Shown here: positions 1 to 64,000 of the stretch, piece after piece
How positions within the stretch are numbered: position 1 is the stretch's first letter
Layout: each line of letters starts with the position of its first letter
DNA from: an uncultured Gammaproteobacteria bacterium
GTDB lineage: Bacteria > Patescibacteriota > Microgenomatia > UBA8517
Length of the DNA stretch: 64,000 nt
Assembly (NCBI GenBank): GCA_964635715.1
Contig: CAZWNZ010000001.1
Location: 74,358 to 138,357 of the forward strand
Reading direction: 5' to 3'
The notes under the pieces: model-generated
Told to the model about the DNA's origin: nothing
Databases searched by the model: none
The model's input: the letters and a program-made list of their open reading frames with translations, nothing else
Position numbers and translations under genes: made by a program

Positions 1-91
1 AAATCCGTCTGCAGCAAGATTATTGCTCCAAGCAATAAAAGTTCCCTGATCAAGCTGTAAAGTTCCAAAAAAAGAAAGTACAATTCTTAAT

Positions 92-1285
92 ATGAGAGCA
101 ATAAAAAGAATATATAAAATATTGAGTGAAAAAAAATTGGTTTTTGCTTTCTTCGCTTTAGCTCTCATAGTTTATTTCATAACTTCGGCAGGTAAAACTC
201 CTTACGACTATTTTACCCGACTTTCCGATTCATTTCTCCAGGGAAAATATTATCTCACAGTAAACCCACCATGGCTTTCTGAATTGATACCGGAAGGAAT
301 AAATAAATTTTATGTTGTCTATCCTCCTATGCCGGCAATTTTAGCAATGCCTTTCCGTCTTGTACTGGGAGAGTTATTTGAGCAACAATTTTTGGCTCAT
401 ATTTTAGGCGCAGGTATCGTTGCTCTGACAATGCTTACTTCATGGAGTGTTAAAAAAGACAAAAAATTGATGGTGTGGATAGGTCTTCTGACTGCTCTTG
501 GAAATATAATTTGGTTTTTATCCGCCACCGGCTCTTCATGGTATCTGGGACAAATTTCTTCAGCTTTTTTCTTGTCATTTGCATTATATGAAGCACTAAC
601 TAAAAAGCGGCCATTCATCACAGGATTGTTGTTTGGTGCAGCTTTCTTGTCTCGGATAAATATCTGCGTTTCCATACCGGTTTTCTTGTACGCATATTGG
701 AATAAGGAAAAATGGTTTGTAAACTATCTGAGGTTTGGACTGGGGATGCTGCCATTTATACTTTTCAACTTCTTTTATAACTACATCAGATTTGAAACTA
801 TTTGGGATCAGGCTTACTACTTATTGCCAAGCGTATTAAACGAACTTGACAAACCCTGGTTTATTAAAGGGGTAATGAATGTTGCTTACATTCCCAGTAA
901 TCTAATTGCTGCCTTTTGGTCTTTTCCCAAAATTTTGAAAGTGCCTCCTTATATTGAGCCTTCGTGGGCGGGGCTTGCCATTTGGATAACAACCCCAGCT
1001 TTTATTTTTTCGCTCCGTGCGCCTATTAAGGAAAAACTGACACGGTTTTTATGGATCTCCGTTCTTCTTACTTTTTTAACGGTTTCCATGCATGGCGGGA
1101 CGGGTTGGGCGCAGTTCGGTTATAGATTCGCTGTTGATTTTTACCCTTTCCTTTTTTTGCTCGTCATTAAAAGTGTTGCCAAAACCGGAGTCAGGTGGAA
1201 CCATTGGTTCTTGTTGATTCTATCTATCGTAGTTAATCTCTGGGGAGTTATCTTTATAAACAAATTTGGATGGGTCAGTTTTTAA
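92..1285 (+). CDS. Polytopic integral membrane protein, GT-C-like (ArnT/PMT-type) glycosyltransferase candidate
   Basis: 397-aa ORF with many hydrophobic helices; resembles membrane glycosyl/mannosyltransferases; no precise family assignable by eye. Confidence 0.45.
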   Translation: MRAIKRIYKILSEKKLVFAFFALALIVYFITSAGKTPYDYFTRLSDSFLQGKYYLTVNPPWLSELIPEGINKFYVVYPPMPAILAMPFRLVLGELFEQQFLAHILGAGIVALTMLTSWSVKKDKKLMVWIGLLTALGNIIWFLSATGSSWYLGQISSAFFLSFALYEALTKKRPFITGLLFGAAFLSRINICVSIPVFLYAYWNKEKWFVNYLRFGLGMLPFILFNFFYNYIRFETIWDQAYYLLPSVLNELDKPWFIKGVMNVAYIPSNLIAAFWSFPKILKVPPYIEPSWAGLAIWITTPAFIFSLRAPIKEKLTRFLWISVLLTFLTVSMHGGTGWAQFGYRFAVDFYPFLFLLVIKSVAKTGVRWNHWFLLILSIVVNLWGVIFINKFGWVSF

Positions 1286-1286
1286 A

Positions 1287-2366
1287 ATGAAAAAGATTAC
1301 TCTTTATCTAATTCTTAATAGGGTTGCACTTTTTCTGATTGCTTTTTTTCTTTCAAAGATAGAGACTTTTAGTAAATTCTTACTTACCTTCGGTCACAGA
1401 TGGGACGGCAATAGTTACATATTTATAGCAACGCATGGTTATGTAACTACCGGTCCCGAAAAAAATTTTTTGGTTTTTCCGCCTCTTTATCCATTATTTA
1501 TCAAGTTCGTCTCCTTCTTAGGAATTAATCCAATATTGGGCGGTGTAATCATTTCAAATATCTTTTTTATATTGGCTATACTTGTTTTATATAAACTGAT
1601 CTGTCAAAAATGGAGTAAAGAGATTGCCCTTACTACCATAATTTTAATTTCAGTTTTTCCGACCACATATTTCTTTTCAGTTGCGTACCCGGAGTCTCTA
1701 TTTGTGTTTCTCTTTGCTTTATCATTTTATTTCTCCAGCAAAAATAAATTTTTCCTTTCAGCCCTGGTGGGTGGTTTTGCAGCAATTACCCGCCCTTTCG
1801 GATTGGTTATTTTTCCATCAATTCTTCTCTTTATGTTGAATGGTAAAAAGACAGACTTGAAAAATCTATTTATTACCGGCGCCTTATTTATCCTACCTAC
1901 AATTCCCTACCTTTATATAAATTATTCATTGTTTGGTAGCCATCTGGCCTTTGCAACACTCTTAAAAGAAAATTGGCAAAAAAGTTTAGACTTTCCATGG
2001 AATGGGATTCTTGCATGCTGGAAAGTGGGAATTTTTACTCAAGATTCTTTCATCTACAAATACTTAGTGGGCTATGCCGAGGCAATTGCTTCTACGGTTG
2101 CCTGGATCTTCACAATGATAGGAATTAAGAAATGGAAATTTAAGTCACCATACCTACTTTACTTATTTTTAGGAACTCTCTTATTTACCTCAACCGGCTT
2201 TATATTAAGCTCGCCCCGATACCTTCTTTCAATACCGCCATTTTTCATTCTCTTTGCCGAACTTATTTCTAAAAAGAAGTTAATTTTATTTATCTGGATA
2301 CCGATTTCTTTAGGTTTGCTTTGCCTATTTGTGAAAACATTTACTTCGGGAAGTTGGGCTTTTTAA
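1287..2366 (+). CDS. Polytopic integral membrane protein, second GT-C-like transferase candidate
   Basis: ORF 1266..2366; the MKKITLYL start at 1287 lies 2 nt after the upstream stop; more than 8 predicted TM helices. Confidence 0.4.
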   Translation: MKKITLYLILNRVALFLIAFFLSKIETFSKFLLTFGHRWDGNSYIFIATHGYVTTGPEKNFLVFPPLYPLFIKFVSFLGINPILGGVIISNIFFILAILVLYKLICQKWSKEIALTTIILISVFPTTYFFSVAYPESLFVFLFALSFYFSSKNKFFLSALVGGFAAITRPFGLVIFPSILLFMLNGKKTDLKNLFITGALFILPTIPYLYINYSLFGSHLAFATLLKENWQKSLDFPWNGILACWKVGIFTQDSFIYKYLVGYAEAIASTVAWIFTMIGIKKWKFKSPYLLYLFLGTLLFTSTGFILSSPRYLLSIPPFFILFAELISKKKLILFIWIPISLGLLCLFVKTFTSGSWAF

Positions 2367-3451
2367 TTAGTAAGTACTGAGGCAAACCACTTTTGAATTT
2401 CGCTCCAGTTTCCATTTCCGGCTTTCGGAATAAAAACATATAAGTTATCATATTCCGCCGTTGCTTTAGGATTTTCTAAAAATTCTTCAGGCAAAGTAAA
2501 CTGCTCTATATTACTGCTATCCCAAACTTTTCTAACCAAAATTCCGGCCGTAGGATAATCAATATCTGTCTCGACATATTTTTCAACAATGGACAAAAGC
2601 ACTGAGATATTACCTGGCGACAAATATTTTAAAGGGTTAGTCAGTTTGTTTTTTATCGCTTCAATCACCTTCTGTTGTCTGGCTTCACGGGCGATATCTG
2701 TACCCTCATCACCCTCTGCATGACGCGAGCGGACAAATTTTAGGGCGGTTTCTCCGTTCATGGTCTGGACACCTGAATAAAAAGTTACTGCTTCATAACG
2801 GCAAGCATACGATATGTCTCCGTTACAAGTGTCGTTTTCCTTTCCCTCGATTGGGTACAAAGTGTCCGTAAAATCATTCTCCACATTAACCTCAATTCCG
2901 CCGAATGCATCGACAATTTCTTTAAACGCCGAAAAATCTACAACAACCGCATATTGTATGGGTTGACCCACAACATCTCCCACAATTTTTTTGGTAAAAG
3001 AAATTCCGCCACCAGTTTCCTCCTTAGTAAAATAGGCTGTTCCTTCATTACCCCAATAGTAAACAGAATTAATTTTTGATTTCAAATTCGGAAGCCAGAG
3101 ATCTCTTGGAATCGATATGGTTTTGGCCATACCGTCGGAGACCGGAATTGAAACCAAAATTATGGAATCTGTGAGATCCGCACCCTCATGATTTCCGCCG
3201 GATTTGCCCATCACTAAAATATTTATTCTTCCGTTAGTGGTATTAACTTGATCGGAGGGGGAGGCAATAAAATTGTAAGCTGCCCGGGCAACTAAAGGAA
3301 ATTTGCATACAAAAATACCAAGTCCCGAAATAAATAAAAGTGTCAAACCTAAAAACACCAAAAGGAACACTTTCCAAGGTTTATTTTTTGATTTTTTAGC
3401 CTCTTTTGCCGGTCGCTCCACTACATCTTCAGTGTTAGAATTATCAGACAT
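2363..3451 (-). CDS. LytR-CpsA-Psr (LCP) family cell-envelope phosphotransferase
   Basis: N-terminal TM anchor then LCP core (INILVMGKSGG...ADLTDSIILVSIPVSDGMAKTISIPRDLWLP). The ORF runs to 3517, but the internal start MSDNSN at 3451 avoids a 68-nt head-to-head overlap with the helicase. Confidence 0.7.
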   Translation of the reverse strand: MSDNSNTEDVVERPAKEAKKSKNKPWKVFLLVFLGLTLLFISGLGIFVCKFPLVARAAYNFIASPSDQVNTTNGRINILVMGKSGGNHEGADLTDSIILVSIPVSDGMAKTISIPRDLWLPNLKSKINSVYYWGNEGTAYFTKEETGGGISFTKKIVGDVVGQPIQYAVVVDFSAFKEIVDAFGGIEVNVENDFTDTLYPIEGKENDTCNGDISYACRYEAVTFYSGVQTMNGETALKFVRSRHAEGDEGTDIAREARQQKVIEAIKNKLTNPLKYLSPGNISVLLSIVEKYVETDIDYPTAGILVRKVWDSSNIEQFTLPEEFLENPKATAEYDNLYVFIPKAGNGNWSEIQKWFASVLTN

Positions 3452-5417
3452 GTCAGATTCTAGTATAACAGGCCAGAGCCCCCATTCGACAGAGAATGTT
3501 GTAACCGGCTTAAACAAACAACAACAGGAAGCCGTTACCTATACCGACGGGCCACTTTTGGTCTTAGCGGGTGCAGGGTCCGGAAAGACCAAAGTCTTGA
3601 CCCACAGGGTAGCTTATTTTATTTCCAAAGATTTAATAAAACCTGAAAATGCACTTCTTTTGACATTCACCAACAAAGCTGCTGCCGAAATGAAAGAGAG
3701 AATCTCAAAACTTCTAGATTCTAGATTCCAGATTCTAGCTTCTACTTTTCATTCTTTCTGTGCCAAAATTTTAAGAATCGACGGCGAGAATATTGGAGTT
3801 CCCAAAAACTTCATCATTTACGACGAAGCTGATCAAAAAGACTCCGTCAAAGAAATTATGGATACCCTCGGTCTTTCTACCGATCAATATGCCCCGTCCT
3901 CAATTCTCAATGGAATAAGTGAAGCAAAAAATCAAATGCTTTCCCCGGCAGAATATATTAACTTCGTCAGAAGTGACTGGCAGGAAGTTGCAGCTAAAGT
4001 TTATCTGGAATATGAAAAGAAATTAAAAGAAATTGGGGCGTTGGACTTTGACGATCTTCTTATTAAAACAGTAAATCTCTATCAGGAAGTTCCTGAAATT
4101 TTGAAGAAATGGCAGGAGCACCTAACTCACATCTTCGTTGACGAATGGCAGGATACCAATAAAATTCAATATACCCTGACCAAACTCCTGGTTGGACAAA
4201 GAAACAATATCACGGCGGTAGGGGATGCTTCCCAATCTATCTACTCGTGGAGAGGCGCCGATTACCGAAATATTAATTATTTAACGCGCGATTATCCAAA
4301 TATAAAAATAGTTAATTTAGAACAAAACTATCGCTCAACGGAAAATATTCTTAATGCTGCCAATTTGGTTATTTCCAAAAATACTAGCCATCCGATATTA
4401 AAACTTTGGACAGAAAAAGAAAAAGGGGGAAGGATTAAGCTTTATGCCGCAAGAAATGGTTTTGATGAAGCGGACTATGTCGTGAGCGAAATTGAACGAC
4501 TAGCCCGATCCAAAAATTACGGGTACAAAGACATCGCCATTTTATACCGTACAAATGCCCAATCCCGTGTCTTGGAAGAAGCCTTCCTGCATACAGGTAT
4601 TCCCTATGTTCTCGTCGGTGGAGTCAAGTTTTATGACAGGAAGGAAATTAAAGATGTTATCAGCTTTATCAGATATATAGTAAACCCTAAAGATTCTGTT
4701 TCCAAAAGAAGAATTGAAAAAATAGGCATAAGGAGATTTGAAAAGCTAGATACCTTCAGGGTCGAAAGTCCGGACCTAACCGGACTTACAACTCTGGATC
4801 TACTCGATATTGTAATTCAAAAGACTGACTATCTGGCGCTTTTTCAAAAAAACACTGAAGAGAATCTGACCAGACTGGAGAACTTAAAAGAATTAAGAAG
4901 CGTGGCGACTGAATTTCCGGTTGTCAACGATTTTTTGGAAAATGTCACGCTAGTGGAAACCTCACAGGATTCGAATAAGCACATTACCCCAAATTCTCAA
5001 CTTAAAGACTGTGTATCACTGATGACTCTACATGCTGCCAAAGGTTTGGAATTCCCGATTATTTTTATAGTCGGAATGGAAGAAGGGCTTTTTCCACACA
5101 GCAGGTCTCTAATGGATAATAATCAAATGGAGGAAGAGCGCCGTCTTGCCTACGTCGGCATTACTCGTGCCAAAGAAATTCTTTACCTTACATATGCCAA
5201 CTCCCGTCTCTATTTTGGAGAAAGAATCAGCAACCCTCCAAGTCGTTTTATTATGGATATCCCCGAAGACCTTTTGGAGAACGTAGGTGATAAAATATGG
5301 AGAGATGACGCGTCCTCCAAAGCTTTGGCGTCGGAGGATTTAAAATTAGATTCAGTTGATGACATTAAAGGAACTTTTGATGACATTATCGAGAAATATT
5401 TAGAACATGACGAATAA
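3450..5417 (+). CDS. UvrD/PcrA/Rep-family ATP-dependent DNA helicase
   Basis: Q-motif and Walker A (LNKQQQEAV...GAGSGKTKVLTHRVAYF), DEWQDTN Walker B-type, C-terminal GLEFP/VGITRAK motifs. The ORF opens at 3303, but ATG 3450 gives a canonical N-terminus. Confidence 0.85.
   Translation: MSDSSITGQSPHSTENVVTGLNKQQQEAVTYTDGPLLVLAGAGSGKTKVLTHRVAYFISKDLIKPENALLLTFTNKAAAEMKERISKLLDSRFQILASTFHSFCAKILRIDGENIGVPKNFIIYDEADQKDSVKEIMDTLGLSTDQYAPSSILNGISEAKNQMLSPAEYINFVRSDWQEVAAKVYLEYEKKLKEIGALDFDDLLIKTVNLYQEVPEILKKWQEHLTHIFVDEWQDTNKIQYTLTKLLVGQRNNITAVGDASQSIYSWRGADYRNINYLTRDYPNIKIVNLEQNYRSTENILNAANLVISKNTSHPILKLWTEKEKGGRIKLYAARNGFDEADYVVSEIERLARSKNYGYKDIAILYRTNAQSRVLEEAFLHTGIPYVLVGGVKFYDRKEIKDVISFIRYIVNPKDSVSKRRIEKIGIRRFEKLDTFRVESPDLTGLTTLDLLDIVIQKTDYLALFQKNTEENLTRLENLKELRSVATEFPVVNDFLENVTLVETSQDSNKHITPNSQLKDCVSLMTLHAAKGLEFPIIFIVGMEEGLFPHSRSLMDNNQMEEERRLAYVGITRAKEILYLTYANSRLYFGERISNPPSRFIMDIPEDLLENVGDKIWRDDASSKALASEDLKLDSVDDIKGTFDDIIEKYLEHDE
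3712..3741. repeat. Heptamer tandem array (AGATTCT/AGATTCC units) inside the helicase CDS
   Basis: ttctagattctagattccagattctagcttc; encodes LLDSRFQILAS. Confidence 0.6.
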
Positions 5418-6405
5418 AATTGACGAAATTGCCACACATCCTTTACAGACAACTTATTGGGAGGATTTTAGAAAAGCTTGGGGAAATGAAGTTTTAGAAA
5501 CTCCCTGGGGGATTCTCACGGTTCACAAAATTCCGGCAACTTCCTACAAATTAGCCATTTTTGAAAAAGGACCGGCACCCAGCCGAGAGATGTTAATAGG
5601 ACTAAGGGATATTGCGCAAAATAATAATATTATATTCATCAAATTAGAACCTAATGTTGGCTGGGAAATTCTAAATTCTAAATTCCAAATTCCAAATAAA
5701 TCCGAATTAATTAAAATTCTAAAAGAAAACGGAGCCGTTCCAGGAAAGCGTTTTTTTACCCCAACAACTTTTTGGATTGATTTAACTAAGTCCGAGGAAG
5801 ACCTGCTAAAAAGTTTTACAAGTAAAACCCGCTACAACATCAGACTCGCTGAGAGAAAAGGAGTAAAAGTGAAAGAAGATAATTCCGAGAAAGCTTTCCA
5901 AAGCTATCTCGATTTAACCCGAGAGACAACTCAAAGGCAGGCTTTCTTTGCACATACAGAAAAATATCACCGGCTTATGTGGAAGTACCTGGGTGAAAGC
6001 CAAGAGATAAAAGATAAAAGAATTGCACATCTAATGACAGCAACTTATCGGGGCAAAATTATCACAACATGGATACTTTTTACCTGGAAAAACTTTTTGT
6101 ATTATCCCTACGGGGCTTCAACCAATGAACATAAAGAGGTCATGGCCAATAACTTAATGATGTGGGAAGCGATAAAATTCGGTAAGAAACTCGGACTTAC
6201 CACCTTTGATCTCTGGGGGAGAGAGGAAGGTAAAGGATTCACAAAATTTAAGGAAGGTTACAATCCCAAAGTAATTGAGTTTCTAGGCACTTGGGATTTG
6301 GTGGTGAATAAATCAATTTACTGGATTTATAGAGTAGCGGAGGGAATTCGTTGGAAAATCTTAAAAACTTCAGCAAGAATTGGTTTATCCCGCCATAGAT
6401 TTTAA
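5407..6405 (+). CDS. FemAB-family peptidoglycan interpeptide-bridge peptidyltransferase
   Basis: KTRYNIRLAERKGVKV and overall FemX/FemAB-like layout; ATGA overlap with the helicase stop. Confidence 0.65.
   Translation: MTNKIDEIATHPLQTTYWEDFRKAWGNEVLETPWGILTVHKIPATSYKLAIFEKGPAPSREMLIGLRDIAQNNNIIFIKLEPNVGWEILNSKFQIPNKSELIKILKENGAVPGKRFFTPTTFWIDLTKSEEDLLKSFTSKTRYNIRLAERKGVKVKEDNSEKAFQSYLDLTRETTQRQAFFAHTEKYHRLMWKYLGESQEIKDKRIAHLMTATYRGKIITTWILFTWKNFLYYPYGASTNEHKEVMANNLMMWEAIKFGKKLGLTTFDLWGREEGKGFTKFKEGYNPKVIEFLGTWDLVVNKSIYWIYRVAEGIRWKILKTSARIGLSRHRF
5667..5701. repeat. Heptamer tandem array (AAATTCT/AAATTCC units) inside the FemAB-like CDS
   Basis: aaattctaaattctaaattccaaattccaaataaa; encodes EILNSKFQIPNK. 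Confidence 0.6.
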
Positions 6406-6407
6406 AG

Positions 6408-7259
6408 ATGATAGATATCAGACAAAGTGGATCCTACGCCAAATATTTAAGAAGTCTTGGCTGGACTGTCGAGCGAATAGGAGGAATAAACTACTTCATT
6501 AAAAAGATGCCCATTTTAGGTTCAATTTTAAAGCTTCAAAGACCTGAGGAAATCAGAATGGACACGATCAAGGAATTATGCCAAAAATACGGTGTTTTTC
6601 AGATAATTATTGAGCCCAAAAACAACTTAGATGCTAAATATTTGGAATTTTCTGGCTTCAGGCTCTCAAAATCCACATATTTACCAAGTAAAACCTTACA
6701 AATTGACTTAACCCAAAGTAAGGAGGAGATTTTGAAACATTTTAAAAAAGATGCCAGGGCCGCAATTCGAAAGGGAAGTGATATAAAAAACGCAGAACAC
6801 ATAACCCCCGATGAAATAAAAATATTCCGGGAGGAGTGGAAAAAATCTGTAAAAACGTCACGATATGTACCGTCAGCCGAGCAACTAATTAAACTTAAAA
6901 AAAGTTTTCCACAATCACACTCGATGTTCCTTACGTCGCACAATATTTCTGGCAGAATTATAGGTGGAGTGATTTTCACGACTTCTTTCCACGAAAGATC
7001 AAACCATATCACATATTACTGGCAAGCATTCACAAATAAGGAGGGACGCACTTCCCTATCCCAGTACTTTCTCCTCTATCAAGGTATACTATGGGCCAAA
7101 AAGAAAGGCTATAAGGTTTTTGACTTTGAAGGAATATTCGATCCCCGATTCCCCAACAAGAGCTGGCTTGGTTTTTCCCACTTTAAACGCTCTTTTGGAG
7201 GCTACGAAGTTGATTATCCGGGGTGCTATACTATGTTTAGATTTCCATCCAAAATATGA
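6408..7259 (+). CDS. FemAB-family protein, shorter paralog
   Basis: C-terminal GFSHFKRSFGG matches the FemAB C-terminus; tandem with the preceding paralog. Confidence 0.55.
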   Translation: MIDIRQSGSYAKYLRSLGWTVERIGGINYFIKKMPILGSILKLQRPEEIRMDTIKELCQKYGVFQIIIEPKNNLDAKYLEFSGFRLSKSTYLPSKTLQIDLTQSKEEILKHFKKDARAAIRKGSDIKNAEHITPDEIKIFREEWKKSVKTSRYVPSAEQLIKLKKSFPQSHSMFLTSHNISGRIIGGVIFTTSFHERSNHITYYWQAFTNKEGRTSLSQYFLLYQGILWAKKKGYKVFDFEGIFDPRFPNKSWLGFSHFKRSFGGYEVDYPGCYTMFRFPSKI

Positions 7260-7525
7260 AAACCATAACAGAACTAGAGAAAGACATTGAAGAAATTAAA
7301 AAAAGAAACAATAAGGTAGAAATTGATAAAGCTTGGGAGACTTCATTTATTAGAAGATTACTTTTAATGCTTTTTACCTACTTTGCTATCGCCATTTACC
7401 TTAATGTAATTAAAGTTGATTCCCCATGGTTAAATGCAATTGTACCAGCTGTTGGTTTTATGCTTTCAACTCTTACCCTTCCTTTTTTTAAGAAGATTTG
7501 GATAATACTTTCTAAAAAAAATTAG
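7256..7525 (+). CDS. Small membrane protein, hypothetical
   Basis: ATGA-coupled to the upstream gene; one or two hydrophobic helices. Confidence 0.3.
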   Translation: MKTITELEKDIEEIKKRNNKVEIDKAWETSFIRRLLLMLFTYFAIAIYLNVIKVDSPWLNAIVPAVGFMLSTLTLPFFKKIWIILSKKN

Positions 7526-7906
7526 TCTGTATTTTTCAGTTTCTTTCAAACTTTCCTCTAGGAAAAACAAGTTTATCTTATCCCCATTACTCATTTCTTT
7601 TGGTGCAGTAGTAATTTTGATCAATTCCTCTGTTGTTCGACTACCAATTGTTTCATATCTTCCAGACATATTACCTATTACACCAGACACTATAATCAAA
7701 AATCTCCCTGGTCCATCATCTGCCAAAGCGTGTGCTAGTTCATGTTCTGCCTCAGATTTAGCAACATATTCGTAATTACCTTCCGTCATAACTTTATAGA
7801 AATCATCAATGGCTCTTATTTTCTCGTCTGCACTTGATAAAACATCACTTTGCCAATGGGTGTGTGGAAACCATTTCTGGGATTCAATGTTTTCTATCAT
7901 TTCCAC
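7466..7906 (-). CDS. Hypothetical protein with HEXXH (HELAH) motif, possible small metallopeptidase-like
   Basis: AEHELAHALADDG motif; no other recognisable domain; 60-nt convergent overlap with 7256..7525. Confidence 0.3.
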   Translation of the reverse strand: MEMIENIESQKWFPHTHWQSDVLSSADEKIRAIDDFYKVMTEGNYEYVAKSEAEHELAHALADDGPGRFLIIVSGVIGNMSGRYETIGSRTTEELIKITTAPKEMSNGDKINLFFLEESLKETEKYRLIFFRKYYPNLLKKRKGKS

Positions 7907-8001
7907 GAATTATATACCACAAGTAAATCTAAACAGCTTACAATTGATTATTGAGTGATTAATAAGGTATTTTAAATCAATTCTAATATATAATTATTGC
8001 C

Positions 8002-8262
8002 ATGGTTATTGAAAAGAAGGTTTGGCCTGAATATTTTAAAAAAATTAAGTCTAGTGACAAAACATTTGAACTAAGACTTGCTGATTGGAAATGTAAAACT
8101 GGTGATATCTTGATACTTAAAGAATGGGACCCAAAAACCAAAGAATACACAGGTCAAGAGATTGAGAAAAAAGTTACCTATGTGATTAAAACAAAGGATC
8201 AAAAATTTTGGAGCAAAGAAGAAATTGAAAAATACGGTCTTCAAGTAATTGGGTTTAAATAA
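8002..8262 (+). CDS. DUF3850/ASCH-like small protein
   Basis: MVIEKKVWPEYFKKIKSSDKTFELRLADWKCKTGDILILKEW matches the DUF3850 pattern (KxWPEYFxxVxxGxKTFExRxND...GDxLxLxEW). Confidence 0.55.
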   Translation: MVIEKKVWPEYFKKIKSSDKTFELRLADWKCKTGDILILKEWDPKTKEYTGQEIEKKVTYVIKTKDQKFWSKEEIEKYGLQVIGFK

Positions 8263-11199
8263 TTATTCTTCAGATTTACAAAATAGTGAGAATTCACAAC
8301 CCATCTGACAAAACATGTGGCTACTACACTTGAAATCACTTTTCTCTATTTCATCACGTACTTTATAGATTTCCTTAACTGCATCTTCTAATTGTTTTGC
8401 GGTTCTAACTGTTGAAATCTTTTCTTGAGAATCTAGATAATACAAAGATAGTTTAATTTTATCTGGAGTTTTCCCAAATGGTGGTTCTTGTATCTTTGTT
8501 GCAGCTAAAGCGTAGAAAGAAAGTTGTAGGTTTTTATCTACTTCCGATTGACTTGGGATTGTTGCCCCAGTTTTGTAGTCAATTATTTCAATTGATCCAT
8601 CAGAGAATGTATCCACCCTATCCACTTTCCCTCCAATCTTTAAGTCTTTACCGAGGGGAATCACAAATGGTTGCTCGAGTGCAATTGGTAAGTTCTTTGG
8701 ATCAAATCCTGTTTTAATAAATCCTGAAAGATATAATTTTCCTTTATTGAAAAACTCAGTCTCGTGTTTTTTTGATGAGTACCCTTCTTTTATCCAATTC
8801 TTTTCTAATAGTTCGAATATCAATTTTTCGTTCGTGTTTTTGGAATTTGGAATTTGGAATTTGGAATTTAAGATTTCTGAATAGAAATCTTTTAGGGCCG
8901 CATGCATAGCAGTTCCAAATGATTGACTGGCAGAAGGTTTTGTTGGAACTTTTAAGATGTATCTTAATTTGTAATGCATTGGACACGTTTCAAAAGTTTC
9001 GATTTGGGAGAAACTCAAGTAGTCAATCTTGAGTTTCGGAATCTGGAATTTTGAATTTTGAATCTTGTGAGGTTCATAATCAAGAAATGACAACTGTTTT
9101 GTTTTATCTGAATTCGAGATTCGAGATTCGAGATTCTGCCCGAGCGCTTCAAAAATAAACGGTGAGAGTTTCTTCTCACGCTTTCCTTCACCATAATAAT
9201 CAGCTGCTGTTAGGTATAGTCTTTCTTTTGCACGAGTCATTGCAACATAAAAAAGCCTACGTTCTTCTTCCAGGTGGAAATCCCCCACTGGAAGAACTTC
9301 TTTTATTATCTCTTCCGGAATTGGAATTTGTTCACGGCGTTCCATTGAAGGAAATCTTTGCGAGACAAGGTTCGCTATAAATACCACTGGGAATTCCAAA
9401 CCTTTTGCTGAATGAACGGTCATAATATTAACAGCATTTACTTCCGTCCAGTCCTCATTAGTAGCCAATGGGCTTTCCCCTAGTTCCATTGATAGGTCCA
9501 GCCAGTCAACTACGGCAGGAACTGTGGCGTCTTCATTATCGACTTCGTAGGTTTTCAATTTATCAAAAAACTTTGAAATATTTTTGGCCCGGCTTTCCGC
9601 TTCGACAGATGACGGAGACAGTAGTTTTTGAATTAGACCTGTGTCTTCCAAATAGTAATAAAGAATTTGACCAGCAGTCTCTTTTTTAATTAAGGAAAGA
9701 TGTTTTTTAATTATCCCAAGTAACTTTTTAACTTTTTCTTTTGTTTCATCACCCACCACTACTTCGTCAATCTTTTCTGAAGTCTCAAATAAACTAATAT
9801 TGTATTTTCTTGAGAAGTTACCCATTGCAGCAATGTCACGAGAATTAATGTCAAAATAGTCATTGGAAAGAACTTTATAAAAAGCGACTGAATCTTCAAA
9901 GTCATAAAGAACTTTGAGGTATGAAATCAGGTCAATTATTTCAGGTTGTTTAAATAGTCTTCCCGGACCCAAAAATTGATATGGAATTCCGTTTCTGCCC
10001 AAGGCTCTCGTAATTGGTTCTGCGTGATTATTTGCACGTACTAGTATGGCAATATCTCCCCATTTGTAACTATCGTCCGAATTAAGTTTTACAATTTGTT
10101 TGGCAATTTGGTCGGCTTCGTTTTCAACCCTATCTGCATGAATGAACTTAATTTCGTTTCCATCTTTAGTAATTTGGGATTTTAACCTCTTGTCAATTTT
10201 TTCCACCACCTCAAGTCTATCGGGGTCATTAAACTTTATAAGATCATGACTTCTGTCCAATATTTCCTGAGTGCTTCTATAATTTTTAGTTAGTACTACA
10301 ACCTTTGTTTTTGGATAGCTACTTCTAAATTGAATTATGTTAGATACTGCTGCGCCACGGAAACGATAGATACTTTGGTCATCGTCCCCTACCACATTTA
10401 TGTTTCCATTCTTCCCTGCTAGAAGTTTTGTCAATTCATTTTGTGCATAGTTAGTATCCTGGAATTCATCAACCAAAACATACCTAAATTGTTTTTGATA
10501 TTCCGAGAGAATGTTGGGTCTATCTCTAAATAGTTTTAAAGTTTTTATAATGAGGTCTCCAAAGTCCATTACCCCTTCTTGAACTTTCAACTCATCATAA
10601 GCTTTATAGACTTTTGCCAGTTCCATAAATTTTCCCCTTTCGACCTCGTACTCTTCAGACAATTTGGAATTTGTAATTTTGAATTTGGAATTTACCCAAG
10701 CGTTATATTCGCTTGGGTTTATGTCTTCATCTTGAAGTCGGCTAAAGTGTTGTAAGAGTCCACTAATAAATTTTGTAGGATTTCCTAAAGGCCTAAAATA
10801 ATTTAGATCCAGTTTAAAAAGATTTTTACGAAGCAGCTGAATACTTTCTGCCTCACTCATTAATTTATAACGAGGGTCCAGTCCGATATGAAGCGCCTCA
10901 CGCCGGAGTACCCGATCGCAGAAAGAATGGAAGGTCATTATCCACATTTGCGTGTATCCGTAGGGCAAGCCTATATCCACTCTTTCTTCCATCTCACGTG
11001 CGGCTTTTTCCGTAAAAGTTAGTGCCAAAATTTCAGACGGCTTGGCGTGTTTTCCCAGAATTAAATATTTGATTCTTTCGGTGACAACTGTGGTTTTTCC
11101 TGTTCCGGCGCCGGCAATTATAAGAAGGGGGCCTTTGCCAAATTTAATGGCATCAATCTGCTCTTTGTTTAGCTTAAGATTTGAAGTTTTGTCTGTCAC
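8263..11199 (-). CDS. UvrD-like helicase fused to a C-terminal PD-(D/E)XK (RecB/Cas4-like) nuclease with a Cys cluster (AddB/helicase-nuclease type)
   Basis: N-terminal GAGTGKT Walker A and DEFQDTN; C-terminal CPMHYKLRYILKV...VDRVD...IIDYKTG nuclease motifs; terminal CSSHMFCQMGCEFSLFC suggests an Fe-S cluster. Confidence 0.8.
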   Translation of the reverse strand: MTDKTSNLKLNKEQIDAIKFGKGPLLIIAGAGTGKTTVVTERIKYLILGKHAKPSEILALTFTEKAAREMEERVDIGLPYGYTQMWIMTFHSFCDRVLRREALHIGLDPRYKLMSEAESIQLLRKNLFKLDLNYFRPLGNPTKFISGLLQHFSRLQDEDINPSEYNAWVNSKFKITNSKLSEEYEVERGKFMELAKVYKAYDELKVQEGVMDFGDLIIKTLKLFRDRPNILSEYQKQFRYVLVDEFQDTNYAQNELTKLLAGKNGNINVVGDDDQSIYRFRGAAVSNIIQFRSSYPKTKVVVLTKNYRSTQEILDRSHDLIKFNDPDRLEVVEKIDKRLKSQITKDGNEIKFIHADRVENEADQIAKQIVKLNSDDSYKWGDIAILVRANNHAEPITRALGRNGIPYQFLGPGRLFKQPEIIDLISYLKVLYDFEDSVAFYKVLSNDYFDINSRDIAAMGNFSRKYNISLFETSEKIDEVVVGDETKEKVKKLLGIIKKHLSLIKKETAGQILYYYLEDTGLIQKLLSPSSVEAESRAKNISKFFDKLKTYEVDNEDATVPAVVDWLDLSMELGESPLATNEDWTEVNAVNIMTVHSAKGLEFPVVFIANLVSQRFPSMERREQIPIPEEIIKEVLPVGDFHLEEERRLFYVAMTRAKERLYLTAADYYGEGKREKKLSPFIFEALGQNLESRISNSDKTKQLSFLDYEPHKIQNSKFQIPKLKIDYLSFSQIETFETCPMHYKLRYILKVPTKPSASQSFGTAMHAALKDFYSEILNSKFQIPNSKNTNEKLIFELLEKNWIKEGYSSKKHETEFFNKGKLYLSGFIKTGFDPKNLPIALEQPFVIPLGKDLKIGGKVDRVDTFSDGSIEIIDYKTGATIPSQSEVDKNLQLSFYALAATKIQEPPFGKTPDKIKLSLYYLDSQEKISTVRTAKQLEDAVKEIYKVRDEIEKSDFKCSSHMFCQMGCEFSLFCKSEE
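8841..8882. repeat. Heptamer tandem array (TGGAATT x4 plus two degenerate units) inside the helicase-nuclease CDS
   Basis: tggaatttggaatttggaatttggaatttaagatttctgaat; encodes ...NSKFQIPNSKFQ. Confidence 0.65.
9037..9066. repeat. Heptamer tandem array (GGAATCT/GAATTTT units) inside the helicase-nuclease CDS
   Basis: cggaatctggaattttgaattttgaatcttg. Confidence 0.6.
9109..9136. repeat. Heptamer tandem array (GAGATTC, 3 perfect copies plus TGAATTC) inside the helicase-nuclease CDS
   Basis: tgaattcgagattcgagattcgagattc; encodes LESRISNS. Confidence 0.65.
10661..10695. repeat. Heptamer tandem array (AATTTGG/AATTTTG units) inside the helicase-nuclease CDS
   Basis: aatttggaatttgtaattttgaatttggaatttac; encodes NSKFKITNSKL. 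Confidence 0.6.
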
Positions 11200-11220
11200 G
11201 ATCAGATTGTAGCACGAAAT

Positions 11221-12216
11221 TTATTCCAACTCCTTCGTTTCTTTTTTTATACCACTTCCCAACTTTCCGGCACCTGCAATTTTTTGGCCCAACGTCCCAA
11301 AACTATTAAACACATTATTCATCATATTAAAAGCGTTAGTTAAATGTTTTTGTAAAACTCCTAAATTTTCTTCCGTCTTTTCATAATCTTTTTGAATTGC
11401 CCTTAAAGAAGAAAGAATTTCTTTGGCTCTGCTTTCGATTTTTTGTCCCTCAAAACTCATAAGAATTGCCCGAAGATATGCATAGAAAGTTGTCGGAGAA
11501 ACAGGTAATACTCTTTTGCCTTGGGAGTAATCAAACAAATCCTGATTATTTACGACTTCGTAATAAACTCCCTCAGAGGGAATGTACATAAGAGCATAGT
11601 CAATAGTTCCCTCCTCCGTCAAAATATATTTTTTACCGATAGAGTCGATGTGAGTTTTGACATCTTTTACAAATTCACGTTCATATATTTTCTTTTCGGC
11701 GTCAGTTCCCGTAGTTGTCATCTTTCTAAAATTCTCCATAGGAAACTTGGAGTCCACCGGAATAATTCCTCCTGAAGTTTTGATTGCAGCATCCACTTTT
11801 TCTCCACTTTTAAAAGTGTATTGAAGGTTAAAAGATTCTTTCGGCAGAAATTGACCAAGCATTTCTTTTAAGACCTGTTCCCCTATATTTCCACGGACTT
11901 TAGGGCTCCTTAAGAAATCTTGCAGGTCTTTCATCCCTCTTCCGATTTCACTAAACTCTCCAATATTCTTTTGGACCTGAGAAATAACCCGAGCAGCATT
12001 GTCCAGGCGCTCATTCATAGCTTGAGTATTCTGCTGAAGAGAGCTCAAAAGGGTACGCCTATCTTCCTTACTTCCGGTTTGAAGCATTTTAATTACTTCC
12101 AAAAGCTCTTCTGAAGGCTTTTGGGACTGTTTTAAATCAGAGAGTTTTCGATTAATAAAAATGGTCAGGATTACAAGTGCCGCTAATACTATAATGAGAA
12201 TTACTATTGGATCCAT
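11221..12216 (-). CDS. rmuC: DNA recombination protein RmuC
   Basis: N-terminal TM, long coiled coil, C-terminal RmuC-like region (YALMYIPSEGVYYEV). Confidence 0.7.
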   Translation of the reverse strand: MDPIVILIIVLAALVILTIFINRKLSDLKQSQKPSEELLEVIKMLQTGSKEDRRTLLSSLQQNTQAMNERLDNAARVISQVQKNIGEFSEIGRGMKDLQDFLRSPKVRGNIGEQVLKEMLGQFLPKESFNLQYTFKSGEKVDAAIKTSGGIIPVDSKFPMENFRKMTTTGTDAEKKIYEREFVKDVKTHIDSIGKKYILTEEGTIDYALMYIPSEGVYYEVVNNQDLFDYSQGKRVLPVSPTTFYAYLRAILMSFEGQKIESRAKEILSSLRAIQKDYEKTEENLGVLQKHLTNAFNMMNNVFNSFGTLGQKIAGAGKLGSGIKKETKELE

Positions 12217-12223
12217 ATAACCA

Positions 12224-12251
12224 ATTCTAAATGATAAATTCTAAATTACAA
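12224..12251. repeat. Heptamer tandem array (AATTCTA/AATGATA units), intergenic or at the 5' end of the next ORF
   Basis: aattctaaatgataaattctaaattaca. Confidence 0.5.
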
Positions 12252-12587
12252 ATGAAACGAAAGGACAGAAAAGAACAGGTTTTGAAACGTAAAAACTTTC
12301 TCCCCACCCTTCTTTTGACGATTCTTTTTTGGATTTTACTTGCCGCTTTAATCTATTTTGTAGATCCGGGAACCTTTGGTGTTGTCCCACTATTTTTCAT
12401 TACATTCTTTGTAGCTCTGCTTTTTACTTTTTCTCTTATCTTTGCCAACTCCAGACGTGGTCTTCTCATCTCTCTATCTATATCTCTCTTCTTGGTTCTC
12501 ATGTATTTAGGAATCGGCAACTGGCTAAATTTGGCTTTAATAGTTGCAATTGCCTCATGTATCGAGATATATTTCAGCTTGAAATAA
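12231..12587 (+). CDS. Small polytopic membrane protein, hypothetical
   Basis: Three predicted TM helices; first 21 nt are repeat-derived, so the real start may be 12252 (MKRKDRK). Confidence 0.35.
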   Translation: MINSKLQMKRKDRKEQVLKRKNFLPTLLLTILFWILLAALIYFVDPGTFGVVPLFFITFFVALLFTFSLIFANSRRGLLISLSISLFLVLMYLGIGNWLNLALIVAIASCIEIYFSLK

Positions 12588-12591
12588 CAAA

Positions 12592-12924
12592 ATGAATTCA
12601 TCGCTTAAAAGAGGGCTCCTCCGAACTTTTGTCCAAATGCTCGAGGACCTGGAAGACAAAAAAGAGACAGAAAAATTTTTAAAAGATTTTTTTGATGACA
12701 AAGAATTAGAAATTTATATAAAAAGAATTTCTATCGCCTACTGGATCAAAAAAGGCAGAGACGAAGAAAATATTAAAAGGAATCTTCTTGCTTCTCCTAA
12801 AGAGATAAAATTGGCCCGTGAGATGTTAAAAAAAGAAGGAGTAAAACTTGCTATCAAAAAGATTGAGGCAGAAGAATGGGCAAATCAGTGGGTAGAAAAA
12901 ATAAAAAAATTTAAGAAAAGCTAG
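12592..12924 (+). CDS. Hypothetical small basic protein, possibly TrpR/YerC-like helix-turn-helix
   Basis: 110 aa, K/E-rich; weak resemblance only. Confidence 0.3.
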   Translation: MNSSLKRGLLRTFVQMLEDLEDKKETEKFLKDFFDDKELEIYIKRISIAYWIKKGRDEENIKRNLLASPKEIKLAREMLKKEGVKLAIKKIEAEEWANQWVEKIKKFKKS

Positions 12925-12957
12925 CTTCAAACCCTCCTTACGCTGTACAATACACGT

Positions 12958-14382
12958 ATGGACAAGAAAAAATACTACTTAACTACAACTTTGCCCTATG
13001 TAAACGCGGATCCACACATCGGCTTTGCGCTTGAAATTGTGCAGGCGGACACCTTAGCCCGTTATCACAGGCTTTTGGGAAAAGAAGTTATATTTAATTT
13101 CGGTACGGATGAACATGGCCAGAAAATTTATCAAAAAGCACTCGACGCTGGCCGCGATCCTCAGGAATATTGCGATGAATATGCTAAAAAGTTTGATGCA
13201 CTTAAAAAAGCATTAAATCTTAGTTATACAAATTTTATTAGAACCACCGACCCCAAGCACATTGAGGCGGCTCAGGAATTTTGGAAACTTTGCGATAAGG
13301 CTGGAGATATTTACAAAAAAACTTATAAAACAAAATATTGTGTTGGCTGTGAATTAGAAAAAACCGACTCGGAGTTGGTTGATGGCCGATGTCCCCTTCA
13401 TCCCAATCAGGAGTTGGAAATAATTGAGGAGGAAAATTATTTCTTTAAGTTCTCTAAATATCAAAAGCCTTTGCTTGATTTTTACGAAAGAAATCCAGAC
13501 TTTGTAATTCCTGCAGGTAAATTTAAAGAAATAAAAACTTTTGTTGAAAATGGGTTGTCTGATTTTTCCATCTCCAGACTAAAATCCAAGATGCCCTGGG
13601 GAATCCCGGTTCCCGGTGACGACTCTCAGGTAATGTATGTTTGGTTTGACGCTCTTGTAAATTATATTTCTACTCTAGGCTGGCCAAAAGATTTAAAAAA
13701 CTACAAAGATTTTTGGCCGGGAATTCAAGTTGCCGGAAAAGATAATTTGAGACAACAAACTGCCACATGGCAGGCAATGTTAATGTCTGCAGGGCTTCCC
13801 AATTCCAAACAGGTTTTTATTCACGGATTTATCACCGTTAATGGACAAAAAATCAGCAAGAGCCTAGGAAATACAATTAATCCAATTGAAATTACCGAAA
13901 AATACGGGACTGATGCTTTACGCTATTATCTTTTAGCAAAAGTAAATCCAGCTGAAGATTCCGATTTTACTTTTGAAAAATTTGAGGAAGTTTACAACGG
14001 CGAACTTGCAAACGGACTTGGAAATTTGGTAGCACGCATTATGCAGCTCGCACAAAATAATTTGGAGGAAGGAACACGTCCAGAACCCGTGGGTTTCCCA
14101 GAAGAATATACTGACGCAATTGAAAATTATGAATTTAATAAGGCGTTGAGTTTTGTATGGGAATTGATTCAAAAATTAAATGAGAAAATCACAGAAACCA
14201 AACCATTTGAACTCATAAAATCAGATCCAGAATCCGGCAAGAAATTAATTTTTGATCTAACTCAAGAGCTGTATTTTATTGGCCGTTTATTAAATCCATT
14301 TTTGCCTGACACAAATAAAATTATAAAAGATGCAATTGTTTCAAATAAAAAACCAGAATCTCTTTTCCCCCGCCTAAGCTAA
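12958..14382 (+). CDS. metG: Methionine--tRNA ligase (short form)
   Basis: Class I aaRS: YYLTTTLPYVNADPHIGFALE (HIGH region), Zn knuckle CVGCELEKT...GRCPLH, KISKSLGN (KMSKS). Confidence 0.9.
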   Translation: MDKKKYYLTTTLPYVNADPHIGFALEIVQADTLARYHRLLGKEVIFNFGTDEHGQKIYQKALDAGRDPQEYCDEYAKKFDALKKALNLSYTNFIRTTDPKHIEAAQEFWKLCDKAGDIYKKTYKTKYCVGCELEKTDSELVDGRCPLHPNQELEIIEEENYFFKFSKYQKPLLDFYERNPDFVIPAGKFKEIKTFVENGLSDFSISRLKSKMPWGIPVPGDDSQVMYVWFDALVNYISTLGWPKDLKNYKDFWPGIQVAGKDNLRQQTATWQAMLMSAGLPNSKQVFIHGFITVNGQKISKSLGNTINPIEITEKYGTDALRYYLLAKVNPAEDSDFTFEKFEEVYNGELANGLGNLVARIMQLAQNNLEEGTRPEPVGFPEEYTDAIENYEFNKALSFVWELIQKLNEKITETKPFELIKSDPESGKKLIFDLTQELYFIGRLLNPFLPDTNKIIKDAIVSNKKPESLFPRLS

Positions 14383-14385
14383 TTT

Positions 14386-15876
14386 ATGCGTAAATTTATT
14401 GAAAAACACGACAAAACAATTCAGCGTCTTTTGGAAATTCTTCCGGGTTTTTGTTCATGGAATTTTATTCTTCTCCCTTATTGGGGAATCTTTGTTTTTC
14501 CTGAGTTTATTGCTTACATTATTCTCTTATTTAATATTTATTGGCTTTTCCAATCAATTCAGATTGCCGTATCTTCCGTTATCTCCCATACTAAAATTCA
14601 AGCAGCTAAAATTTACGATTGGATGGGAGACGTCAGGGGTTTCCCGGATTGGAAAAAAGTTCGGCATATTGTGATTATTCCCACTTACAAAGAGCCTCTT
14701 TATATTCTTGACCGTACTTTGAATTCTCTTGCATCCCAAACGCTTCCGACTAAACAAATTATCCCCGTCCTGGCTATGGAAAAAAATGAGCCGGAAAATG
14801 ATCGGGAAGCTAAGTGGAAAATCCTTAATGAGAAATACGGTAAACTTTTCTGTAATTTATTTAAAACAGTTCACGAGCTTAAACCCGGTGAAGCCGCCGG
14901 AAAATCTTCAAACGAAAAATACGCAGCAGTTTGGATGAAAGAAAACTATATTGATGCTAAAAAAATAAATATCGACTATTACACGGTTTCCTCCTGCGAC
15001 GCTGACCACAAATATCATCCCCAGCACTTTGCCTGTCTTACATACAAATTCCTGGATGATCCTGAAAGATACACAAAATTCTGGCAACCGGCAGTTATGT
15101 TTTATAACAACATTTGGGAGGTTCCGGCAATAATAAGAGTTTTCAATACTTTGATGAGCATTTACAACCTGTCTCAACTTCCCCGCCGCGATCGACTAAT
15201 AAACGCTCAGAATTATGCGCTTTCATTTAAATTGTTGGACAAAGTTGGATATTGGGATGCCGACAAAATTCCGGAAGATTGGGGAATATTTTTTAAATCG
15301 TTTTATAAATCCGGTGGTGGAATCGAGGTAGAACCGATTTTTCTACCTCTTTGGGCAGATGCGGCACAATCAACTTCTCTTTGGAAAACACTAAAAAACC
15401 AGTATCAGCAAATCAAAAGATGGGCCTGGGGTGCAAGCGACGACCCTTGGATTATCAAAAGTTACTTTTTAACCAAAGGTGTTCCGTTTTGGGATAAAAC
15501 CATGAGGCTTATTCAGGCGCTTTGGTCTCATTTTCTTTGGCCGGTTAACTGGTTTACTATTACTATTGGTCTTTCAATTCCGACTCTTCTTAACCCAGCC
15601 TTTGGGAGAACCGCCCTCGGATATACTGTTCCCAAACTTTCATCTTTAATTTTGACCATATCACTTGTTTTCCTTATTGTGACAATAGTTATCGACAACA
15701 TTCAAAAACCAAAAAGGCCAAAACATTTTTCATTTTTCAGATTTCTTCTTACACCGCTTGAATTTGTACTAATGCCTGTTGCAGGATTCTTCCTTTCAGC
15801 AATCCCCGGCTTGGATGCCCACACCCGCCTCATGCTCGGAAAATATATTGAATACAAGGTCACCGAGAAAGTGTAG
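14386..15876 (+). CDS. Family 2 processive beta-glycosyltransferase (CesA/chitin-synthase-like) membrane protein
   Basis: HIVIIPTYKEP, DADHKYHPQHF (DxD region), QQIKRWAWG (QxxRW), N- and C-terminal TM helices. Confidence 0.75.
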   Translation: MRKFIEKHDKTIQRLLEILPGFCSWNFILLPYWGIFVFPEFIAYIILLFNIYWLFQSIQIAVSSVISHTKIQAAKIYDWMGDVRGFPDWKKVRHIVIIPTYKEPLYILDRTLNSLASQTLPTKQIIPVLAMEKNEPENDREAKWKILNEKYGKLFCNLFKTVHELKPGEAAGKSSNEKYAAVWMKENYIDAKKINIDYYTVSSCDADHKYHPQHFACLTYKFLDDPERYTKFWQPAVMFYNNIWEVPAIIRVFNTLMSIYNLSQLPRRDRLINAQNYALSFKLLDKVGYWDADKIPEDWGIFFKSFYKSGGGIEVEPIFLPLWADAAQSTSLWKTLKNQYQQIKRWAWGASDDPWIIKSYFLTKGVPFWDKTMRLIQALWSHFLWPVNWFTITIGLSIPTLLNPAFGRTALGYTVPKLSSLILTISLVFLIVTIVIDNIQKPKRPKHFSFFRFLLTPLEFVLMPVAGFFLSAIPGLDAHTRLMLGKYIEYKVTEKV

Positions 15877-15880
15877 AACC

Positions 15881-15901
15881 AGATACCAAATTCTAGCTAC
15901 T
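15881..15901. repeat. Short heptamer array (AGATACC AAATTCT AGCTACT) between convergent gene ends
   Basis: Shares the TCTAGCTACT core with the array at 49899..49930. Confidence 0.4.
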
Positions 15902-16846
15902 GGACATTAGTTCTTTGTAGTATCCAATCGTTTTCTGAAGTCCTTCTTCTAAACTAATTTCTGGCTCCCAACCAAGAACTGTTTTTGCTTTTGTAATATC
16001 CGGCTGTCTTCTCATTGGATCGTTCTCCCTAAACTTTCCTGTAAATTCAATTAAAGATTTTGAACCGGTAATTTTGATAACCAAATCGGCAAGTTCTTTC
16101 ATTGTAAACTCGCTAGGATTTCCTAAATTAAATATCTCCCCTTTTGTCCCCTCCGTAAACATCGCTTTGACGATTCCCTCGATTAAATCGTCAACGTAGC
16201 AAAACGATCTGGTTTGAGATCCGTCGCCATCAATTTTAATAGGAGAGCCAAAAAGGGCTGCCATTATAAAATTAGAAACAACTCTTCCGTCGTCCTTTTG
16301 CATCCTCGAACCGTAGGTGTTAAAAATTCTAATAATCCTGGCATCTATATCATATTTTCGAAGATAAATGTATGTAGCTGTTTCTCCGTATCTTTTGCTT
16401 TCATCATAACAACTCCTTGGTCCAAAAGTATTAACATTACCAAAATAAGTCTCTTTCTGAGGATGCTCCAGAGGGTCTCCATATACTTCAGATGTCGAAG
16501 CCAAAAGAAACTTAGAACCCATTTTTTTGGCTAGTTTAAGCATATTTAAAGTTCCCATAGAATTGGCTAAAAAAGTCTCTTCAGGGTAATTTTGATAATC
16601 AATTGGAGATGCAGGAGAAGCGAAGTGAAATATATAGTTAAAAGGTAAAAGGTTAAAGGTAAAAGGTTGGGTAACATCGGCTTCTATAAACTCAAAATTG
16701 GGATTTGCCATCAAGTGTTCAATATTCTTTTTTGATCCGGTCAAAAAATTATCCAAACAAATCACTTTATAACCATCTTTTATTAATCTGTCACATAAAT
16801 GGCTGCCAATGAAACCTGCACCACCCGTCACCAAAACATTTTGCAT
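15893..16846 (-). CDS. NAD-dependent epimerase/dehydratase, UDP-glucuronate decarboxylase (UXS)-like
   Basis: VLVTGGAGFIGSHLCDRL Rossmann motif, YDESKRYGE catalytic YxxxK. Confidence 0.85.
   Translation of the reverse strand: MQNVLVTGGAGFIGSHLCDRLIKDGYKVICLDNFLTGSKKNIEHLMANPNFEFIEADVTQPFTFNLLPFNYIFHFASPASPIDYQNYPEETFLANSMGTLNMLKLAKKMGSKFLLASTSEVYGDPLEHPQKETYFGNVNTFGPRSCYDESKRYGETATYIYLRKYDIDARIIRIFNTYGSRMQKDDGRVVSNFIMAALFGSPIKIDGDGSQTRSFCYVDDLIEGIVKAMFTEGTKGEIFNLGNPSEFTMKELADLVIKITGSKSLIEFTGKFRENDPMRRQPDITKAKTVLGWEPEISLEEGLQKTIGYYKELMSSS
16640..16667. repeat. Heptamer tandem array of a different unit (AAAAGGT x4) inside the UXS-like CDS
   Basis: aaaaggtaaaaggttaaaggtaaaaggt; encodes the inserted-looking FTFNLLPFNY segment. 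Confidence 0.55.
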
Positions 16847-16851
16847 ATAAG

Positions 16852-18405
16852 ATGATTATATCTTACACTAGGTATAATATGAAATCCTTTTGGAAGATTA
16901 GGACCCTTTGGGATAAGCTTCATAGGGTCGGTGATTTTCTTCATTTGCCAGATATACCCAATTGGTTAATTGCAATTCTTTTTCTGGTTTTCCTTTTAAG
17001 AGTCCCCTCTTTCTTTGAACCTTACTACTACGGAGACGAAATGATTTACATGGCTTTGGGTCAAGGTGTTCGACAGGGAGAAACCCTCTACCAGGATTTA
17101 CACGACAATAAGCCGCCTCTTTTATATTTGACCGCTGCTTTATCGGGAAATTTATTCTGGTTTAAAGTAATTTTGACTTTCTGGGTTCTGGCTACTATTG
17201 TACTTTTTCACAAACTAACTGAAACCTTGTTGGAGAAAAATAAAAAAGCCCAGAAGATTGCCACTTCCATATTTGCACTTCTGACCACTTTACCATTACT
17301 GGAGGGCTTAACTGTAAATTCGGAGTTGTTTATGATCGGATTTACAATTTTGGCATTTATTATCCTTTTAAGAAAAAATGTTACCAAAAAGAATGTTTTT
17401 TTTGCAGGCATGCTCTTCGGGGTCGGAACACTTTTTAAAGTTCCTGCAGCTTTTGACGCACCGATAATTGTTTTCTATTGGGTAATCACGAGGGGTTTTA
17501 AAGATTGGAAAAAAATCCTTGGAGATACTTTTATTTTGATTATTGGATTTTCCCTTCCCGTACTTGCTACTTTTATTTGGTATTTCACCAAGGGTGCTCT
17601 TCCGGAATATATTAAGGCTGCCTTTATGCAAAATGTCGGTTACTTAAGCAGTTTCCGTCCGGGAGATGTGCAAAAATCATTTCTGGTCAGAAATGCCCCA
17701 CTTTTGATACGAGGTAGTGTTGTTCTTATCTTTTCGACACTCCTGTTTATTTTCAGAGATAAACTTTCAAAAAGATTTGTACTTTTATCACTCTGGGTGA
17801 TTTTTGCTCTTTTTGCAATCACTCTTTCGGAGCGTCCTTATCCACATTATTTAATCCAAGCCATAGCACCTGTTTCAATTTTGATGTCCGTATTCTTTCT
17901 TGAGAAAAGTATTGAACAGTCCTTAGTCGTTCTCCCTTTAGCGGTTTTTCTTTTTGTACCGATTTATTACAATTTTTGGGTTTACCCGACAACAACCTAC
18001 TATGTAAGATTTATTAAATTCGTTTCCGGTAATGAGAGTAGGGAGACATATTTCAATAGTTTTTCTTCAACCACAAACAGAAATTATCAAATAGCCGAGT
18101 TTTTATCACAATCGAGCCTTCAGAACGATCACGTCTTTATGTGGGATCCGGATTCATCTGCTGTTTATTCCCTAGCCAAGCGTCTTCCACCAATAAAATA
18201 TGTGGCAGATTATCATGTAAATGATTACTCAACAAAAGCAATTGAAGCAAAAAATATTGCCGCAAACCCACCTAAATTCATTATTCTCACCGATTCGCAC
18301 CCATACCCGGAACTAACTCAACTCCTAAAAAGTAATTATTTATTAATTAACCAAATAGATGACGCCAATATCTATTCCCGAATTGATTTTGCTCCTGCGA
18401 AATAG
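16852..18405 (+). CDS. GT-C fold membrane glycosyltransferase (ArnT/PMT, GT39/GT83-like)
   Basis: YYYGDEMIYMALGQ...LHDNKPPLLY motif region, 10 or more TM helices, C-terminal periplasmic domain. Confidence 0.6.
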   Translation: MIISYTRYNMKSFWKIRTLWDKLHRVGDFLHLPDIPNWLIAILFLVFLLRVPSFFEPYYYGDEMIYMALGQGVRQGETLYQDLHDNKPPLLYLTAALSGNLFWFKVILTFWVLATIVLFHKLTETLLEKNKKAQKIATSIFALLTTLPLLEGLTVNSELFMIGFTILAFIILLRKNVTKKNVFFAGMLFGVGTLFKVPAAFDAPIIVFYWVITRGFKDWKKILGDTFILIIGFSLPVLATFIWYFTKGALPEYIKAAFMQNVGYLSSFRPGDVQKSFLVRNAPLLIRGSVVLIFSTLLFIFRDKLSKRFVLLSLWVIFALFAITLSERPYPHYLIQAIAPVSILMSVFFLEKSIEQSLVVLPLAVFLFVPIYYNFWVYPTTTYYVRFIKFVSGNESRETYFNSFSSTTNRNYQIAEFLSQSSLQNDHVFMWDPDSSAVYSLAKRLPPIKYVADYHVNDYSTKAIEAKNIAANPPKFIILTDSHPYPELTQLLKSNYLLINQIDDANIYSRIDFAPAK

Positions 18406-18433
18406 ATATCGTAAAATAAAGTCCTTAATAAAT

Positions 18434-18769
18434 ATGTTGCTTAATAAAGTAGTGTTTCGTAATCTCTTTATAGTTGCCGGGGTACTGAGTATTCTAGATA
18501 TTATAGGTGTGCTTGTCATTAGAGATTTATTACCCCCACTATTGCCTGTATTCTATGGAAAACCTACAGGGACGGAGCAACTAGCCCCAACCTATTTTAT
18601 TTTTGTTATTCCAAGTGTATCTATTTTGATTACAGCTCTAAATTTATTTATTAATACTAATGCTAAAGACATTTTTATAAAGAAAACTTTAGCCATGGTG
18701 TCACTTGCGGTTTCTCTTATGGCAACAATAACTGTATTCAAAATTATTTTATTAGTTGGTTTTTTCTAA
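18434..18769 (+). CDS. Small polytopic membrane protein, hypothetical
   Basis: ORF 18359..18769; the internal start at 18434 avoids overlapping the upstream gene. Confidence 0.3.
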   Translation: MLLNKVVFRNLFIVAGVLSILDIIGVLVIRDLLPPLLPVFYGKPTGTEQLAPTYFIFVIPSVSILITALNLFINTNAKDIFIKKTLAMVSLAVSLMATITVFKIILLVGFF

Positions 18770-19862
18770 AATGGATAGTTTACGAAATCTTTTTCTATTA
18801 CCCTGGATTGTCTCGGCTGTAATTGCTTTTCTAACAACTCCTCTGGCCATAAAATTTGCCAAAAGAATAGGTATTATCGATGATCCTGCAAAAAACAAAC
18901 ACCCTAAGGTAATTCACACTTACCCTATTCCGCGTGGAGGAGGTATTCCCATTTTCCTTGCACTTCTGGCATCAAGCTTAGTATTTTTACCTATTGATAA
19001 ACATCTCATAGGGATTCTGATTGGAGCCATAGTTCTGGTAATCATGGGTGTATTGGATGATAAATATAATCTCAATCCCTACTTAAGACTTATAATTGGC
19101 ATGATCGCTGCAGCAATACCGATAGCGTTCGGCATTGGAATCTCATTTATATCCAATCCAATAGGTGGAATCATTAATCTGAGTCAGCCCCAAATCAGTT
19201 TTGACTTATTTGGTCAAACTCACAGTATTTGGATCATTTCCGATTTGTTTGCAATTCTTTGGATCACTTTCCTCATGAATATCGTCAACATGGGTGCCAA
19301 AGGTGTTGACGGACAACTAAGTGGTGTTACTGTTATCGCAGCCTTGACTATCGCTTTTTTGTCGTTAAGATTTTCTGCTGACATAACCCAATGGCCTGTG
19401 ATTATTCTCGCTGCAATAACTGCAGGTGCCTACTTTGGATTTTTACCTTGGCACATATTCCCTCAAAAAATAATGCCCGGATACAGCGGAAGTACCCTGG
19501 CAGGATATTTATTAGCCATCCTTTCGATTCTTTCAACAACAAAAGTCGGGACTTTAGTTGTTGTTTTGGGTATCCCCCTTATTGACACTGGATATACAAT
19601 CATCAGACGCATTCTCAACCACAAATCTCCTGTATGGGGAGATCGGGGGCATTTACACCACAAACTTCTGGACGCTGGATTAAGTAAGACTCAGGTTGCA
19701 GTTTTTTATTGGATAATAACTGCAATTCTCGGATTTATGGCACTCAATTTGAATACTGCCAACAAGATATATACAATGGTTGGAATAGCCATGTTTTTAG
19801 GTGGCTTAATACTATGGCTGACACACAATCCCAAAAAGAAAAACTCTCAAAAGCATCCATGA
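18756..19862 (+). CDS. Polyprenyl-phosphate N-acetylhexosamine-1-phosphate transferase (WecA/MraY, GT4 family)
   Basis: VLDDKYNLNP and MNIVNMGAKGVDGQLSG (NxxNxxDGxDG) motifs; 10 TM helices. Confidence 0.8.
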   Translation: MVFSKMDSLRNLFLLPWIVSAVIAFLTTPLAIKFAKRIGIIDDPAKNKHPKVIHTYPIPRGGGIPIFLALLASSLVFLPIDKHLIGILIGAIVLVIMGVLDDKYNLNPYLRLIIGMIAAAIPIAFGIGISFISNPIGGIINLSQPQISFDLFGQTHSIWIISDLFAILWITFLMNIVNMGAKGVDGQLSGVTVIAALTIAFLSLRFSADITQWPVIILAAITAGAYFGFLPWHIFPQKIMPGYSGSTLAGYLLAILSILSTTKVGTLVVVLGIPLIDTGYTIIRRILNHKSPVWGDRGHLHHKLLDAGLSKTQVAVFYWIITAILGFMALNLNTANKIYTMVGIAMFLGGLILWLTHNPKKKNSQKHP

Positions 19863-20788
19863 TATTAGCGGCAATAAAAGTTGCCAGACCCGTTCATTGG
19901 ATCAAAAACCTCTCCGTTTTTGCAGCTATTTTCTTGTCAGGATATTTATTTGACACAATCCAATTTAGAAATACCGTCTGGGCTTTCATTGCTTTTTGTT
20001 TTATATCTTCAGCGGCTTATATCGTTAATGATATATTTGATAGAAAGGCAGATCGCCTTCATCCAACCAAAAAATTCAGACCGATCGCGTCAGGTGTTTT
20101 ACCTGTACCTATTGCAATACTGGAAGCAATTTTTTTTATTGTTATTTCTATATCCACCTATCACATCGGTAAGTTGGATCCGATATTTTTGACTATAATT
20201 CTTACCTATCTAATTTTACAACTATTGTATAGCTTAAAACTGAAAAACATTGCCATACTCGATATCATCATTGTTGCTACAGGCTTCATCTTGAGAGTTT
20301 ATGCCGGAGCTTTTGTAATCAACGCTCACCTTTCAGTCTGGTTCCTTCTTTGTGTAATCTCTGTTGCTTTATTCCTGGCTTCCGGCAAAAGAAGGGCTGA
20401 GCTGAATTTGATTCAGAATTCGGAAGAACTGACGAGAAAAAGCCTACGCAATTACCACAAAGATCTTTTAAACAGCTATGTAACCATGTTCGGAAATGCC
20501 TCATGGCTATCATGGTCTCTTTTTACCTTCTTTGAAAGTCCGAAAGCTTCTCTTCCTTTCTGGTTGGTACTGGCTGAGCTCTCAAAAACAACAGCTATCG
20601 GAAAACTTTTAATGCTTACCATTCCGATAACTATTTTTGGAATCATGAGGTATGAATCACTAATTTTCCAGGGAAAGAGTGAAACGCCGGAAAAACTTCT
20701 TTTAACCGACAAGGCATTAATAGCAGCAGTATTCCTTTGGGTCATAATTGTATATTGGGTACTTTATAGTGGAATAGCAGTTTTATAA
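19859..20788 (+). CDS. UbiA-family decaprenyl-phosphate phosphoribosyltransferase (DPPR synthase, Rv3806c-like) homolog
   Basis: NDIFDRKADRLHPTKKFRPIASGVL closely matches the DPPR-synthase signature; ATGA overlap with the upstream stop at 19859 (ORF opens at 19709, alternative ATG at 19814). Confidence 0.7.
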   Translation: MILAAIKVARPVHWIKNLSVFAAIFLSGYLFDTIQFRNTVWAFIAFCFISSAAYIVNDIFDRKADRLHPTKKFRPIASGVLPVPIAILEAIFFIVISISTYHIGKLDPIFLTIILTYLILQLLYSLKLKNIAILDIIIVATGFILRVYAGAFVINAHLSVWFLLCVISVALFLASGKRRAELNLIQNSEELTRKSLRNYHKDLLNSYVTMFGNASWLSWSLFTFFESPKASLPFWLVLAELSKTTAIGKLLMLTIPITIFGIMRYESLIFQGKSETPEKLLLTDKALIAAVFLWVIIVYWVLYSGIAVL

Positions 20789-20794
20789 CAAATT

Positions 20795-21640
20795 CTACTC
20801 AAGAATGGAACTTACAGTAGCATATTTACCTGATACCCAGCCTGTTATTCCGGACGGCAAACCGGATTTTGAAGCCTGATATTGAATTTCTATCCATCCT
20901 GTTGCAACATCAGTATCCAAATAAGCAAAAGAGCTTCCCGAATCAACTTGTGCTATTTCTTCTCCATTCTCACCAGGTAAGGTGCGTACTCTCAAATATC
21001 CTGTTGGTGTATCCAGAATAGTAACTTTTTGAACAACTTTTTTGTCTAAAGCCATGGATTCTTCGGAAATTCCCTTTCCCAGCTTTACATAAAACGTTAA
21101 TCTATAACCATCAAGCGTTTTGACAGTTGATGAAAAATCAGAATAGCCTGGAGATTTTATTGTAATTGTGTGCATCGCAGGTGAGATCGTTGAAGATATG
21201 TAAGGAGAAAAACCACGCGAAACGCCGTCAATTAAAACTTGAGCATTTTCAGGCTGAGATATTGCAGCCAACCCGGCAACACCGCTACCACTCTCGTCAA
21301 AAGAAATTACATAACCTGAAGACTTGTCCTCTGTAGACGCGAAATTTCTTCCTACAGCAGTTTCTACTCCTGATATTAAAGTAATTGATGTCTCAAATGG
21401 AATGAGGTTTTCACTCGAGCCTTGCGGCACAAGTCTTAAAAGAATTTTTCCTGCGTCGTGTGTACCCTGAAATGGTGTTTCTCCAACAAGTAAATCATCT
21501 ATATAAACCGAGGCTGTTGGTGTGGTTTCTATTCTTATTCCTCCCGGTTTGGGATTTAAATAGCCTATCAGAAAAAAACCGGCTATACATAAAGCCGTTA
21601 AAGAAATCACTACAATTATGATTGTTTTTAATATCTTCAT
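20795..21640 (-). CDS. Secreted/anchored PEGA-domain protein
   Basis: Signal/TM MKILKTIIIVVISLTAL, then PEGA-like repeats (VLIDGVSRGFSPY...HTITIKSPGYSDF). The ORF track extends to 21796, but that extension is antisense to tRNA-Cys. Confidence 0.55.
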   Translation of the reverse strand: MKILKTIIIVVISLTALCIAGFFLIGYLNPKPGGIRIETTPTASVYIDDLLVGETPFQGTHDAGKILLRLVPQGSSENLIPFETSITLISGVETAVGRNFASTEDKSSGYVISFDESGSGVAGLAAISQPENAQVLIDGVSRGFSPYISSTISPAMHTITIKSPGYSDFSSTVKTLDGYRLTFYVKLGKGISEESMALDKKVVQKVTILDTPTGYLRVRTLPGENGEEIAQVDSGSSFAYLDTDVATGWIEIQYQASKSGLPSGITGWVSGKYATVSSILE

Positions 21641-21684
21641 TAGTGAACGAGTGTAGCAAATGAATGTGTTAAAATACAAGCATT

Positions 21685-21756
21685 GGCCACGTGGTGAAGT
21701 GGAAACACGGGAGTCTGCAAAACTTCTATGCACCAGTTCGATTCTGGTCGTGGCCT
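21685..21756 (+). tRNA. tRNA-Cys (anticodon GCA)
   Basis: Cloverleaf folded by eye: acceptor GGCCACG/CGTGGCC, anticodon stem GGAGT/ACTTC with loop CTGCAAA, T-arm ACCAG-TTCGATT-CTGGT, discriminator T, no encoded CCA. Confidence 0.75.
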
Positions 21757-21846
21757 CTCGTAAACTCGAGTCCACTTCTTCGTCGATGCCGGACACAGCC
21801 CTGGAAACTTGACTTTTAGGCTTTTCATGCTGTAGAATTGCGACTT

Positions 21847-21871
21847 ATCCCGCATAAAGCGGGATTTTTTG
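21847..21871 (+). terminator. Rho-independent terminator-like hairpin downstream of tRNA-Cys
   Basis: atcccgc-ataaa-gcgggat followed by TTTTTT; a second hairpin ccggtc-ttaaaa-gaccgg lies at 21891..21908. Confidence 0.45.
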
Positions 21872-21982
21872 TGCTCCTGATTGGAGCCAGCCGGTCTTAA
21901 AAGACCGGTTTAGTTATATCACGGCTAGTTGAACATTTAGCCGAAAATATGACCCCTCGTGCCAGGGTAAAAATGGCACATT

Positions 21983-22663
21983 ATGAGAAAAATCAGTATT
22001 GAACTGCCAAAGTACCGCCTTCAGCTTGACATTAAAACAAAGCTAATTAAAAGGCGTAAACCTTTGTTGGAAGAACCCATTATACCCAAATCTTCCACTA
22101 TCAAAAGAAAATACAGGACGGGAAGTCATCCTGCAAAAGTAGTCAGATATCTTGTTGACCATAAAAATATAAAAAAGATTTTTGCCTCAAGCTTTGTCTT
22201 TATTACCGTTTCAACAATATTTGTCCCCCATTCTGAAAGTTTACAGGCTCAAGAGGCTGAAAATGTAGTTATAGAATCCCAAACAAATCTAGTTACCGAA
22301 AAGTCGATAACATATCCCATAGAAAAGATTGTTGTTAACCAAGGATATGGAGTTTTTCATAGAGCAATTGACTTTGGAGGAAACACAAATACTGATATCT
22401 ATCCTATTGCTAACGGAATAGTTGCTTATGCAGGCTGGGATCGTACAGGATATGGTAATCTTGTTGTGATCCAGCATAAAAATGGCATCGACTCTTACTA
22501 TGCCCATTTATCAAAAATTTATGTCTCAACAGGAGAAACTGTAACTACAAGCAGGGTAATTGGAAAAATGGGAGCCACAGGGCGTGCCACAGGAGTACAT
22601 CTTCATTTGGAAATTCACCAAAACGGAGTTTCCCTAAATCCCCTGACTGTTTTGTCGAAGTAA
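21983..22663 (+). CDS. M23-family (LytM-type) peptidoglycan endopeptidase
   Basis: HxxxD and HLH motifs (ANGIVAYAGWDRTGYGNLVVIQHKNG...GVHLHLEIHQNG). Confidence 0.8.
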   Translation: MRKISIELPKYRLQLDIKTKLIKRRKPLLEEPIIPKSSTIKRKYRTGSHPAKVVRYLVDHKNIKKIFASSFVFITVSTIFVPHSESLQAQEAENVVIESQTNLVTEKSITYPIEKIVVNQGYGVFHRAIDFGGNTNTDIYPIANGIVAYAGWDRTGYGNLVVIQHKNGIDSYYAHLSKIYVSTGETVTTSRVIGKMGATGRATGVHLHLEIHQNGVSLNPLTVLSK

Positions 22664-22880
22664 ATATAACTCGAACAATTCTAAAGCTTTCTGTGCAACC
22701 GGATGAATACAAATCTCTTTCGCTTTCTTTAAATCCGCAGAGACGTGAATACTTTTGTTTTCCAGATTGCCAAGTTTTTTCCCCCATTTTTCGACCAGAT
22801 ATACGTGCTTACAACTAACAATATTGTCCTCCTCTTCAACAACAATTAATCCAAGTTCTTCACCTTCAATATTGGTTAGA
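22664..22880 (-). pseudogene. Start-less ORF fragment resembling the C-terminal two-thirds of a NUDIX hydrolase (possible gene remnant)
   Basis: Open frame EFGLTNIEGEELGLIVVEEEDNIVSCKHVYLVEKWGKKLGNLENKSIHVSADLKKAKEICIHPVAQKALELF with no in-frame ATG/GTG/TTG and a stop immediately upstream; the Nudix-box N-terminus is absent. Confidence 0.3.
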
Positions 22881-22998
22881 CCAAACTCTTAAAAATAATA
22901 AAAATTACACTATTTTTTGAAGTAGCTTCCTCACGTTCAACCATATACTGACAATTTAGCACTATTAAGCTTTATTTCAAGTGAAGATCCTGAGATAT

Positions 22999-24627
22999 CT
23001 AGTAATCCATTCCGCCCATTCCTCCGGGCGGCATCATGGGCTCTTTTTTGGGTTCGGGAATATCGGTAACTAGCCCTTCGGTTGTCAGAACCATCATGGC
23101 TACACTTGCAGCGTTTTGGAGTGCACTTCTGGTTACCTTAACAGGATCTATAATTCCCATTTTGAGCATAGATCCGAATTCTCCCGTGAGAGCGTTGTAA
23201 CCGAAATCCACATCCTTTTGTGCCAATATTTTCTTAAGAACCACATCCCCATCTTCTCCGGCATTTTTCGCAAGCCATTTAATCGGTTCCTCCAGAGTTT
23301 CCTTAACGATATCTACACCAACCTGTTCGTCTCCCTTTTCTACCCTAACACTCTTGATTACTTCCGCGGCCCTAAGAAGTGCTGTCTCACCTCCCGGAAC
23401 GATTCCCTCTTCAATTGCGGCCTTTGTTGCTCCCACCGCATCTTTAACTCTTTCTTTTTTATCATTCAGTTCTATTTCTGTAGCAGCACCCACATTAATT
23501 TGAGCAACTCCACCGGCAAGTTTTGCCAATCTTTCCTCAAACTTTTCCTTATCAAAATCTGAGTCAGAAGCTTTAATTTGACTCTTAATAGACTCAACTC
23601 TGGAATCTATAATTTTTTTGTCGCCTTTTCCTCCAATTATTCTAGCGTTGTCTTTGTCTGCCCAAACTTTATCCGCCTGTCCTAAATCAGTTATTTCGAT
23701 TGATTCAAAATTACGGCCGGTATCTTCAGAGACAACAGTTCCACCTGTAAGTATGGCTATATCCTCAAGCATCTCTTTCCTTCTGTCTCCAAAGCCGGGG
23801 GCTTTGACTGCCAAAACATTAAACGAACCCCTGAGCTTATTTACTACCAGTGTAGCCAAAGCTTCTCCTTCAATCTCATCGGCAATAATTACTAAGTTCT
23901 TAGAGACTTTTACAAATTTTTCTAAGAAAGGTAGAAGATCCTGAATTGAAGAAATCTTTTTGTCGGTTAAAAGAATGTAGGGTGATTCAATCTCAGCCTC
24001 CATTTTATCAGGATTGGTTACAAAGTAGGCAGAGGCGTATCCCTTATCAAACTCCATACCTTCTTTATATTCAATATCAATCGTCAGACCTTTTCCTTCT
24101 TCGACAGTAACAACTCCATCACGACCGACCCTGTCGAGTGCCTCAGCGATTTTTGCCCCTATTGCATCATCCCCTGCTGAAATAGTGGCCACTTGAGCAA
24201 TTTCTTCTTTTCCTTTAATCGGCTTTGCCATTCTTTTCAGTTCTGCTGTCACAGCCTCGACTGCTTTTTCCATACCCTTTTTAACAATCATGGGGTTTGC
24301 TCCTGCATCAATTTTAATCATTCCTTTTTGAGTCATCACTTGAGCGAGAAGTGTCGATGTTGTTGTTCCATCGCCTGCGTTATCGTTGGTCTTACTGGCT
24401 GCTTCTTTGACCAATTGGGCTCCCATATTCTCAAAAGGATCGGGAAGATCAATCTCCTTGGCAACACTGACTCCATCATGAACAATGTTTGGGGCTCCCC
24501 ACTTTTTATCCAAAGCTATATTGCGTCCTTTGGGACCAAGTGTTGTAACAACAGCTTTAGCAACAATATCAATTCCCTTAAGCAGGGATTCCCTGGCCTC
24601 ATTTGAAAATTTTAATTGTTTTGCCAT
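22999..24627 (-). CDS. groL: Chaperonin GroEL (60 kDa)
   Basis: Unmistakable GroEL sequence ([22 protein letters not shown]...) with C-terminal GGM repeat tail. Confidence 0.97.
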
Positions 24628-24639
24628 ATTTGGTATTTA

Positions 24640-24936
24640 TTACTTTGTCTCAACTGCCAAAATATCTTCAAATTTAACAAACATATATTCCTTACCTTCT
24701 ATCTTTACCTTATTCCCTCCCCACTCTTTATAAAAAACAACTTCATTAAGTTTCGCGGGAGACCTCACCTCGCGGCCATCGTCAAAAATAGGCTCACCTA
24801 CTGCAATTACTTTTCCTTTCTGGGGTTTTTCGGAAGCAGTATCTGGAAGATAAATTCCGGAAGCGGTTTTGACTTCTGCCTCCAAAGGTTCAACTAAAAC
24901 GTATCCCGGAGTTGGTTTTAGATTCAGTTTTGTCAT
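24640..24936 (-). CDS. groS: Co-chaperonin GroES (10 kDa)
   Basis: LKPTPGYVLVEPLEAEVKTASGIYLPD... Confidence 0.95.
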   Translation of the reverse strand: MTKLNLKPTPGYVLVEPLEAEVKTASGIYLPDTASEKPQKGKVIAVGEPIFDDGREVRSPAKLNEVVFYKEWGGNKVKIEGKEYMFVKFEDILAVETK

Positions 24937-24980
24937 CGAATTTATATTTTAAAAAAATAGAGAAGGTTGTCAACTACCAA

Positions 24981-25007
24981 TTAGCATTCCAACCTTCTGA
25001 GTGCTAT
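24981..25007. promoter_or_regulatory. CIRCE operator (HrcA site) upstream of groES
   Basis: TTAGCATTC-N9-GAGTGCTAT against consensus TTAGCACTC-N9-GAGTGCTAA; 45 nt upstream of the groES start. Confidence 0.7.
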
Positions 25008-25030
25008 TTTAGGAATTATCGAAGGTGATG

Positions 25031-25879
25031 TCAATAGCCCAATTTATTAAGAATTTTTTTACTCAAATCATTGGGGTGAAAGATCGCCCTTGTCGGCCCA
25101 ACCGTCTCTCTTGTAATTTTACCTTTCATATATAAAGCCTGAAATTTGAATGCCAGGGTTTCAAGCACGTTGAATTTAAATTGTTTCGTATATTTTAAAC
25201 TATTAGTCTTGGGTTTTATTTCAATTGCGTTAGGCCAAAAATCCAATGCCCATTTATTTTCACTTAAGAAGTGTTCGTATATATGGTCTTTGTCAACCAA
25301 TGGAATTATCTGTAGAATCTCATGTGCCGTAAAAAAATTTCTTTCTTTACTCCCCCATTTGAGATTACTTTGATCAAGCCAGATATTTAGACATAGTTCA
25401 CCCCGTTCCTTTTTACCCGGTTTTCTGACCTTAAAATTCATTAATTTCAATACCATGTATGTCATAATTCTTGTTAACCATAATTTTCCTTCTTTTGTGA
25501 TAATTATCAAATCTATATCACTACCCTTACTCGCGTTTTTCATCGCAAGCGATCCTGTTATACCCACCATTTTGACTGTCGGAACCAGAGCAATTATCTT
25601 TGAGGCATTTGACGCAATCTTAATTTTTTTTTGAGAAATCCTTTCTCTTACCAAATGTTTATAAACTAATCCACTACGATTTCTGACAAAATAAAACCCA
25701 TTTTTGCAATCAACATCAACTTTTACAGTCGGCGGATTGTGGGGCGTCCATTTAATTAACTCTGGAAAATTCAAAGGGTAGTCAAAAATATTATGATAAA
25801 ACACGGAAAATGTTTCATTGGGACTTAGATCTTTACAAAACAAATCTTTTTTGTAGACAAAATCACGAAGATGAGACAT
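25031..25879 (-). CDS. Hypothetical protein, possible Pol-beta-fold nucleotidyltransferase
   Basis: GITGSLAMKNASKGSDIDLIII resembles the GS...D.D nucleotidyltransferase motif; weak. Confidence 0.35.
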   Translation of the reverse strand: MSHLRDFVYKKDLFCKDLSPNETFSVFYHNIFDYPLNFPELIKWTPHNPPTVKVDVDCKNGFYFVRNRSGLVYKHLVRERISQKKIKIASNASKIIALVPTVKMVGITGSLAMKNASKGSDIDLIIITKEGKLWLTRIMTYMVLKLMNFKVRKPGKKERGELCLNIWLDQSNLKWGSKERNFFTAHEILQIIPLVDKDHIYEHFLSENKWALDFWPNAIEIKPKTNSLKYTKQFKFNVLETLAFKFQALYMKGKITRETVGPTRAIFHPNDLSKKILNKLGY

Positions 25880-27348
25880 TATTTAACAGAAATTCCATAT
25901 TGCGACAGAACTTGGGATACACCTTGAGAAACTGTAGTCAAAACCTCATCTGCCGAGTCATCTCCATCAGCAACGGCATTGACAGCATCTCGGAAGTAAT
26001 TTGAAATTTGAGTGTTTATTCCGGTAGCTCCGTCAAATGTACGGCTGGCAAGATACCAGCTCTTTGCACCCGAAGCTTGACTGATCAAAGAACCTATAAT
26101 CAGATGGTCACTAAGTAGCTTGGCCATTTCGATTCTGGGGTAAGGTTCTCCAAAGGATCTTACCTTTGATTGATTTAAATAAAGCTTTTGTAAGGAATCC
26201 GATGTCGAAAGAAAGCCTAAGAAATCCCAGGCTGTAGATTTGCTTGAACTTTTTGACCAAACACCCTGAGCCCAATAGGTGGCATATGTCACGTCGGGAT
26301 CGTTGGGATTATCCTTGGAGACTTGAGGAATTGGAACGGTTTTGAAATTCAAGTTCGGATTTTTTGATTGAATTTCAAATGCTCGCCAACTAGGTGCTAT
26401 ATACATTGCTAATTTTCCGGCTGCAAAAGCCTGCGTTGACGGCGGTAAAGTTGTATCCCAAACACCGTCGCTTGATGAGAAAAGGGTAAAAAATGTCAAC
26501 GCGTCTTCAGCAATCTTTCCCTCAGGGTTAGACAAGTCTACCCCATTTTGAATCATTAAAAGTGCCAGAATTTCCTGCCAATGATCAACATTTTCCGTTC
26601 TTCCCATAGCAATCCCCGATTGAACAACAAGGCCATTTTCATCCTTTATGGTCAGCTCTTTTGCTAAACTTCTAAGGCCATCCCAGGTGGTAGGAGGTGT
26701 TTTTCCCTCCTTGTCAAAAATATCCTGATTTATATATAAGGTTAAGGCATCATATCCCAATGGAATACCGACAATGGAATTGCCATAAGAAAAATCGGAC
26801 AACATTACCGGGTAGAAATTCTTAGAATAATCGGCGGCAGTCATAACTGAAGAAGGTAAGGCATCCAAATTTGATTTCATCATCGGAACCCAGGTGTTAT
26901 GAAAGGTAAAAATATCAGGACCTTGTCCTTTTGATAGTGAATTTGCCAGTCTTTCTCTATAATCTTCCTTTGATTGCTCAACGTAGGTAATTGTTACTCC
27001 GGGATGAGATGCTTCATACTCAGAAATTAACGGTTCAACAGCAGATGAATCCTCCCAAAGACCCCACCAAATTATTTCACTCGTCTTATTTCCTTTATCT
27101 TTAAAAAAGATGCTCAAAATTGAAACAGCAATACCAATTACCAATACTAGTATTCCAACCATAATTAACACTTTTGAGAATTTTTTTCTGGTAGGAGTTT
27201 GGGGCGCCACCGGGGATGAAACAACGGGAACTTGTGTCTCTTGGGTTTGAGGAGAAACAACTTGAGTAGTATCAATTACAGGAACAGAGGATGTATCCTG
27301 TACAGGCTCCTGTGTTTTATTTCTATTAAAAATGTTTATAGGTGACAT
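25879..27348 (-). CDS. ABC transporter extracellular solute-binding protein (family 1, sugar/oligosaccharide type) with N-terminal membrane anchor and P/T/Q-rich linker
   Basis: IWWGLWEDS...GQGPDIFTFHNTWVPMM SBP_bac_1-like; 1-nt stop/start overlap (TAATG) with the downstream gene. Confidence 0.65.
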   Translation of the reverse strand: MSPINIFNRNKTQEPVQDTSSVPVIDTTQVVSPQTQETQVPVVSSPVAPQTPTRKKFSKVLIMVGILVLVIGIAVSILSIFFKDKGNKTSEIIWWGLWEDSSAVEPLISEYEASHPGVTITYVEQSKEDYRERLANSLSKGQGPDIFTFHNTWVPMMKSNLDALPSSVMTAADYSKNFYPVMLSDFSYGNSIVGIPLGYDALTLYINQDIFDKEGKTPPTTWDGLRSLAKELTIKDENGLVVQSGIAMGRTENVDHWQEILALLMIQNGVDLSNPEGKIAEDALTFFTLFSSSDGVWDTTLPPSTQAFAAGKLAMYIAPSWRAFEIQSKNPNLNFKTVPIPQVSKDNPNDPDVTYATYWAQGVWSKSSSKSTAWDFLGFLSTSDSLQKLYLNQSKVRSFGEPYPRIEMAKLLSDHLIIGSLISQASGAKSWYLASRTFDGATGINTQISNYFRDAVNAVADGDDSADEVLTTVSQGVSQVLSQYGISVK

Positions 27349-27403
27349 ATAATTATATAAAGATTAAGCGGAGTATATTTAAATGTTATCATATGCCTGA
27401 AAT

Positions 27404-29185
27404 ATGACAAGATATTTTAAAAAAATAGGTTCCTACTTTAAGAAAAACGAAAGAGTGTTTGAACACTTTCTTTTGTCCCTAGGTGTTCTGGTCTTAATAC
27501 TTTTTGCATGTCTTGCTTCATATTTTATTTCTTATTCAGGAAAGATTTACCCAAATATCTATATCAGCGGAATAAGTATTTCCGGCAATAATTATGAAGG
27601 CGCCACCTCAATCATTACAGAAAAAATTTCCATACTTAATGAACTAAATCTCATGTATCAAGATCGAAAATTTCCAATTAAATTAATCGACATTGGTTTT
27701 TCTTATAACCTACCTGAATCTATCAATCTTGCTTATAATTATGCCAGGACCGGAAACTTCTTATACGATTTAAAAACGCGGATTTCACTTTTATTCTCAA
27801 AACAAAATCTTAATTTAAAATATAACCTGAATGAGGATGAACTGAAAAAATCAATCGCTTTTATTTCAGAGGATATTTCTGAGGAAGCGTTAGAACCATC
27901 CATTACTATTAACGGCGAGGATATTGTAGTCAGTAAAGGCAGTGTGGGTAAAGAGGTCGACCAAAGTTTATTGATAGAAATTATTAAAGAGAACTTGGCT
28001 TTAAACAACCAAAATGACATAACAATCCCGGTCAAGATAATTGACCCCACATTAACCCCCGATCAAGAAACCGCATATGTCGCACGCGCATCCAAATATT
28101 TGGGTAAGGAAATTAATATTACTTTTGAATATAACACTTATAATTTCAAGGGTCCCGAAATTATTCAACTGCTGGACCCTTCCTCCGGTTATCGCAATAA
28201 AAACATCTCTGATCTTATTAATAATATAGCGGCTTCGGTTGAAAGAGATCCTCAAAATTCCAAATTTAATTTTGCAGGTGGAAAAGTAGTTGAATTTCAA
28301 GCATCTCTCGATGGAATATCTGTAAACGATCAGGAATTTAAAAGTGTTTTGATTGAGAATTTGGAAAAATTGGCTGATTCTGACGAAAAATCAATAAATT
28401 TCAGCGTACCTGTTAATAAAACACCACCCCAGATTACAACCGATGAAGTTAATAATTTGGGAATTGAAAAACTTATCGGTAGAGGTTCTTCTACTTATTA
28501 TCATTCGATAACTTCCCGTGTCCACAATGTTGCCCTTGCCGCTTCCCGTATTAACGGGACATTAGTAAAACCAGGTGAAACATTTTCCTTTAACCAAGCC
28601 TTAGGTGAAGTATCTGGAGCTACAGGGTATCAACAGGCTTATATTATTAGTGAAGGTAGAACAATTCTCGGTGACGGAGGTGGAGTTTGCCAGGTTTCAA
28701 CAACATTATTTAGAGCACTACTTGATGCAGGACTTACAATAACTGAAAGACAATCTCATGCATACCGCGTGAGTTATTATGAACAAGATTCTCCGCCAGG
28801 GTTGGATGCAACAGTATACAGCCCATCTCCGGATCTAAAATTTATAAACGACACGCCTGGCCATATTTTAATTCAAGCCATAGCCGATACCAAAAACTAT
28901 TCTTTAGTGTTCGAACTTTACGGAACAGATGACGGTAGAATTTCAACAGTTTCAAAGCCTATTGTTTCCAATGTTTCTTCTCCACCGGAGGACTTGTATC
29001 AAGATGACCCAACTCTGCCGGCAGGAACAATCAAACAAATTGACTGGAAGGCCTGGGGAGCAAAGGTTACATTTAATTACAAGGTAACCAAAAACGGCAA
29101 AGAAATAATAAATAAGACTTTTATCAGCAATTACAAACCCTGGCAGGCAATCTATTTGAAAGGCACTGGGCCGATAGTCCAGTAA
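27404..29185 (+). CDS. VanW-domain protein with N-terminal TM anchor
   Basis: GGGVCQVSTTLFRALLDAGLTITERQSHAYRVSYY is a VanW-domain signature. Confidence 0.7.
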   Translation: MTRYFKKIGSYFKKNERVFEHFLLSLGVLVLILFACLASYFISYSGKIYPNIYISGISISGNNYEGATSIITEKISILNELNLMYQDRKFPIKLIDIGFSYNLPESINLAYNYARTGNFLYDLKTRISLLFSKQNLNLKYNLNEDELKKSIAFISEDISEEALEPSITINGEDIVVSKGSVGKEVDQSLLIEIIKENLALNNQNDITIPVKIIDPTLTPDQETAYVARASKYLGKEINITFEYNTYNFKGPEIIQLLDPSSGYRNKNISDLINNIAASVERDPQNSKFNFAGGKVVEFQASLDGISVNDQEFKSVLIENLEKLADSDEKSINFSVPVNKTPPQITTDEVNNLGIEKLIGRGSSTYYHSITSRVHNVALAASRINGTLVKPGETFSFNQALGEVSGATGYQQAYIISEGRTILGDGGGVCQVSTTLFRALLDAGLTITERQSHAYRVSYYEQDSPPGLDATVYSPSPDLKFINDTPGHILIQAIADTKNYSLVFELYGTDDGRISTVSKPIVSNVSSPPEDLYQDDPTLPAGTIKQIDWKAWGAKVTFNYKVTKNGKEIINKTFISNYKPWQAIYLKGTGPIVQ

Positions 29186-29194
29186 TATTAGTAA

Positions 29195-30286
29195 GTGATC
29201 GGCCAAATGTCGTATAATAGCTTCATGAAAATAATAAAATGTGACGAAAGCTCGGTCAAAATCGCCGTTGATGTTTTGAAATCAGGAGGTTTAATAATTT
29301 ATCCTACCGAAACACTTTATGGAATTGGGGCTGATGCAACAAACCCAGATGCCATTAAAAAACTTACAGAGTATAAAAATAGGCCATTTGGAAAACCGTA
29401 TTCTATTGCTGTTGCTAATAAAAAAATGGCAGAAAAATATGCAGAGATTAATAACACTGCTAAGAGTTTGTATGAAAATTTTTTGCCCGGTCCTTTGACA
29501 ATTATATCGAGAGGAAAGCACACACTTGCGCCGGGAATTGAAAGTGAAGATAAAACTTTGGGAATAAGGATCCCTGACTACAAGCTGGTATTGGAAATTA
29601 TAAAAGCATTTGGAAAACCGATAACCTCCACATCAGCTAATGCCAGCTACAAAAAGCGCCCATATAAAATTTCTGACGTCCTGGAAAATATTAGTGACAA
29701 ACAAAAAAAACTGATAGATCTTATCATCGATAATGGTGAGCTTCCTCATAACGAACCGTCAACTGTTGTTGATACAACACTTGACGATCCGGTTATACTT
29801 CGTCAAGGGAAAATTAAGTTTAATAAAAAGAATCAGATTCTTTCCAAAAATGAAGAAACGACGCAAAACTTGGCTAAAGAAATTTGGCAAAAGTACGAAG
29901 CACACAAAGGTCGTCGTGCAATTGTTTTTGCTTTGGAGGGTGAAATGGGGGTCGGCAAAACTCAATTTACCAAAGGTTTGGCACGCTCCATGGGGATTGA
30001 AGATTTGGTGACCTCCCCCACTTTTGCTTTAGAAAACGAATACAAAATACCAAACACCAAATATAAATTGTACCATTTTGATGCGTGGAGGCTTGAAAAC
30101 TCAGAGGAAATGAAGGCTTTAGGCTTTGAGGATTTAATCAAAAATAAATCCGTTGTTTCGATTGAGTGGGCTGAAAAAGTTGCCGATTTGATTCGTGAAT
30201 TTGACGATGAGGCGATAATTATTTGGATAAACATAAGGTTCGGGGATATGGAAAATGACAGAATAATCTCATGGGGAAATATATGA
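29195..30286 (+). CDS. Fusion of threonylcarbamoyl-AMP synthase (TsaC/YrdC) and P-loop TsaE
   Basis: N-terminal YrdC fold (LIIYPTETLYGIGADATNPDAIKKL); C-terminal TsaE (ALEGEMGVGKTQFTKGLA...SPTFALENEY...YHFDAWRLE). Confidence 0.75.
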   Translation: MIGQMSYNSFMKIIKCDESSVKIAVDVLKSGGLIIYPTETLYGIGADATNPDAIKKLTEYKNRPFGKPYSIAVANKKMAEKYAEINNTAKSLYENFLPGPLTIISRGKHTLAPGIESEDKTLGIRIPDYKLVLEIIKAFGKPITSTSANASYKKRPYKISDVLENISDKQKKLIDLIIDNGELPHNEPSTVVDTTLDDPVILRQGKIKFNKKNQILSKNEETTQNLAKEIWQKYEAHKGRRAIVFALEGEMGVGKTQFTKGLARSMGIEDLVTSPTFALENEYKIPNTKYKLYHFDAWRLENSEEMKALGFEDLIKNKSVVSIEWAEKVADLIREFDDEAIIIWINIRFGDMENDRIISWGNI

Positions 30287-30292
30287 AAGTTA

Positions 30293-30320
30293 ACTCAAAT
30301 ATCAAATCTCAAAACTCAAA
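30293..30320. repeat. Heptamer tandem array (AACTCAA/ATATCAA/ATCTCAA units) between the TsaCE stop and the canonical tsaD start
   Basis: aactcaaatatcaaatctcaaaactcaa. Confidence 0.5.
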
Positions 30321-30327
30321 GCTGACA

Positions 30328-31368
30328 ATGTTGGCGATAGATACCAGCTGCGACGAAACTTCCGCTGCTGTAACTGAAGGTACAGCAATTCTTTCAAATG
30401 TTATTTGGTCACAAGCTTCTGCACACGCAAAATTTGGCGGAGTTATGCCGTCCCTTGCTAAAAGAATGCATGAAGAAAGAATTAATTTCGTTGTTGAAAA
30501 GGCCTTAAAAAAAGCATTCCCCAAATCCCCATCTACCATCAACCATCTACTATCTACCAAAATTGATGCCATTGCCGTCACTGTCGGGCCCGGCCTTTCC
30601 ATAGCTTTAGGCGTTGGCATTAATAAAGCCAGGGAAATCGCCGAAAAATATAATAAAAAGCTTATTGCAGTAAATCATCTGGAGGCCCACTTATTCTCCC
30701 CATTCGCGAATTCTAAATTCGAAATTCTAAATTCTAAATTCCCAATGCTTGGCTTGGTAATTTCAGGCGGCAATACAATACTAGTTAAGATTAACAAAGT
30801 TGGGTCCTACAATATTCTTGCACAAACCACCGATGATGCTTTAGGGGAAGCTCTTGATAAAGCTGCTAGAATGCTCGGACTTGGCTATCCGGGAGGTGCA
30901 ATTTTGGAAAAGATGGCTAAGCTTGGAGATTCTAAAAAATATAACCTTCCTGTTCCTATTGTCGGTCAGGAAAAAAGAATGATTTTTACCTACTCCGGTA
31001 TTAAAACCTCTTTCTCGCGACTTGTTGAATCTGAAAAACCATTAACGAAAGGGGAAGTTGAAAATTTAGCAGCATCATTTCAAAATGTTGCCTTTAAACA
31101 TATCGAGCGCGTGCTACAGTATTACTTAATTCACAATTCTCTATTCAAAATTCAATATTTATTGGTCGGTGGCGGCGTTTCTGCCAATGTCGAAATTCGA
31201 AAAAGGTTGAGAAATCTATGTAAAAAATATTCAATAAATGTAGTATTTCCGACAAACAAAAAACTATATGGAGATAATGCAGCAATGATTGGAATAGCTG
31301 CTTATTTAAATCAAAATTTTGTAAAACTGGAGGAAATTGACCGGAAGCCTAACTTAAAATTAGCCTGA
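30328..31368 (+). CDS. tsaD: tRNA N6-adenosine threonylcarbamoyltransferase TsaD (Kae1/Gcp family)
   Basis: MLAIDTSCDETSAAV canonical N-terminus; the ORF could instead start at 30283 (ATGA overlap with TsaCE); carries the heptamer-encoded insert ANSKFEILNSKFP. Confidence 0.88.
   Translation: MLAIDTSCDETSAAVTEGTAILSNVIWSQASAHAKFGGVMPSLAKRMHEERINFVVEKALKKAFPKSPSTINHLLSTKIDAIAVTVGPGLSIALGVGINKAREIAEKYNKKLIAVNHLEAHLFSPFANSKFEILNSKFPMLGLVISGGNTILVKINKVGSYNILAQTTDDALGEALDKAARMLGLGYPGGAILEKMAKLGDSKKYNLPVPIVGQEKRMIFTYSGIKTSFSRLVESEKPLTKGEVENLAASFQNVAFKHIERVLQYYLIHNSLFKIQYLLVGGGVSANVEIRKRLRNLCKKYSINVVFPTNKKLYGDNAAMIGIAAYLNQNFVKLEEIDRKPNLKLA
30709..30743. repeat. Heptamer tandem array (AATTCTA/AATTCGA, 5 units) in-frame inside tsaD
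   Basis: aattctaaattcgaaattctaaattctaaattccc. Confidence 0.65.
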
Positions 31369-31402
31369 ATCGTGGTACAATGTGAGGCATATACATCTAA
31401 AT

Positions 31403-33469
31403 ATGGACAAAGCATACGAACATTCAAAATTTGAGACAAAAATATATGAAAAATGGGAAAAATCCGGCGCTTTTACTCCGAAAGTAGATAAAAAGAAAAA
31501 ACCATTCACCATTATCATGCCGCCCCCTAACGCTAATGATCCTCTACATATAGGTCATGCCAGATTTGTAGCAATTGAAGATGTTTTAATCCGCTACCAC
31601 AGAATGAAAGGTGAATCTACATTATGGCTACCCGGAGCAGATCATGCCGGTATTGAAACCCAGTATGTTTTTGAAAAAAAACTCAGAGACAAAGATCAAT
31701 CGAGGTTTGATTTTGATCGCAACACACTTTACAAAATGATTTGGGATTATGTGGAAGACAATACCGGACTTATGGAGAGCCAGTTGAGGAGACTTGGTGC
31801 ATCGTGTGATTGGACAAGATTTAAATTTACCCTTGATCCGGACATTGTTACCTTAGTTCAAAAAAGCTTTAAGAAACTTTTTGATGAAGGGCTTATTTAT
31901 CGTGGCAAAAGGTTGGTTAATTACTGTACTCACTGCGGAACTGCTTATTCAAATCTTGAAGTTGATTATGTTGAAAGGAAAGACCCTCTTTACTACATGA
32001 AGTATGGACCGTTTATCCTTGCGACAACGAGACCGGAAACAAAATTCGGCGATACGGCTGTTGCGGTCAACCCCAAAGACAAAAGGTATAAAGATTATGT
32101 AGGTCAGGAAATTACTGTTAAAGGTTTAATTGGAGATTTTAAAGTTAAGGTGATAGCCGACGACTTAGTTGACCCCGAATTTGGTACAGGTGTTGTTAAA
32201 GTTACCCCAGCGCACGATTTTAATGATTTTGAAATGGGAGAGCGCCACAATCTTGAGATTAAACAGGTAATTGACTTAGATGGAAAACTAAATGAGCTGA
32301 CAGGAAAATACAGAGGTCTTTATGTCAACCAAGCAAGAAAACAAGTTGTTGAAGATCTTGAAAAAGCCGGACAGATGGTGAAGGTAAACAATGACTACAA
32401 CCATGTGGTAGGAACATGTTACCGCTGCAAAAACACAATTGAGCCCATGCTTCTTGATCAATGGTTTTTGAAAGTCAAACCGATGGTTGATAAATCTATA
32501 ACCGCAATAAAAAAAGGTGATGTTAAATTTGCTGCTAAAAAGTACGAAAAAATTGCCAAAAACTGGTATAAAAACTTAAAGGATTGGAATATAAGTCGAC
32601 AGATTGTTTGGGGCATAAGAATACCGGCATATCGATGCGAAAAATGTCTTGAGTGGACTATCACTGAAGGAGAGGTTCCAACCACGTGCGATAGCTGTGG
32701 GCACAACAAACTTACTCAGGACACCGACACTTTTGATACCTGGTTTTCTTCAGGACAATGGCCGTACGCAACACTTAAAACTACCAAACCCGGAGATTTT
32801 GAGCACTTCTACCCCACATCTGTTATGGAAACTGCTTATGACATTCTCCCCTTCTGGGTTATAAGGATGATCATGTTTGGAGTTTATATGGAAGAAAAAG
32901 TTCCTTTTAATGAAGTATTAATCCATGGACTTGTACGGGATAAAAACGGCTTAAAGATCAGTAAATCAAAAGGTAATGTCATAGACCCAATTGAAATGGC
33001 CGACAAATACGGCGCGGACGCTCTTCGTATGGGTATTCTCTGGGGAGCACTTGTAGAAAATGATATTGCTCTTTCAGAGGAAAATATTAATGCACAAAAG
33101 AAATTCTGCAACAAAGTTTGGAATGCGGCTAGATTTGTCCAAGGTTTTGAAGGAACCAAATCAAATCCTAGTGTTATTAAAAGCTATGACATGTTTATGA
33201 AAACTTTAACTAGTGACGTAACAAAACTGCTCGATAAATTTAAACTTAATCAGGCAGCTGAAATTCTATACAAAAGATTCTGGAATAACTTTTGTGATAT
33301 GCGCATAGAGGATGCTAAAAAAGGCCTTCTATCAAAAACGGATCTAAAGAGAGGGCTTTTTATTTACTTGAAACTTCTCCATCCATTTATGCCCTTCGTG
33401 ACAGAACAGATTTGGGAAGAGTTGGGAGAAAATGAACTTCTAATTACCTCACCCTGGCCTGCCTCGTAA
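31403..33469 (+). CDS. valS: Valine--tRNA ligase (compact form lacking the long C-terminal coiled coil)
   Basis: IIMPPPNANDPLHIGHA (ValRS-type HIGH region), KISKSKGN (KMSKS); ORF opens at 31382. Confidence 0.7.
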   Translation: MDKAYEHSKFETKIYEKWEKSGAFTPKVDKKKKPFTIIMPPPNANDPLHIGHARFVAIEDVLIRYHRMKGESTLWLPGADHAGIETQYVFEKKLRDKDQSRFDFDRNTLYKMIWDYVEDNTGLMESQLRRLGASCDWTRFKFTLDPDIVTLVQKSFKKLFDEGLIYRGKRLVNYCTHCGTAYSNLEVDYVERKDPLYYMKYGPFILATTRPETKFGDTAVAVNPKDKRYKDYVGQEITVKGLIGDFKVKVIADDLVDPEFGTGVVKVTPAHDFNDFEMGERHNLEIKQVIDLDGKLNELTGKYRGLYVNQARKQVVEDLEKAGQMVKVNNDYNHVVGTCYRCKNTIEPMLLDQWFLKVKPMVDKSITAIKKGDVKFAAKKYEKIAKNWYKNLKDWNISRQIVWGIRIPAYRCEKCLEWTITEGEVPTTCDSCGHNKLTQDTDTFDTWFSSGQWPYATLKTTKPGDFEHFYPTSVMETAYDILPFWVIRMIMFGVYMEEKVPFNEVLIHGLVRDKNGLKISKSKGNVIDPIEMADKYGADALRMGILWGALVENDIALSEENINAQKKFCNKVWNAARFVQGFEGTKSNPSVIKSYDMFMKTLTSDVTKLLDKFKLNQAAEILYKRFWNNFCDMRIEDAKKGLLSKTDLKRGLFIYLKLLHPFMPFVTEQIWEELGENELLITSPWPAS

Positions 33470-33538
33470 AATCGCTCCTTGAACCGCATTTGAATAAAAT
33501 TGAAGAGGTAAAAGGAAAGATTTACTGGGGCCAAAAGA

Positions 33539-34426
33539 TTAAGGCTTAATTGTAGCGGAAGGAGAACTTGTAGAGCTTGCTTTGGGGCTCGCTGTAGCTG
33601 TTGCCTCAGTAAATTTAAAAGACTCATAAAAACTATCAAAATTACTGTCTACAATGGCCCCATTACTAATGGCGATTATTTTATTATCACTATTTATCAT
33701 TATTTGCTCAAGGACCCAAGTTGCTAAGGATGAGGTTGTAACAGTAACCTTTGTGGCAGGAAGACCACTAATGGTAATCTTTTCCTGTTGTACCTTTCTA
33801 TCAGTACCAAACTGTTTACCCATATCAGCAATAATTTGATCGGCAGTTTTATTGTTATAAATATTTATTACCCATTGGACATCTTCTCCAACACTTGAAG
33901 GACCAAAACCGATTGTGTCGGCAGAAGTTTCTGTCCCTACCAATCGCCAATCTGAGGGGTATCTGACTGAAAAGCCAACTGCAGTATTTGTATAAGTCTC
34001 CCAATTCGCAGTCGGATCTGCGGTCGGAGTCGCCGTTACTACTGCAACAGGTGACGGTGACGGAGTTGGAGTTGGCGTAGAAACGGCAAAATATTTTGTC
34101 CATAGCAGATAGCCGCCTGCGCCAAGAATCGTAAGTAACAATATTATTATTGCAACAACAATGAGAGGTGAGCTTTTCTTGGGAGCTTCATCTGTTGAAT
34201 TTTGTTCCATTGGTGGTGTGGGTGGTTGATCGGACGGTGGACTGGGTATTACCGAAGGGGCGGGAGTTTCCGGCATAGGGGGCTGAGGAGTTGGCTGCGT
34301 CATAGGTTCGGACGGCGAAATAACATTGGTTGTTTCTTCCAATGGAACTGATACCTGAACTTCAGGTTCACCAGGTTGATTAGAAGATATACTTTCCCCT
34401 TGTGGGACAGGCACATTTGGGTCCAT
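33539..34426 (-). CDS. Pro/Thr-rich membrane-anchored hypothetical protein
   Basis: Pro-rich N-terminus, single TM (LIVVAIIILLLTILGAGGYLLW), C-terminal globular domain of unknown function. Confidence 0.4.
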   Translation of the reverse strand: MDPNVPVPQGESISSNQPGEPEVQVSVPLEETTNVISPSEPMTQPTPQPPMPETPAPSVIPSPPSDQPPTPPMEQNSTDEAPKKSSPLIVVAIIILLLTILGAGGYLLWTKYFAVSTPTPTPSPSPVAVVTATPTADPTANWETYTNTAVGFSVRYPSDWRLVGTETSADTIGFGPSSVGEDVQWVINIYNNKTADQIIADMGKQFGTDRKVQQEKITISGLPATKVTVTTSSLATWVLEQIMINSDNKIIAISNGAIVDSNFDSFYESFKFTEATATASPKASSTSSPSATIKP

Positions 34427-34441
34427 ACTTTAGACTAACAC

Positions 34442-34708
34442 ATGGATAACCGTATGGTCAATAAAGACATTAACCATTTGATTTTTATAGTCGGTGTTTT
34501 CGTCTTACTTCTTTTAAGTCTGGTTAATATCAAAACCGTTTTCTCTAAGAAAGAGGTTTTGGGACTGGAAACCCAAATTCAATCTGACGACAAATTTTGG
34601 AATGATTTTTTAATAAAAAACCCAAATTACTTACCAGGCTGGGTCGAATTGGGTAAAGCAGACGTCGCTTCAAAGATTGATCCTAATTACTGGGGCTTGG
34701 AACACTAA
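34442..34708 (+). CDS. Small membrane-anchored hypothetical protein
   Basis: 88 aa with an N-terminal TM helix. Confidence 0.3.
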   Translation: MDNRMVNKDINHLIFIVGVFVLLLLSLVNIKTVFSKKEVLGLETQIQSDDKFWNDFLIKNPNYLPGWVELGKADVASKIDPNYWGLEH

Positions 34709-34710
34709 TA

Positions 34711-35391
34711 TTATTCTTTTGAAGATTCTTCAGTAGGTGTCGCACCCTCAGCAGGAACTTCTCCCTCAGTAGGTGTCGCACCCTCAGCAGGAACTTCTCC
34801 CTCAGTGGGAGCCGGGGCTTCTACAACTTCCTCTTTTTGAGGAGGTTCTACTTTAGCAAGAATCGCTTCCAGATCGCTTTTAATTTCAACCTTTGACTTA
34901 TCATAGTTGAGATCCTTTACGAAAACTGACTGATCAACCTCTGCAAGTGCGCTTACGTCTATTTCAAATTTTTCAGGAAGATCGCCGGGCAATGCCTCCA
35001 CCTTAATTTCATTAAGATATTGGACAACTGTTCCGAGGGCTTGTTTCTCCGCGGGTGATTCGCCTGATAGCTCAACAGGAATATCCGCTTCAACTTTCTC
35101 CTTAAGGTCAACCTGCAAAAAGTCAACATGGACAGGCGCATCTGTGATTGGGTTGTATTGAAGATTGTGAATTAAAACTGGCTTTTCCTCATTTTCCACA
35201 ACAAGCGTTAAAAGACCGGTCTCACCTATTTCCTTGAATATTTTTTCAAAATCTTTAAGGTTAACCTGAACCGATTGAGATTTAACTTTTTTTCCATAAA
35301 CATTGCCAGGAAGAATTCCTTCCTTGCGAAGGTTTTTTACTTTCCTACCCTCCAATGTCCTTTTGTCTGCTTTTAATATCGTTTTTGCCAT
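34711..35391 (-). CDS. rplY: 50S ribosomal protein L25 / general stress protein Ctc with acidic repetitive C-terminal tail
   Basis: MAKTILKADKRTLEGRKVKNLRKEGILPGNVYGK; tail contains tandem EGEVPAEGATPTEGEVPAEGATPTE. Confidence 0.8.
   Translation of the reverse strand: MAKTILKADKRTLEGRKVKNLRKEGILPGNVYGKKVKSQSVQVNLKDFEKIFKEIGETGLLTLVVENEEKPVLIHNLQYNPITDAPVHVDFLQVDLKEKVEADIPVELSGESPAEKQALGTVVQYLNEIKVEALPGDLPEKFEIDVSALAEVDQSVFVKDLNYDKSKVEIKSDLEAILAKVEPPQKEEVVEAPAPTEGEVPAEGATPTEGEVPAEGATPTEESSKE
34736..34808. repeat. Tandem ~36-nt direct duplication inside the rplY 3' tail
   Basis: aggtgtcgcaccctcagcaggaacttctccctcagt repeated twice. Confidence 0.7.
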
Positions 35392-35392
35392 T

Positions 35393-38017
35393 TCAATATT
35401 TCAACCTTACATATAAATCACGTACCAATGTCGTATTATATAGGTAAGAGCCCGCTTCGGTCAAGGAAAAGGCTGGATTTGAGTTTTGCATTTTTGAATC
35501 GGACCAAACATTAATCGCCACCGGATATTCACCGATCCCTGCTTGTTTTCTAAAATACAAATTATATTCTTCAAAAGCCTTTTCTTTTTTTGTACTCCAT
35601 GTAAACGAAAACTGTTTTGTTTCGCCAGCTAAAACCTCGACAATTACACCTATTTCCTTTCGCCCTTTTGCACTAGTTATATCAGGTGTCAGCGACTCCA
35701 GATCCTGCCCAAACGAACTTGTTATTGATACACCTTCCACCGTCTCGGGAACAACAAGTCTTATATAGGATTTATATCTACCGGAAAGACCTAGATTTAT
35801 ATTAGCTGAATTATTTAAAGTCAGTGTCAATGTTCTATCGATCGTTTCATTTTTGATGTCAACATTCAAAGATACGTCTCTATTTACAAAATAATTAGCC
35901 TTGTTTACACCAACGTTTGCCTCCACAATTCCTATCAGATCAGAATAGCAATTTACCTCACATACCGGAATAAACACAGATCCGTCCCAATTCAGGTTAC
36001 TTATCACTCGCTGGGTGTCAGCATTATGTAAAAACAATTGAATATGTCTTTGGTCTAAATTTTCGTATGCGTACTTTAAAAGCAAATTTTTCTGTGAATA
36101 GGATAGATTGTCCATTTCACTTAGGATACTTCTGGAAAGTGCCGTTAAAAAACTTGCTTTTTTATGGGTCCCGGGGAAAAAATTATCTTGCACCTCAGAT
36201 TGAACTTTTTCGTATAGATTTTCTGCGGTGATATTAATATCGTAATCAGATAAATAAATAGCGCCACTAACATTTAAAAAATCTTTTATTGGATATAAGT
36301 CGATAGCAAAAACTCCGTCGACTTGCTGATCAACTTCTTTATCCAAAAACCATTCGGCGCGCTTTGCTGAAGTCGGAAAATCCGGATCCCAATTTGAATC
36401 CCTAAGCCACCAGTTCGCTTCTCCTAAATATTTGTTAATTGGAGTTGGTGGTTCAACGTGTCCATTTAACTGTCCATCGGCAGAATAAACATCGCTAATT
36501 GTAAAATCCGAAAGCCTTCCACGATCAAATGTTAAAAGTCCATAAGAACCGATGAACCCTCCTGTTGGTCGAAGTTCCATGTTGTTTTGAAACAAAACAA
36601 GATATGTCTGAGTGTTTGCAGATCCGAGAATTTCCGGGGCTTTTCCGGCTAAAACGGTCAACTGGGATACAAGCTGCTTATATTTATTTAGGTCTATTTT
36701 TGACATTAAATATCTGGCAGCAAAAGAATTATCGTCTACACCTTGAGTACTTACCTTATCAAGAACGGCAACATAATCACCAATCGACTGCAACTTCTTT
36801 TCTGAATCATACAGGACTTCCTCTACAGAATAGGGAGTTTGTCCGAGGATATTACCAACTAAATTACCGGCTGTTCTCGCCAGTGGAATACCTGAAATTC
36901 CTATTTTAGAAATATTTGTAAGTACTAGTGATAAATATTCTGTTTCAATATATATTCTACCCACCAAGGGGATATTTTTTAATATTTTGCTTTCGGCATA
37001 ACCTACCTCTGAAATCGTGTTGCTTGCCCGAAACAAATTTATTGCAGTGTCGTCACTACCCTTTTTAAATTGACTGTATGAAAAATAACTAAGACCTGCA
37101 CTGGTTAGTACAAAAACAAACGGCATTAAAAAAATAATCAGCAATGACAGCAAAAATGGTTTAATAAATTTTTGTTTGCTGGATATTTTGGATAAGTTGC
37201 CGGTTTTTACAGTTTTGGATTTCTTGACTGATGATGGTTTTGTATGCCCTTCATTAATCCATCTATAAGTTTCTGATAACATAAATTCCACACTTCCTTT
37301 TAATTGGAAACGTTCTGCGTTTCGCGGTAAGATGTCTGTATTTTTGTTTGAAGTGGTTACTAGTTTAACGTTACCAAGCAAACGCACATTTTCTTTCCAA
37401 AACTGTGTTGACAATGTTTCAGCTCCCAATAAAAACATTTCTTTTCCATATGGACCGAAGGCAAAAAGCCATTTTACAATTTGCCTGGCAGCATCGCTTA
37501 CGAAAAGCGGATATATAATTTCACCTACGCAAAAATCTATTTGTCTTCGGGAAATCATGGAGTTTAAGTAAGCAGACATTTTCAAATCGCTTTCAAGATC
37601 TATTCGCGGACCCAAAAGATCACCAACATATATCACACCAAGGTTTTCCTGAAGGTTTTTAAAAAAAACGTTTGCTTCCGAATAAATTTCTTTTGGTAAT
37701 ACAATGAATGCTTTAGTTTCACTAATATCAACGACTCGTAAAAAATGTTGAACAAAACTAATAGTTGATTGGATTTTTAAAAAACCCGATAAACACATAA
37801 TGTACCTGTATGAAATGTTATTGTCATATTTACTTGTATGGGAAACATTAAACCTGTCTTTAGCTGCAATGTGTGAAGTTTTAATAACCCATTCATCAAC
37901 ATTGTCTGTAAATATGTTAACCAGACAATTATTTGCTAAAAGATTTTCAAGTAAGTTAATTGCTAAAAAACTTGGTTCAGAGTAAAGACATACTAAAAAT
38001 TTGGTCGACGAGTTCAT
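35393..38017 (-). CDS. Large membrane-anchored DUF4012-domain protein with an N-terminal Rossmann-like region
   Basis: Central TM (FIKPFLLSLLIIFLMPFVFVL); YLVLFQNNMELRPTGGFIGSYGLLTFDRGRL matches the DUF4012 signature. Confidence 0.5.
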   Translation of the reverse strand: MNSSTKFLVCLYSEPSFLAINLLENLLANNCLVNIFTDNVDEWVIKTSHIAAKDRFNVSHTSKYDNNISYRYIMCLSGFLKIQSTISFVQHFLRVVDISETKAFIVLPKEIYSEANVFFKNLQENLGVIYVGDLLGPRIDLESDLKMSAYLNSMISRRQIDFCVGEIIYPLFVSDAARQIVKWLFAFGPYGKEMFLLGAETLSTQFWKENVRLLGNVKLVTTSNKNTDILPRNAERFQLKGSVEFMLSETYRWINEGHTKPSSVKKSKTVKTGNLSKISSKQKFIKPFLLSLLIIFLMPFVFVLTSAGLSYFSYSQFKKGSDDTAINLFRASNTISEVGYAESKILKNIPLVGRIYIETEYLSLVLTNISKIGISGIPLARTAGNLVGNILGQTPYSVEEVLYDSEKKLQSIGDYVAVLDKVSTQGVDDNSFAARYLMSKIDLNKYKQLVSQLTVLAGKAPEILGSANTQTYLVLFQNNMELRPTGGFIGSYGLLTFDRGRLSDFTISDVYSADGQLNGHVEPPTPINKYLGEANWWLRDSNWDPDFPTSAKRAEWFLDKEVDQQVDGVFAIDLYPIKDFLNVSGAIYLSDYDINITAENLYEKVQSEVQDNFFPGTHKKASFLTALSRSILSEMDNLSYSQKNLLLKYAYENLDQRHIQLFLHNADTQRVISNLNWDGSVFIPVCEVNCYSDLIGIVEANVGVNKANYFVNRDVSLNVDIKNETIDRTLTLTLNNSANINLGLSGRYKSYIRLVVPETVEGVSITSSFGQDLESLTPDITSAKGRKEIGVIVEVLAGETKQFSFTWSTKKEKAFEEYNLYFRKQAGIGEYPVAINVWSDSKMQNSNPAFSLTEAGSYLYNTTLVRDLYVRLKY

Positions 38018-38154
38018 GTTAACTACTATTTTACCGCAATTGAAAAAATTTTATTTACGCTAATTACTGCAGTAAAAAAGTTTTCAAGTTTACAAGTTTA
38101 TCAAAAGAATAAAAACACTCGGAACGTGAAATTTTCACAGAAGTTATCCCGAAG

Positions 38155-38577
38155 TCAAACGTGCCGATCCAATTCCTCGTTGACTAATCCATCTGCGATT
38201 TTATTTTTCTCACGCGGGACGTTTTTAAAAAAAATTTTCATTTTACTTCTTGCCATTAGCCGTCTAATTTCCAAATTCAAAATTATCAATTCATTTTTCT
38301 TTACTTTATAAATGCCATTTAACTGTCTAACCACCAACTCTGAATCAAGAATAAATTGAATACTGTTGTTGGCAAATTTATTTTCATTTTCAAGCAACCA
38401 TTCAAGGGCCAAAATAACAGCATTATACTCTGCCACATTATTTGTTGTCGTATTTAAAAATTTAGAATTTTTAAATATAACCCTGTCGTCAAAAACAACA
38501 GCAAAACCGCAAGCAGCCGGTCCGGGGTTTCCACGGGAGCCACCATCTGTAAATATCAAAATCGGTTCATTTTGCAT
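38155..38577 (-). CDS. rnhA: Ribonuclease HI
   Basis: IFTDGGSRGNPGPAACGFAV...AEYNAVILALE...ELI...DSELVVRQL...REKNKIADGL carries the RNase H catalytic-site pattern. Confidence 0.85.
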   Translation of the reverse strand: MQNEPILIFTDGGSRGNPGPAACGFAVVFDDRVIFKNSKFLNTTTNNVAEYNAVILALEWLLENENKFANNSIQFILDSELVVRQLNGIYKVKKNELIILNLEIRRLMARSKMKIFFKNVPREKNKIADGLVNEELDRHV

Positions 38578-38601
38578 GCAATTAGTTTAACAGAAATTAA
38601 A

Positions 38602-39852
38602 TCACTTTTCTCTGAAGAAAATTCCAAGTAAAGTAGCTAGTAGTAATAAATTTTGTTGAATCGTAAACCAATAGTGATCAAAAAGTCCGGTAATTAAAAC
38701 AAACAACACAACGAGTGTCCACCATATTTTTTTCCTTTCGATATTCACACAAATTGTTTTATAAAAAATAATACATAAAAACAACAGACCAATTAATCCT
38801 GTCTCTGCGGCTATCAATAAAAAGATATTATGAACGGGTTGTAAAAGCCATACGTCACTTGTGTGGTAAATATTTGTCGCCGCACTCGGTATGAAATTAT
38901 TCAATCCCCTGCCACTAAACCAGTTTTGTGAAAAAACTCCACCGGCAATTTCTGCCAACACAATTCGCTCGGAAGTACTTTGGGAAATACTTATGTTATT
39001 AACTGAAATTCGTTTAGAAAAGAAGGCAAAACAAAAACTAATTAAAACACAAGCAAATATAATAAATACTATTGTTTTGCGCCCTAAAATATTATTTCTG
39101 AAAACATACACCAATGCACAAGCAATAATTCCAATAAAAGCGGATAATGAAAAGGTTGTTAAGAGAGCTACTAATATTATAAACAGCCCCACACAAAGCC
39201 CAATCTTTTTTTTGTTGAGGTATTGGGAAAACATAAATAATAGTGATGCATAGTAGTACCCCGCTAAAGAATTAGGATGGGAAAAAGTTGAGTAAGCCCT
39301 TAGGTGATTTATACCCAAAAAATTGTTCAGAGCTATCCCCGGAGTATGTAATGTAAATGATCTTTCACCAAGCAGATAAAAAATCTTACCCGACGTCTCC
39401 CCTCTCACAACTTGAAGTATCCCGATAATAGAAAAAAACACTAGAGAGTAAAACAGGGTTGAGGATACGTCTTTGACACTAAAGATATCTCTCCGAGATT
39501 TTACATAATAAGCAAGTAAAATCAACTCAAAAAATTTTAACCATCTAATAAACGTTATCGGAATGCTAAATGAAAAAAAAGTATTGATTAAGCAAAATGC
39601 AAAAATAATATAAATATATTTTCTGTACATTATCCAATCTTTTTTTATTATTCCGGAGTTTCTAATTGCCCAATAAATAAACAGTAGTAGAAACAAAATA
39701 TCTGTAAAATAAATTGAAGGAGACAGATAATCGACCCTTATTCCAAAAACAAAAGCAAACTTTGGCCAGAAATGTACTGCCAATTGTGTCGGAAAAAGAA
39801 ATATAAGTAGAAGATTTAAATATTTATCAAGAAGCTTGATTTTGGAAATCAC
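38602..39852 (-). CDS. O-antigen ligase/polymerase (Wzy_C) family polytopic membrane protein
   Basis: About 11 TM helices and a YSTFSHPNSLAGYYY Wzy_C-like loop. Confidence 0.55.
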   Translation of the reverse strand: MISKIKLLDKYLNLLLIFLFPTQLAVHFWPKFAFVFGIRVDYLSPSIYFTDILFLLLFIYWAIRNSGIIKKDWIMYRKYIYIIFAFCLINTFFSFSIPITFIRWLKFFELILLAYYVKSRRDIFSVKDVSSTLFYSLVFFSIIGILQVVRGETSGKIFYLLGERSFTLHTPGIALNNFLGINHLRAYSTFSHPNSLAGYYYASLLFMFSQYLNKKKIGLCVGLFIILVALLTTFSLSAFIGIIACALVYVFRNNILGRKTIVFIIFACVLISFCFAFFSKRISVNNISISQSTSERIVLAEIAGGVFSQNWFSGRGLNNFIPSAATNIYHTSDVWLLQPVHNIFLLIAAETGLIGLLFLCIIFYKTICVNIERKKIWWTLVVLFVLITGLFDHYWFTIQQNLLLLATLLGIFFREK

Positions 39853-40310
39853 TTTTTCGGATTAATTATTAAGTATCTATCTTCCCCTTCCCCCTCTGAA
39901 GTTGTCTCCACATCCTTGTTGTCTGCTAATGCCAAATGAACAACCCTTCTCTGCCAGGCTTTAAGGTTATAAAGGTTTTGCGCATTACCTGTTTCAATAG
40001 CTCTTTGCGCTGTCGTTTCTGCAAGGTCTCTTAAGTAATCTTCTTCCTTTTGTCTGTAATCTCCAATATTAACAACGATCTTTCCCCACTCCCCGGTTTT
40101 CTGTTTAAACAATAAGGATAAAATGCTTTGTATACTCAGTAAGGTTTCGCCGCGTTTTCCTATTAAAAGACCTGTTGCTTCTCCGCCTTCGATATTAACA
40201 ACCATATAATCACTTTCTTTGTCATAAACCACTTCAACGCCTGTGTCCACTGACATCAACTTAAGTAATTTCTCCGCTATTTCTTTTAAGATTAAAGCAT
40301 TTTCTTTCAT
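39849..40310 (-). CDS. jag: Jag/KhpB RNA-binding protein (KH + R3H)
   Basis: R3H motif region RRVVHLAL; conserved position downstream of yidC. Confidence 0.75.
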   Translation of the reverse strand: MKENALILKEIAEKLLKLMSVDTGVEVVYDKESDYMVVNIEGGEATGLLIGKRGETLLSIQSILSLLFKQKTGEWGKIVVNIGDYRQKEEDYLRDLAETTAQRAIETGNAQNLYNLKAWQRRVVHLALADNKDVETTSEGEGEDRYLIINPKK

Positions 40311-41152
40311 TTTGTTTGTATAATTTTAGACTTTACACTGCTAAGTGAAGATTTTATCAGATTTACAGCTGGCGTCAAACTCCCCCATCCTGACATAGAT
40401 ACTTGTTGGACAACATTAAATACTGAATAGACAAGCCAATATAAAGCTAAACCGGAAGGAAGTTTCAGTCCAAAAATTAGAGTCATGAGAGGCATCATAT
40501 AAATCATGGACTTTTGCATTGCTACCTGCGTATCATCTAAATCCCCTTTAGTTTTCTTGGCAATTTTCTGCTCCTGTGTTATGTATGGAGTTGTGATTTT
40601 CACAGATAAAAACTGCGCAATTGTTGCAAGAATTAAGAATAATCCGGGTAAGGCGAATGGAATTCCCGGAATTTTAAAAGTATCGGGCATACTGATATCC
40701 ATATAGAAAAAATCCGTATTCAAGGTTTGTTCTTGGCTAAATTTAAGCGGATTATACAAAAGTTCATTCAATTTACCCGAAGCAATTTCTTCACCGGAAA
40801 GAGCAGTTGTAAAAACCCTAAAAAGAGCAATTAGAACAAGAAACTGTAAAATATATGGGAGGCATCCAGCTGTGGGATTAATCTTATTTTGCTTATAAAG
40901 TTCAGCTTGAGCTTGAGAGAGTTTAACTTTATCACCACTGAATTTCTTCTTCAGTTTTTCTAATTGTGGATTAAGATCTTTTATCTTTTTCATCGACTCG
41001 AGATAAGGCTTTGTTAGAGGTCTTAAAGCAAAAATCAAGAAAAGACTGAAGAAAATAATCGCCACACCCAGATTTTCACCCAAGTATTTGTAAAACAAAA
41101 TAAGGCCGTTTGTTAACGGTTGAACCAGTATTGTTGTAAAAATATTTCCCAT
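40307..41152 (-). CDS. yidC: Membrane protein insertase YidC
   Basis: YidC/Oxa1 core with 5 TM helices; the ORF extends to 41185, but the start at 41152 avoids overlap with yidD. Confidence 0.85.
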   Translation of the reverse strand: MGNIFTTILVQPLTNGLILFYKYLGENLGVAIIFFSLFLIFALRPLTKPYLESMKKIKDLNPQLEKLKKKFSGDKVKLSQAQAELYKQNKINPTAGCLPYILQFLVLIALFRVFTTALSGEEIASGKLNELLYNPLKFSQEQTLNTDFFYMDISMPDTFKIPGIPFALPGLFLILATIAQFLSVKITTPYITQEQKIAKKTKGDLDDTQVAMQKSMIYMMPLMTLIFGLKLPSGLALYWLVYSVFNVVQQVSMSGWGSLTPAVNLIKSSLSSVKSKIIQTK

Positions 41153-41153
41153 G

Positions 41154-41375
41154 TTATTTGACAGGGTCCCACCCAGGTTTTCCAAATGGGTGACACCGGC
41201 TCACTCTCATAATTCCTAAAAGCATGCCTTTCTTAAATCCGTATTTATTCAAGGCTTCTATTGTATACTCAGAACAGGTCGGTGTAAAACGGCACGCATT
41301 TCCTAACATCGCAACCAAAATCGGGGATATGTATTTCCGATATAAACGAATCAGGTAAATAGATATCTCTTTCAT
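41154..41375 (-). CDS. yidD: Membrane protein insertion efficiency factor YidD
   Basis: YRKYISPILVAMLGNACRFTPTCSEYTIEAL...GIMRVSRCHPFG. Confidence 0.8.
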   Translation of the reverse strand: MKEISIYLIRLYRKYISPILVAMLGNACRFTPTCSEYTIEALNKYGFKKGMLLGIMRVSRCHPFGKPGWDPVK

Positions 41376-41716
41376 TTCATTATTCCTGCATTTTTTAACG
41401 AGGTTCGCACCTCCTTCATTAATTCTACCGTTGAGACTCTGGAAATTGTTGTCTTAGCTAAAAAAACAACATCGTAGCCTACATTTAAATTTATACTATC
41501 AAGCCTGACTGCTTCACTCATTGCTCTTTTAAATCTATTTCTGTCAACGGCTTCCTTTGCTACTTTTGTAGAAACAATAAAACCGAATCTACAAGGTTCT
41601 TCGTCGGTTCTTTTAAAAAAGGCAACACCAAAACTGTTTGATTGCAAGACTTTACCCTCATTTTGGATTCTGGAAAAGTCTTTCGCCCCTGTAATTCTAT
41701 ATTTTTTAGCAAGCAT
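41372..41716 (-). CDS. rnpA: Ribonuclease P protein component
   Basis: RITGAKDFSRIQNEGKV...RFGFIVSTKVAKEAVDRNRFKR. Confidence 0.85.
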   Translation of the reverse strand: MLAKKYRITGAKDFSRIQNEGKVLQSNSFGVAFFKRTDEEPCRFGFIVSTKVAKEAVDRNRFKRAMSEAVRLDSINLNVGYDVVFLAKTTISRVSTVELMKEVRTSLKNAGIMK

Positions 41717-41796
41717 TGTTTTGTTTTTGTTCAGTTTCCATTACTAAAGCAGGAAAAAACACATGGAGTTCGGTAAATAAACTTTAAGATTAACTA

Positions 41797-41937
41797 TTAT
41801 ACCGCAAGCTTTTTTCGTCCCTTCGCCCTCCTCAATCCCAAAACTTTTCTTCCTGACTTAGTACTCATCCTGGATCTAAACCCGTGAGTCCTGACTCTCT
41901 TGATTTTGCTCGGTTGATATGTTCTTTTTGTTGACAT
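41797..41937 (-). CDS. rpmH: 50S ribosomal protein L34 (46 aa, too short for the ORF track)
   Basis: Translated by eye: [46 protein letters not shown], stop TAA; canonical rpmH-rnpA synteny. Confidence 0.85.
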
Positions 41938-42013
41938 GAGTAATATTATATCAAAGAAATTATAAATTAGGAATTAGAAATTCGAAGTTAATTAAAATGG
42001 GGCTTGACGAATT

Positions 42014-42123
42014 GTGGATAACTCATTAAAAGTACATAGTACAAAGTACCTAGTACTTAGATTCCTAACTTCTGTCCTTGCCCTAATTTTTAGCTTCGTA
42101 CTAAGTACTGTGTACTAGGCACT
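42014..42123. promoter_or_regulatory. dnaA upstream control region: perfect DnaA box plus GTAC-rich imperfect inverted repeat
   Basis: TTATCCACA on the minus strand at 42014..42022; arms AGTACATAGTACAAAGTACCTAGTACTTAG (42031..42060) and GTACTAAGTACTGTGTACTAGGCACT (42098..42123) are mutually reverse-complementary at CCTAGTAC and AGTACTTAG. Confidence 0.5.
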
Positions 42124-42130
42124 ATTTTAT

Positions 42131-43492
42131 ATGAATAATGAACAAATTTGGAAAGATTCTTTAGAAATAATTAAAGTAACTGTTTCGCCGGCAATTTTTT
42201 CCACATGGTTTTCTCAAACACATCTTATATCTTTGAATGATTTAGATGAAAGGGTGATTGTGGAAGTGGGGTGCCCAACCTCTTTCGCAAAAAATACTAT
42301 TGAAGCAAGATATTTTGGACTAATTCAAGACTCATTGTCAAAAGTGGTTGGCAAAAAATGTGATTTGTCTTTTATCGTAAAATCAAAACCAAAAGTTGAT
42401 AAAGCTCCAATTGACGACACGTCCCCTCTTTTCTCAACTGAAAAAGATGAAAAAACTACTTTAGAAATACTTCAAAGGTCACGAATTAGACCCAGTTTTA
42501 CCTTTGAGAATTTTGCCGTTTCAGGAAGTAATCAAATGGCCCACGCAGCCGCGGAGGCTGTATCGAGAGATTTGGGATCCGCTTATAACCCTCTTTTTAT
42601 TTGGGGTGGGGTAGGGGTCGGAAAAACACACCTCATGGTCTCTGTAGGAAATTATGTTTTACGAAATGATTCTGGAAAAAAAGTTCTTTTTTGTACGGGA
42701 GAAGATTTTACAAACGACATTGTAGAGGGGATTAGAAACAAGACAACGCAGGCATTTAGAAATAAATATAGAAAACTTGATCTGTTACTAATTGACGATA
42801 TTCAGTTTATTGCAGGTAAAGACACTGTGCAGGAAGAATTTTTCCATACATTTAATGCCGTCACTTCTGTCGGTGGTCAAATAATCCTTACTTCTGATCG
42901 ACCACCTTCTGAGATATCCAGACTCGAAGAAAGACTTAGAAGCCGCTTTGAAGCAGGATTAATTGTGGACGTAGCACCACCGGATTTTGAGTTAAGATGT
43001 GCAATAACTCAAATTAAATCCAGAGAGAAAGGAATTGATCTTTCATCAGAGCAGGTTCAAATGATTGCAGCCAATTCCGAGGCGGCTAGAAAAATCGAAG
43101 GGGTTCTAACAAGAATATTGACAGAGATTCATCTCAAAAACATTGTTGTCACCAATGAACTCATTGAATCTATGTTTGCTAAAAGCCTTGATACCTCCGG
43201 TAAAATCACCAAAAGCTCACCGGAACAAGTAGTTGAGGCGGTTTCTAAGTATTTTCAGCTTGGCAAGAGACTTCTTTTGGGAGATAGCCGGGCAAGACCA
43301 ATAGCCCGACCCAGACAAATTTTAATGTATCTTTTGAGAACACATCTCGGCCTTCCCCTCGAAGAGATTGGAAGAATAGTCGGAGGAAGGGACCATACAA
43401 CAGTGATGCATGCTGTGGAAAAGATTACACAACTAGCCACAAACGATGTGCAAATCCGTGAGGATATTTTGAAGATAAAAAGTGTAATTTGA
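42131..43492 (+). CDS. dnaA: Chromosomal replication initiator DnaA
   Basis: AAA+ Walker A GGVGVGKTHL, Walker B LLLIDDIQF, C-terminal DNA-binding helix ...DHTTVMHAVEKI. Confidence 0.95.
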   Translation: MNNEQIWKDSLEIIKVTVSPAIFSTWFSQTHLISLNDLDERVIVEVGCPTSFAKNTIEARYFGLIQDSLSKVVGKKCDLSFIVKSKPKVDKAPIDDTSPLFSTEKDEKTTLEILQRSRIRPSFTFENFAVSGSNQMAHAAAEAVSRDLGSAYNPLFIWGGVGVGKTHLMVSVGNYVLRNDSGKKVLFCTGEDFTNDIVEGIRNKTTQAFRNKYRKLDLLLIDDIQFIAGKDTVQEEFFHTFNAVTSVGGQIILTSDRPPSEISRLEERLRSRFEAGLIVDVAPPDFELRCAITQIKSREKGIDLSSEQVQMIAANSEAARKIEGVLTRILTEIHLKNIVVTNELIESMFAKSLDTSGKITKSSPEQVVEAVSKYFQLGKRLLLGDSRARPIARPRQILMYLLRTHLGLPLEEIGRIVGGRDHTTVMHAVEKITQLATNDVQIREDILKIKSVI

Positions 43493-43740
43493 GGATATTT
43501 TTCTAAAATTCTAACTTATCAACAGCAGTATTAAACTTATCCACAAATTTATTCACAAATTACTACGCATAATATCAACACAAAAACATCCCGAAAAACG
43601 AATTCGAAAGTGGTTTCTTTTCAACTTATCAACCCTTTCTACTACTAGAACTACTAGTATATATATGATAAATACAAGAAAACCGAAAACAAATAAATAT
43701 TGATTTTTGAGTGTTTTCCTTTTACCCTTAACCTACTGTT
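43493..43740. promoter_or_regulatory. Putative oriC segment in the dnaA-dnaN spacer (DnaA boxes plus AT-rich unwinding stretch)
   Basis: TTATCCACA perfect at 43537..43545; one-mismatch boxes TTATCAACA 43516..43524, TTATTCACA 43549..43557, TTATCAACC 43626..43634; AT-rich tatatatatgataaata near 43660. Confidence 0.6.
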
Positions 43741-44862
43741 ATGAGAGTACAAGTACTACAAGAGAACTTAGAAAAAGCTATTGGCATAACAACAAGATTT
43801 GCCAGTGCCAAAGCACAACTTCCCATTCTTGGTAATGTACTCATATCAACCCGCAAAAGTAAAATTTATATTTCTTCAACAAATTTGGAAATTTCGGCTT
43901 CTGTTAAGATTGGTGCAAAAATTGAAGAAGATGGTGAAATTAGTATTCCTGCAAAAATTATTTCGGAATTAGTACCAAATTTACCCAAGGAAACGATTGG
44001 TCTACAATCGGAAAAGGAGCAGCTGAAGATTTCCACAAACGGCTTTACTTCAACTATTCTGGGAATGGATTCAACAGACTTTCCCAAAATTCCGAATGCT
44101 TTAAATGAGAAAAACACAATCAGTTTTTCTAAGAAGCTACTTTCTGAAAGTTTAGGTAAAGTCGTATTTTCAACTTCTACAGATGAAACACGTCCCATTT
44201 TGACAGGAGTTCTTTTTATTCTTAAAGATAATTCTTTGTCTTTAGTAGCAACTGATGGCTTTCGTCTTTCTAGAAAAAATGTTTTACTAAAGGATTTTAA
44301 AGGAGAGGAAAAATCTGTTGTAATTCCGAAAGGAATCCTGGGGGAGATAATTCGAGGTGTTTTTGAAACAGACGATATTTTGTTTGATCTTGAAGAGTCT
44401 GAAAAACAAGTTCTCTTTGAATTGGAGGATACGGTACTTACATCCAGACTTCTGGAGGGGGAGTATCCGGATTTTGAAAAGATTATTCCAAAAGAATCAA
44501 ACATAAAAGTGTTTTTAGATAAGGAGGAATTTTTAAGGGCAGTAAAATTGGCTTCGATATTTGCCAAAGAGGCTGCAAATGTTGTGAAACTGAAAATTTT
44601 GAAGGATTCCATAAAAGTTTCTGCAGAAAGCGGACAGGCGGGGAGCCAGGAAACAAAAGTCGATGCGAAAGTTGAATCCGGAATTTCGAATTTTGAATCT
44701 GGATTTGAGATTGCTTTTAACTTCCGGTATTTGGAGGATTTTATTCATTCGGTTACAGGCGAAGAATTATCTATGGAGTTTGTAAGTTCTACTTCTGCCG
44801 GGGTGTTTAAGGACACAAGCGATGAAAATTATCTTCATCTAATTATGCCGGTTAAGATGTAA
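43741..44862 (+). CDS. dnaN: DNA polymerase III beta sliding clamp
   Basis: Three-domain clamp pattern (MRVQVLQENLEKAIGITTRFAS...) directly downstream of dnaA. Confidence 0.9.
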   Translation: MRVQVLQENLEKAIGITTRFASAKAQLPILGNVLISTRKSKIYISSTNLEISASVKIGAKIEEDGEISIPAKIISELVPNLPKETIGLQSEKEQLKISTNGFTSTILGMDSTDFPKIPNALNEKNTISFSKKLLSESLGKVVFSTSTDETRPILTGVLFILKDNSLSLVATDGFRLSRKNVLLKDFKGEEKSVVIPKGILGEIIRGVFETDDILFDLEESEKQVLFELEDTVLTSRLLEGEYPDFEKIIPKESNIKVFLDKEEFLRAVKLASIFAKEAANVVKLKILKDSIKVSAESGQAGSQETKVDAKVESGISNFESGFEIAFNFRYLEDFIHSVTGEELSMEFVSSTSAGVFKDTSDENYLHLIMPVKM

Positions 44863-44868
44863 AAATTC

Positions 44869-45321
44869 TTATTTTTGTGGAACTTCATCCATCGGGGAAT
44901 TTTTAAGTATATTTGGTTTGAAATTTAGTTCTATTGGGGGAATTACTTCTCCTGTTGAAGACTTTGCTTCGATAGTCATTTTGTATGAAACTTCATATTG
45001 CCACCCCTCCATTGCTCGTACAAAGAGAGACGTGTTGTTGTCATCGGTTTCAATAATTGTGTCTGTTTGGGGATTAGTGTTAATAACGAGAGAACTGATA
45101 TCGATCGGTTTTGAAAAATAGAATTCTATAGAAGAAGTGCTTAAAAGTGAACCTGAAGAGTTATTTTCCGGAACTGATTTTATAAGTTTAAATTCTACAT
45201 ACGGGGTAGGTGTCGGTTTTTGTCTAAATCCGACGCCAGACTTAGAAAGGATCCAAACTATTGACAAGACAGATAGAACAAGAAGAATAAAAACTGGTAC
45301 AATTTTTTTGTTTTTTAGCAT
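44869..45321 (-). CDS. Small exported/anchored beta-rich protein, hypothetical (last gene of the T4SS-like operon)
   Basis: N-terminal TM/signal (IVPVFILLVLSVLSIVWIL), Ig-like-looking remainder. Confidence 0.35.
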   Translation of the reverse strand: MLKNKKIVPVFILLVLSVLSIVWILSKSGVGFRQKPTPTPYVEFKLIKSVPENNSSGSLLSTSSIEFYFSKPIDISSLVINTNPQTDTIIETDDNNTSLFVRAMEGWQYEVSYKMTIEAKSSTGEVIPPIELNFKPNILKNSPMDEVPQK

Positions 45322-45335
45322 AACTAAATTATAAC

Positions 45336-48023
45336 TTATTTGCAGAAATAGTCTTCCGGTTTAACCCAGCGACCGTTCATTTGAAACTCAATGTGTAAAT
45401 GAGTATTTGATCCTTGGTTAAAAAGAGTGGTAATCTTTTGCCCCGACGTTACTGTTTTTGGAACTATTTTACTTGCAACGTGAGTAAGGACAATTGAATA
45501 TGAACCTGTAGTATCTTTATATATAACCGAAAAACCAACTCCGTTGTTGTTGAAGCTTCCGTCATAATTCCATACTACTTCTTTTCCTAAAACTGTCGGA
45601 GCATAGACGGTATTTATTCCAGAGGGGAATACGTCGAATGCATATCCGTAATACGAGCAGGCTGGAGAGTCGCAACCTGTTTGTTGAGGTAATGAGTATC
45701 TATAAGGGATTCCTCCCATCATATTCCAATAAGAAGTACTTCCATGGCCCGTGTTGGTGGCTGGATTGTAGGAAAAATTGTTTTGATTAAGAGGTACGGC
45801 TGCCGGGACAGGGCATGAAATGGGTGGGGTCCCAAAAGTAACCGACGCGCTTGTTTCTGCTGTTGTGCCGGTTACTTCTCCCGTATCCGCTGTCACAGTA
45901 ACAGTATCTATTATTGCCGAATTTGTAAAACTGTTGTCGTAAGTTGAAGTATAGGTAAACACATATGGAAGGGATGGTGATATTGAGTCTATCGTAGTTG
46001 GAGCGTCACTAATTGGAGGACAGTTTTTATTGGCCGTACTAATTACTTTGCAGTCGTATTTAATAGATATGTTTGTAAGGGCACTTCTCTTAGCCCTGAT
46101 TGTTATTTTATAAGTAATTGTCTTCGGAAGTTCTTTGTTTGTAAAAGGTCCGGGCGGCTCCGGAGTTTTAATAATATCAATATACGGATTAGACGTTCTT
46201 CCAAAAGTACTTTCAGACACGGGGACTACATAGGCTCCGGAGTTGATTATAAAAAGAATTAAGGCAACCACAATAGGCAAAGCAAATATGGTTATTAAAA
46301 TTGGCATGCCAATGGAAGAAAAGACTGCTCCCCCCAGAGCTGTAAAAAATCCCCCTATGCTTCCACCCACTACACCAAGAGAAGAAATTCTACCGGAAGC
46401 AAAACTTGCAAGAAAACCGGTGCCCACACCTAGGGCAACCGCTCCCGCTAAACCAATAAAAGGAGCTGTAATTAAGGCAATAACGGAACCTACTATGTAA
46501 GGAGCTGCTTTCTTAACTTTACTCCAATCAATTTTACTTGCAATAAAACCAATCACTGCTCCAATGGCTGTTCCAATAACTGGAACCACACTACCAGCAG
46601 CGGCGCCGGTGCCTGCGCCAGCCGCTCCTCCTGCGGCAGTTCCGACAGCTTTTCCTGCAAATGAACCAGCCAGCTTACCTGCTGTACTTGTGACAGCTTT
46701 TTTCCCAATCTTTTTACCGGCTACAGAGACTATCTTTTTTATTCCAAAATTTATACCGGTTTTCCCTCCGATAAAATTCAAAATCGGTCCGAAACCATTT
46801 TGTACAGCAATTCTTCCGAAAAAAGTTGTCCCTTCCCACGCAACAGCAGAGGTGCCCATTCCAAAATAGGACAAAGCACCCTGAACAGGTATAGAACTGT
46901 ATGTTTTGGCCAGTAAACTATCAACAGGTAATTTATCAATTAAACCATCCAGTCGCACAGAGGCCCTCCGTAAAATACTTGTTTTTATTTTGTCTATACC
47001 GAATTCTTTTACTTCCCCAAGGAAAGAACCTTGGTTATTAAGCAGGTCCAGATTGGTTTGAGGAATCTGGGACAAATTGTACTCATGGAAATCTGTCTGC
47101 GGTGAGTCAGAAAAGGTTATTTGTAGTTTATCGATCTCTTTGGGTCCAAAAACCACATTGGTAAAATTTTCTCCAAAAGTGGAAACAATCAGTTCACGAT
47201 TGAAAGAATACTTGGCAAAGTATTGATCCGAATTCTCTAAAGCAACGTTAATAAAATTTTGTCGGAGATTGATATCTGGTAATGTTTTTGTAATTAAGTC
47301 TTCATTTGTGGCAAATGCACTAGTAATAACAGTTTCTTCGGCCAGTGATTTGCCTTGGAGATTTTTTACCGTTTCGTATGCAGCCTCTTTGGCCAGAATG
47401 CGCATTTCTTCTTGTGTGGTGTTTTGCGGATTAGACAAAGAAATTTTGTTTTCGATTGTCTCGGTTATTTGGTCGACCAATCTTTTGGGGTCTGCTTTTG
47501 CGGCCTCTTTAAGTACGTCAATTTGTTTTGCTTGCTCATCGGATATTGGTGGGATTTCAGTACCCTCAACTTTTACATATGTCTTCGTGTTTTTTAGTTG
47601 ATCAAAAAGTTCTTGCCTTCTTTTAATTGAGGCCTCGACTTCTTTTTGAGCTTTTTGGATGGTTTCTTTAATCTCCGCCTCGCGTTTCTGTTGCTCCATT
47701 TCTTGGAGCTCACGCGTTTCTTTGTCGGGTAAATTGGACTCAACTGGTTTTTCTTCGTTTTGAGATCCTGAGACAATCCCTACCAAGGCTTTTTGAGCAT
47801 CATGAACTGTTAGCAATCTTTTTTGGGCGTCTTTTGCACTCAAATCTATTTGTACACCCGTCAGATTTTTAATAAAATTTACAAAAGATTGTCGATTTTT
47901 CCAATTGTATTCTCCAGAATAAAATGGCGTATCGGATGAATATATGGCGTCTTCCGGAAAAAAATGTCCAAAGGCCAACATTAAATCGTCCAGATTTTTT
48001 TGTGTAATACTAATTTTTGCCAT
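45336..48023 (-). CDS. Giant bifunctional protein: cytoplasmic coiled-coil N-domain, Gly/Ala-rich multi-TM block, extracellular M23 peptidase domain (candidate T4SS cell-wall hydrolase, VirB1/PrgK-type role)
   Basis: E/K-rich coiled coil; about 6 TM helices in a GAGTGAAAG-rich region (aa ~470-600); C-terminal M23 motifs (...AFDVFP... and SNTHLHIEFQMNG); 2 nt downstream of VirB4. Confidence 0.6.
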   Translation of the reverse strand: MAKISITQKNLDDLMLAFGHFFPEDAIYSSDTPFYSGEYNWKNRQSFVNFIKNLTGVQIDLSAKDAQKRLLTVHDAQKALVGIVSGSQNEEKPVESNLPDKETRELQEMEQQKREAEIKETIQKAQKEVEASIKRRQELFDQLKNTKTYVKVEGTEIPPISDEQAKQIDVLKEAAKADPKRLVDQITETIENKISLSNPQNTTQEEMRILAKEAAYETVKNLQGKSLAEETVITSAFATNEDLITKTLPDINLRQNFINVALENSDQYFAKYSFNRELIVSTFGENFTNVVFGPKEIDKLQITFSDSPQTDFHEYNLSQIPQTNLDLLNNQGSFLGEVKEFGIDKIKTSILRRASVRLDGLIDKLPVDSLLAKTYSSIPVQGALSYFGMGTSAVAWEGTTFFGRIAVQNGFGPILNFIGGKTGINFGIKKIVSVAGKKIGKKAVTSTAGKLAGSFAGKAVGTAAGGAAGAGTGAAAGSVVPVIGTAIGAVIGFIASKIDWSKVKKAAPYIVGSVIALITAPFIGLAGAVALGVGTGFLASFASGRISSLGVVGGSIGGFFTALGGAVFSSIGMPILITIFALPIVVALILFIINSGAYVVPVSESTFGRTSNPYIDIIKTPEPPGPFTNKELPKTITYKITIRAKRSALTNISIKYDCKVISTANKNCPPISDAPTTIDSISPSLPYVFTYTSTYDNSFTNSAIIDTVTVTADTGEVTGTTAETSASVTFGTPPISCPVPAAVPLNQNNFSYNPATNTGHGSTSYWNMMGGIPYRYSLPQQTGCDSPACSYYGYAFDVFPSGINTVYAPTVLGKEVVWNYDGSFNNNGVGFSVIYKDTTGSYSIVLTHVASKIVPKTVTSGQKITTLFNQGSNTHLHIEFQMNGRWVKPEDYFCK

Positions 48024-48025
48024 AA

Positions 48026-49894
48026 TTATTTGTCAGCGTATGGATTGGTGTTTACCTTCACAACTTCCTGTGGTTTAGTTGTAATTAATCTGTTTTCTTC
48101 TTCCGAAGCAACAATTCTAATTGGGGCATGGTGTGGCCCTGCAAAGAAAATGCCTTCTCCAACATTGGCTGCAAGAAGAAGCCTTTTTTCTCCTTGGGAC
48201 AAATAGAAGACCTCGCCAATCTTATCAATTGCGGCAGGGGATTGCTTTAAGAGAAGCTGCATGGCGCTATTTGTGACAATAGCCTTTCCAATGTCCTGTC
48301 CGAGGAAGTCCTCGACGTCCTGAGTGATTGTAGTGAGTCCTAGATAGTATTTACGGGCCCTTTTAACAACACTCCATAAAAATTGGGCAGTATCGGGATA
48401 TCTCATCATGTGCCAAGCTTCATCTACAATCAAAATTCTTCTCTTGAGATTCTTTTTAACCCTAGTCCAAATATAGTCGAGAATAATAAACATGGCGATT
48501 GGGCGAATGGCGTCCTGCATATCTTTAACAGAAAACACAGTGAAGGGATTGATAATGTTAATGTTAGTTTGTTGATCGAAAATTCCTACAAAGCTTCCTC
48601 TAACAAATTTTTCAAGTCTGGCGGCAAGATCCAGAGCTTCAGGTGATTCCATGCCGATCAGGGTTTTGTAAAGATCTTCCATGAGAGGGGGTTCTTTGCC
48701 TTGGGTCTCGGGATCCATAGTAATTCCTTTGGCCCGATAAGTCATTATTAAGGCACGGTCAAGCAATGCCTCCTGAATTGGGGTGATTGCCCCCATAATC
48801 ACTTTCATTAGGGAATGAAGAGAAAGTATTTTTAGTCCAAGCTGATTTTCACCCTCTTCACGGATTTGGGACAGATCAAAAGGATTAATTTTTGCCTGGG
48901 AATTGTAGGAGAATGATATATATTCACCACCCACCGCTTCGGCTATAGATTTATATTCGCTTTCAGGATCAATAACTATTGTTTCGACCCCTGTCATGAG
49001 CGACCTTAGCGCCTCAAGTTTAACAAAATAGGATTTACCGGCTCCCGATGTTGCAAAAATTGTCATGTTGGCATTTTGCAGGCTAAACCTATCAAAAATA
49101 ATAAAAGATTCGTTTTGAGAATTCATTCCATAGAGAACACCTCTGTCACTTGAAAGTTCGGTTGAGGTTAGGGGAAAAGTTGTGGCAACCGATGTGGTAT
49201 CCATATTTCTGGTGATGTTAAGGCGGTCGATGCCAAACGGGGCAGTTGCCAAAAACCCCTCTGACATATTTAGCATGGCATGTTTGCTGACAATCATAAG
49301 GGATCCAAGTTGAGATTCGACCTGTTTAGTTATTTGATTCAGTTCCTCAACGGAATTTGCAGGGATTGTAATGTAAAAACCAAATTCGTAAAATCTTTCA
49401 ATTCCTTTAACTAATTGTTCCTGCAGCGCCTGAGCATCCTCTAATTTTGCCTGTGTCACCGGATCAACCAGTTTTCCCCGTTCGATATCTGTGGTCATTT
49501 CAGCTTCCATTTCGGCGATTTTTCGCCTTAGATCATCAAGAACGCTCTTTCCGTCGACTGGATAGATATAAAAAGAAATATCCAAAGAGGTATCAATATT
49601 GACTACGGGTTCGAGCCACCCCGGGGCGACAAATCTTGGATATCCACCGACAAAAATTGTCCTGAAATAGACATCGTTGACTTTGATATAGTCAAAATCA
49701 ACCTCAACCGATTGGGGTGAAATTACATCAAGTAGGTTCATTCCCTGATTCATAACCGAATAGGCGGCTGAAACAACCGGAGGCTTAACCTCCGTATTAG
49801 AATCTTGAATCTTGAATCTTGAATCTTGAGACGTGGAGCCTAAATCCTGATCTGCAGGTTTTATATTTGGTGTTTTTGTAATATTGTTTTGCAT
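48026..49894 (-). CDS. VirB4/TrbE/CagE-family T4SS ATPase, C-terminal ~620 aa (middle plus ATPase domains)
   Basis: Walker A IFATSGAGKSYFVKLE, Walker B ILIVDEAWHMM (the hhhhDEAW typical of VirB4), mid-domain KVNDVYFRTIFVGGYPRFVAPGWL. Confidence 0.8.
   Translation of the reverse strand: MQNNITKTPNIKPADQDLGSTSQDSRFKIQDSNTEVKPPVVSAAYSVMNQGMNLLDVISPQSVEVDFDYIKVNDVYFRTIFVGGYPRFVAPGWLEPVVNIDTSLDISFYIYPVDGKSVLDDLRRKIAEMEAEMTTDIERGKLVDPVTQAKLEDAQALQEQLVKGIERFYEFGFYITIPANSVEELNQITKQVESQLGSLMIVSKHAMLNMSEGFLATAPFGIDRLNITRNMDTTSVATTFPLTSTELSSDRGVLYGMNSQNESFIIFDRFSLQNANMTIFATSGAGKSYFVKLEALRSLMTGVETIVIDPESEYKSIAEAVGGEYISFSYNSQAKINPFDLSQIREEGENQLGLKILSLHSLMKVIMGAITPIQEALLDRALIMTYRAKGITMDPETQGKEPPLMEDLYKTLIGMESPEALDLAARLEKFVRGSFVGIFDQQTNINIINPFTVFSVKDMQDAIRPIAMFIILDYIWTRVKKNLKRRILIVDEAWHMMRYPDTAQFLWSVVKRARKYYLGLTTITQDVEDFLGQDIGKAIVTNSAMQLLLKQSPAAIDKIGEVFYLSQGEKRLLLAANVGEGIFFAGPHHAPIRIVASEEENRLITTKPQEVVKVNTNPYADK
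49800..49827. repeat. Four perfect GAATCTT heptamers at the 5' end of the VirB4 ATPase ORF
   Basis: gaatcttgaatcttgaatcttgaatctt; encodes QDSRFKIQDS at codons ~23-32. Confidence 0.7.
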
Positions 49895-49898
49895 ATTT

Positions 49899-49930
49899 TC
49901 TAGATTCTAGCTACTAACTACTAGATTCTT
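49899..49930. repeat. CTAG-rich heptamer array (TCTAGAT TCTAGCT ACTAACT ACTAGAT) in the 19-nt gap separating the two VirB4 ORFs
   Basis: Provides TAG stops on the coding (minus) strand between 49914..50648 and 48026..49894. Confidence 0.6.
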
Positions 49931-50648
49931 GTTTGTCCAATATAACTTCCGGTTCTTTTTTAACAGCCGGCTTCTCGGGATTGTAAATGGAATAGTAAAG
50001 ATTGATAAGCTCAGGTGTGGTAAGTTGTTTGAATTTCAGTCCCAATCTCCCTGCCTGGCGGATCAAGTGGTCGCGTCTTGGATAAAGGGTGATTTTTGCT
50101 TTCTTAATAACGTACGATTTCGGAAATGGCAGGGGTCCTCCTCCTTTGGTAATCGCGGCTACAGATTTGGCAATACCAAGTTCAAGGGGGGATAAATAAA
50201 GGATAACAAAAAATCTTTTACCCAAAACATTTTTCTTTTTAACGGATTCACTGATAAAGTTCCGGTAGTTTTGCATCAAGTTGGAGAGTAGCGGTTGGGT
50301 CATTTTTTTTGCCTGTTCATCGAGAAAATTCAGATAGGATGAAATATCTTTTTTCTGTGTCAGAACTACAATCTGTGTAGAAAAAGTCAGAGAGTTTATC
50401 ATGGCTGCATAGGCTGCAATTACCGCCTCTTGTTCTTTTTCTGAAAGGAGACCAAAGTTTAAAGAAGTAGATTCCATAATGAGTGAGGCGCCGCCATCTT
50501 TATAGATAACAATGTCGTTTGTTATATCCGCAACCGGCACGAAATCCTGTGTTGTGGCCGTAAGCGGTTTGTCGGGAACACTCAGGAAAGGAATCTTAAG
50601 TTTAGAATTTTGAATCTTGAATTTTGAATCTTGAATTTTACTATTCAT
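49914..50648 (-). CDS. VirB4 N-terminal-domain-like protein (separate ORF; apparent split of the VirB4 gene)
   Basis: DITNDIVIYKDGGASLIMESTSLNFGLLSEKEQEAVIAAYAAMINSL resembles the N-terminal region of monoderm-type VirB4 ATPases (tentative, by eye); 244 + 622 aa equals the usual VirB4 length; 5' end carries the heptamer-encoded MNSKIQDSKFKIQNSKLKIP. Confidence 0.5.
   Translation of the reverse strand: MNSKIQDSKFKIQNSKLKIPFLSVPDKPLTATTQDFVPVADITNDIVIYKDGGASLIMESTSLNFGLLSEKEQEAVIAAYAAMINSLTFSTQIVVLTQKKDISSYLNFLDEQAKKMTQPLLSNLMQNYRNFISESVKKKNVLGKRFFVILYLSPLELGIAKSVAAITKGGGPLPFPKSYVIKKAKITLYPRRDHLIRQAGRLGLKFKQLTTPELINLYYSIYNPEKPAVKKEPEVILDKQESSS
50591..50639. repeat. Seven-unit heptamer array (GAATCTT/GAATTTT alternating) at the 5' end of the VirB4-N ORF
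   Basis: gaatcttaagtttagaattttgaatcttgaattttgaatcttgaatttt. Confidence 0.65.
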
Positions 50649-51016
50649 TTTATTAGTTTTGATTTTTTAATCAGCCCATTTAATATTTTCAAAGTAATTA
50701 CGGATTGATCATATAAATGATCGAACTCCTTTTGTCCAATAAATTTGACATCTCGGGATATGATTAGTTGGTTTTGCAATTCGGTAATAGACCCTGCTGA
50801 GATTCTAAAGAACTGCAATTTTTCTTTATAGGAATATCTACTAAATCCTTCAGCAATATTGCTTGTTATTGAAACTGCACAACGCCTCATTTGATTTGTA
50901 ATTCCAAACATCTCAGATTTCGGAAAATTACCAGTCACTTCGTAGATGCCAATAACAAGTTGATGCCCTTCTTTCCAGGCATTTAAATCAGTAAAATTAA
51001 TAATTTTATTTTCCAT
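50645..51016 (-). CDS. Four-helix-bundle protein (TIGR02436 / 23S rRNA-IVS protein / Avd family)
   Basis: ITNQMRRCAVSITSNIAEGFSRYSYKEKLQFFRISAGSITELQNQLIISRD is a textbook family signature; ATGA-coupled to VirB4-N and abutting the stop of the upstream gene. Confidence 0.8.
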   Translation of the reverse strand: MENKIINFTDLNAWKEGHQLVIGIYEVTGNFPKSEMFGITNQMRRCAVSITSNIAEGFSRYSYKEKLQFFRISAGSITELQNQLIISRDVKFIGQKEFDHLYDQSVITLKILNGLIKKSKLIK

Positions 51017-52108
51017 TTAATTTAATGGTGTTCCACTAGATTCGAGATTCAAGATACTAGATTCTACTTGTAGTCTTTTTCCTGTAACAAGTATTGGTGG
51101 AATTATCTCTCCCTTAGCCTCAAAATTGACGGGCATAAATTGATAACCGTCCTTTTCGCTGATAATGCTGTATTTCCCGTTTTCGAGAGGTGTGACTGCC
51201 ATAAAATGGCCAAGCTTGTTGCTTCTGAGAGCCCTTATTGGTCTTCCATATTCATCTCGTATTTCGATTATTGCGCTTTCTATTATTCTTCTGGCCTCAT
51301 CGACAACTTGTCCGACAATAACATTTGGACTGGTTGGGGGATTGGGCGGTGTGGCATCGATCGAGAATATCGCCTCTTTTGTAGACACTATTTCCTCACC
51401 GACGACTGTCGGATTGACTTGCTGAGTTTGGAATTGTGCTGTTTGGTCAATGATTTTTGGTTTTTCCTCCACAACAAGATGGGAGGTCTGTGGTGAAACA
51501 ATTTTAACAGGGTTGCTTACCGGAATTTCAAGTTTTTTAGGTTCAGTAGAAGCTACAGGTTGGTTGGTTGGTTGGGCTACTGTCGTAGCCAGTGGTGTTT
51601 TAATACCCGCAAGTATGCCGGCTAGTTTGGAAAAAAAACCTTGTTCAGCAACCTCGAGTTTGGCAAGTGGTCCTTGCGGAGACCTGGAGCTGTCAAGATA
51701 GTTTTTAACAGCCGCATCCTGATTTTGTGTTTGAGAATTTGGGATGTTTGAGGACGGACTTTCGTCCTGAAAAAATTTCCGGATACCTGTTGTTTTTTTC
51801 CAGTGGAAAGTAGTAGGAGAATAAATTGCTTTAAAGAAAGCCAGGATCCACTGTTCCAGTGGGCGTTCCTCAAGAGGAACAAAAGCCATAGCAGCTCCAA
51901 GAATGACAAATATAATTATAAAAGGCCATTTAATAATTCCCGGAAGGGGGGTTGCGTAAAATATCAAACCAACTAATACGCCCCCCGCAAGTTCAAAGAA
52001 TTGCTTAAGAGTCATATCTCCAACCAATTTGAATTGGTAAGAACTTACGTTTTGTGGTATCGGATGTTGTTCCATGCTCTTGAGCAGGGCGAAAGAGCAC
52101 AAAAGCAA
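51017..52108 (-). CDS. VirB3/PrgI-like two-TM membrane protein with a long Q/P/T-rich extension and C-terminal beta domain (tentative)
   Basis: TM hairpin FFELAGGVLVGLIFYATPLPGIIKWPFIIIFVILGAAMAFVPLEERP in the position VirB3 usually occupies upstream of VirB4. Confidence 0.4.
   Translation of the reverse strand: MLLCSFALLKSMEQHPIPQNVSSYQFKLVGDMTLKQFFELAGGVLVGLIFYATPLPGIIKWPFIIIFVILGAAMAFVPLEERPLEQWILAFFKAIYSPTTFHWKKTTGIRKFFQDESPSSNIPNSQTQNQDAAVKNYLDSSRSPQGPLAKLEVAEQGFFSKLAGILAGIKTPLATTVAQPTNQPVASTEPKKLEIPVSNPVKIVSPQTSHLVVEEKPKIIDQTAQFQTQQVNPTVVGEEIVSTKEAIFSIDATPPNPPTSPNVIVGQVVDEARRIIESAIIEIRDEYGRPIRALRSNKLGHFMAVTPLENGKYSIISEKDGYQFMPVNFEAKGEIIPPILVTGKRLQVESSILNLESSGTPLN
51038..51065. repeat. 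Heptamer array (AGATTCG AGATTCA AGATACT AGATTCT), opposite orientation to the array at 50591..50639
   Basis: agattcgagattcaagatactagattct; lies in the 3' end of the upstream CDS. Confidence 0.55.
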
Positions 52109-52193
52109 AGCTTTTTGAGTCTTACCCTATACTTTTAAGACTATCCCGTGAAGGGGGTAATTCAAGGGGAAACCTTTTTCACAAGGACTAAAC

Positions 52194-52784
52194 CTAGTTG
52201 GCACTACAACAACAGCAACCCACATCACTATCATGATCGCTGCTACTATAGCTAGAATTGCTGTCATACACTTTTCTAGAAGGATCTATGTATGCCTTGG
52301 CCAACACCTCTTCAAGTTTATTAGCATTTTGCCAGTCTTGTTTTTGTAGACAAACCAATGCCTGTGCGTTAATGGATATGGATTCGTTGTCGGGAGCAAT
52401 TTGAATCTCTATAGATGAATAGTCATAACTACCCGTATGGTTTGAATCAACCTTTCCGTCGGCCCCAATTTTAAAAGATGTTCCCCAAACAAGTGCGATT
52501 CTACCTGTAGATGCAACATATTTTAGTTGATGGCTTTTAACATTACCATCAAGCATCTCTTTATCTATTCTTTCAAGGCAGTGAAGGATATTACTACTTC
52601 CGACAATTTCATTATTTTTAGAAATTACAAATTGAAGTCTTCTTTCCTCAGCTTCCTTTTCAAGCCTCTTCTTTTCTTCGTTAGCCAACCTTTCTTTTTC
52701 GAGGACCTCCTGACGGGCTTTTTCCTGTCTGGCAGCCTCCTCAGCTCTTTCCTGTTGAATACGCTTTATTATTTCAATTGGCAT
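52194..52784 (-). CDS. Hypothetical protein with coiled-coil N-terminus and Ser/Cys-rich C-terminal tail; candidate YcaO/SagB substrate
   Basis: Ends ...YDSNSSYSSSDHDSDVGCCCCSAN; lies immediately downstream of the SagB-type dehydrogenase in the same operon. Confidence 0.4.
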   Translation of the reverse strand: MPIEIIKRIQQERAEEAARQEKARQEVLEKERLANEEKKRLEKEAEERRLQFVISKNNEIVGSSNILHCLERIDKEMLDGNVKSHQLKYVASTGRIALVWGTSFKIGADGKVDSNHTGSYDYSSIEIQIAPDNESISINAQALVCLQKQDWQNANKLEEVLAKAYIDPSRKVYDSNSSYSSSDHDSDVGCCCCSAN

Positions 52785-52818
52785 ATTTGGCTGTATTATA
52801 TGTCTACAACAATAAAAG

Positions 52819-53451
52819 TCAAGCTCCTATAGCCAAATAGTATATTGGATATTCCTCACGGGGATTTATGTCGAGGAGTTTAATTAGCGGCTTTTCGTTT
52901 AACATTCCAATTGCACAACATCCGATTCCAAGACTCGTTGACAGTAAATATATATTTTGCGCAACATGCCCAGCTTCAATATAAGGAAAATACATCCCTC
53001 TTTCTTTATATTTATCTGTGGTTCTATGAAATACAGAAGTAAGAATTATCAAAACAGAAGCTTTTTTGAACCATAACTGTTTTGTCATCCAGATCTGATC
53101 AATATCCTTGGTTGCCATTTTTCTGTGTAGAATTTCTAACCCATGACTAATTGGATTGTAGTGATATAAACCTTGCCTAATATTTCCGCCTTTCATGACA
53201 AGTATATAAGCCTCGAGCGGATATTTTGCGCCAGCAGATGGATAAACACGAAAGGGGTTTTTTTCTTCATAAGGATTTTGTCTAATTGCCGCTAGACTGT
53301 GGTATAGAATATCAGACAAAGTCTTTTTGCCCACCGTTTTTCCTGTAAAGTTCCTAGATGATGTTCTACTTTTTATGATTTTTCTTAATTCTCCGGCCGT
53401 ATTTGTTCGGGGGAGTGGTATTTTTTCTAACCTGGAATAAGTTTTGTGCAT
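52819..53451 (-). CDS. SagB-type (nitroreductase-fold, FMN) dehydrogenase of azoline/azole RiPP pathways
   Basis: RTSSRNF...YPSAGAKYPLEAYILV...GLYHYNP...KYKERGMYFPYIEAGHVAQNIYLLSTSLGIGCCAIG matches the TIGR03605 SagB-type pattern. Confidence 0.7.
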   Translation of the reverse strand: MHKTYSRLEKIPLPRTNTAGELRKIIKSRTSSRNFTGKTVGKKTLSDILYHSLAAIRQNPYEEKNPFRVYPSAGAKYPLEAYILVMKGGNIRQGLYHYNPISHGLEILHRKMATKDIDQIWMTKQLWFKKASVLIILTSVFHRTTDKYKERGMYFPYIEAGHVAQNIYLLSTSLGIGCCAIGMLNEKPLIKLLDINPREEYPIYYLAIGA

Positions 53452-53453
53452 AC

Positions 53454-54812
53454 TTAAAAAGGATGAATTTTTGATAGCTCATTAACATTCATATTTAGAT
53501 TTACATCAATATTCCTATTTTTTGGAACTTCAGTGAGTCTTTTTATGCCAAAATATGGATATCTTTCGTCGTGCCATAGAGGTACCATTTCTGGGACAAG
53601 AACCTTGACAACTTTCAAACACACTTTTTCAATTTCAGGAGTCGTCATGTCGATATAATATGCGGTGCACCCAATGTTTTTAAGCTTTGAAAGAGTGTAC
53701 TTAAGATATTCTTCATCTGTCTTGAACATTGTTGTTTTAGTCAACGAAACTTGCTTGGAGCTCTTAATAAAATTTTCGACCTGCCCTATCATATGCGGAG
53801 CTGACCACTCACGATGTTTCTGCCAATTAAACCATTCAAACGATCCTTTTGGGGGCGGAGGGTTGTTCACATAAAAATATTTTTTTCTATTTGTTACATA
53901 TCTTCTGAGCGCCTCAATCGCCGATATCTTTAACACATTAGCTGTGTCTAGGCCGGCCCCCAGGCCACAACACACCGCAGGGCCCACGCCCGTTCTGTCT
54001 ACAAGAAGGCAAACAACTGAAAATATTCCAGTGTCTAGCGTGGTATCAAAAAAATAAATCTCAAAATTATATCTGGCGAATTTTTCTACAAGTTCTTTTA
54101 ATTCTTTATTTGACTTGTCTAGCGAAATCAAGCGTTTTGGTATTTCTGGAAGAAACGAAATTACATACCCATCCCTCTCAATAATTTCACAAAGCCCCCT
54201 ATAAACAGCAAAATCAATGTTTGGACCGCAGGCGGCCCCCGTACTTATAGGCATTCGTATAACTGGTTCATTGTGTTGTTTGTGGGAATAATTTGCGTAT
54301 GCTAAAGAGGCAGGTATTAGTTTTTTCTCATGACTTATTAGATTATGCCCCATCAGCCAATTAATCTGCGAGTTTCTGGATATATTAAACTTTTTGTACT
54401 TTTTTGTGGACAGCTGTTTGGGTGTAAAAGGAACAAAAACTGTTGGATCAATGGCATTATTTTTTAACTGTATATATGATCCATGTACAAACTTTTCCGG
54501 AGTTTCGTTCAAGATACAATAATGTTCTATAGCTTCGGTTATTGAACGTTCGATGGATGTTCTCTCGTTGTCGCTTCCACCATAACCATAGGCAGTGTTA
54601 ACTTTGTTTCCTTTTGAATATCTTTCACAGGAATATATAAAAAACTGGGGAATGTCTGGCCATGTTTTACTTTGAGTTAGTTGTCCAAGTATTTTATGGG
54701 ATTGCAGGTCATTGTGGATTTTTTTAAAACGAGAAGACAATGGTAATTTTGAAAACGGAAATGTCCTTACTGCAGGGTCATGGGGCAGAGCGATTCGAGC
54801 ACCGTTTTTCAC
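53454..54812 (-). CDS. YcaO-domain protein (ATP-dependent cyclodehydratase family)
   Basis: GYGGSDNERTSIERSITEAIEHY (G-GxG-S-ERS-EA-ER motif) and PISTGAACGPNIDFAVYRGLCEIIERDG (PxSxGxAxG...E..ERD) are YcaO ATP-binding signatures. Confidence 0.8.
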   Translation of the reverse strand: MKNGARIALPHDPAVRTFPFSKLPLSSRFKKIHNDLQSHKILGQLTQSKTWPDIPQFFIYSCERYSKGNKVNTAYGYGGSDNERTSIERSITEAIEHYCILNETPEKFVHGSYIQLKNNAIDPTVFVPFTPKQLSTKKYKKFNISRNSQINWLMGHNLISHEKKLIPASLAYANYSHKQHNEPVIRMPISTGAACGPNIDFAVYRGLCEIIERDGYVISFLPEIPKRLISLDKSNKELKELVEKFARYNFEIYFFDTTLDTGIFSVVCLLVDRTGVGPAVCCGLGAGLDTANVLKISAIEALRRYVTNRKKYFYVNNPPPPKGSFEWFNWQKHREWSAPHMIGQVENFIKSSKQVSLTKTTMFKTDEEYLKYTLSKLKNIGCTAYYIDMTTPEIEKVCLKVVKVLVPEMVPLWHDERYPYFGIKRLTEVPKNRNIDVNLNMNVNELSKIHPF

Positions 54813-54886
54813 AAGGATATTTTAGCACGGGTTAGCAATTTTTAACTGTATTTCAATTCACCCTGATCATGTTATATAATTAGCCT

Positions 54887-57622
54887 ATGCCAGAAACATT
54901 AGGAAGACCGGGCATTCCTTCACAATTGGAATCAAAGGGATTCTATCATACACCACACAAAGACGATGGTTCTGGCTTGCCCGAAATTGATCCAGCAGAC
55001 GCAGCTTTGAATGATGCAATAAATCGACAGATTGGAAGAGAATTTGAGGTCAATGCAGAGATGGCAACAAATCCGGAAACTTCAGCTGATTTTTTTGAGG
55101 GTCTTAGGGGAGTTGAAGAATTACAAGAGGATGGGAACGTTCCGAAGGAAGCTCAAGATCGTTGGACTCCGTCAAGACTTCATTCGGCAATGTATTACAA
55201 TGCCAAGGCACTTGGTGTTTCTATAAATGAGCTTCTTAGGAAAGGAAGAATTGAGCCAACAAAGATTACTGAGCTCATAGATGGAAAGGCGGTAGTCACT
55301 GATGGATACAAACCAACTAAACCCAAGTTTGCATCCTTCGCAATATCATATGAGCCATTTAAGGCTGGAAATGTCAAATTGGGTAATGGCTTTAATCGTG
55401 ACGAAATTGATTATAAATATGATTTTGGAATACCAACAGAAAATTCAAATAAGAGGCTTGAGATGGCTCTTGCAGTCAAGAAGGGTATAACTGAATATCA
55501 AGCACGCTTGATCCTGGGTGAACATATTTCCGTAAGGACCAGTCTGAGATTTCGCGACTCTTTAGAAGACTTGGTGGGTATTATGCATAGTGGTAGTGTT
55601 ACTTATTTTAAGGGTGATCATTTGAAGGGATTGTTTAATTTGCCTAGCGTGCGGGAATTAGAAGGCGGTATAAAACTGTCCGATACAAATAAAGAACAAG
55701 TTAGGACGAGAGTAGAAGAAGAAAACGCAAAACAACTTTCAAAAGAAAACAGACCACTCACAGATGAACAAAGAGAAATTGTCACGGCATCAATTAGAGA
55801 CCCTCTAATATCTAAAGAATTTGAAAACAGACACGAATTTGGTGATCAAGTTGAAGAGGCAATTTTTCTTAATATGATAATGTTAAATTCCTCAGGAAAA
55901 ACCAGAATGCAGGAGTTTCTCAAAAGACCAGGAGTAATTAAATTAATGTCGAGGTTGGCAGATAAGGATGTCAGTTTACAAAATTTATTAAACAAGAAAG
56001 ATTTAGAATTGATGACAAATGAGCAGGTGATGCTGAGCAAGGCTAAACAGTGGCAACTTGCACACATTGGGGATGTCGATAATTGGATAGATGACAAAGA
56101 TAGATATTTGGAAAACACCACAGTCAGAATGAAAAATGGAGTTGAGGTAAAAGAGGGTGGAACAAAGGTAAGAGTGAAAGCAACTTGGAGGGAAGAATCA
56201 GAAATAGGTCTCCGTAAAGAGTTAACTAAATGGGCAAATATTTCCGCCTGGGGCGGAAACCCTTCTGAGTTTAGTGCAGATAAAGAAATTCGATTTATTG
56301 AAGGTGCTATTGGAGATGTTGTTGGAAGCAAGGAAGCTGCTTGGCTTGCGGCAACATTTTTGAGATCAATCGGTGCATATGCCTCCGAGGGATATGCGGT
56401 TCTTCCACCAAAGGATGGGGGAAGCGTGAAAGGTAGATTTTTATTACCATTAGGAGAAGGTCGATATATAAGCGGGGACGATACAGGAAAATTTTATGCA
56501 AATCTGTTTAACTTAAAAGAAGGGCTAAAAGGTCGCGCATCTGGCCTGAAAGATATGATAGGTAGAGTTCCCGACATGGCAATGAACCTTTTTGATTGGG
56601 CTGGAGTTGAGGTGGGTAATGCAGACGGCACCGACCCCGAATATCCTCTTAATTGGGATGGAACAATGCAAAAAAGATCTGTATGGGATGCCTGGCTTGG
56701 GACAGCGGAGCAGCCATTGAGAGATATATTAACTGGTGGAGATGTGGTGGAAGTTGCTAAGATAGATGGGAATATTCTTAACAAACTTAGTGATGAAGAT
56801 AAGGAAACGGTTACAGCTAACAAAATGGGATTTGTTGAAGTCAAAAGAAAAACAAATAACAGTGGTAAGGAAGAAGTGGTTTATAAAGTTCTAGATTTAG
56901 ATACAAATGACAGAATCTCTTCGGGGAGAGTTTTAATAAAAGGAATTAAAAACAAACACGGGCTGCCGCTTATCGATAAAAACAATCAAGAAAAAATGTT
57001 TTTGTGGGTTGCTGAGGAAAAAGGTAAAAGATTAGGAGATCTGAATTTCAAAACACTTGAAAGAGAATTCCATGGAACTTTCACAATTATGCAGTGGCTT
57101 ATGGGGAACGGGGAGGGACCAACAGGCGTTTTTGTTGATGCTCTAAAGACAAATTTCAGGCCTGAGGATTTTGAAATGAATGAGCTCAAAAAGAAAATTA
57201 AGTATATCGGAATTGTCATGAATCCGGTAGTTCTAACAAAAGGTTCTCAACACCTATATAAAGATGCGGGCGGGGCTGCTGGAGTAGTCCAAAATGTATT
57301 TTTTGATAATTTAATGAATGCAAGAAAACGCAGCAATTGGTTTGCTCAGAATATTTTAGGCAACTTTGTAAAACTATTTAATCCTGATGGTGGAGTAACA
57401 ACCACCTCCTCAGCAATGCTTGTTGATGCGTATATTACTGAAGCAAAAAAGAAATCTGGCATGGAATCAGTATCCGACCTGGTCAAACATTATATAGACG
57501 GAAATGGGGATATGAGAACGATAGCTGGAGAAAAAACTAACACTGTTGTTAAGCAAGTTATCGAAAGTGCGAGTCTTACAGATAAAAATATTGGCATGAT
57601 TAGGGGTAAAAATACCTATTAA
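54887..57622 (+). CDS. Large (911 aa) hydrophilic orphan protein, no signal peptide or TM; GC-richer than its surroundings
   Basis: Long uninterrupted ORF, divergent from the YcaO operon; TATAAT-like box at ~54868; no recognisable motifs by eye. Confidence 0.5.
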   Translation: MPETLGRPGIPSQLESKGFYHTPHKDDGSGLPEIDPADAALNDAINRQIGREFEVNAEMATNPETSADFFEGLRGVEELQEDGNVPKEAQDRWTPSRLHSAMYYNAKALGVSINELLRKGRIEPTKITELIDGKAVVTDGYKPTKPKFASFAISYEPFKAGNVKLGNGFNRDEIDYKYDFGIPTENSNKRLEMALAVKKGITEYQARLILGEHISVRTSLRFRDSLEDLVGIMHSGSVTYFKGDHLKGLFNLPSVRELEGGIKLSDTNKEQVRTRVEEENAKQLSKENRPLTDEQREIVTASIRDPLISKEFENRHEFGDQVEEAIFLNMIMLNSSGKTRMQEFLKRPGVIKLMSRLADKDVSLQNLLNKKDLELMTNEQVMLSKAKQWQLAHIGDVDNWIDDKDRYLENTTVRMKNGVEVKEGGTKVRVKATWREESEIGLRKELTKWANISAWGGNPSEFSADKEIRFIEGAIGDVVGSKEAAWLAATFLRSIGAYASEGYAVLPPKDGGSVKGRFLLPLGEGRYISGDDTGKFYANLFNLKEGLKGRASGLKDMIGRVPDMAMNLFDWAGVEVGNADGTDPEYPLNWDGTMQKRSVWDAWLGTAEQPLRDILTGGDVVEVAKIDGNILNKLSDEDKETVTANKMGFVEVKRKTNNSGKEEVVYKVLDLDTNDRISSGRVLIKGIKNKHGLPLIDKNNQEKMFLWVAEEKGKRLGDLNFKTLEREFHGTFTIMQWLMGNGEGPTGVFVDALKTNFRPEDFEMNELKKKIKYIGIVMNPVVLTKGSQHLYKDAGGAAGVVQNVFFDNLMNARKRSNWFAQNILGNFVKLFNPDGGVTTTSSAMLVDAYITEAKKKSGMESVSDLVKHYIDGNGDMRTIAGEKTNTVVKQVIESASLTDKNIGMIRGKNTY

Positions 57623-57636
57623 TTGAAGATTAAATT

Positions 57637-59511
57637 TTAAGTACCACCCTCAACTTTGGGTTTTTTGTTTTTCAAAGCTTCCTTTACCCTGGTTGTCCAG
57701 TTGGCAAGTTTGTCTTCCAGAGCCACCTTTCTGGCAGTTTCTAAATATGGAGCCCCTGTTTGTCCCCAGGCCCACTTGGCTGGTCCAAATGCCTCCCCAA
57801 TTGCACTACCATAAGCAAACGGCTTACCTGTAATGAACCCTTGGACAATTTCAGTGGCCTTGGGAATTAAAGTAAAAACAACGAAACTTACTGCCATAAA
57901 AATCAATCCAACAACCAAGGAATTATTACTCAGACCCAAAAGAGGAAGTTGTACGGAGCTGGATAACGCTTGGTTGGTTGTTCCCAAAATGGCATCTGCA
58001 ATACTTGATCCAGTAATTAGTCTCAAAAGTCCTGCCCCAAAACCGTTTGGGAAAGCATTTTCGATCCCTAAGAGAAGAAAAATGTATGCCAACAAAAATA
58101 AAACTCCAGTAATTACAAAAACAGCAAGAGACGAAACAAAGCTTTTTAGCCACGAAGCAAAACCTAAATTAGAAATAATTATACCAGCTGTTATTTGAAG
58201 CGGAGCGGCTATTGTTAATAGAAATATTTGGGCACAAGCTTTGGTGAGTTTCCATACAATTTTAATAGAGGTGACAAGTGTCATAATAGTAATTATTATT
58301 AGCAAAATAATGTAAACAATCACGCCGACTGAGAGTATGTCTCCAAATCCTTTAAGAACGTCTTTAATGTAAATAGCTAGGCCAAATGAAAAATATTTTG
58401 AAAATTGAGTCAAATAATTGGCGACTAAGGCAAACACACCTTTTCCGTCTGGACCGTTAGTTAGCCAGCTGAATACATAAGCAGCGCTAGTATCTCCATA
58501 TTCCGATCCTGGAACAGCTTTGACGATTGGGGCAGCAAAAATACTAATCAATCCTATTACGACATACATGAGATCGATTAGAAATCCAGCTATTGCATAC
58601 GAAAAAGTTACCAGAACTAAGGCAATCAATATTTTAGGGATGGCTGATTGAATGGTGATTACAACTTGTGGTGATATTTTAACTCTGAACATTACCATGA
58701 ACGACAAAACAATGGCGGCAATCACAAAAAGAATGTAAGCCATGTTTCGCACAGCGACCCACATATTTTGGACTACTTCTAAAAACTGAAAACCGACACC
58801 CATATCGTTTGTTTGCGCTTTTACACTTTTAACAGGTTGAAGTTTTTGAAAAACACCCTTTGTATAAGAAATTCCTGAAAAAGGGCGATCGTCGGCAAAA
58901 ACTGCTGCTAATAAAGGAGTATTGGCATGATCCGAACCTGCAATTATATTGTTTTTAATTTTCAAAAAAGATTCAGAATTGGAAACGTCCTCCAGTATAC
59001 ACGTATCTTCAGTTCCACCATTTAATAAACATTGGATAGCCGACACAGAACCCTCACCTGATGTTGAGTTTATAATAAAGCTGTAAATACTATAAAATAT
59101 CCACTGAACCTGTGCTGCAGTATATCTTTCTCCGAAAATCTCATTGGGGTTGGAGTTGTCATATACTTTACTTGACCATTCCTGAAAAGATTGGTTGTAC
59201 CAAGTTCCGGATGAAGCCGTTGTTGATGATGTTGTTGTAGAGTCACCACTGACACACGCTACATCTGTCGCGCTTTGACAAGATTCTTTATCAGTTATGG
59301 CAGTGCAATAATCGGAGTCGACCTCATAACCATCATTACAATCGGCATATGATTCTGCTTCCGCCCTACATGAAGTTAAGTTCCACTTACATTCAAAAGT
59401 GTTGGTTGCCGCTTGTATTTTGGAAACGGGTGCGGCAATGAAATAAAACAAGCCAAAGATAAAAAAAGATGCGAGCAGTTTTTTCATTTGATTTATCCTT
59501 AATCTTATCAA
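57637..59511 (-). CDS. VirB6/TrbL-like polytopic T4SS membrane protein with Cys-containing extracellular N-domain
   Basis: Signal peptide (MKKLLASFFIFGLFYFIAAPVSKIQA from 59487), 6 or more TM helices, hydrophilic C-terminus; located between the pilin array and the VirB3/VirB4 genes. Confidence 0.45.
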   Translation of the reverse strand: MIRLRINQMKKLLASFFIFGLFYFIAAPVSKIQAATNTFECKWNLTSCRAEAESYADCNDGYEVDSDYCTAITDKESCQSATDVACVSGDSTTTSSTTASSGTWYNQSFQEWSSKVYDNSNPNEIFGERYTAAQVQWIFYSIYSFIINSTSGEGSVSAIQCLLNGGTEDTCILEDVSNSESFLKIKNNIIAGSDHANTPLLAAVFADDRPFSGISYTKGVFQKLQPVKSVKAQTNDMGVGFQFLEVVQNMWVAVRNMAYILFVIAAIVLSFMVMFRVKISPQVVITIQSAIPKILIALVLVTFSYAIAGFLIDLMYVVIGLISIFAAPIVKAVPGSEYGDTSAAYVFSWLTNGPDGKGVFALVANYLTQFSKYFSFGLAIYIKDVLKGFGDILSVGVIVYIILLIIITIMTLVTSIKIVWKLTKACAQIFLLTIAAPLQITAGIIISNLGFASWLKSFVSSLAVFVITGVLFLLAYIFLLLGIENAFPNGFGAGLLRLITGSSIADAILGTTNQALSSSVQLPLLGLSNNSLVVGLIFMAVSFVVFTLIPKATEIVQGFITGKPFAYGSAIGEAFGPAKWAWGQTGAPYLETARKVALEDKLANWTTRVKEALKNKKPKVEGGT

Positions 59512-59537
59512 ACCAATGCAAAAAATGTTAGTAGGTT

Positions 59538-61949
59538 TTAATAACAGTCAGCGCTAAAGGGATACCCAGTAAAGTTGCAGCTTGTCATTGTGTTCCAATG
59601 GATATCCATAAGTTCCATATATTGTTCTGCTTTAGGTGGTAACTCTTTCTTGTCTATATTACAGTATCCGTAATAGTAAATAGAAAAGAACATTTCGGTG
59701 TCGCGCCCCTTGCCGAAACATGAAGCATACTGAGGAGCGGTTTTATAATATTCCATAAGTTCGAAAAACTCATTAATTTGTGCAGTAAAACCTCTGTACT
59801 TGGAGCTGTTTATCCCAAAGTCCTGATTGGAAATTTCATAATTACTTGCACCGCTCTCATTTACCCATAGGAGTAGTGTAAATGCAGGGTTTACGTTAGC
59901 TGCAATAGATTTTCTGACAACATCGTTATAGCATTCCAGAACATGATCACCCTCGCGTCCTTCCCAAGCGATTGCAAACTCATGCAAGTCTTCCTTTGAA
60001 ATTAATTTTGGTGCTAAAGAAGATACATCGGCAGCCGTTTGGTCGCAATCGATCCCTGTATTTGTTATATCTTCGATGATGTCATTTTCTGCAAAAGCAA
60101 TTTGTTCCCCATACCCCTTTGGTCTGAGAGCTGTTTGGATTCCCTTTAGGAAGTACTCCGAAACTCCTCCGACGTGGGGAATTTTAAGGTCGGTATTAGA
60201 CTCACTCATATCCGTGCCGGAGTATGTGATGTTGGAAGAACCTGCTATGTCAATTATTTTCCCGACGCCTCCCTCAGTGTTTGTTTTTGGAAAAATTCTC
60301 TTAAAAACTGACATGGATCCTGCCACAAGACGCGACCAGACATCATCCACAAGGGGAATGTTGGACTGAGTGGAAAGATTTATATAAACCTTTTTACTGC
60401 ATTTTTGCCTGACAATTTGAGGAATACACTCCTTGTCTATAAGCGAACCACAACGTTCGCCGACATAATGACCGTTATAGCACATGCAATCAAGAGGCTC
60501 GGTATCGCAAGGTTTGTCTATCAGAGAACCACAGCGTTCGCCGACATAATTTCCGTTAATGCACATACAGTCGAGAGGGTCATCTTCCGTGGTAGGTTCG
60601 TTAAATATGCAGGTAAAGCCGGCGGTATAAGAAAGGTCTCCTGTTAGTTGATTGGCAAAGAGGTCGTCTCCTGCATTTGAACGTACTTCCACGGTGCTGC
60701 ACGATGTATCTGAAATATTCGTAGGACTACTTACTTTCTCCTCTCCTTGCGGTATATAAGTATCCTGTAAAAGCGAACCTAACTCATCGGCTTCGACCAT
60801 GTGAGGCAGAAATAGAGTGGAAGGCAATTGGTTGGAAAAAGTGATGTTTTTAACCGTAACCCCGGTAGTATTTAGATTGGTTGATGAGGAAACGTTATCT
60901 ATTTTAATATTTCCCTCCACATCTTCTGTTGATGAGAGGGAAATATATGGAAAAAGTTCCGCATATTTGCTTTTAACAAGAGGATTTTTTACACAAATGA
61001 GTTGATTGATAACAGGTATTAGGGCACATGTGTCTCCCTGCCATTCTCTATATGCTTTAAGATATTCTTTTTCATTTTCAAATTGTTCATTCCAGGGGAG
61101 AGGAGGGGTTCTTTTGTTCCAAGCTACACCAACATATCGATTGATTTCTTCGGATGTAGCATTCGGTAAAAGATTTAGGATGGCTCTCTTTAAAATATTG
61201 GAAATACCTCTGGTGATACCAAGACCGCCACTTTCCCATTCTGTAAGGCGATATGTATTGGAAATGACACTATTTTCATCATGACACCCAACAGGATCTC
61301 CACTTAATGAAGTACAGACGACAACTTTATCGTGCTGCGTCTCCTTAGCTGATTCTATCATTTCAATTTGCTGAGCTTGTTGGATAGCTTGAGGCAGAAG
61401 TTTTTTTAGTGGCCCGGAATAATTTACAAAATTCTGATCAGTGTCATTGGCACTGCCATATTCAGTGCGGTTTGTGACACCGTTTAAGTACCAGCTGACA
61501 TATTCATTCATTTTTTGAGCGTCATCAAAACTCTCCTCGGAACTTTGCGAATTGATAACATCCTCAGTATTGCCCATAATAGGCAACTCAGCTCCGCTTA
61601 GGTTGATAGTCACGCTTTTGTTTACGTCTATATTGTATGTGCAGTAAATTTTGCCGTTTTTGGTCGTGCAGTCACCGGGAGTTCCGGGATAGTAAATATC
61701 AATGGTATTGGTAAGCGTTAAATCAGTTCCACAGTATGTTGCATAGTCTGAGACGCTGCTGGAACATTGTGTGTTTGCTTGATAGGGTCTAAGAGAGTGA
61801 AACTCTTCATCGTCGGCCAGTGTGCTATCGGTTGTTTCATCGCACTTTATATTTGTATTTGACGGAATCTGGGAGTGAACAGATGTTGGATCAAACAGGG
61901 ATAGAAAAAGAAACAAGGGAATTAGAAAGAGAACATGCAGTTTATTCAT
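59538..61949 (-). CDS. Large secreted Cys-rich protein with tandem EGF-like ~24-aa repeat; candidate surface adhesin or T4SS-associated surface factor
   Basis: Signal peptide MNKLHVLFLIPLFLFLSLFDPTSVHS; PLDCMCINGNYVGERCGSLIDKPC / PLDCMCYNGHYVGERCGSLIDKEC tandem. Confidence 0.5.
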   Translation of the reverse strand: MNKLHVLFLIPLFLFLSLFDPTSVHSQIPSNTNIKCDETTDSTLADDEEFHSLRPYQANTQCSSSVSDYATYCGTDLTLTNTIDIYYPGTPGDCTTKNGKIYCTYNIDVNKSVTINLSGAELPIMGNTEDVINSQSSEESFDDAQKMNEYVSWYLNGVTNRTEYGSANDTDQNFVNYSGPLKKLLPQAIQQAQQIEMIESAKETQHDKVVVCTSLSGDPVGCHDENSVISNTYRLTEWESGGLGITRGISNILKRAILNLLPNATSEEINRYVGVAWNKRTPPLPWNEQFENEKEYLKAYREWQGDTCALIPVINQLICVKNPLVKSKYAELFPYISLSSTEDVEGNIKIDNVSSSTNLNTTGVTVKNITFSNQLPSTLFLPHMVEADELGSLLQDTYIPQGEEKVSSPTNISDTSCSTVEVRSNAGDDLFANQLTGDLSYTAGFTCIFNEPTTEDDPLDCMCINGNYVGERCGSLIDKPCDTEPLDCMCYNGHYVGERCGSLIDKECIPQIVRQKCSKKVYINLSTQSNIPLVDDVWSRLVAGSMSVFKRIFPKTNTEGGVGKIIDIAGSSNITYSGTDMSESNTDLKIPHVGGVSEYFLKGIQTALRPKGYGEQIAFAENDIIEDITNTGIDCDQTAADVSSLAPKLISKEDLHEFAIAWEGREGDHVLECYNDVVRKSIAANVNPAFTLLLWVNESGASNYEISNQDFGINSSKYRGFTAQINEFFELMEYYKTAPQYASCFGKGRDTEMFFSIYYYGYCNIDKKELPPKAEQYMELMDIHWNTMTSCNFTGYPFSADCY
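60405..60560. repeat. Tandem ~72-nt duplication inside the secreted-protein CDS (encodes the Cys-rich repeat)
   Basis: gaaccacaacgttcgccgacataatgaccgtt... vs gaaccacagcgttcgccgacataatttccgtt... Confidence 0.65.
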
Positions 61950-61973
61950 GACAATTCATTATAACAGTAGAAG

Positions 61974-62270
61974 TTAATTGGGGAGTACGACGTTAAAATC
62001 GGTAACATTTGCTCCGGTCAGATTCTTTATAAGTAAAAGAATTAAATAAGAGACAAGGATAATAACAAGCCCTGTAATCGCAGAAGTTAATGTTTTTTTG
62101 GCTCCCTCCGCAGCTTTCGGGTCTCCTCCTGATGTAATAAATTTAAAGCCACTAATTATTAGAAGAAAGAACAGAACTATTCCTGCCAAACCTAACGCAT
62201 AGCCAATTATGTTTTTAAAAACATCTCCCAGGTCGGCGATTGTAGCAATAGAATCACTAGCCATAAGCAC
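61974..62270 (-). CDS. VirB2/TrbC-like T4SS pilin, paralog 1
   Basis: Two hydrophobic helices flanking ITSGGDPKAAEGAKKTLTSAITGL. Confidence 0.55.
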   Translation of the reverse strand: MLMASDSIATIADLGDVFKNIIGYALGLAGIVLFFLLIISGFKFITSGGDPKAAEGAKKTLTSAITGLVIILVSYLILLLIKNLTGANVTDFNVVLPN

Positions 62271-62307
62271 ATTCTAAACTAAAAAAAGTTAGCGGGCAAT
62301 AAGACGG

Positions 62308-62643
62308 TTAAATTGAGGGGATAGCCAAAGAGAATATGTCAACACCGAAGAAGGTATTGATAAGGGCTACAATTGCCCATGCGGCGAAGACTATTACAAG
62401 GCCGACAAGAGCTGCTGTAATTTGGTTTCTGGCAGTTTCAGTTTTGACTTTATCTCCACCTGACGCAATCCATTTGATACCACCAATAACCAAAATGAAA
62501 AAGAAAATAATTGCAGCAACTATGACAATCAACCTGATACCACCCGAAATAATTTCAGGAATGGTCAAATCTCCTAATTTCTCAAAATTGGAATCACTTG
62601 GTTGAAGTTCAATTGTATCGGCTGCTAAAAGTAATTTTTGCAT
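62308..62643 (-). CDS. VirB2/TrbC-like T4SS pilin, paralog 2
   Basis: IKWIASGGDKVKTETARNQITAALVGL; the ORF runs to 62763, but the start at 62643 (MQKLLLAADT) avoids overlap with paralog 3. Confidence 0.5.
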   Translation of the reverse strand: MQKLLLAADTIELQPSDSNFEKLGDLTIPEIISGGIRLIVIVAAIIFFFILVIGGIKWIASGGDKVKTETARNQITAALVGLVIVFAAWAIVALINTFFGVDIFSLAIPSI

Positions 62644-62656
62644 TTGTATACAAGTA

Positions 62657-62983
62657 TTATCGAATAAATAGTTTACTGATGTCAAGAGCCAGTAGGTCAA
62701 TATTAAAGAAATGCTCCAACAATTCAAGTACTGCAAACGATGCGAAAAGAATAATAAGTCCAACCAAAGCGCTGGTTATTTTCCCGCGTGCGGCTTCGAC
62801 AGCTTGCTTGTCTCCACCGGAAGTGATCCATTTGATTGCTCCCATAACTAATGTAAAAAAGAAAATCACTACACCGATGATTAAGGCTAGGGTTATAAGT
62901 TTGGGGACAAAGTTTTGGAAAAAAGTTACACCATCAGAACCCAGATCTGATGTTATTGGATTAATTATTGTACTGCCTCCCAT
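62657..62983 (-). CDS. VirB2/TrbC-like T4SS pilin, paralog 3
   Basis: IKWITSGGDKQAVEAARGKITSALVGL. Confidence 0.55.
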   Translation of the reverse strand: MGGSTIINPITSDLGSDGVTFFQNFVPKLITLALIIGVVIFFFTLVMGAIKWITSGGDKQAVEAARGKITSALVGLIILFASFAVLELLEHFFNIDLLALDISKLFIR

Positions 62984-62985
62984 AT

Positions 62986-63354
62986 TTATTTGTTTAAATT
63001 AGTAATATTGCCAAATAGGCTGGTAAGATTCAAGATATCCGCTATACCCAGGATCTTTCCGATCAAACTTACTATCAAAACAGCCAAAAGTACGACAATC
63101 AAACCAATGATACCTGTTGTTATTCTTTTCCTCGACCCTTCCAAAGCCTGTTTGTCTCCGCCCGCACCGATCATGCTGATGGCTCCTGTTATAAATACAA
63201 ACAAAAACCAGATAATTGCAACAACAGTCATTACCCCGATTGCCATAGAAATAATAGAAGAAAGCTTACTAACACCATCACCAACATTTTCTCCCAAAGT
63301 TCCGATTCCCACAAAACCGTCTTTTGGTGCAATTGATAAAGCTAGTGTTTTCAT
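62986..63354 (-). CDS. VirB2/TrbC-like T4SS pilin, paralog 4
   Basis: ISMIGAGGDKQALEGSRKRITTGIIGL. Confidence 0.55.
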   Translation of the reverse strand: MKTLALSIAPKDGFVGIGTLGENVGDGVSKLSSIISMAIGVMTVVAIIWFLFVFITGAISMIGAGGDKQALEGSRKRITTGIIGLIVVLLAVLIVSLIGKILGIADILNLTSLFGNITNLNK

Positions 63355-63866
63355 AGTTCCGGTATTGTCGGGTTAAGTATATATGTTGCGTCGCCAAAAA
63401 TTAATCGTCCAAAAATAGCTGCCAAGACTAACGCTCCTGCTGCAACCAATAGACCAACTGCCGTTTGCCAGATTTTTGCCCAAGCTCCGGCGACTTTTTT
63501 GGGATCATCACCTGCAGAGAGGAAAGAGTATCCTGCAAGAATAAAATTAATAAGTGCATAGACTCCGGCGCCGGCTATTAAGATCCAAATAGCATACTGG
63601 ATTACTGTCCCAATAGCCGTACCCGGATTATCCCCATATTTGGATAATGCCGCTGGGGTGTCAATTTTTCCAAATGGGTTGTTGCTGGTGCCGCCTGAGC
63701 CAGTGTTTGATATACAACAATGTGCACTACAATAATATCCGGAGCCACACTCAGAAGAAGTGCTGCATTCGTATGGATAACATGCCGCCCGAATACTATT
63801 AGTCTGCAGTAATAGGAAAAAGCCAAAACTTAAAAGTATATAAAGGAATTTGGTTGTTATTTTCAT
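63351..63866 (-). CDS. VirB2/TrbC-like pilin, paralog 5, with signal peptide and extra Cys-rich N-terminal module
   Basis: AACYPYECSTSSECGSGYYCSAHCCIS followed by the pilin core FLSAGDDPKKVAGAWAKIWQTAVGL. Confidence 0.5.
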   Translation of the reverse strand: MKITTKFLYILLSFGFFLLLQTNSIRAACYPYECSTSSECGSGYYCSAHCCISNTGSGGTSNNPFGKIDTPAALSKYGDNPGTAIGTVIQYAIWILIAGAGVYALINFILAGYSFLSAGDDPKKVAGAWAKIWQTAVGLLVAAGALVLAAIFGRLIFGDATYILNPTIPEL

Positions 63867-63870
63867 TTGT

Positions 63871-64000
63871 TTAGATAATATCAGGCATTCCTAACAGTTG
63901 TCCGATCAATTTTACTATCCAATAGGATGCAAACACAACAACAAGGCCGATTACAGCAGAGGTAATAGTCTTTTTGGCTTGTTCATTCTTTTGAGGATCG
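63871..64000 (-). CDS. VirB2/TrbC-like pilin, paralog 6 (3' part only; truncated by the window edge)
   Basis: Reverse translation DPQKNEQAKKTITSAVIGLVVVFASYWIVKLIGQLLGMPDII*. Confidence 0.45.
   Translation of the reverse strand, partial: DPQKNEQAKKTITSAVIGLVVVFASYWIVKLIGQLLGMPDII

Follow-up and report, generated by a model that had tools for sequence, protein, structure and literature searches.

A four-helix-bundle family gene cassette flanked by heptamer arrays

Examination of a T4SS operon from a Patescibacteria (Microgenomates/Woesebacteria-like) genome revealed a gene of the TIGR02436/PF05635 four-helix-bundle (4HB) family that is embedded between two oppositely oriented arrays of tandem heptamers, and we consider this element most likely to be a cassette of the type that is called an intervening sequence (IVS) when it sits in helix 45 of 23S rRNA. 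The operon lies within a 64-kb stretch of DNA (positions 74,358 to 138,357 of contig CAZWNZ010000001.1), which we refer to as the window. A first-pass annotation of the sequence had noted the gene, between VirB3-like and VirB4-N genes, and its inverted heptamer arrays, and had suggested that such arrays mark the insertion footprint of this gene family. That interpretation is largely supported, with the qualifications described below. The features of the element and its surroundings are listed in Table 1.

Table 1. Features of the cassette, its host operon, and other inverted heptamer pairs in the window (L003-L006 are loci of the closest relatives; L083, L085 and L087 are described in the text)
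Position	Strand	Feature	Supporting observations
50645-51016	-	Cassette ORF, 372 nt, 123 aa; starts directly after the TAA stop of the upstream gene and ends in an ATGA overlap (50645-50648) with the downstream gene	PF05635 23S_rRNA_IVP, E 1.7e-34, 118.6 bits (cutoff 33.8), residues 10-114 matching profile positions 2-106 of 106; TIGR02436, 114.7 bits (cutoff 24); PDB relative 2GSC (XCC0516), E 3.7e-16 over residues 11-93
51036-51066	-	Upstream arm (array A); about 4 degenerate heptamers, GAATCTN in the mRNA sense; doubles as the last ~15 codons (..ESSILNLESSG..) of the PrgI/VirB3-like gene and ends about 20 nt before the cassette ATG	No counterpart in L003-L006
50588-50640	-	Downstream arm (array B); units AAGATTC/AAAATTC in the mRNA sense, inverted relative to A; doubles as codons 3-17 (SKIQDSKFKIQNSKLK) of the TrsD-like gene	No counterpart in L003-L006
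51017-52108	-	PrgI/VirB3-like T4SS membrane protein; probable true start is the ATG at 52075 (MEQHPIPQ..); C-terminal tail replaced by array-derived sequence	PF12666 PrgI, E 1.2e-7; alignment with L003-L006
49914-50648	-	TrsD-like protein, a homologue of the VirB4 N-terminal domain; a separate gene in all relatives; 15-residue N-terminal extension encoded by array B	NF041427 TrsD, E 3.2e-8; PMC12102498
49898-49929	-	Array C; GAATCTAG-type units at the stop of the TrsD-like gene; upstream arm of an empty inverted pair	80% identical to A in direct orientation; absent from L003-L006
49797-49829	-	Array D; AAGATTC x 4.3, perfect, in codons 22-32 of VirB4; downstream arm of the empty pair	90% complementary to A over 29 nt; absent from L003-L006; the same junction holds a 4HB cassette in L087
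48026-49894	-	VirB4-type T4SS ATPase	NF045971, 375.7 bits; PF19044
42031-42124	+	Empty inverted pair just before the dnaA start at 42131; AGTACAN x 4 (42031-42060), 37-nt spacer, GTACTNN x 4 (42098-42124)	Unit type matches the arrays of a second 4HB cassette in L083 and L085; spacer homologous to the native dnaA 5'UTR of L003
9038-9136	-	Empty inverted pair; GAATCTC x 3, 44-nt spacer, AAGATTC/AAAATTC units; read through in frame inside a 978-aa UvrD-helicase/PD-(D/E)XK nuclease ORF, between the two domains

The arrays were confirmed with TRF, which reads the upstream array as 51038-51064 (period 7, 3.9 copies, 80% matches) and the downstream array both as 50605-50639 (period 14, 100% matches) and as 50605-50636 (period 7, 4.6 copies). 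AGATTC occurs on the + strand at 51038, 51045 and 51059, and on the - strand at 50591, 50612 and 50626. The two arrays are inverted repeats, with arms at 50603-50631 and 51038-51066 that are 83% complementary over 29 nt, and they pair with each other in both the MFE and the centroid RNA fold. The flank inverted-repeat score of this gene is 14, the highest among the called ORFs of the window that could be scored (the next is 9), and 1 of 3000 random-position pairs in the window reaches 14. By contrast, AGATTC itself is only mildly enriched across the window (66 observed against 46 expected). We offer two small refinements to the first-pass annotation: the upstream junction is a TAA stop abutting the ATG rather than an ATGA overlap, and the downstream gene is better called TrsD-like than VirB4-N. 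Additionally, the empty pair of the same unit type that lies 700 nt downstream (arrays C and D) had not been mentioned.

To ask whether the gene is an ancestral component of the operon, we compared orthologous Patescibacteria T4SS operons. No 4HB gene lies between PrgI and the TrsD-like gene in any of the approximately 75 operons from species-representative genomes that have this junction in view, and the closest relatives lack arrays A-D as well. Three related metagenome operons (L083, L084 and L085) carry the orthologous cassette at this junction with the same unit type, and comparison of the ORF with the copies in L083 and L085 indicates purifying selection (pN 0.15, pS 0.72-0.89). In a VirB4 NJ tree the window is sister to the cassette-less L003, and the clade that joins the window and L083 includes cassette-less loci in 199 of 200 bootstraps. 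The distribution is patchy, although insertion is not distinguished from ancestral presence with clean loss in sister lineages. Distant operons carry unrelated copies at this and the neighbouring junctions. Locus L087 has three cassettes, one at each junction, and five of the 80 VirB4-seeded genome loci (L015, L016, L017, L029 and L079), as well as L083 and L085, carry a copy upstream of PrgI.

We next asked whether the bracketing arrays are a general property of the gene family. Of 69 distinct relatives in Patescibacteria (CPR), 61 (88%) have period-7 GAAT-type arrays upstream and ATTC-type arrays downstream, against 3 of 220 control gene boundaries (1%). A motif-free inverted-repeat score gave a median of 14 against 7 for controls, and reached 12 or more in 76% of 80 cassettes against 0.8% of 889 control ORFs. 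Divergent copies in CPR, cyanobacteria, Bacteroidota and an Azospirillum 23S rRNA IVS have different units but the same inverted period-7 layout, and divergent CPR copies have units that are complementary between their own arms; the duplex energy of a cassette's own arms is -45 kcal/mol against -36 for cross-pairings (p 1e-9). Among 16 plasmid-borne homologues, 11 reach an inverted-repeat score of 12 or more and period 7 is the best period in 13; one of these is the bona fide Azospirillum 23S rRNA IVS. There are exceptions to the layout: Pseudanabaena has direct rather than inverted arrays, Gemmatirosa has period 8, and three cyanobacterial copies have only one arm. Because the loci were selected through similarity to this protein, the breadth of the claim rests on about 100 cassettes out of a family of at least 19,839 clusters at 50% identity.

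The arms also have a fixed polarity relative to the ORF. The upstream arm is purine-rich in 67 of 73 CPR cassettes (p 4e-14) and in 11 of 11 plasmid cassettes, and SD-like 4-mers number 33 in the upstream arm against 1 in its reverse complement. The cassettes are tightly wedged between host genes, with 53 of 61 co-oriented with both neighbours and median gaps of 47 nt upstream and 41 nt downstream. Unit number changes between close relatives, as loci L160 and L161 differ by 7 nt and L149 and L159 by 14 nt.

On this basis we infer that the cassette is a dispensable, self-propagating unit that was gained at this junction, or was ancestral and cleanly lost in sister lineages. The arms would form a stem of about 28 bp that, in RNA, would be an RNase III substrate, as demonstrated for the Coxiella IVS, and that would occlude or release the ORF's own ribosome-binding site. 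We further infer that the arms supply the stop, Shine-Dalgarno (SD) and start signals that let the ORF be spliced into a translationally coupled gene chain without breaking it, that arm complementarity is kept by a DNA-level process (slippage plus template switching or gene conversion between arms), by selection for pairing, or by both, and that movement probably uses host recombination between arrays, because no recombinase is encoded. Our best guess is that the 4HB protein binds the single-stranded heptamer arrays; the pentameric fold was determined for XCC0516, and arrays are typically 4-5 units long.

Some results do not favor parts of this model. The stems carry no sense-RNA signature: G:U mismatches number 40 against 58 A:C (p 0.085), and sense and antisense duplex energies do not differ (p 0.53), such that an RNA stem under selection is not demonstrated. 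The arms lie inside the coding regions of both neighbours, and RNase III cleavage would remove the PrgI stop codon and the TrsD start codon, so efficient cleavage would damage a T4SS that is essential in cultivated relatives. The 83% arm match is also weaker than in many other copies. We found no target-site duplication, recombinase or excision junction, and mobility is thus inferred from distribution only; no direct duplication is visible outside the arms when filled and empty junctions are aligned, though the PrgI tail is too variable for exact borders, and no transposase is present in the window ORFs scanned. Finally, the arrays are not exclusively a footprint of this gene, as about 16 other period-7 arrays in the window have no 4HB gene nearby, the dnaA pair brackets native sequence, and arrays bracket VirB4 in locus L088 and a 385-aa surface protein in locus L113.

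These last observations raise the possibility that the arrays are the primary mobile or self-generating element, with the 4HB gene merely their most frequent passenger or a trans-acting factor that creates or uses them. The empty pairs in the window, and an excess of arrays over 4HB genes of about 18 to 1, are consistent with this view. However, the ORF's start and stop codons are themselves part of the arms (ATGAAT...ATTCAT), arm polarity is fixed, and the spacer distribution of inverted pairs peaks at 350-400 nt, the size of the 4HB ORF (52 of 132 pairs, with 78 filled), which argues that ORF and arms are co-inherited as one module. We regard this alternative as unlikely, although it is partly compatible with our explanation. 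Similarly improbable is that the gene is an ordinary, vertically inherited accessory cistron flanked by coincidence by low-complexity slippage products or phase-variation tracts. Period-7 arrays are frequent in the window (about 20 TRF rows, all inside ORFs), tracts just after start codons (arrays B and D) could switch reading frame by gain or loss of one unit, L083 has an unrelated AACCAAT array at the VirB4 start, and unit number does vary between relatives (PMC4990558). Yet the association is specific to the gene family and to orientation, it holds with unrelated units across phyla, the gene and its arrays are absent together from the closest orthologous operons, and no array-length difference was seen between the window and two independent assemblies of the same strain group (L001 and L002).

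We consider it very unlikely that the stem is an operon-internal regulatory structure selected for host benefit (an RNase III site, transcription attenuator or translational coupler that tunes T4SS stoichiometry) with the 4HB protein as a T4SS-specific factor. T4SS junctions are occupied repeatedly, with 7 of 80 loci seeded with 4HB being T4SS operons, and the cassette preserves the chain of translational coupling; but 73 of 80 close relatives lie in unrelated contexts, cyanobacterial copies sit in cas, cmr, nrd and toxin-export operons and in rRNA, most T4SS operons work without the gene, and a pattern scan found no terminator-like site at the arms and no excess of promoter- or terminator-like sites over shuffles. 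There is equally little reason, in the 64 kb visible, to call the protein an accessory protein (Avd) of a diversity-generating retroelement (DGR), whether orphaned or serving a reverse transcriptase (RT) elsewhere, and the first-pass annotation was correct that no DGR is recognizable here. PF05635 and Avd belong to one structural superfamily (PMC10053308), but the hits to PF22296 bAvd (29.6 bits, cutoff 40) and to the Avd equivalog NF033474 (21.4 bits, cutoff 80) are below cutoff. No RT domain occurs in about 46 window ORFs scanned (RVT_3 at 38155-38577 is an RNase H domain), and there is no template/variable repeat (TR/VR)-like pair, the only direct repeat of 45 nt or more being an in-ORF tandem whose differences are not A-specific. 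None of about 100 related cassettes sits next to an RT-sized ORF, their neighbours being unrelated housekeeping genes, and there is no phage hit. Because only 64 kb of the genome is visible, a distant RT cannot be excluded.

IVS elements have been known since about 1990, and their origin and function remain unclear (PMC4990558); the 4HB family likewise has no assigned function despite its size. If the IVS module is a general cassette that also colonises protein-coding operons, then rRNA becomes one permissive landing site among many, and the protein and its arms become a defined pair. The link also offers a concrete, testable origin for the long-unexplained tandem heptamers of cyanobacteria and for the many heptamer tracts inside Patescibacteria genes. 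A more speculative reading, which we hold only tentatively, is that TIGR02436 genes and their inverted arms form one ancient class of mobile cassette that spans phyla and is manifested as the IVSs of 23S and 16S rRNA, the dispersed STRR-like arrays of cyanobacteria, and the in-ORF tracts of Patescibacteria, with the pentameric protein recognising single-stranded repeats at about one unit per subunit and driving hairpin formation and the copying or relocation of the module without any conventional recombinase. For annotation, we note that the arrays break assemblies (contig L001 ends inside array B), that they may create apparent gene fusions, such as long proteins, and that they may explain why the family is flagged as "CRISPR-linked" in large screens (PMC10910872). 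In this genome, an essential-type T4SS operon near oriC carries a passenger, inferred to be dispensable, whose translation is chained to that of its neighbours.

Comparison with known systems places these observations in context. Like integron gene cassettes and free-standing homing-endonuclease genes, a single small ORF is wedged between co-oriented host genes and borrows host transcription, and L087 has several cassettes in a row; there is, however, no integrase, attC or attI site and no nuclease domain, and the cassettes are dispersed at many loci rather than collected in one array. As in REPIN/RAYT systems and MITEs, short inverted-repeat pairs form hairpins, are dispersed through a genome, are often empty and are tolerated inside transcripts, but no transposase (among the window ORFs scanned) or RAYT-like gene is present, the arms are tandem heptamers of lineage-specific sequence rather than a conserved terminal repeat, and the associated gene lies inside the pair and occurs in many copies. 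Avd (bAvd, PDB 4DWL) is likewise small and basic and is reported to bind nucleic acid (PMC10053308), but no RT (among the window ORFs scanned) and no TR/VR pair is present here. The cyanobacterial STRR (short tandemly repeated repetitive) heptamers and the TAACTGA heptamer direct repeats of Beggiatoaceae, cyanobacteria and Bacteroidetes (PMC4679880) are also tandem heptamers, in 2-6 or more copies, mostly just upstream of start codons, and they occur in the same phyla that hold many TIGR02436 genes. The published repeats are described as direct arrays with no associated gene family and no systematic inverted partner, and no link to 4HB genes is mentioned in the papers that we could search, yet the cyanobacterial 4HB copies examined here are flanked by STRR-like arrays such as GTAGGGA, GGGTGTA, AGTCAGG and GGTGACA. 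With respect to the 23S rRNA IVSs that carry an S23p/23S_rRNA_IVP ORF, such as those of Coxiella burnetii, Leptospira and Brucella, the window copy differs in that it lies in a protein-coding operon rather than in helix 9, 25 or 45 of 23S rRNA (no rRNA is present in the window), and its arms are translated as parts of the neighbouring genes. Nevertheless, its anatomy is that published for the Coxiella IVS, in which a PF05635 ORF is enclosed by a 28-bp terminal stem (cut by RNase III in vitro in Coxiella) and is preceded by 3-4 GACAGAT heptamers before the ATG, whose number varies between strains (PMC4990558), and the IVS that we verified on Azospirillum lipoferum p2 likewise has heptamer arms (GACAGAG/GACGGAT), with an inverted-repeat score of 21.

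The T4SS gene string, of the Patescibacteria type, occupies the - strand of 45.3-52.8 kb, and includes an 895-aa protein with a C-terminal M23 domain. dnaA and dnaN lie 6 kb away. This fits the published observation that Patescibacteria place their T4SS near the replication origin, and that TrsD, PrgI/VirB3 and VirB4 are separate conserved genes (PMC12102498). The gene that the first-pass annotation described as the N-terminal part of VirB4 is TrsD-like, with weak similarity to VirB4 N-termini, and the "split VirB4" is therefore the normal arrangement; the closest relatives also have two ORFs, with an ATGA overlap. The coordinates of these genes, of the repeat arrays and of other features noted in the window and in the compared sequences are collected in the table.

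Features of the window and of compared loci (positions are those of the window unless another sequence is named)
Sequence	Position	Strand	Feature
Window	52194-52784	-	196-aa ORF
Window	51017-52108	-	PrgI/VirB3-like membrane protein (PF12666)
Window	50645-51016	-	123-aa four-helix-bundle (4HB) ORF, PF05635/TIGR02436
Window	49914-50648	-	244-aa TrsD-like protein (NF041427)
Window	48026-49894	-	622-aa VirB4 ATPase (NF045971, 375.7 bits)
Window	42131-44862		dnaA and dnaN (dnaA ATG at 42131)
Window	51036-51066		Array A, about four GAATCTN units in the mRNA sense
Window	50588-50640		Array B, AAGATTC/AAAATTC units
Window	49898-49929		Array C, same unit type; pairs with array D
Window	49797-49829		Array D, same unit type; pairs with array C
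Window	42031-42124		Inverted AGTACAN pair forming a hairpin in the dnaA 5'UTR, between the DnaA-box promoter region and the ATG; 37-nt loop
Window	9038-9136		Inverted heptamer pair translated in frame in the linker between the UvrD-helicase and PD-(D/E)XK nuclease domains of a 978-aa protein
Window	3712-3744, 5666-5697, 8839-8869, 10661-10693, 16636-16667, 30295-30320, 30529-30557, 30709-30741		Other period-7 arrays, inside ORFs and translated
Window	52819-54812		YcaO-domain gene and nitroreductase-family gene immediately upstream of the T4SS string, a RiPP/azoline-type pair
Window	60433-60581		68-nt direct repeat, 84% identical, spaced 81 nt apart, inside an 803-aa ORF with no Pfam match; an internal 27-residue protein repeat
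Window	21685-21757	+	tRNA-Cys, overlapping the 5' part of the mechanically called ORF 20795-21796
Window	20795-21796	-	Mechanically called ORF with PEGA and SH3 domains; its real start is probably further downstream
L001	contig end at window about 50611		End of a 19.6-kb Logan contig carrying the 4HB gene, inside array B
L002	680-859 (window about 50405-50585)		180-nt patch of the TrsD-like gene with about 36 mostly third-position differences from the window
L003	about 5245-5260		Palindrome at the cassette-less junction
L083	5095-5135		Heptamer array (AACCAAT x 4-5) at the very start of VirB4, no inverted partner
L087	1655-4369		Three different 4HB cassettes at consecutive gene junctions
L088	4383-6316		Inverted heptamer arrays bracketing VirB4
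L113	4821-6145		Inverted heptamer arrays bracketing a 385-aa predicted surface protein

The central observation of the first-pass annotation, that a four-helix-bundle gene in this operon is bracketed by oppositely oriented heptamer arrays, holds. The 123-aa protein is a clear member of its family, and its nearest solved relative is XCC0516 (PDB 2GSC, E 3.7e-16); a structure predicted without an alignment was of low confidence and was discarded. The gene starts directly after the TAA of the PrgI-like gene and ends in an ATGA overlap with the TrsD-like gene. Arrays A and B are reverse complements over 29 nt at 83%, and they pair in both the MFE and the centroid fold of the 521-nt transcript segment. 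The flank inverted-repeat score of the gene, 14, is the highest of the window's scored ORFs (the next is 9), and only 1 of 3000 random-position pairs reaches it. Both arrays are translated: A encodes the last ~15 residues of the PrgI-like protein, and B encodes residues 3-17 of the TrsD-like protein. Arrays C and D bracket only the TrsD stop and VirB4 start region. No difference in array length was seen between the window and two further assemblies, L001 and L002. L002, which comes from another sample, is identical to the window across the PrgI tail, the cassette and both arrays, and again beyond a divergent patch in the TrsD-like gene that looks like a recombination tract or an assembly mosaic. 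The end of contig L001 within array B indicates that the arrays break short-read assemblies.

To ask whether the gene is a fixed part of this operon, we scanned one genome per species with VirB4, which returned 80 loci, mostly Woesebacteria/Microgenomates. In all ~75 loci where the upstream genes are present, PrgI is followed directly by the TrsD-like gene, and the four closest loci (L003-L006, VirB4 79-87% identical) lack both the 4HB gene and arrays A-D. Three metagenome contigs (L083, L084 and L085) carry an orthologous cassette at the same junction, with 4HB proteins 77-78% identical and matching unit types, and pN of 0.15 against pS of 0.72-0.89 shows purifying selection. In a VirB4 NJ tree the window is sister to cassette-less L003, and the smallest clade containing the window and L083 includes cassette-less loci in 199 of 200 bootstraps. 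The cassette was therefore either gained more than once or transferred, or it was lost cleanly, and we infer that in either case it is dispensable and dynamic. The cassette-less junction of L003 contains the palindrome GGAATTCC, which is what a fusion of a GGAAT arm with an ATTCC arm would leave, although this may be chance.

We next examined whether the bracket is a property of the gene family. A metagenome scan with the protein gave 80 loci, 58-78% identical, in which upstream units such as ATGAATT, AGGAATT and AAGAATC run into the ATG, and downstream units such as AATTCAT and GATTCAT start inside the last codons. Of 69 distinct genes, 61 have at least 2 phased GAA[TG] units upstream and at least 2 phased [AC]TTC units downstream, whereas only 3 of 220 other ORF boundaries in the same loci do; the eight exceptions have arrays of other sequence. 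A strict comparison of consensus units failed for degenerate arrays (only 56 of 77 were scorable), and we replaced it with a motif-free inverted-repeat score. The median of this score is 14 against 7, and it reaches 12 or more in 76% of 80 cassettes against 0.8% of 889 control ORFs. An HMM built from these genes found divergent copies whose arms use quite different units, yet the two arms of each copy are complementary to each other, as in AGTACAN/NTGTACT, GCATAGC/GCTATGT, TTAAGCA/TGCTTAA and CAATGAC/GTCATTG. A cassette's own arms pair better than arms from different cassettes (-45 against -36 kcal/mol, p 1e-9). Stems are typically 28 bp at 86% Watson-Crick pairing, and arrays are about 30 nt, or 4-5 units. 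The cassettes are tightly wedged: 53 of 61 are co-oriented with both neighbours, with median separations of only 47 and 41 nt.

Although an inverted pair is symmetric, the ORF faces the same way relative to the base composition of the arms. The upstream arm is purine-rich in 67 of 73 CPR cassettes (p 4e-14) and in 11 of 11 plasmid cassettes, and it holds 33 SD-like 4-mers against 1 in its complement and 127 ATGs against 54. In the common unit class the start codon and the codons before the stop are themselves arm units (ATGAAT...ATTCAT). From this we infer that the arms provide the ribosome-binding site and start codon of the ORF and, because 7 is not a multiple of 3, stop codons in all frames. 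This would allow insertion into a translationally coupled chain, which runs PrgI-TAA|ATG-4HB-ATGA-TrsD in the window and PrgI-TAA-N4-ATG-TrsD in L003.

We rejected a diversity-generating retroelement, in agreement with the first-pass annotation: the Avd-specific models score below their cutoffs, no reverse-transcriptase domain was found among the approximately 46 ORFs scanned in the window, and no TR/VR pair is present there, the only long direct repeat being an in-ORF tandem whose differences are not adenine-specific. Neither a phage nor a defence link emerged, as there was no tblastn hit in 50,697 phage records and no PADLOC hit. Selection on an RNA stem was not supported. The stems do not carry more G:U than A:C mismatches (40 against 58), sense and antisense duplex energies do not differ (p 0.53), and RNase III cleavage in this copy would cut inside both neighbouring ORFs. 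The RNase III model therefore rests on analogy only, and processing here is doubtful or must be weak. Complementarity could be maintained at the DNA level. Slippage is documented by differences of 7 and 14 nt between close relatives, although these are individual examples, because too few clean pairs of near-identical cassettes were available for a systematic test of indels in multiples of 7; arm-to-arm template switching is our inference. We found no recombinase, target duplication or excision junction. A specific role in the T4SS appears improbable. T4SS junctions are recurrent sites, in that the distant Patescibacteria operon L087 has three unrelated cassettes, each with its own heptamer unit type (before PrgI, between PrgI and TrsD, and between TrsD and VirB4), and the operon loci L015, L016, L017, L079, L083 and L085 have one before PrgI, downstream of the operon promoter. 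Even so, 73 of 80 close relatives sit in other contexts, a promoter and terminator scan of 49700-52300 found nothing that exceeded the shuffled expectation, and the T4SS link probably reflects high expression or tolerance rather than function.

The arrays are not restricted to the gene. Period 7 is the only enriched short tandem period in the window, where a strict detector finds 7 arrays against 0-1 for periods 4-12, and none in 20 shuffles; about 16 period-7 arrays with no 4HB gene nearby lie in the window's ORFs, and most of the arrays so detected share an ATTC/GAAT core. Inverted pairs without a 4HB gene also occur, both in the window and, around other genes, in the loci L088 and L113. We considered that such empty pairs are deletion remnants of 4HB cassettes, and rejected this for the pair before dnaA, because its spacer is homologous to the native UTR of L003, which lacks the arms. 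The empty C/D pair lies at the junction that is filled in L087, and an unrelated heptamer array occupies the position of array D in L083.

Beyond Patescibacteria, a tblastn search against plasmids found 35 records, mostly cyanobacteria, plus Riemerella, Azospirillum and Gemmatirosa. Of the 16 that we examined, 11 have an inverted-repeat score of 12 or more, and period 7 is the best period in 13; Pseudanabaena, with direct arrays, and Gemmatirosa, with period 8, are exceptions. Nostoc edaphicum has GTAGGGA x 8 and TCCCTAC x 5 inside the nrd operon, and Riemerella has AAGGTTT and AAACCTT. Cyanobacterial plasmids (L166, L176 and L177) carry cassettes wedged inside CRISPR-Cas operons, between cas6 and cas4 in Pseudanabaena and Anabaena 90 (the latter with GGTGACA and TGTCACC) and between cmr2 and cmr3 in Picosynechococcus. 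This, or the flanking tandem arrays, may explain why "23S rRNA IVP" appears among CRISPR-linked families in PMC10910872. The family is large, with 19,839 representatives at 50% identity at E<=1e-3, many of them long proteins with the 4HB domain at one end (for example P0003, 887 aa; P0092, 811 aa; and P0108, 628 aa), which could be read-through or gene-calling fusions across translatable arrays.

The idea put forward in the first-pass annotation, that the arrays go with this gene family, is thus supported and extends across phyla, although the mechanism of spread and the activity of the protein remain inferences. In the incomplete literature that we could search, we found no paper that links this family to heptamer arrays beyond a study of the Coxiella IVS, or that generalises its result, and prior description elsewhere cannot be excluded. 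That study reports the same anatomy, namely an S23p ORF, a 28-bp terminal stem cut by RNase III in vitro, and 3-4 GACAGAT heptamers before the ATG, whose number differs between strains (PMC4990558). The Azospirillum copy lies inside a 23S rRNA gene (Rfam LSU, 2529 bits) and is a classical IVS, with GACAGAG/GACGGAT arms. The gene and arrays in the window are a genuine member of a cassette class that is the non-rRNA counterpart of the IVS.

Follow-up and report, generated by a model that had tools for sequence, protein, structure and literature searches.

The window, the whole 64-kb stretch of DNA analyzed here, encodes a YcaO cyclodehydratase and a SagB-type dehydrogenase that, with no partner protein, probably make thiazoles on the cysteine tail of a scaffold protein derived from a T4SS; we put the probability of this reading at about 0.72. 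The main evidence is that the two enzymes and the cysteine tail occur together across distinct loci, whereas members of the scaffold family without tail cysteines lack the enzymes.

Results

A YcaO-SagB-scaffold trio adjoins a T4SS locus

The trio and its surroundings are organized as follows.

42131-44862: dnaN/dnaA, adjoining the T4SS locus
48026-49894 (-): VirB4 ATPase of the T4SS operon (NF045971 VirB4-like, 375.7 bits versus a cutoff of 325)
49914-50648 (-): TrsD/TraC-like protein of the T4SS operon (NF041427 TrsD)
50645-51016 (-): four-helix-bundle protein of the T4SS operon (TIGR02436/PF05635)
51017-52108 (-): PrgI/VirB3-like T4SS protein with a C-terminal extension, next downstream of the 196-aa gene (PF12666, 32.6 bits)
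52194-52784 (-): scaffold and probable substrate protein of an unannotated CPR family, 196 aa
52197-52250 (-): Ser/Asp-rich linker and predicted core YSSSDHDSDVG-CCCC-SAN, with 4 Cys codons at 52206-52217
52795-52822 (-): promoter-like element TTGACT-16 nt-TATAAT directly upstream of the scaffold gene, consensus match 11/12
52819-53451 (-): minimal SagB-type FMN-dependent azoline dehydrogenase, 210 aa
53454-54812 (-): single-domain YcaO cyclodehydratase without fused RRE or E1-like domain, 452 aa
54887-57622 (+): divergently transcribed 911-aa protein, no Pfam/NCBIfam match
57637-59511 (-): VirB6-like polytopic membrane protein, assigned by topology and synteny only
59538-61949 (-): 803-aa protein with syntenic homologs in other loci
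61974-63866 (-): array of four VirB2-like pilins (PF18895)

The three ORFs of the trio lie on the minus strand where the sequence-only reading had placed them. Its description of the neighbors also held, with PrgI/VirB3-like, four-helix-bundle, and VirB4 genes downstream and pilins and a VirB6-like transmembrane protein on the other side; the M23 match among the genes downstream of the PrgI-like ORF was weak in HMM searches. The 85-nt gap that it reported between the 196-aa gene and the PrgI-like ORF is correct if the latter starts at a TTG but grows to 118 nt from the first ATG, 33 nt further downstream. No terminator-like site was found in this gap.

Two pilin ORFs (61974-62270 and 62308-62763) scored above the PF18895 cutoff and two (62986-63354 and 63351-63866) below it. 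The 911-aa protein is a conserved neighbor of the locus: a homolog with 37% identity occupies the same divergent position beside the family gene in locus L029, which reproduces the synteny of the window exactly, minus YcaO/SagB. Homologs of the 624-aa VirB6-like protein and of the 803-aa protein are syntenic in L005, L023, L026, and L029. With VirB4, TrsD-like, PrgI/VirB3-like, and VirB6-like proteins and VirB2-like pilins encoded beside dnaA/dnaN, the locus has the composition of the MPF-FATA-like T4SS of Patescibacteria (PMC12102498). The main text and two supplementary files of that study make no mention of the 196-aa family, YcaO, or a nitroreductase. Named relatives of the window proteins belong to Shapirobacteria, Curtissbacteria, Microgenomates, and the "Patescibacteria group," and on this basis the window is assigned to the ultrasmall CPR bacteria, within Microgenomates.

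The family of the 196-aa protein opens a T4SS operon

The 196-aa protein had been taken for a precursor with a coiled-coil leader of ∼170 aa. Its structural model instead comprises a 62-residue helix (residues 2 to 63), an alpha/beta domain (residues ∼66 to 173), and a disordered tail (residues 179 to 196), with a confident fold except in the tail, where pLDDT is <50. The protein had no Pfam/NCBIfam match at E ≤ 0.01, no such match was common to 50 family members, and NHLP and Nif11 leader models did not match it. It is probably cytoplasmic, since its N terminus is highly charged and shows no obvious signal peptide or transmembrane segment when inspected by eye.

An exhaustive HMMER search gathered an unannotated family of 170 cluster representatives; a word-indexed profile search was swamped by the charged, low-complexity N terminus and returned 4 matches only. 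In 6/6 loci for which downstream sequence was available, family members without tail Cys were immediately followed by PrgI/VirB3-like, TrsD-like, and VirB4 genes, and a PrgI/VirB3-like ortholog directly follows the family gene in L001, L005, L026 to L029, and L032. The family is thus the head gene of a Patescibacteria T4SS operon, a connection that is positional. Because the family itself opens this operon, the link to the T4SS goes deeper than the sequence-only reading had proposed. Other conserved tail motifs occur in the family, including VHGQDSGR, GD[IL]GGGR, and GWSIN.

The promoter-like element at 52795-52822 is the best consensus match within 47.5 to 55.5 kb, and its -35 box overlaps the SagB stop codon. 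Orthologous loci, whether or not they carry YcaO/SagB, likewise have a TATAAT-like -10 box 8 to 15 nt before the family ATG. The predicted mRNA would be nearly leaderless. The trio had been described as cotranscribed; its genes do share a strand, but simple cotranscription is not a given because the 196-aa gene is separated from SagB by this element. A 46-aa hydrophobic ORF (52127-52267) overlapping the tail was judged spurious, since it is out of frame with the conserved coding region.

Cysteine tails occur together with YcaO-SagB

The 196-aa protein ends in ...SSYSSSDHDSDVGCCCCSAN (GCCCCSAN), with C190 to C193 encoded at 52206-52217. The GCCCCS motif is invariant in the 4 closest homologs, whose identity to the window protein is just 40 to 53%, and 53/145 family representatives have a C-terminal Cys cluster, so the tail is not a chance feature. 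Serine makes up 25% of the linker in Cys-tailed members versus 7% in members without tail Cys. In a rough and noisy neighbor-joining tree, Cys-tailed members were clustered without forming one clade (23 state changes versus 43 for shuffles).

We then compared the gene neighborhoods of family members. YcaO-SagB lies immediately upstream of a Cys-tailed member in 11/11 distinct loci and accompanies 0/5 tails without Cys, counts that come from 16 informative loci partly ascertained through YcaO. Four of the trio loci (the window, L001, L004, and L030) were found without reference to YcaO; the other seven (L005, L006, L007, L011, L012, L013, and L020) were reached through it. Going from substrate to enzyme, YcaO-SagB accompanied the Cys-tailed members in 4/4 cases, in contrast to 0/5 for members without tail Cys for which 4 kb or more of sequence was available upstream (L023, L026, L028, L029, and L033), with a Fisher estimate of ∼0.008. 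Going from enzyme to substrate, all seven loci found through YcaO had a Cys-tailed member right after SagB, against a family-wide Cys-tail frequency of 53/145. No family member was found near the distant DPANN-type YcaOs. As to the searches, a genome-collection scan returned nothing with a single YcaO protein as query and 14 loci with an alignment-based query, and a metagenome scan with a narrow N-terminal subgroup gave 4 loci.

The coupling agrees with the earlier proposal that the Cys tail is the probable substrate of YcaO/SagB. Orthologs lacking the Cys/Ser tail despite YcaO-SagB, and failure of the HMMs for the two enzymes, had been named in advance as findings against that proposal; we looked for both and found neither.

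The only genes common to all 11 trio loci are YcaO, SagB, and the family gene, in neighborhoods that include T4SS genes, PGK/GAPDH, SmpB, and others. The T4SS link put forward by the sequence-only reading is real, with 3/11 trios lying in a T4SS operon, but not obligatory, since 7/11 have no T4SS genes in their flanks. L030 carries three tandem paralogs with near-identical NCECCCEC tails and a radical-SAM/SPASM enzyme, and a radical-SAM/SPASM enzyme is found in one further trio locus, L011 (2/11 in total). The idea that these two enzymes represent a single conserved third maturase was rejected, as they share only 21.5% identity and the window contains neither.

Resemblance to conventional RiPP clusters

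The trio loci could also be read as conventional RiPP (LAP/TOMM) clusters. The 196-aa protein would then serve solely as a very long leader, and its cleavage would free a short polyazole peptide for export as a bacteriocin or cytolysin; the T4SS genes beside the trio in the window would simply reflect where the leader gene originated. We regard this as possible but doubtful. The paralogs and radical-SAM/SPASM enzymes of L030 and L011 fit such clusters, as do the seven trios away from T4SS genes and the strong promoter-like element that the substrate gene has to itself; RiPP precursors often have their own strong promoter. Classical LAP/TOMM precursors are ∼50 to 100 aa with an unstructured leader and are accompanied by a protease or exporter. 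Here, in contrast, the protein has 196 aa and a confident fold, and searches of the 64-kb window and of the annotated neighbors of the trio loci turned up no leader protease, C39 peptidase, or ABC exporter. Cleavage would release a core of merely ∼5 to 8 residues, and no cleavage motif is conserved ahead of the cysteines. Moreover, the scaffold domain is equally well conserved in members without enzymes and without Cys and therefore has a function of its own, which also argues against a dedicated leader.

Two known systems illustrate the resemblance and its limits. The Gly followed by contiguous Cys in the window protein is similar to the start of the SagA core, which opens with five contiguous Cys; SLS-like precursors are ∼50 aa, with an N-terminal core region of 9 to 10 contiguous Cys/Ser/Thr (PMC4513790). 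SagB- and SagD-type enzymes are likewise shared with the SagA/SagBCD system. However, SLS requires SagC, a protease, and an exporter, whereas no SagC, SagE, or ABC genes were found here, and the five contiguous residues (CCCCS) sit at the extreme C terminus of a 196-aa protein. In the NHLP/Nif11 TOMM system, the precursor MprE, with a leader of 81 aa, is paired with the RRE-bearing YcaO MprC and the oxidase MprD (PMC12455567). The structured NHLP leader provides a precedent for structured leaders with azoline-forming YcaOs, and the trio shares with this system a folded, protein-derived leader, a C-terminal core whose Cys are converted to thiazoles by a YcaO and a flavin oxidase (in our case by prediction), and paralogs such as those of L030. 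Unlike it, the scaffold of ∼175 aa is unrelated in sequence, the YcaO lacks an RRE, and the scaffold family is widespread without a modifying enzyme, as a T4SS-operon gene.

We find it highly improbable that the clustered cysteines instead bind a metal or are S-acylated, with YcaO and SagB acting on another substrate.

The enzymes resemble azoline-forming and azoline-oxidizing types

The YcaO assignment and the presence of both ATP-binding motifs, noted earlier, were upheld. The protein scored 173.8 bits against PF02624 (cutoff, 25.7; profile positions 12 to 324 of 325) and 213.7 bits against the SagD-family model TIGR03604, just below its cutoff of 219.25 (profile positions 1 to 376 of 377). 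Across 19 orthologs there is no variation at E93/E96 (EAxEHY) and E209/E212/R213 (CEIIERD), residues that we take to be the ATP/Mg ligands by comparison with E. coli YcaO and LynD; these acidic motifs align with EAIERY and EIVERD of MusD and TruD. Azoline-forming YcaOs have a Pro-rich C-terminal motif of the PxPxP type; the C terminus here reads ..[HYL]PF in 19/19 orthologs and PHPF[LM] in a distant clade. The nearest solved relatives of the two enzymes, by sequence and by fold, are LynD/TruD/MusD and CyaGox. In the AF2 model of the YcaO (pLDDT 85), the top Foldseek match was LynD, with ∼435/452 residues aligned to the LynD YcaO domain. LynD, TruD, and MusD are proteins of ∼780 aa with fused E1-like and RRE domains, whereas the window YcaO is a bare 452-aa YcaO domain: no RRE was found in the first 77 residues of its model, of which residues 1 to 21 are disordered and the remainder belong to the YcaO core. 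Neither an E1-like (SagC/McbB) or Ocin-ThiF-like partner nor TfuA was detected in the 64-kb window or among the annotated neighbors of the trio loci, extending what the sequence-only reading had observed. To our knowledge, every characterized azoline-forming YcaO uses an RRE-bearing partner or fused domain; as neither is present here, activity of this YcaO on the 196-aa substrate is an assumption.

The identification of SagB was likewise confirmed, with 122.8 bits against TIGR03605 (cutoff, 78.4) and an additional match to PF00881; its PDB relatives are the thiazoline oxidase CyaGox, BmdC, and McbC. The K147-Y148 pair (RTTDKY) is invariant in 11 orthologs and aligned with the WKY of CyaGox. 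Judging from alignment ranges, it would correspond by position to Lys201-Tyr202 of McbC, a catalytic pair (PMC6395948).

The least likely reading, which we all but set aside, is that the YcaO installs thioamides or amidines or is an ATP-dependent peptidase. The thioamide and amidine classes typically have single-domain, partner-less YcaOs such as this one, and the PDB entry for the best sequence match, MusD, describes a YcaO with ATP-dependent peptidase activity; against this stand the absence of TfuA from the window, the invariably adjacent SagB with its catalytic Lys-Tyr pair, an enzyme that would have no evident use unless azolines are made, the strict Cys coupling that thiazoline formation predicts, and the profile E-values, which at 1e-27 to 1e-29 for the heterocyclases MusD/TruD/LynD are ∼13 to 15 orders of magnitude better than the 1.7e-14 for thioamide-type MJ1094.

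Discussion

We propose the following route for thiazole formation on the scaffold tail by the partner-less YcaO-SagB pair. The Patescibacteria-specific family would ancestrally have been the first gene of the T4SS operon, before the PrgI/VirB3-like, TrsD-like, and VirB4 genes, with a short disordered C-terminal tail that varies by lineage. In part of the family, the tail would have become a Ser-rich linker with 2 to 6 terminal cysteines, and a single-domain YcaO and a minimal SagB would have been recruited as a two-gene module immediately upstream of the scaffold gene's own promoter. Because the YcaO has neither an RRE nor an E1-like partner, it may bind the folded scaffold domain directly. 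With ATP, it would cyclodehydrate C190 to C193, and possibly S194, to thiazolines and an oxazoline, which SagB (FMN, K147/Y148) would oxidize to azoles, with a predicted shift of -20 Da per residue and -80 to -100 Da in total. The product would be a ∼21-kDa protein with a rigid, hydrophobic polythiazole C terminus or, if the tail is cut off, a short polyazole peptide. Since the module sits at the ancestral T4SS position in the window, synthesis of the modified protein would there coincide with that of the secretion machinery. Elsewhere, the trio moves as a self-contained cassette, in some cases accompanied by additional paralogs and a radical-SAM maturase, and behaves like a RiPP cluster.

A further step, which we consider unlikely, is that the protein stays uncleaved and its polythiazole tail acts in concert with the T4SS, either as a rigid, hydrophobic C-terminal signal or anchor or as an SLS-like membrane-active warhead directed to the host at epibiotic attachment. 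The T4SS of Patescibacteria has been reported to be essential for epibiotic growth (summarized in PMC12102498). If the tail is retained in this way, it would be the first azole posttranslational modification of a secretion-system protein, and the VHGQDSGR, GD[IL]GGGR, and GWSIN tails would be alternative versions of one functional C-terminal module.

YcaO-nitroreductase clusters in CPR bacteria are already known. Sharrar et al. (2020, mBio) counted 110 YcaO "LAP" clusters in 93 CPR genomes, among them 31 Microgenomates and 51 Parcubacteria, with an adjacent nitroreductase in 89/110 (PMC7298704). The earlier view that azole machinery is unexpected in a CPR genome is thus not supported, and the window locus, with the same enzyme pair in the same phyla, would be classed as a LAP cluster by the same tools. 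That study does not include a folded substrate family of ∼190 aa, the coupling of Cys tails and enzymes, or a connection to the T4SS; for the example it presents, a short 84-aa precursor and a peptidase were proposed (PMC7298704). The YcaO of this example may come from the other clade, with the PHPF[LM] ending and a C39-like neighbor in L008. In the literature that we searched, we found no description of the substrate family, of its T4SS origin, or of the coupling between tail and enzymes.

YcaO/SagB chemistry is known almost wholly from short peptides recognized via RRE domains, and since these enzymes are most familiar from small antibiotic peptides, a folded protein of ∼21 kDa would be an unusual substrate. 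If our main reading is true, the model of how proteins engage one another in RiPP biosynthesis would be widened, and the pair would constitute a minimal two-enzyme system to place thiazoles on protein C termini. The analysis also suggests what the YcaO-nitroreductase clusters counted in CPR genomes are likely to modify, in at least one of their clades. Finally, it defines a widespread, previously unannotated family whose gene opens the Patescibacteria T4SS operon and which appears to serve as a scaffold for swappable C-terminal tails.

YcaO, SagB, and the 196-aa protein

The co-oriented YcaO/SagB/196-aa trio proposed in the sequence-only reading was found as three ORFs on the minus strand.

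53454-54812, minus: YcaO, 452 aa
52819-53451, minus: nitroreductase-fold protein (SagB), 210 aa, starting 2 nt past the YcaO stop
52194-52784, minus: 196-aa ORF, after a 34-nt gap behind SagB, C-terminal end ...SSYSSSDHDSDVGCCCCSAN
52206-52217, minus: the four Cys codons of the 196-aa protein

A very hydrophobic 46-aa ORF (52127-52267, minus; MTAILAIVAAIMIVMWVAVVVVP...) lies in another frame over the tail-coding region and was dismissed as spurious, arising from the run of Ser/Asp/Cys codons there.

HMM searches upheld both enzyme assignments: YcaO scored 173.8 bits against PF02624 and 213.7 bits against the SagD-family model TIGR03604, slightly below its cutoff of 219.25, and SagB passed TIGR03605 (122.8 bits, cutoff 78.4). 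A profile of 19 YcaO orthologs matched MusD, TruD, and LynD, heterocyclases that form azolines, at 1e-27 to 1e-29 but the thioamide-type MJ1094 at only 1.7e-14. Catalytic motifs are intact in both enzymes. The acidic ATP/Mg motifs of YcaO (E93/E96 and E209/E212/R213) and its terminal [HYL]PF are invariant among the 19 orthologs; K147-Y148 of SagB is invariant among 11 orthologs and, as mapped by alignment ranges, would be the counterpart of the Lys-Tyr pair that is catalytic in McbC (PMC6395948), a solved relative of SagB together with BmdC and the thiazoline oxidase CyaGox. In the AF2 model of YcaO (pLDDT 85), ∼435 of 452 residues superimpose on the LynD YcaO domain, residues 1 to 21 are disordered, and a search for a winged-helix leader-binding domain (RRE) revealed no extra domain. 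As already remarked from the sequence, E1-like and TfuA partners are missing: genes for ThiF/E1-like proteins, TfuA, RiPP proteases, or exporters were found nowhere in the 64-kb window.

The 196-aa protein had no match in Pfam or NCBIfam. An initial search yielded three homologs (40 to 53% identity) in which the MPIEIIKR and GCCCCS ends are invariant, and an exhaustive HMMER search yielded 170 cluster representatives; 107 of these had E ≤ 1e-10, and nearly all of the 170 are 170 to 220 aa long. Instead of the claimed ∼170-aa coiled-coil leader, a confident AF2 model (pLDDT 86.7) shows an N-terminal 62-residue helix, a compact helix/five-strand-sheet/helix domain, and a tail disordered from residue 179 on. 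At least two Cys occur in the last 12 residues of 53/145 representatives (patterns ECC[CHNS]x, GCCC(C), and CECCCEC), and the linker in front of these tails is rich in Ser (25% versus 7% elsewhere). Another 80/145 have no Cys there, and their tails show recurring ends: VHGQDSGR (DDGVHGQDSGR), GD[IL]GGGR, GWSIN/GWS/GWF, and GSGPTN (WHGSGPTN). DGGNC is a further end motif of members outside the Cys-tailed class. That Cys-free members keep end motifs of their own suggests a functional role for the extreme C-terminus that does not require YcaO; no candidate enzyme that might modify these tails was identified. Examples from across the family (P0090-P0225) are:

L023, 5186-5710
L026, 7001-7585
L024, 536-1656

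The Cys tail is coupled to YcaO-SagB

In every locus with an ortholog of the window YcaO, SagB came next, followed by a Cys-tailed family member. When these loci were inspected for loss of the tail with retention of the enzymes, all 11 distinct trio loci (window, L001, L004, L005, L006, L007, L011, L012, L013, L020, and L030) proved Cys-tailed. From substrate to enzyme, YcaO-SagB lay beside 4/4 Cys-tailed members, whereas a YcaO or SagB accompanied the Cys-free gene in 0/5 loci whose upstream sequence extends for 4 kb or more (L023, L026, L028, L029, and L033); from enzyme to substrate, a Cys-tailed member was present in 7/7, compared with Cys tails in 37% of the family background, the two counts not being alike in ascertainment. 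The Cys tail is strictly coupled, locally, to YcaO-SagB. Distant YcaOs ending in PHPF[LM] (DPANN archaea and one Patescibacteria MAG) had no family member nearby.

The L007 SagB ortholog (9220-9949) is split into two overlapping ORFs of 133 and 123 aa, which points to a frameshifted pseudogene or to a misassembly; its YcaO and ECCHGG-tailed substrate are both intact. The trio on L013 (CAZLVB010000022.1) is typical, with a YcaO of 39% identity and the tail ...GGECCHS, and a ComEC-type competence gene lies nearby (5709-6998); labeled "uncultured Gammaproteobacteria," this contig is probably a mis-binned Patescibacteria contig.

The family gene and the T4SS operon

On the same strand, the trio is followed by genes for a PrgI/VirB3-like protein, a four-helix bundle, a TrsD/TraC-like protein, VirB4, and a large protein that matches M23 weakly. 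On its 5' side are a divergent gene encoding 911 aa, genes for a polytopic VirB6-like protein and for a protein of 803 aa, and four genes for VirB2-like pilins. The T4SS operon is followed by dnaN, dnaA, rnpA, and yidC, which it abuts (41372-48023), and is therefore at the replication origin; L001 has the same neighbors. The locus is the origin-proximal MPF-FATA-like T4SS locus of Patescibacteria, in agreement with the reported placement (PMC12102498). The remaining window genes are housekeeping, and close relatives are found in Candidatus Shapirobacteria, Curtissbacteria, Microgenomates, and "Patescibacteria group" MAGs.

A Cys-free family gene lay immediately 5' of the PrgI-like/TrsD-like/VirB4 genes in 6/6 loci with downstream sequence (L023, L026, L027, L028, L029, and L032). 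L029 reproduces the window exactly, minus YcaO/SagB: divergent 911-aa homolog, family gene, PrgI, TrsD-like, VirB4. The linkage of the trio itself to the T4SS held only in part: it is inside the operon in 3/11 loci (window, L001, and L005) and near T4SS pieces in L007, while the other 7/11 trios lie elsewhere, for example by PGK/GAPDH (L006) or SmpB (L011).

Other features of these operons are as follows.

Window 51017-52108, minus: PrgI/VirB3-like, 363 aa, much bigger than classical VirB3; the long C-terminal extension includes a weak CarboxypepD_reg-like beta-sandwich match; the listed TTG start may be wrong (first ATG 33 nt downstream)
Window 50645-51016, minus, between PrgI-like and TrsD-like; L023 6763-7143; L032 2463-2868: four-helix-bundle gene ("23S rRNA intervening-sequence protein"/bAvd-like, TIGR02436)
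L024 536-1069 and 1072-1656; L032 3-581 and 603-1307: tandem Cys-free paralogs, each with a different tail, immediately 5' of the PrgI-like gene
L005 10811-11659; L023 5766-6614: in each locus a 282-aa ORF without family assignment between family and PrgI-like genes, absent from the window
L026 9833-13498: VirB4 ortholog of 1221 aa, ∼2 times the usual 600 aa, aligned part ∼84% identical to the window VirB4; could contain an intein or be a fusion

Since it is absent from L001, L005, and L026 to L029, the four-helix-bundle gene looks like a variable insertion.

In the best sigma-70-like match of the region (TTGACT-16-TATAAT, 11/12, 52822-52795), the predicted −35 box overlaps the stop codon of SagB and the −10 box ends 10 nt 5' of the family gene ATG. 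Orthologous loci, whether or not they carry the enzymes, repeatedly show a TATAAT-like −10 box 8 to 15 nt before the ATG, in many cases together with a TTGAC −35. These consensus matches fit a family gene that heads its own transcription unit from a putative promoter, possibly with a near-leaderless mRNA, and an insertion of YcaO-SagB on the 5' side of this promoter. Between the family and PrgI-like genes, no terminator-like site was found.

Proposed product and relation to known systems

We propose that YcaO, lacking an RRE, would directly recognize the folded scaffold and convert C190-C193, possibly also S194, into thiazolines that SagB would oxidize to thiazoles. The product may stay a full-length protein of ∼21 kDa that bears polythiazole at its C-terminus. 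Alternatively, it may be cleaved to a very short, RiPP-like polyazole peptide. The mobility of the trio speaks for cleavage, as do the architectures of L030 and L011, where a radical-SAM/SPASM enzyme directly follows the Cys-tailed gene(s), three tandem paralogs in L030:

L030, 5448-9077
L011, 8004-10413

However, neither a protease nor an exporter turned up, and the scaffold is conserved whether or not the enzymes are present. The associated tails have Glu/Thr among the Cys (NCECCCEC in L030, GCCCETCCS in L011), and the two radical-SAM enzymes, which may add thioether-type cross-links, were probably recruited independently, as their sequences are unrelated (21.5% identity).

Azole machinery had been called unexpected in CPR; in fact, YcaO-nitroreductase "LAP" clusters are widespread there, with 110 clusters documented in 93 genomes (PMC7298704). 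By analogy, the closest mechanistic counterpart of the trio is the NHLP-leader system (MprC/MprD), whose leaders are structured and 81 aa long (PMC12455567); however, the YcaO MprC has an RRE, which the window YcaO lacks, and the leader family is unrelated to the 196-aa family. The Gly plus contiguous-Cys start of streptolysin S resembles our tail, but its defining 9- to 10-residue heterocyclizable region, SagC, and export genes are all absent here (PMC4513790). In the literature searched, including the Patescibacteria T4SS survey (PMC12102498) and two supplementary files, we found no description of the substrate family, of its place as first gene of the T4SS operon, or of a link between the enzymes and tail class. 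The trio offers a directly testable biochemical prediction, and if the polythiazole tail stays on the ∼21-kDa protein, a T4SS-related role would be favored.

Follow-up and report, generated by a model that had tools for sequence, protein, structure and literature searches.

A hypervariable gene at a fixed position in the origin-proximal type IV secretion locus of Microgenomatia

Sequence comparison indicates that the 911-aa ORF described here is one allele of a positionally fixed, hypervariable gene of the origin-proximal, chromosomal type IV secretion system (T4SS) locus of Microgenomatia. We analysed a window of 64,000 nucleotides that contains this locus, and we refer to the position of the gene, between the genes for a VirB6-like protein and PrgI, as the slot. 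The anatomy and synteny of the locus, the hypervariability of the slot, the recombination across it and the orphan status of its product are direct observations. Microgenomatia (Patescibacteria/CPR) are ultra-small parasitic bacteria, and host RNA uptake has been reported for one cultured strain. According to two descriptions, Patescibacteria require their T4SS for epibiotic growth, and proposals for its function are the transfer of proteins or the import of host macromolecules (PMC12102498, PMC10633639). The slot gene speaks to the question of what this origin-proximal system moves, as the accessible text of the same descriptions names no relaxase, nearby coupling protein or substrate for it.

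Organisation of the T4SS locus

The T4SS genes of the window are arranged in an ATPase-side and a pilus-side operon, with the slot gene on the strand opposite to both (Table 1). The slot gene and the gene for the VirB6-like protein are convergent, with 14 nt between their stop codons. The VirB6-like protein has about 6–8 TM segments and a signal peptide, and its N-terminal domain contains Cys; its label is based on topology and position, and it has no Pfam match. The gene order on the pilus side is identical in L001 and L003. The gene map of the window shows no coupling protein or relaxase gene nearby, and PMC12102498 likewise describes Patescibacteria T4SSs as having no relaxase and usually no nearby coupling protein. 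In the window, the neighbours of the slot gene encode YcaO and the VirB6-like protein, and no immunity gene is evident beside it.

Table 1. Features of the T4SS locus in the window, in order of position.
Feature	Position	Strand	Basis
dnaN and dnaA, abutting the ATPase-side operon	42131-44862
Remaining ATPase-side operon	44869..50648	-	TraC-like to Big_5 genes
Small Big_5 protein	44869-45321	-
895-aa protein, three TM-like segments, C-terminal peptidase M23 match	45336-48023	-
VirB4, CD1110 family	48026-49894	-
TraC-like/TrsD	49914-50648	-
PrgI (VirB3-like), first gene of the ATPase-side operon, left slot boundary	51017..52108	-	PF12666
Cargo trio between PrgI and slot gene	52194..54812	-	Pfam and NCBIfam matches
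196-aa ORF (precursor) ending ...VGCCCCSAN	52194-52784	-
SagB-type dehydrogenase	52819-53451	-	Pfam/NCBIfam
YcaO, SagD type	53454-54812	-	Pfam/NCBIfam
Divergent promoter spacer, 74 nt	54813..54886	.	Sequence
Slot gene	54887..57622	+	ORF; family alignments A1-A3; AF2 model; no fold or sequence match
VirB6-like polytopic membrane protein, right slot boundary	57637..59511	-	ORF, TM scan
803-aa Cys-rich secreted protein, then VirB2-like pilin array (pilus-side operon)	59538..63866	-

The preliminary description had noted that the ORF shares a 74-nt divergent region with YcaO, and this spacer indeed contains two -10 boxes placed back to back. The TATAAT box of the slot gene (54875-54880) ends 6 nt ahead of its ATG, and the extended -10 TGcTAAAAT of YcaO on the minus strand (hexamer 54819-54824) ends 6 nt ahead of its GTG. 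As a Shine-Dalgarno motif is missing from both genes, their mRNAs are predicted to be leaderless; the slot gene has a promoter of its own. The arrangement TAnAAT-N6-ATG is also found upstream of the homologues in L001, L003, L005, L007 and L008, and of most slot genes. We rejected it as a feature specific to slot genes, since it is common genome-wide in the window.

The three genes between PrgI and the slot gene, encoding YcaO, SagB and a precursor, lie beside the slot gene in the window only. In L001, L003, L005 and L008, the slot gene occupies the same place without them, so that the trio is the newcomer and its pairing with the slot gene incidental; none of the 80 or more metagenomic loci that were inspected has YcaO or SagB adjoining the slot. 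The trio is thus inserted cargo beside a resident slot gene, outside the conserved unit.

Composition of the slot gene

A single long ORF of 911 codons with an ATG start was confirmed. The preliminary description had also estimated its GC content by eye at 42–43% against mid-30s around it, with a different codon choice, and had derived a horizontal origin from this composition. Windowed measurement does not agree: the GC content is 39.2% for the ORF and 37.8% for the window, which places the ORF at the 75th percentile of sliding windows of the same length (37.8 ± 1.9%) and close to the mean of 44 ORFs (38.1 ± 2.5%). Its GC3 (31.2%) lies below the mean of the 44 ORFs (33.2 ± 2.9%), and its synonymous-codon distance from the other ORFs (0.568) is among the lowest, so that neither GC content nor codon usage sets it apart and the argument for foreign origin falls away. 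The small GC excess is confined to codon position 1 (50%) and results from amino-acid content. The difference seen by eye is probably a strand switch. As the slot gene is the only plus-strand gene among minus-strand neighbours, the plus strand becomes rich in purines at this point (GC skew +0.21 to +0.34, A 35%).

Conservation of the slot in Microgenomatia

Homologues beside T4SS genes in other genomes, for which the preliminary description had proposed to look, were found. A large ORF on the opposite strand is present between the VirB6-like gene and PrgI in 36/36 metagenomic loci in which both flanking genes were recognised, and it directly adjoins the VirB6-like gene in 34 of these. The position is also kept in five further cases, namely the window, L001/L002, L003/L004, L005 and L008. 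Where the context of family members was inspected, every member whose contig extends far enough to reveal neighbours lies in the T4SS locus. Several large ORFs on the opposite strand, in loci of low identity without a VirB6-like gene alongside, do not qualify as slot genes and were left out of the 36-locus count; those of L082 and L084 carry a Clp-like ATPase motif.

The proteins encoded in the slot are soluble, 500–1500 aa long and all hydrophilic (GRAVY -0.3 to -0.8), with few Cys residues, and inspection revealed no N-terminal segment resembling a signal peptide in them. In some of the distant slot proteins, the C-terminus is a hydrophobic segment resembling a tail anchor, which suggests membrane residence rather than export for these members. 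The interval between PrgI and the slot gene carries different cargo in different genomes: the YcaO RiPP trio in the window, glutamate dehydrogenase in L008, a 23S_rRNA_IVP-family protein in L011 and between 0 and 8 small ORFs in other loci. On L007, a contig of 4.2 kb without an identified T4SS gene, an AbiEii/DUF6922 pair lies beside a distant family member. In the Saccharimonadia model locus (SEML1_0006-0019), no soluble protein is encoded on the opposite strand in the interval from PrgI to the VirB6-like genes. Its VirB6-like proteins (SEML1_0011, SEML1_0013) are about 1000 aa long, with large soluble helical domains.

Hypervariability and exchange of slot alleles

VirB4 is 58–93% identical across the Microgenomatia T4SS loci examined, whereas the slot proteins of 46 candidate loci form 21 or more clusters by BLAST single linkage, and similarity from one cluster to another was not detectable. 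Only 4 of these 46 loci are linked to the family of the window protein by jackhmmer. Between the window and related loci, identity is 78–91% for VirB4, 67–87% for the TraC-like protein, 47–75% for PrgI and 62–85% for DnaA, and in the same loci the slot proteins are 53, 34, 37 and 24% identical to the window protein. In 465 pairs from 31 distinct loci, the median bit-score ratio declines from VirB4 (0.69) through the TraC-like protein (0.52), PrgI (0.36) and the VirB6-like protein (0.19) to the slot (0.00). The similarity of VirB4 between loci correlates with that of the VirB6-like protein (rho 0.74) and of PrgI (rho 0.83) and hardly at all with that of the slot (rho 0.13), which argues that the slot evolves by replacement rather than by clock-like drift.

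Individual pairs of loci illustrate such replacements. In L010 and L013, VirB4 is 94% identical and the first 70 residues of the slot proteins are 71% identical, but the bodies of these proteins give no further BLAST match and a forced global alignment yields 27%. Near-identical sets of VirB4, TraC-like protein and PrgI (94, 90 and 81%) lie beside slot proteins that are unrelated in sequence. A leader of the form MPDGMSPE...SSIDxMRxLG is found on 16 of 96 slot proteins with differing bodies; the window protein does not have it. Over the slot gene, L027 and L031 have about 3 kb in common, 91–98% identical per 300-nt window and mostly 96–98%, flanked by a VirB6-like gene that is 42–64% identical and by PrgI, TraC-like and VirB4 genes that are 58–92% identical. 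The dS of this pair is 0.13 for the slot gene versus 0.96 for VirB4, and a 95%-identical slot protein was found with VirB6-like proteins that are just 48% identical. Members of a single allele family diverge no more than moderately fast: identity is 70% for the slot protein versus 71.5% for DnaA and 62% for DnaN in L083/L088, and 57% for the slot protein versus 64% for DnaN in L011/L015.

Properties and relatives of the slot protein

The 911-aa protein, which is identical to database protein P0001, is hydrophilic (GRAVY -0.52; highest Kyte-Doolittle 19-residue window 0.96), including its N-terminus. In agreement with the preliminary description, hydropathy gave no signal peptide or TM segment, and searches of Pfam, NCBIfam, PHROGs, PADLOC and the PDB gave no recognisable motif. 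The protein contains no Cys residues; this might have hinted at export in unfolded form, an idea that we discarded because VirB4, the TraC-like protein and DnaN equally lack Cys. In the family alignments, occupancy and conservation per 20 residues delimit a core of about 690 aa, with lineage-specific insertions at about 260-318, 361-380, 405-435 and 620-705. The charged residues R190, R443, D532, K535, E545 and K772 are invariant across the family, and no invariant His or Tyr occurs in the alignments of 33 and 49 sequences. A basic C-terminal tail, [VT]G[RK][VI]xG[KR][KN]xx-COOH, is conserved only in the closer half of the family. The sequence SGDDTGKF was ruled out by inspection as a Walker-like motif, since its spacing is wrong and no S/T follows the K.

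Matches to the protein were limited to 58 clusters among 1.84 billion representatives, and a second search of the word-indexed database with a 49-sequence profile added no further members. A scan of genome contigs with back-translated patterns, which were narrow, found 3 loci only. One of these lies on a 3.4-kb contig binned as Alphaproteobacteria, which we took for a binning error. Pfam gave no match for the 911-aa protein, 10 distant members or all 49 members (E ≤ 1), and thus no known T4SS signal or toxin or enzyme domain in any of them. NCBIfam, PHROGs (best E 0.046) and PADLOC (best E 0.017) gave nothing significant for the 911-aa protein, and the PDB gave only chance matches by sequence and by profile. 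Hallmarks of type IV coupling proteins (Walker A/B P-loop, FtsK/HerA-like fold, N-terminal TM segment) were not detected with Pfam, NCBIfam, PDB profiles, Foldseek or hydropathy, nor was a relaxase catalytic domain (HUH or Rep_trans/tyrosine-recombinase-type, MOB families) with Pfam, NCBIfam or the PDB. The polytopic core of VirB6 (at least 5 TM segments) is absent from the slot protein and is carried by its separate neighbour. BID, XVIPCD or other known T4SS translocation signals were not found in the slot protein with Pfam, and we know of no translocation signal that has been defined for a monoderm or CPR T4SS.

Structure prediction and remote homology, the checks proposed with the preliminary description, yielded a confident model and no remote homologue or fold match. 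The first AF2 model, from 11 sequences, was mediocre (pLDDT 67.7), and the second, from 33 sequences, was confident (pLDDT 85.1, pTM 0.86). As modelled, the product is a compact, soluble, multi-domain protein with a mixed alpha/beta fold, and relatives of it were detected only in the slot. Because the model is compact, we rejected a tape-measure-like role. A Foldseek comparison of the model with the PDB and BFVD found no match; the best hit, AcrB (E 0.013), is meaningless, with TM-scores of at most 0.1.

Role of the slot protein

Because unrelated soluble proteins replace one another at a fixed position in the T4SS locus, the slot protein is a candidate for a secreted, host-directed factor. 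That it is a Sec-independent T4SS substrate directed at the host seems to us the best of the readings, if one held with less than even confidence. The protein would be moved by the T4SS without Sec and would act on or in the host bacterium as an effector or specificity factor, and its alleles would be swapped by recombination as the host or its defences change. We infer its secretion and its action on the host, as well as any biochemical activity. The preliminary description had proposed the ORF as a candidate effector or substrate of the T4SS; its position, the lack of a Sec signal, hypervariability and mosaic recombination lend circumstantial support to the T4SS link, but no known translocation signal or toxin domain was found. 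Some observations count against a substrate: the basic C-terminal tail occurs in the closer half of the family only, the leader in 16 of 96 proteins only, and the rate within allele families (L083/L088, L011/L015) is moderate. The invariant charged residues and the compact fold would equally suit a cytoplasmic enzyme or a subunit of the machine. A more far-reaching proposal, possible and rather speculative, is that the slot holds a polymorphic repertoire of large effectors of novel fold that are exchanged by recombination and that the T4SS pilus injects into the host bacterium, where they would determine host range or give access to the resources of the host. If so, the slot would encode the long-sought translocated cargo of this T4SS, and the 911-aa protein would be its first structurally modelled member.

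The main rival to a secreted substrate is that the slot protein works in the cytoplasm as an accessory or specificity subunit of the T4SS, which we regard as possible though somewhat doubtful. Such a subunit would, without being secreted itself, serve as substrate receptor, gate or handler on the cytoplasmic side of the VirB4/VirB6-like channel and replace the missing coupling protein, for example by receiving or processing imported host macromolecules, with which the RNA uptake reported for the cultured strain would fit. In favour of it, the slot gene is obligatory, with one per locus, genes for a coupling protein or relaxase are missing from its neighbourhood, the confidently predicted fold is compact and has invariant Arg, Lys, Asp and Glu, and some distant members have a C-terminal hydrophobic anchor. 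Saccharimonadia, which have no slot gene but VirB6-like proteins with soluble helical domains, suggest that the channel requires soluble mass in the cytoplasm. Subunits in stable contact usually co-evolve, however, and here VirB4/TraC-like/PrgI sets as similar as 94, 90 and 81% work with unrelated slot sequences, near-identical slot proteins accompany divergent VirB6-like proteins, and slot similarity is uncoupled from the phylogeny of the machine. Moreover, the window protein has neither a TM segment nor a P-loop or other NTPase motif. Even as such a subunit, the slot protein would be a component new to T4SSs, with a fold unmatched in the PDB.

Two other explanations leave the secretion machinery aside. 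The slot gene could be accessory cargo (a defence, anti-defence or niche gene) in a recombination hotspot within the T4SS locus, with no mechanistic link to secretion. The unrelated genes in the PrgI-slot interval, the AbiEii/DUF6922 pair in L007, the mosaic recombination tracts and the extreme diversity of the slot gene are consistent with this, but we consider it unlikely: unlike true cargo, a large, soluble, opposite-strand gene of constrained size is always present, it abuts the 3' end of the VirB6-like gene in nearly all metagenomic loci, all examined members on long enough contigs lie in the T4SS locus, and there are no significant PADLOC or PHROG matches. That the gene is instead a GC-richer foreign gene tied to the YcaO RiPP pathway through the shared promoter region is hardly credible. 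The divergent spacer and a GC content slightly above the window mean are what speaks for it, against a typical composition and codon usage and the presence of the slot gene without YcaO in every other locus.

A constant position filled by unrelated sequences, next to a VirB4 that is well conserved, is the signature expected of a determinant of host interaction. As the slot component has no conserved sequence, profile-based surveys of CPR T4SSs miss this constant component. A Microgenomatia-host co-culture now exists (bioRxiv 10.64898/2026.06.21.733656), and the slot protein is a concrete candidate for a test in it.

Comparison with known secretion systems

The locus is of the type described for Patescibacteria (Quinonero-Coronel et al. 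2025, PMC12102498; Wang et al. 2023, PMC10633639), with a Patescibacteria-clade VirB4, TrsD/TraC-like protein, PrgI, VirB6-like protein and VirB2-like pilin array beside dnaA/dnaN. In the passages of these descriptions that were consulted, the slot gene is not described, and genes without profile matches are only drawn in grey. The Saccharimonadia locus differs in that it has no slot gene. Like VirD4/TcpA and the extended hydrophilic domains of some VirB6 proteins, the slot protein may represent a large cytoplasmic mass linked to channel genes, in loci without a nearby coupling protein; unlike VirD4/TcpA, it has no Walker A/B motifs, TM anchor or homology to them, and it evolves by replacement.

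Locus-encoded T4SS effectors such as CagA of the Helicobacter cag island and the antibacterial X-Tfes of Xanthomonas and Stenotrophomonas are similarly large and soluble, lack a Sec signal, are encoded within or beside T4SS genes, and differ strongly from strain to strain although the machine does not; in X-Tfes, a recognition module held in common is joined to bodies that vary. The slot protein, whose translocation is putative, shows no sequence or fold similarity to these, no XVIPCD or BID and no evident immunity gene, and its locus encodes a T4SS of monoderm, MPF-FATA-like type that has no coupling protein gene nearby. Polymorphic toxins (T7SS LXG, Rhs/CdiA) offer a further parallel. The leader on unrelated bodies (L010/L013; 16 of 96 proteins) resembles their conserved N-terminal leader, and in both cases a cassette is swapped at a fixed locus. 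The window protein differs from them in having no leader and no recognised toxin domain or immunity partner, and where these toxins exchange a short C-terminal tip, the slot exchanges an entire protein of about 700–900 aa.

A fixed slot with replaceable content

Two operons of a T4SS of the type described for Patescibacteria by Quinonero-Coronel et al. 2025 (PMC12102498) occupy the near-origin part of this Microgenomatia (Patescibacteria/CPR) chromosome, and the 911-aa gene lies between them on the opposite strand. The window VirB4 belongs to the CD1110 family (375 bits), and the labels 'VirB6-like' and 'surface protein' derive from BLAST to window proteins and topology rather than from profile matches. 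The notable result is a fixed position with replaceable content between the VirB6-like and PrgI genes (hereafter the slot) of the Microgenomatia T4SS locus, the 911-aa protein being one allele.

Features of the window and of related loci (L handles)
Sequence	Feature	Position	Strand	Remark
Window	dnaA and dnaN	42131-44862		T4SS locus downstream
Window	First operon		-	Big_5 protein, 895-aa protein with peptidase M23 match, VirB4, TraC-like/TrsD, PrgI
Window	PrgI	51017-52108	-	left slot boundary
Window	RiPP trio, TOMM/LAP type	52194-54812	-	within T4SS locus
Window	Slot gene	54887-57622	+	911 aa, ATG start
Window	Second operon		-	VirB6-like polytopic protein, 803-aa Cys-rich secreted protein, VirB2-like pilins
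Window	VirB6-like gene	57637-59511	-	right slot boundary
Window	803-aa Cys-rich secreted protein	59538-61949	-	tandem duplicated motif DPLDCMC(I/Y)NG(N/H)YVGERCGSLIDK(P/E)C, residues about 455-510
L001	VirB4	4020-7580		1186 aa; intein with LAGLIDADG homing endonuclease
L002	VirB4	5761-7581		606 aa; intein-free
L003	Slot-PrgI hotspot	9337-9795
L008	Slot-PrgI hotspot	8520-9788
L011	Slot-PrgI hotspot	7576-7959
L073	Slot-PrgI hotspot
L027	Recombination tract	5200-8500
L031	Recombination tract	4800-8100

The window type of VirB4 is very common: of 8000 scored 90%-identity clusters, 7999 pass E<=1e-20. We mapped the genes of three loci found via VirB4 relatives and of 80 metagenomic loci (VirB4 58-93% identical to that of the window), using a greedy ORF picker that over-extended some starts; among the metagenomic loci, those whose VirB4 is no more than about 63% identical may come from other classes. 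A large opposite-strand ORF lay between the VirB6-like and PrgI genes in all 36 loci where both were recognisable. In 34 of these it encoded 513-1478 aa and directly adjoined the VirB6-like 3' end; the remaining two had a small ORF in between. All slot proteins are hydrophilic with few Cys, and inspection revealed no N-terminal signal-peptide-like segment in them.

The content of the slot was hypervariable. In this survey only L011, L015 and L016 (BLAST, 36-39% identity) and L024 (HMM only) carried homologues of the window protein, and the 46 candidate slot proteins fell into at least 21 BLAST clusters, which are unrelated in the sense of having no detected sequence similarity, the structural modelling covering the window protein alone. 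L010 and L013 closely resemble the window in VirB4 (92%), PrgI (75%) and TraC-like protein (82-87% identity), as does L010 in DnaA (86%), and no BLAST link connects their slot proteins to that of the window. Aligned to the family profile with hhalign, the L010 slot protein reached a probability of 3% and that of L012 (locus VirB4 84%) 1.8%. Across 31 distinct loci (465 pairs), median bit-score ratios were 0.69 for VirB4, 0.52 for TraC-like, 0.36 for PrgI, 0.19 for VirB6-like and 0.00 for slot proteins. Slot similarity showed essentially no correlation with that of VirB4 (rho 0.13), compared with rho 0.74 for VirB6-like and 0.83 for PrgI.

Loci with distant VirB4 (58-63% identity; L063, L066, L076, L083, L088 and L092) have longer slot proteins (1073-1478 aa) that end in a tail-anchor-like hydrophobic segment followed by a short charged tail. 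The large, Clp-like opposite-strand ORFs of L082 and L084, where VirB4 is at or below about 63% identity, were rejected as slot genes. L001 and L002 differ in their VirB4 intein and share an identical slot protein (P0003).

An orphan of typical composition

The 911-aa protein, identical to database protein P0001 on a 482-kb contig, is hydrophilic (GRAVY -0.52, pI 6.0) and lacks Cys, a TM-like stretch (KD19 peaks at 0.96) and an N-terminal signal. Searches against Pfam, NCBIfam, PHROGs, PADLOC and PDB sequences produced no significant match. When 1.84 billion representative proteins were scanned exhaustively with a HMMER profile, only 58 clusters matched, mostly of 650-920 aa and otherwise fragments. 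Distant slot-family members contained no Pfam domains, and with the threshold relaxed to E<=1 no Pfam family matched two or more of the 49 members; a PDB profile search was empty. The AlphaFold model (33-sequence alignment) is compact and confident (pLDDT 85.1, pTM 0.86), combining mixed helical domains with beta-hairpin modules in a fold unmatched in PDB or BFVD. The family core spans ~690 aa, to which the window protein and its nearest relatives add lineage-specific insertions. Among the invariant residues are R190, R443, D532, K535, E545 and K772, in motifs such as LPLGEGRYISGDDTGKF and KEGLKGRxSGLKDMIG.

The preliminary description of the ORF as a hydrophilic orphan sharing a divergent 74-nt spacer with YcaO holds, and its claim of foreign composition does not. 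The ORF has 39.2% GC and the window 37.8%, which places the ORF at the 75th percentile among windows of its length. For GC3 it falls short of the mean of 44 ORFs (31.2% against 33.2 +/- 2.9%), its synonymous-codon usage is one of the closest to the remainder of them, and a foreign origin is refuted. The + strand turns purine-rich here (GC skew up to +0.34) because this is the only + strand gene amid - strand neighbours, and the seeming difference in composition is probably this strand switch.

Nor is the slot gene a newcomer, as had been proposed; the reverse was found. Homologues occupy exactly the same position in L001/L002, L003/L004, L005 (a complete Ca. Woesebacteria chromosome) and L008, where YcaO is absent and PrgI is adjoined by other genes or none. 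It follows that the slot gene is the resident, and that YcaO (SagD-type), the SagB dehydrogenase and the 196-aa Cys-tailed ORF are cargo that was inserted next to it. The YcaO neighbour is incidental, and a link of the 911-aa protein to its pathway is refuted.

This trio comprises a YcaO matching TIGR03604 (213.7 bits, slightly under the 219.25 cutoff), a TIGR03605 dehydrogenase and a Glu/Lys-rich ORF ending in ...SSYSSSDHDSDVGCCCCSAN, plausibly a long-leader precursor; no E1-like/SagC partner was seen. The slot-PrgI space is a cargo hotspot in many loci, holding 0-8 unrelated ORFs; a 23S_rRNA_IVP-family protein and a glutamate dehydrogenase are among their products. A distant slot-family member on L007, a 4.2-kb contig lacking any identified T4SS gene, has an AbiEii/DUF6922 pair upstream. 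The 3.4-kb contig L006 (DATJGY010000015.1), with a VirB6-like gene and the coding sequence of a slot-family C-terminus, was assigned to a MAG labelled Alphaproteobacteria; most likely it stems from a Microgenomatia genome and contaminates that bin.

Cassette replacement and promoters

The slot genes of L010 and L013 have a common promoter and first 70 residues (71% identity), followed by ~830 residues with no BLAST-level similarity. This leader, MPDGMSPEN...SSIDxMRxLG...FPQPE...PDIRMQL, occurs on 16 of 96 proteins with differing bodies, including window-family members, and is absent from the window protein. Besides L010 and L013 (residues 1-70), carriers include the database proteins P0004, P0013-P0016, P0019, P0028 and P0066; its fuller form is MPDGMSPEN..SSIDxMRxLG..LP..QAAxxFPQPE..PDIRMQL. 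The leader may act as a module for docking or secretion. A ~3 kb recombination tract common to L027 and L031 (91-98% nucleotide identity per 300-nt window, mostly 96-98%) extends over the slot gene and a 124-aa ORF into the 5' end of PrgI. Its flanks are 42-64% identical on the VirB6-like side and 58-92% on the PrgI/TraC-like/VirB4 side, and dS between the two loci is 0.13 for the slot and 0.96 for VirB4. Within one allele family, slot proteins evolve only moderately fast, at 57-70% identity where DnaA and DnaN show 62-73%. Taken together, the shared leader, the tract and this moderate rate indicate that the slot changes by cassette replacement through recombination on top of ordinary divergence.

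In the slot/YcaO spacer the -10 boxes of the two genes stand back to back, and 6 nt separate the end of each from its start codon. Many window genes have a TAnAAT -10 box ending 6-10 nt before the start codon (e.g., starts at 92, 11199, 12958, 16846, 45321, 54812, 54887 and 61949). With Shine-Dalgarno motifs nearly absent as well, this implies that leaderless mRNAs are widespread in this genome. In other loci, too, most slot genes have this -10 arrangement upstream.

Possible function and comparison with known systems

According to Quinonero-Coronel et al. 2025 (PMC12102498) and Wang et al. 2023 (PMC10633639), the Patescibacteria T4SS is essential for epibiotic growth and has no relaxase and usually no nearby coupling protein; its proposed roles are protein export or the import of host macromolecules. 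The best-supported reading, which we put forward tentatively, is that the 911-aa protein may be a host-directed substrate or specificity factor that is linked to the T4SS and independent of Sec. The effector idea of the preliminary description remains the leading hypothesis on different grounds: the obligatory locus position, the lack of a Sec signal, the modular leader, and a replacement diversity that does not follow the divergence of the machine. As the main rival, a cytoplasmic accessory or receiver subunit that is not secreted is somewhat unlikely. The compact fold with invariant charged residues, the C-termini like tail anchors in some distant slot proteins and the missing coupling protein would all suit such a subunit, but slot proteins unrelated to one another function with near-identical ATPase modules, and slot proteins that are 95% identical occur alongside VirB6-like proteins that are only 48% identical. 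That the slot gene is itself hotspot cargo, as the variable genes between it and PrgI might suggest, is improbable given its constant presence, orientation and adjacency.

The slot gene is undescribed in the consulted parts of the two papers, and the synteny figure (PMC12102498) draws unannotated genes in grey only. The Saccharimonadia model locus SEML1_0006-0019 differs in having no counterpart of the Microgenomatia slot gene: there, the genes next after PrgI lie on its strand and encode VirB6-like proteins of ~1000 aa that contain large soluble domains.
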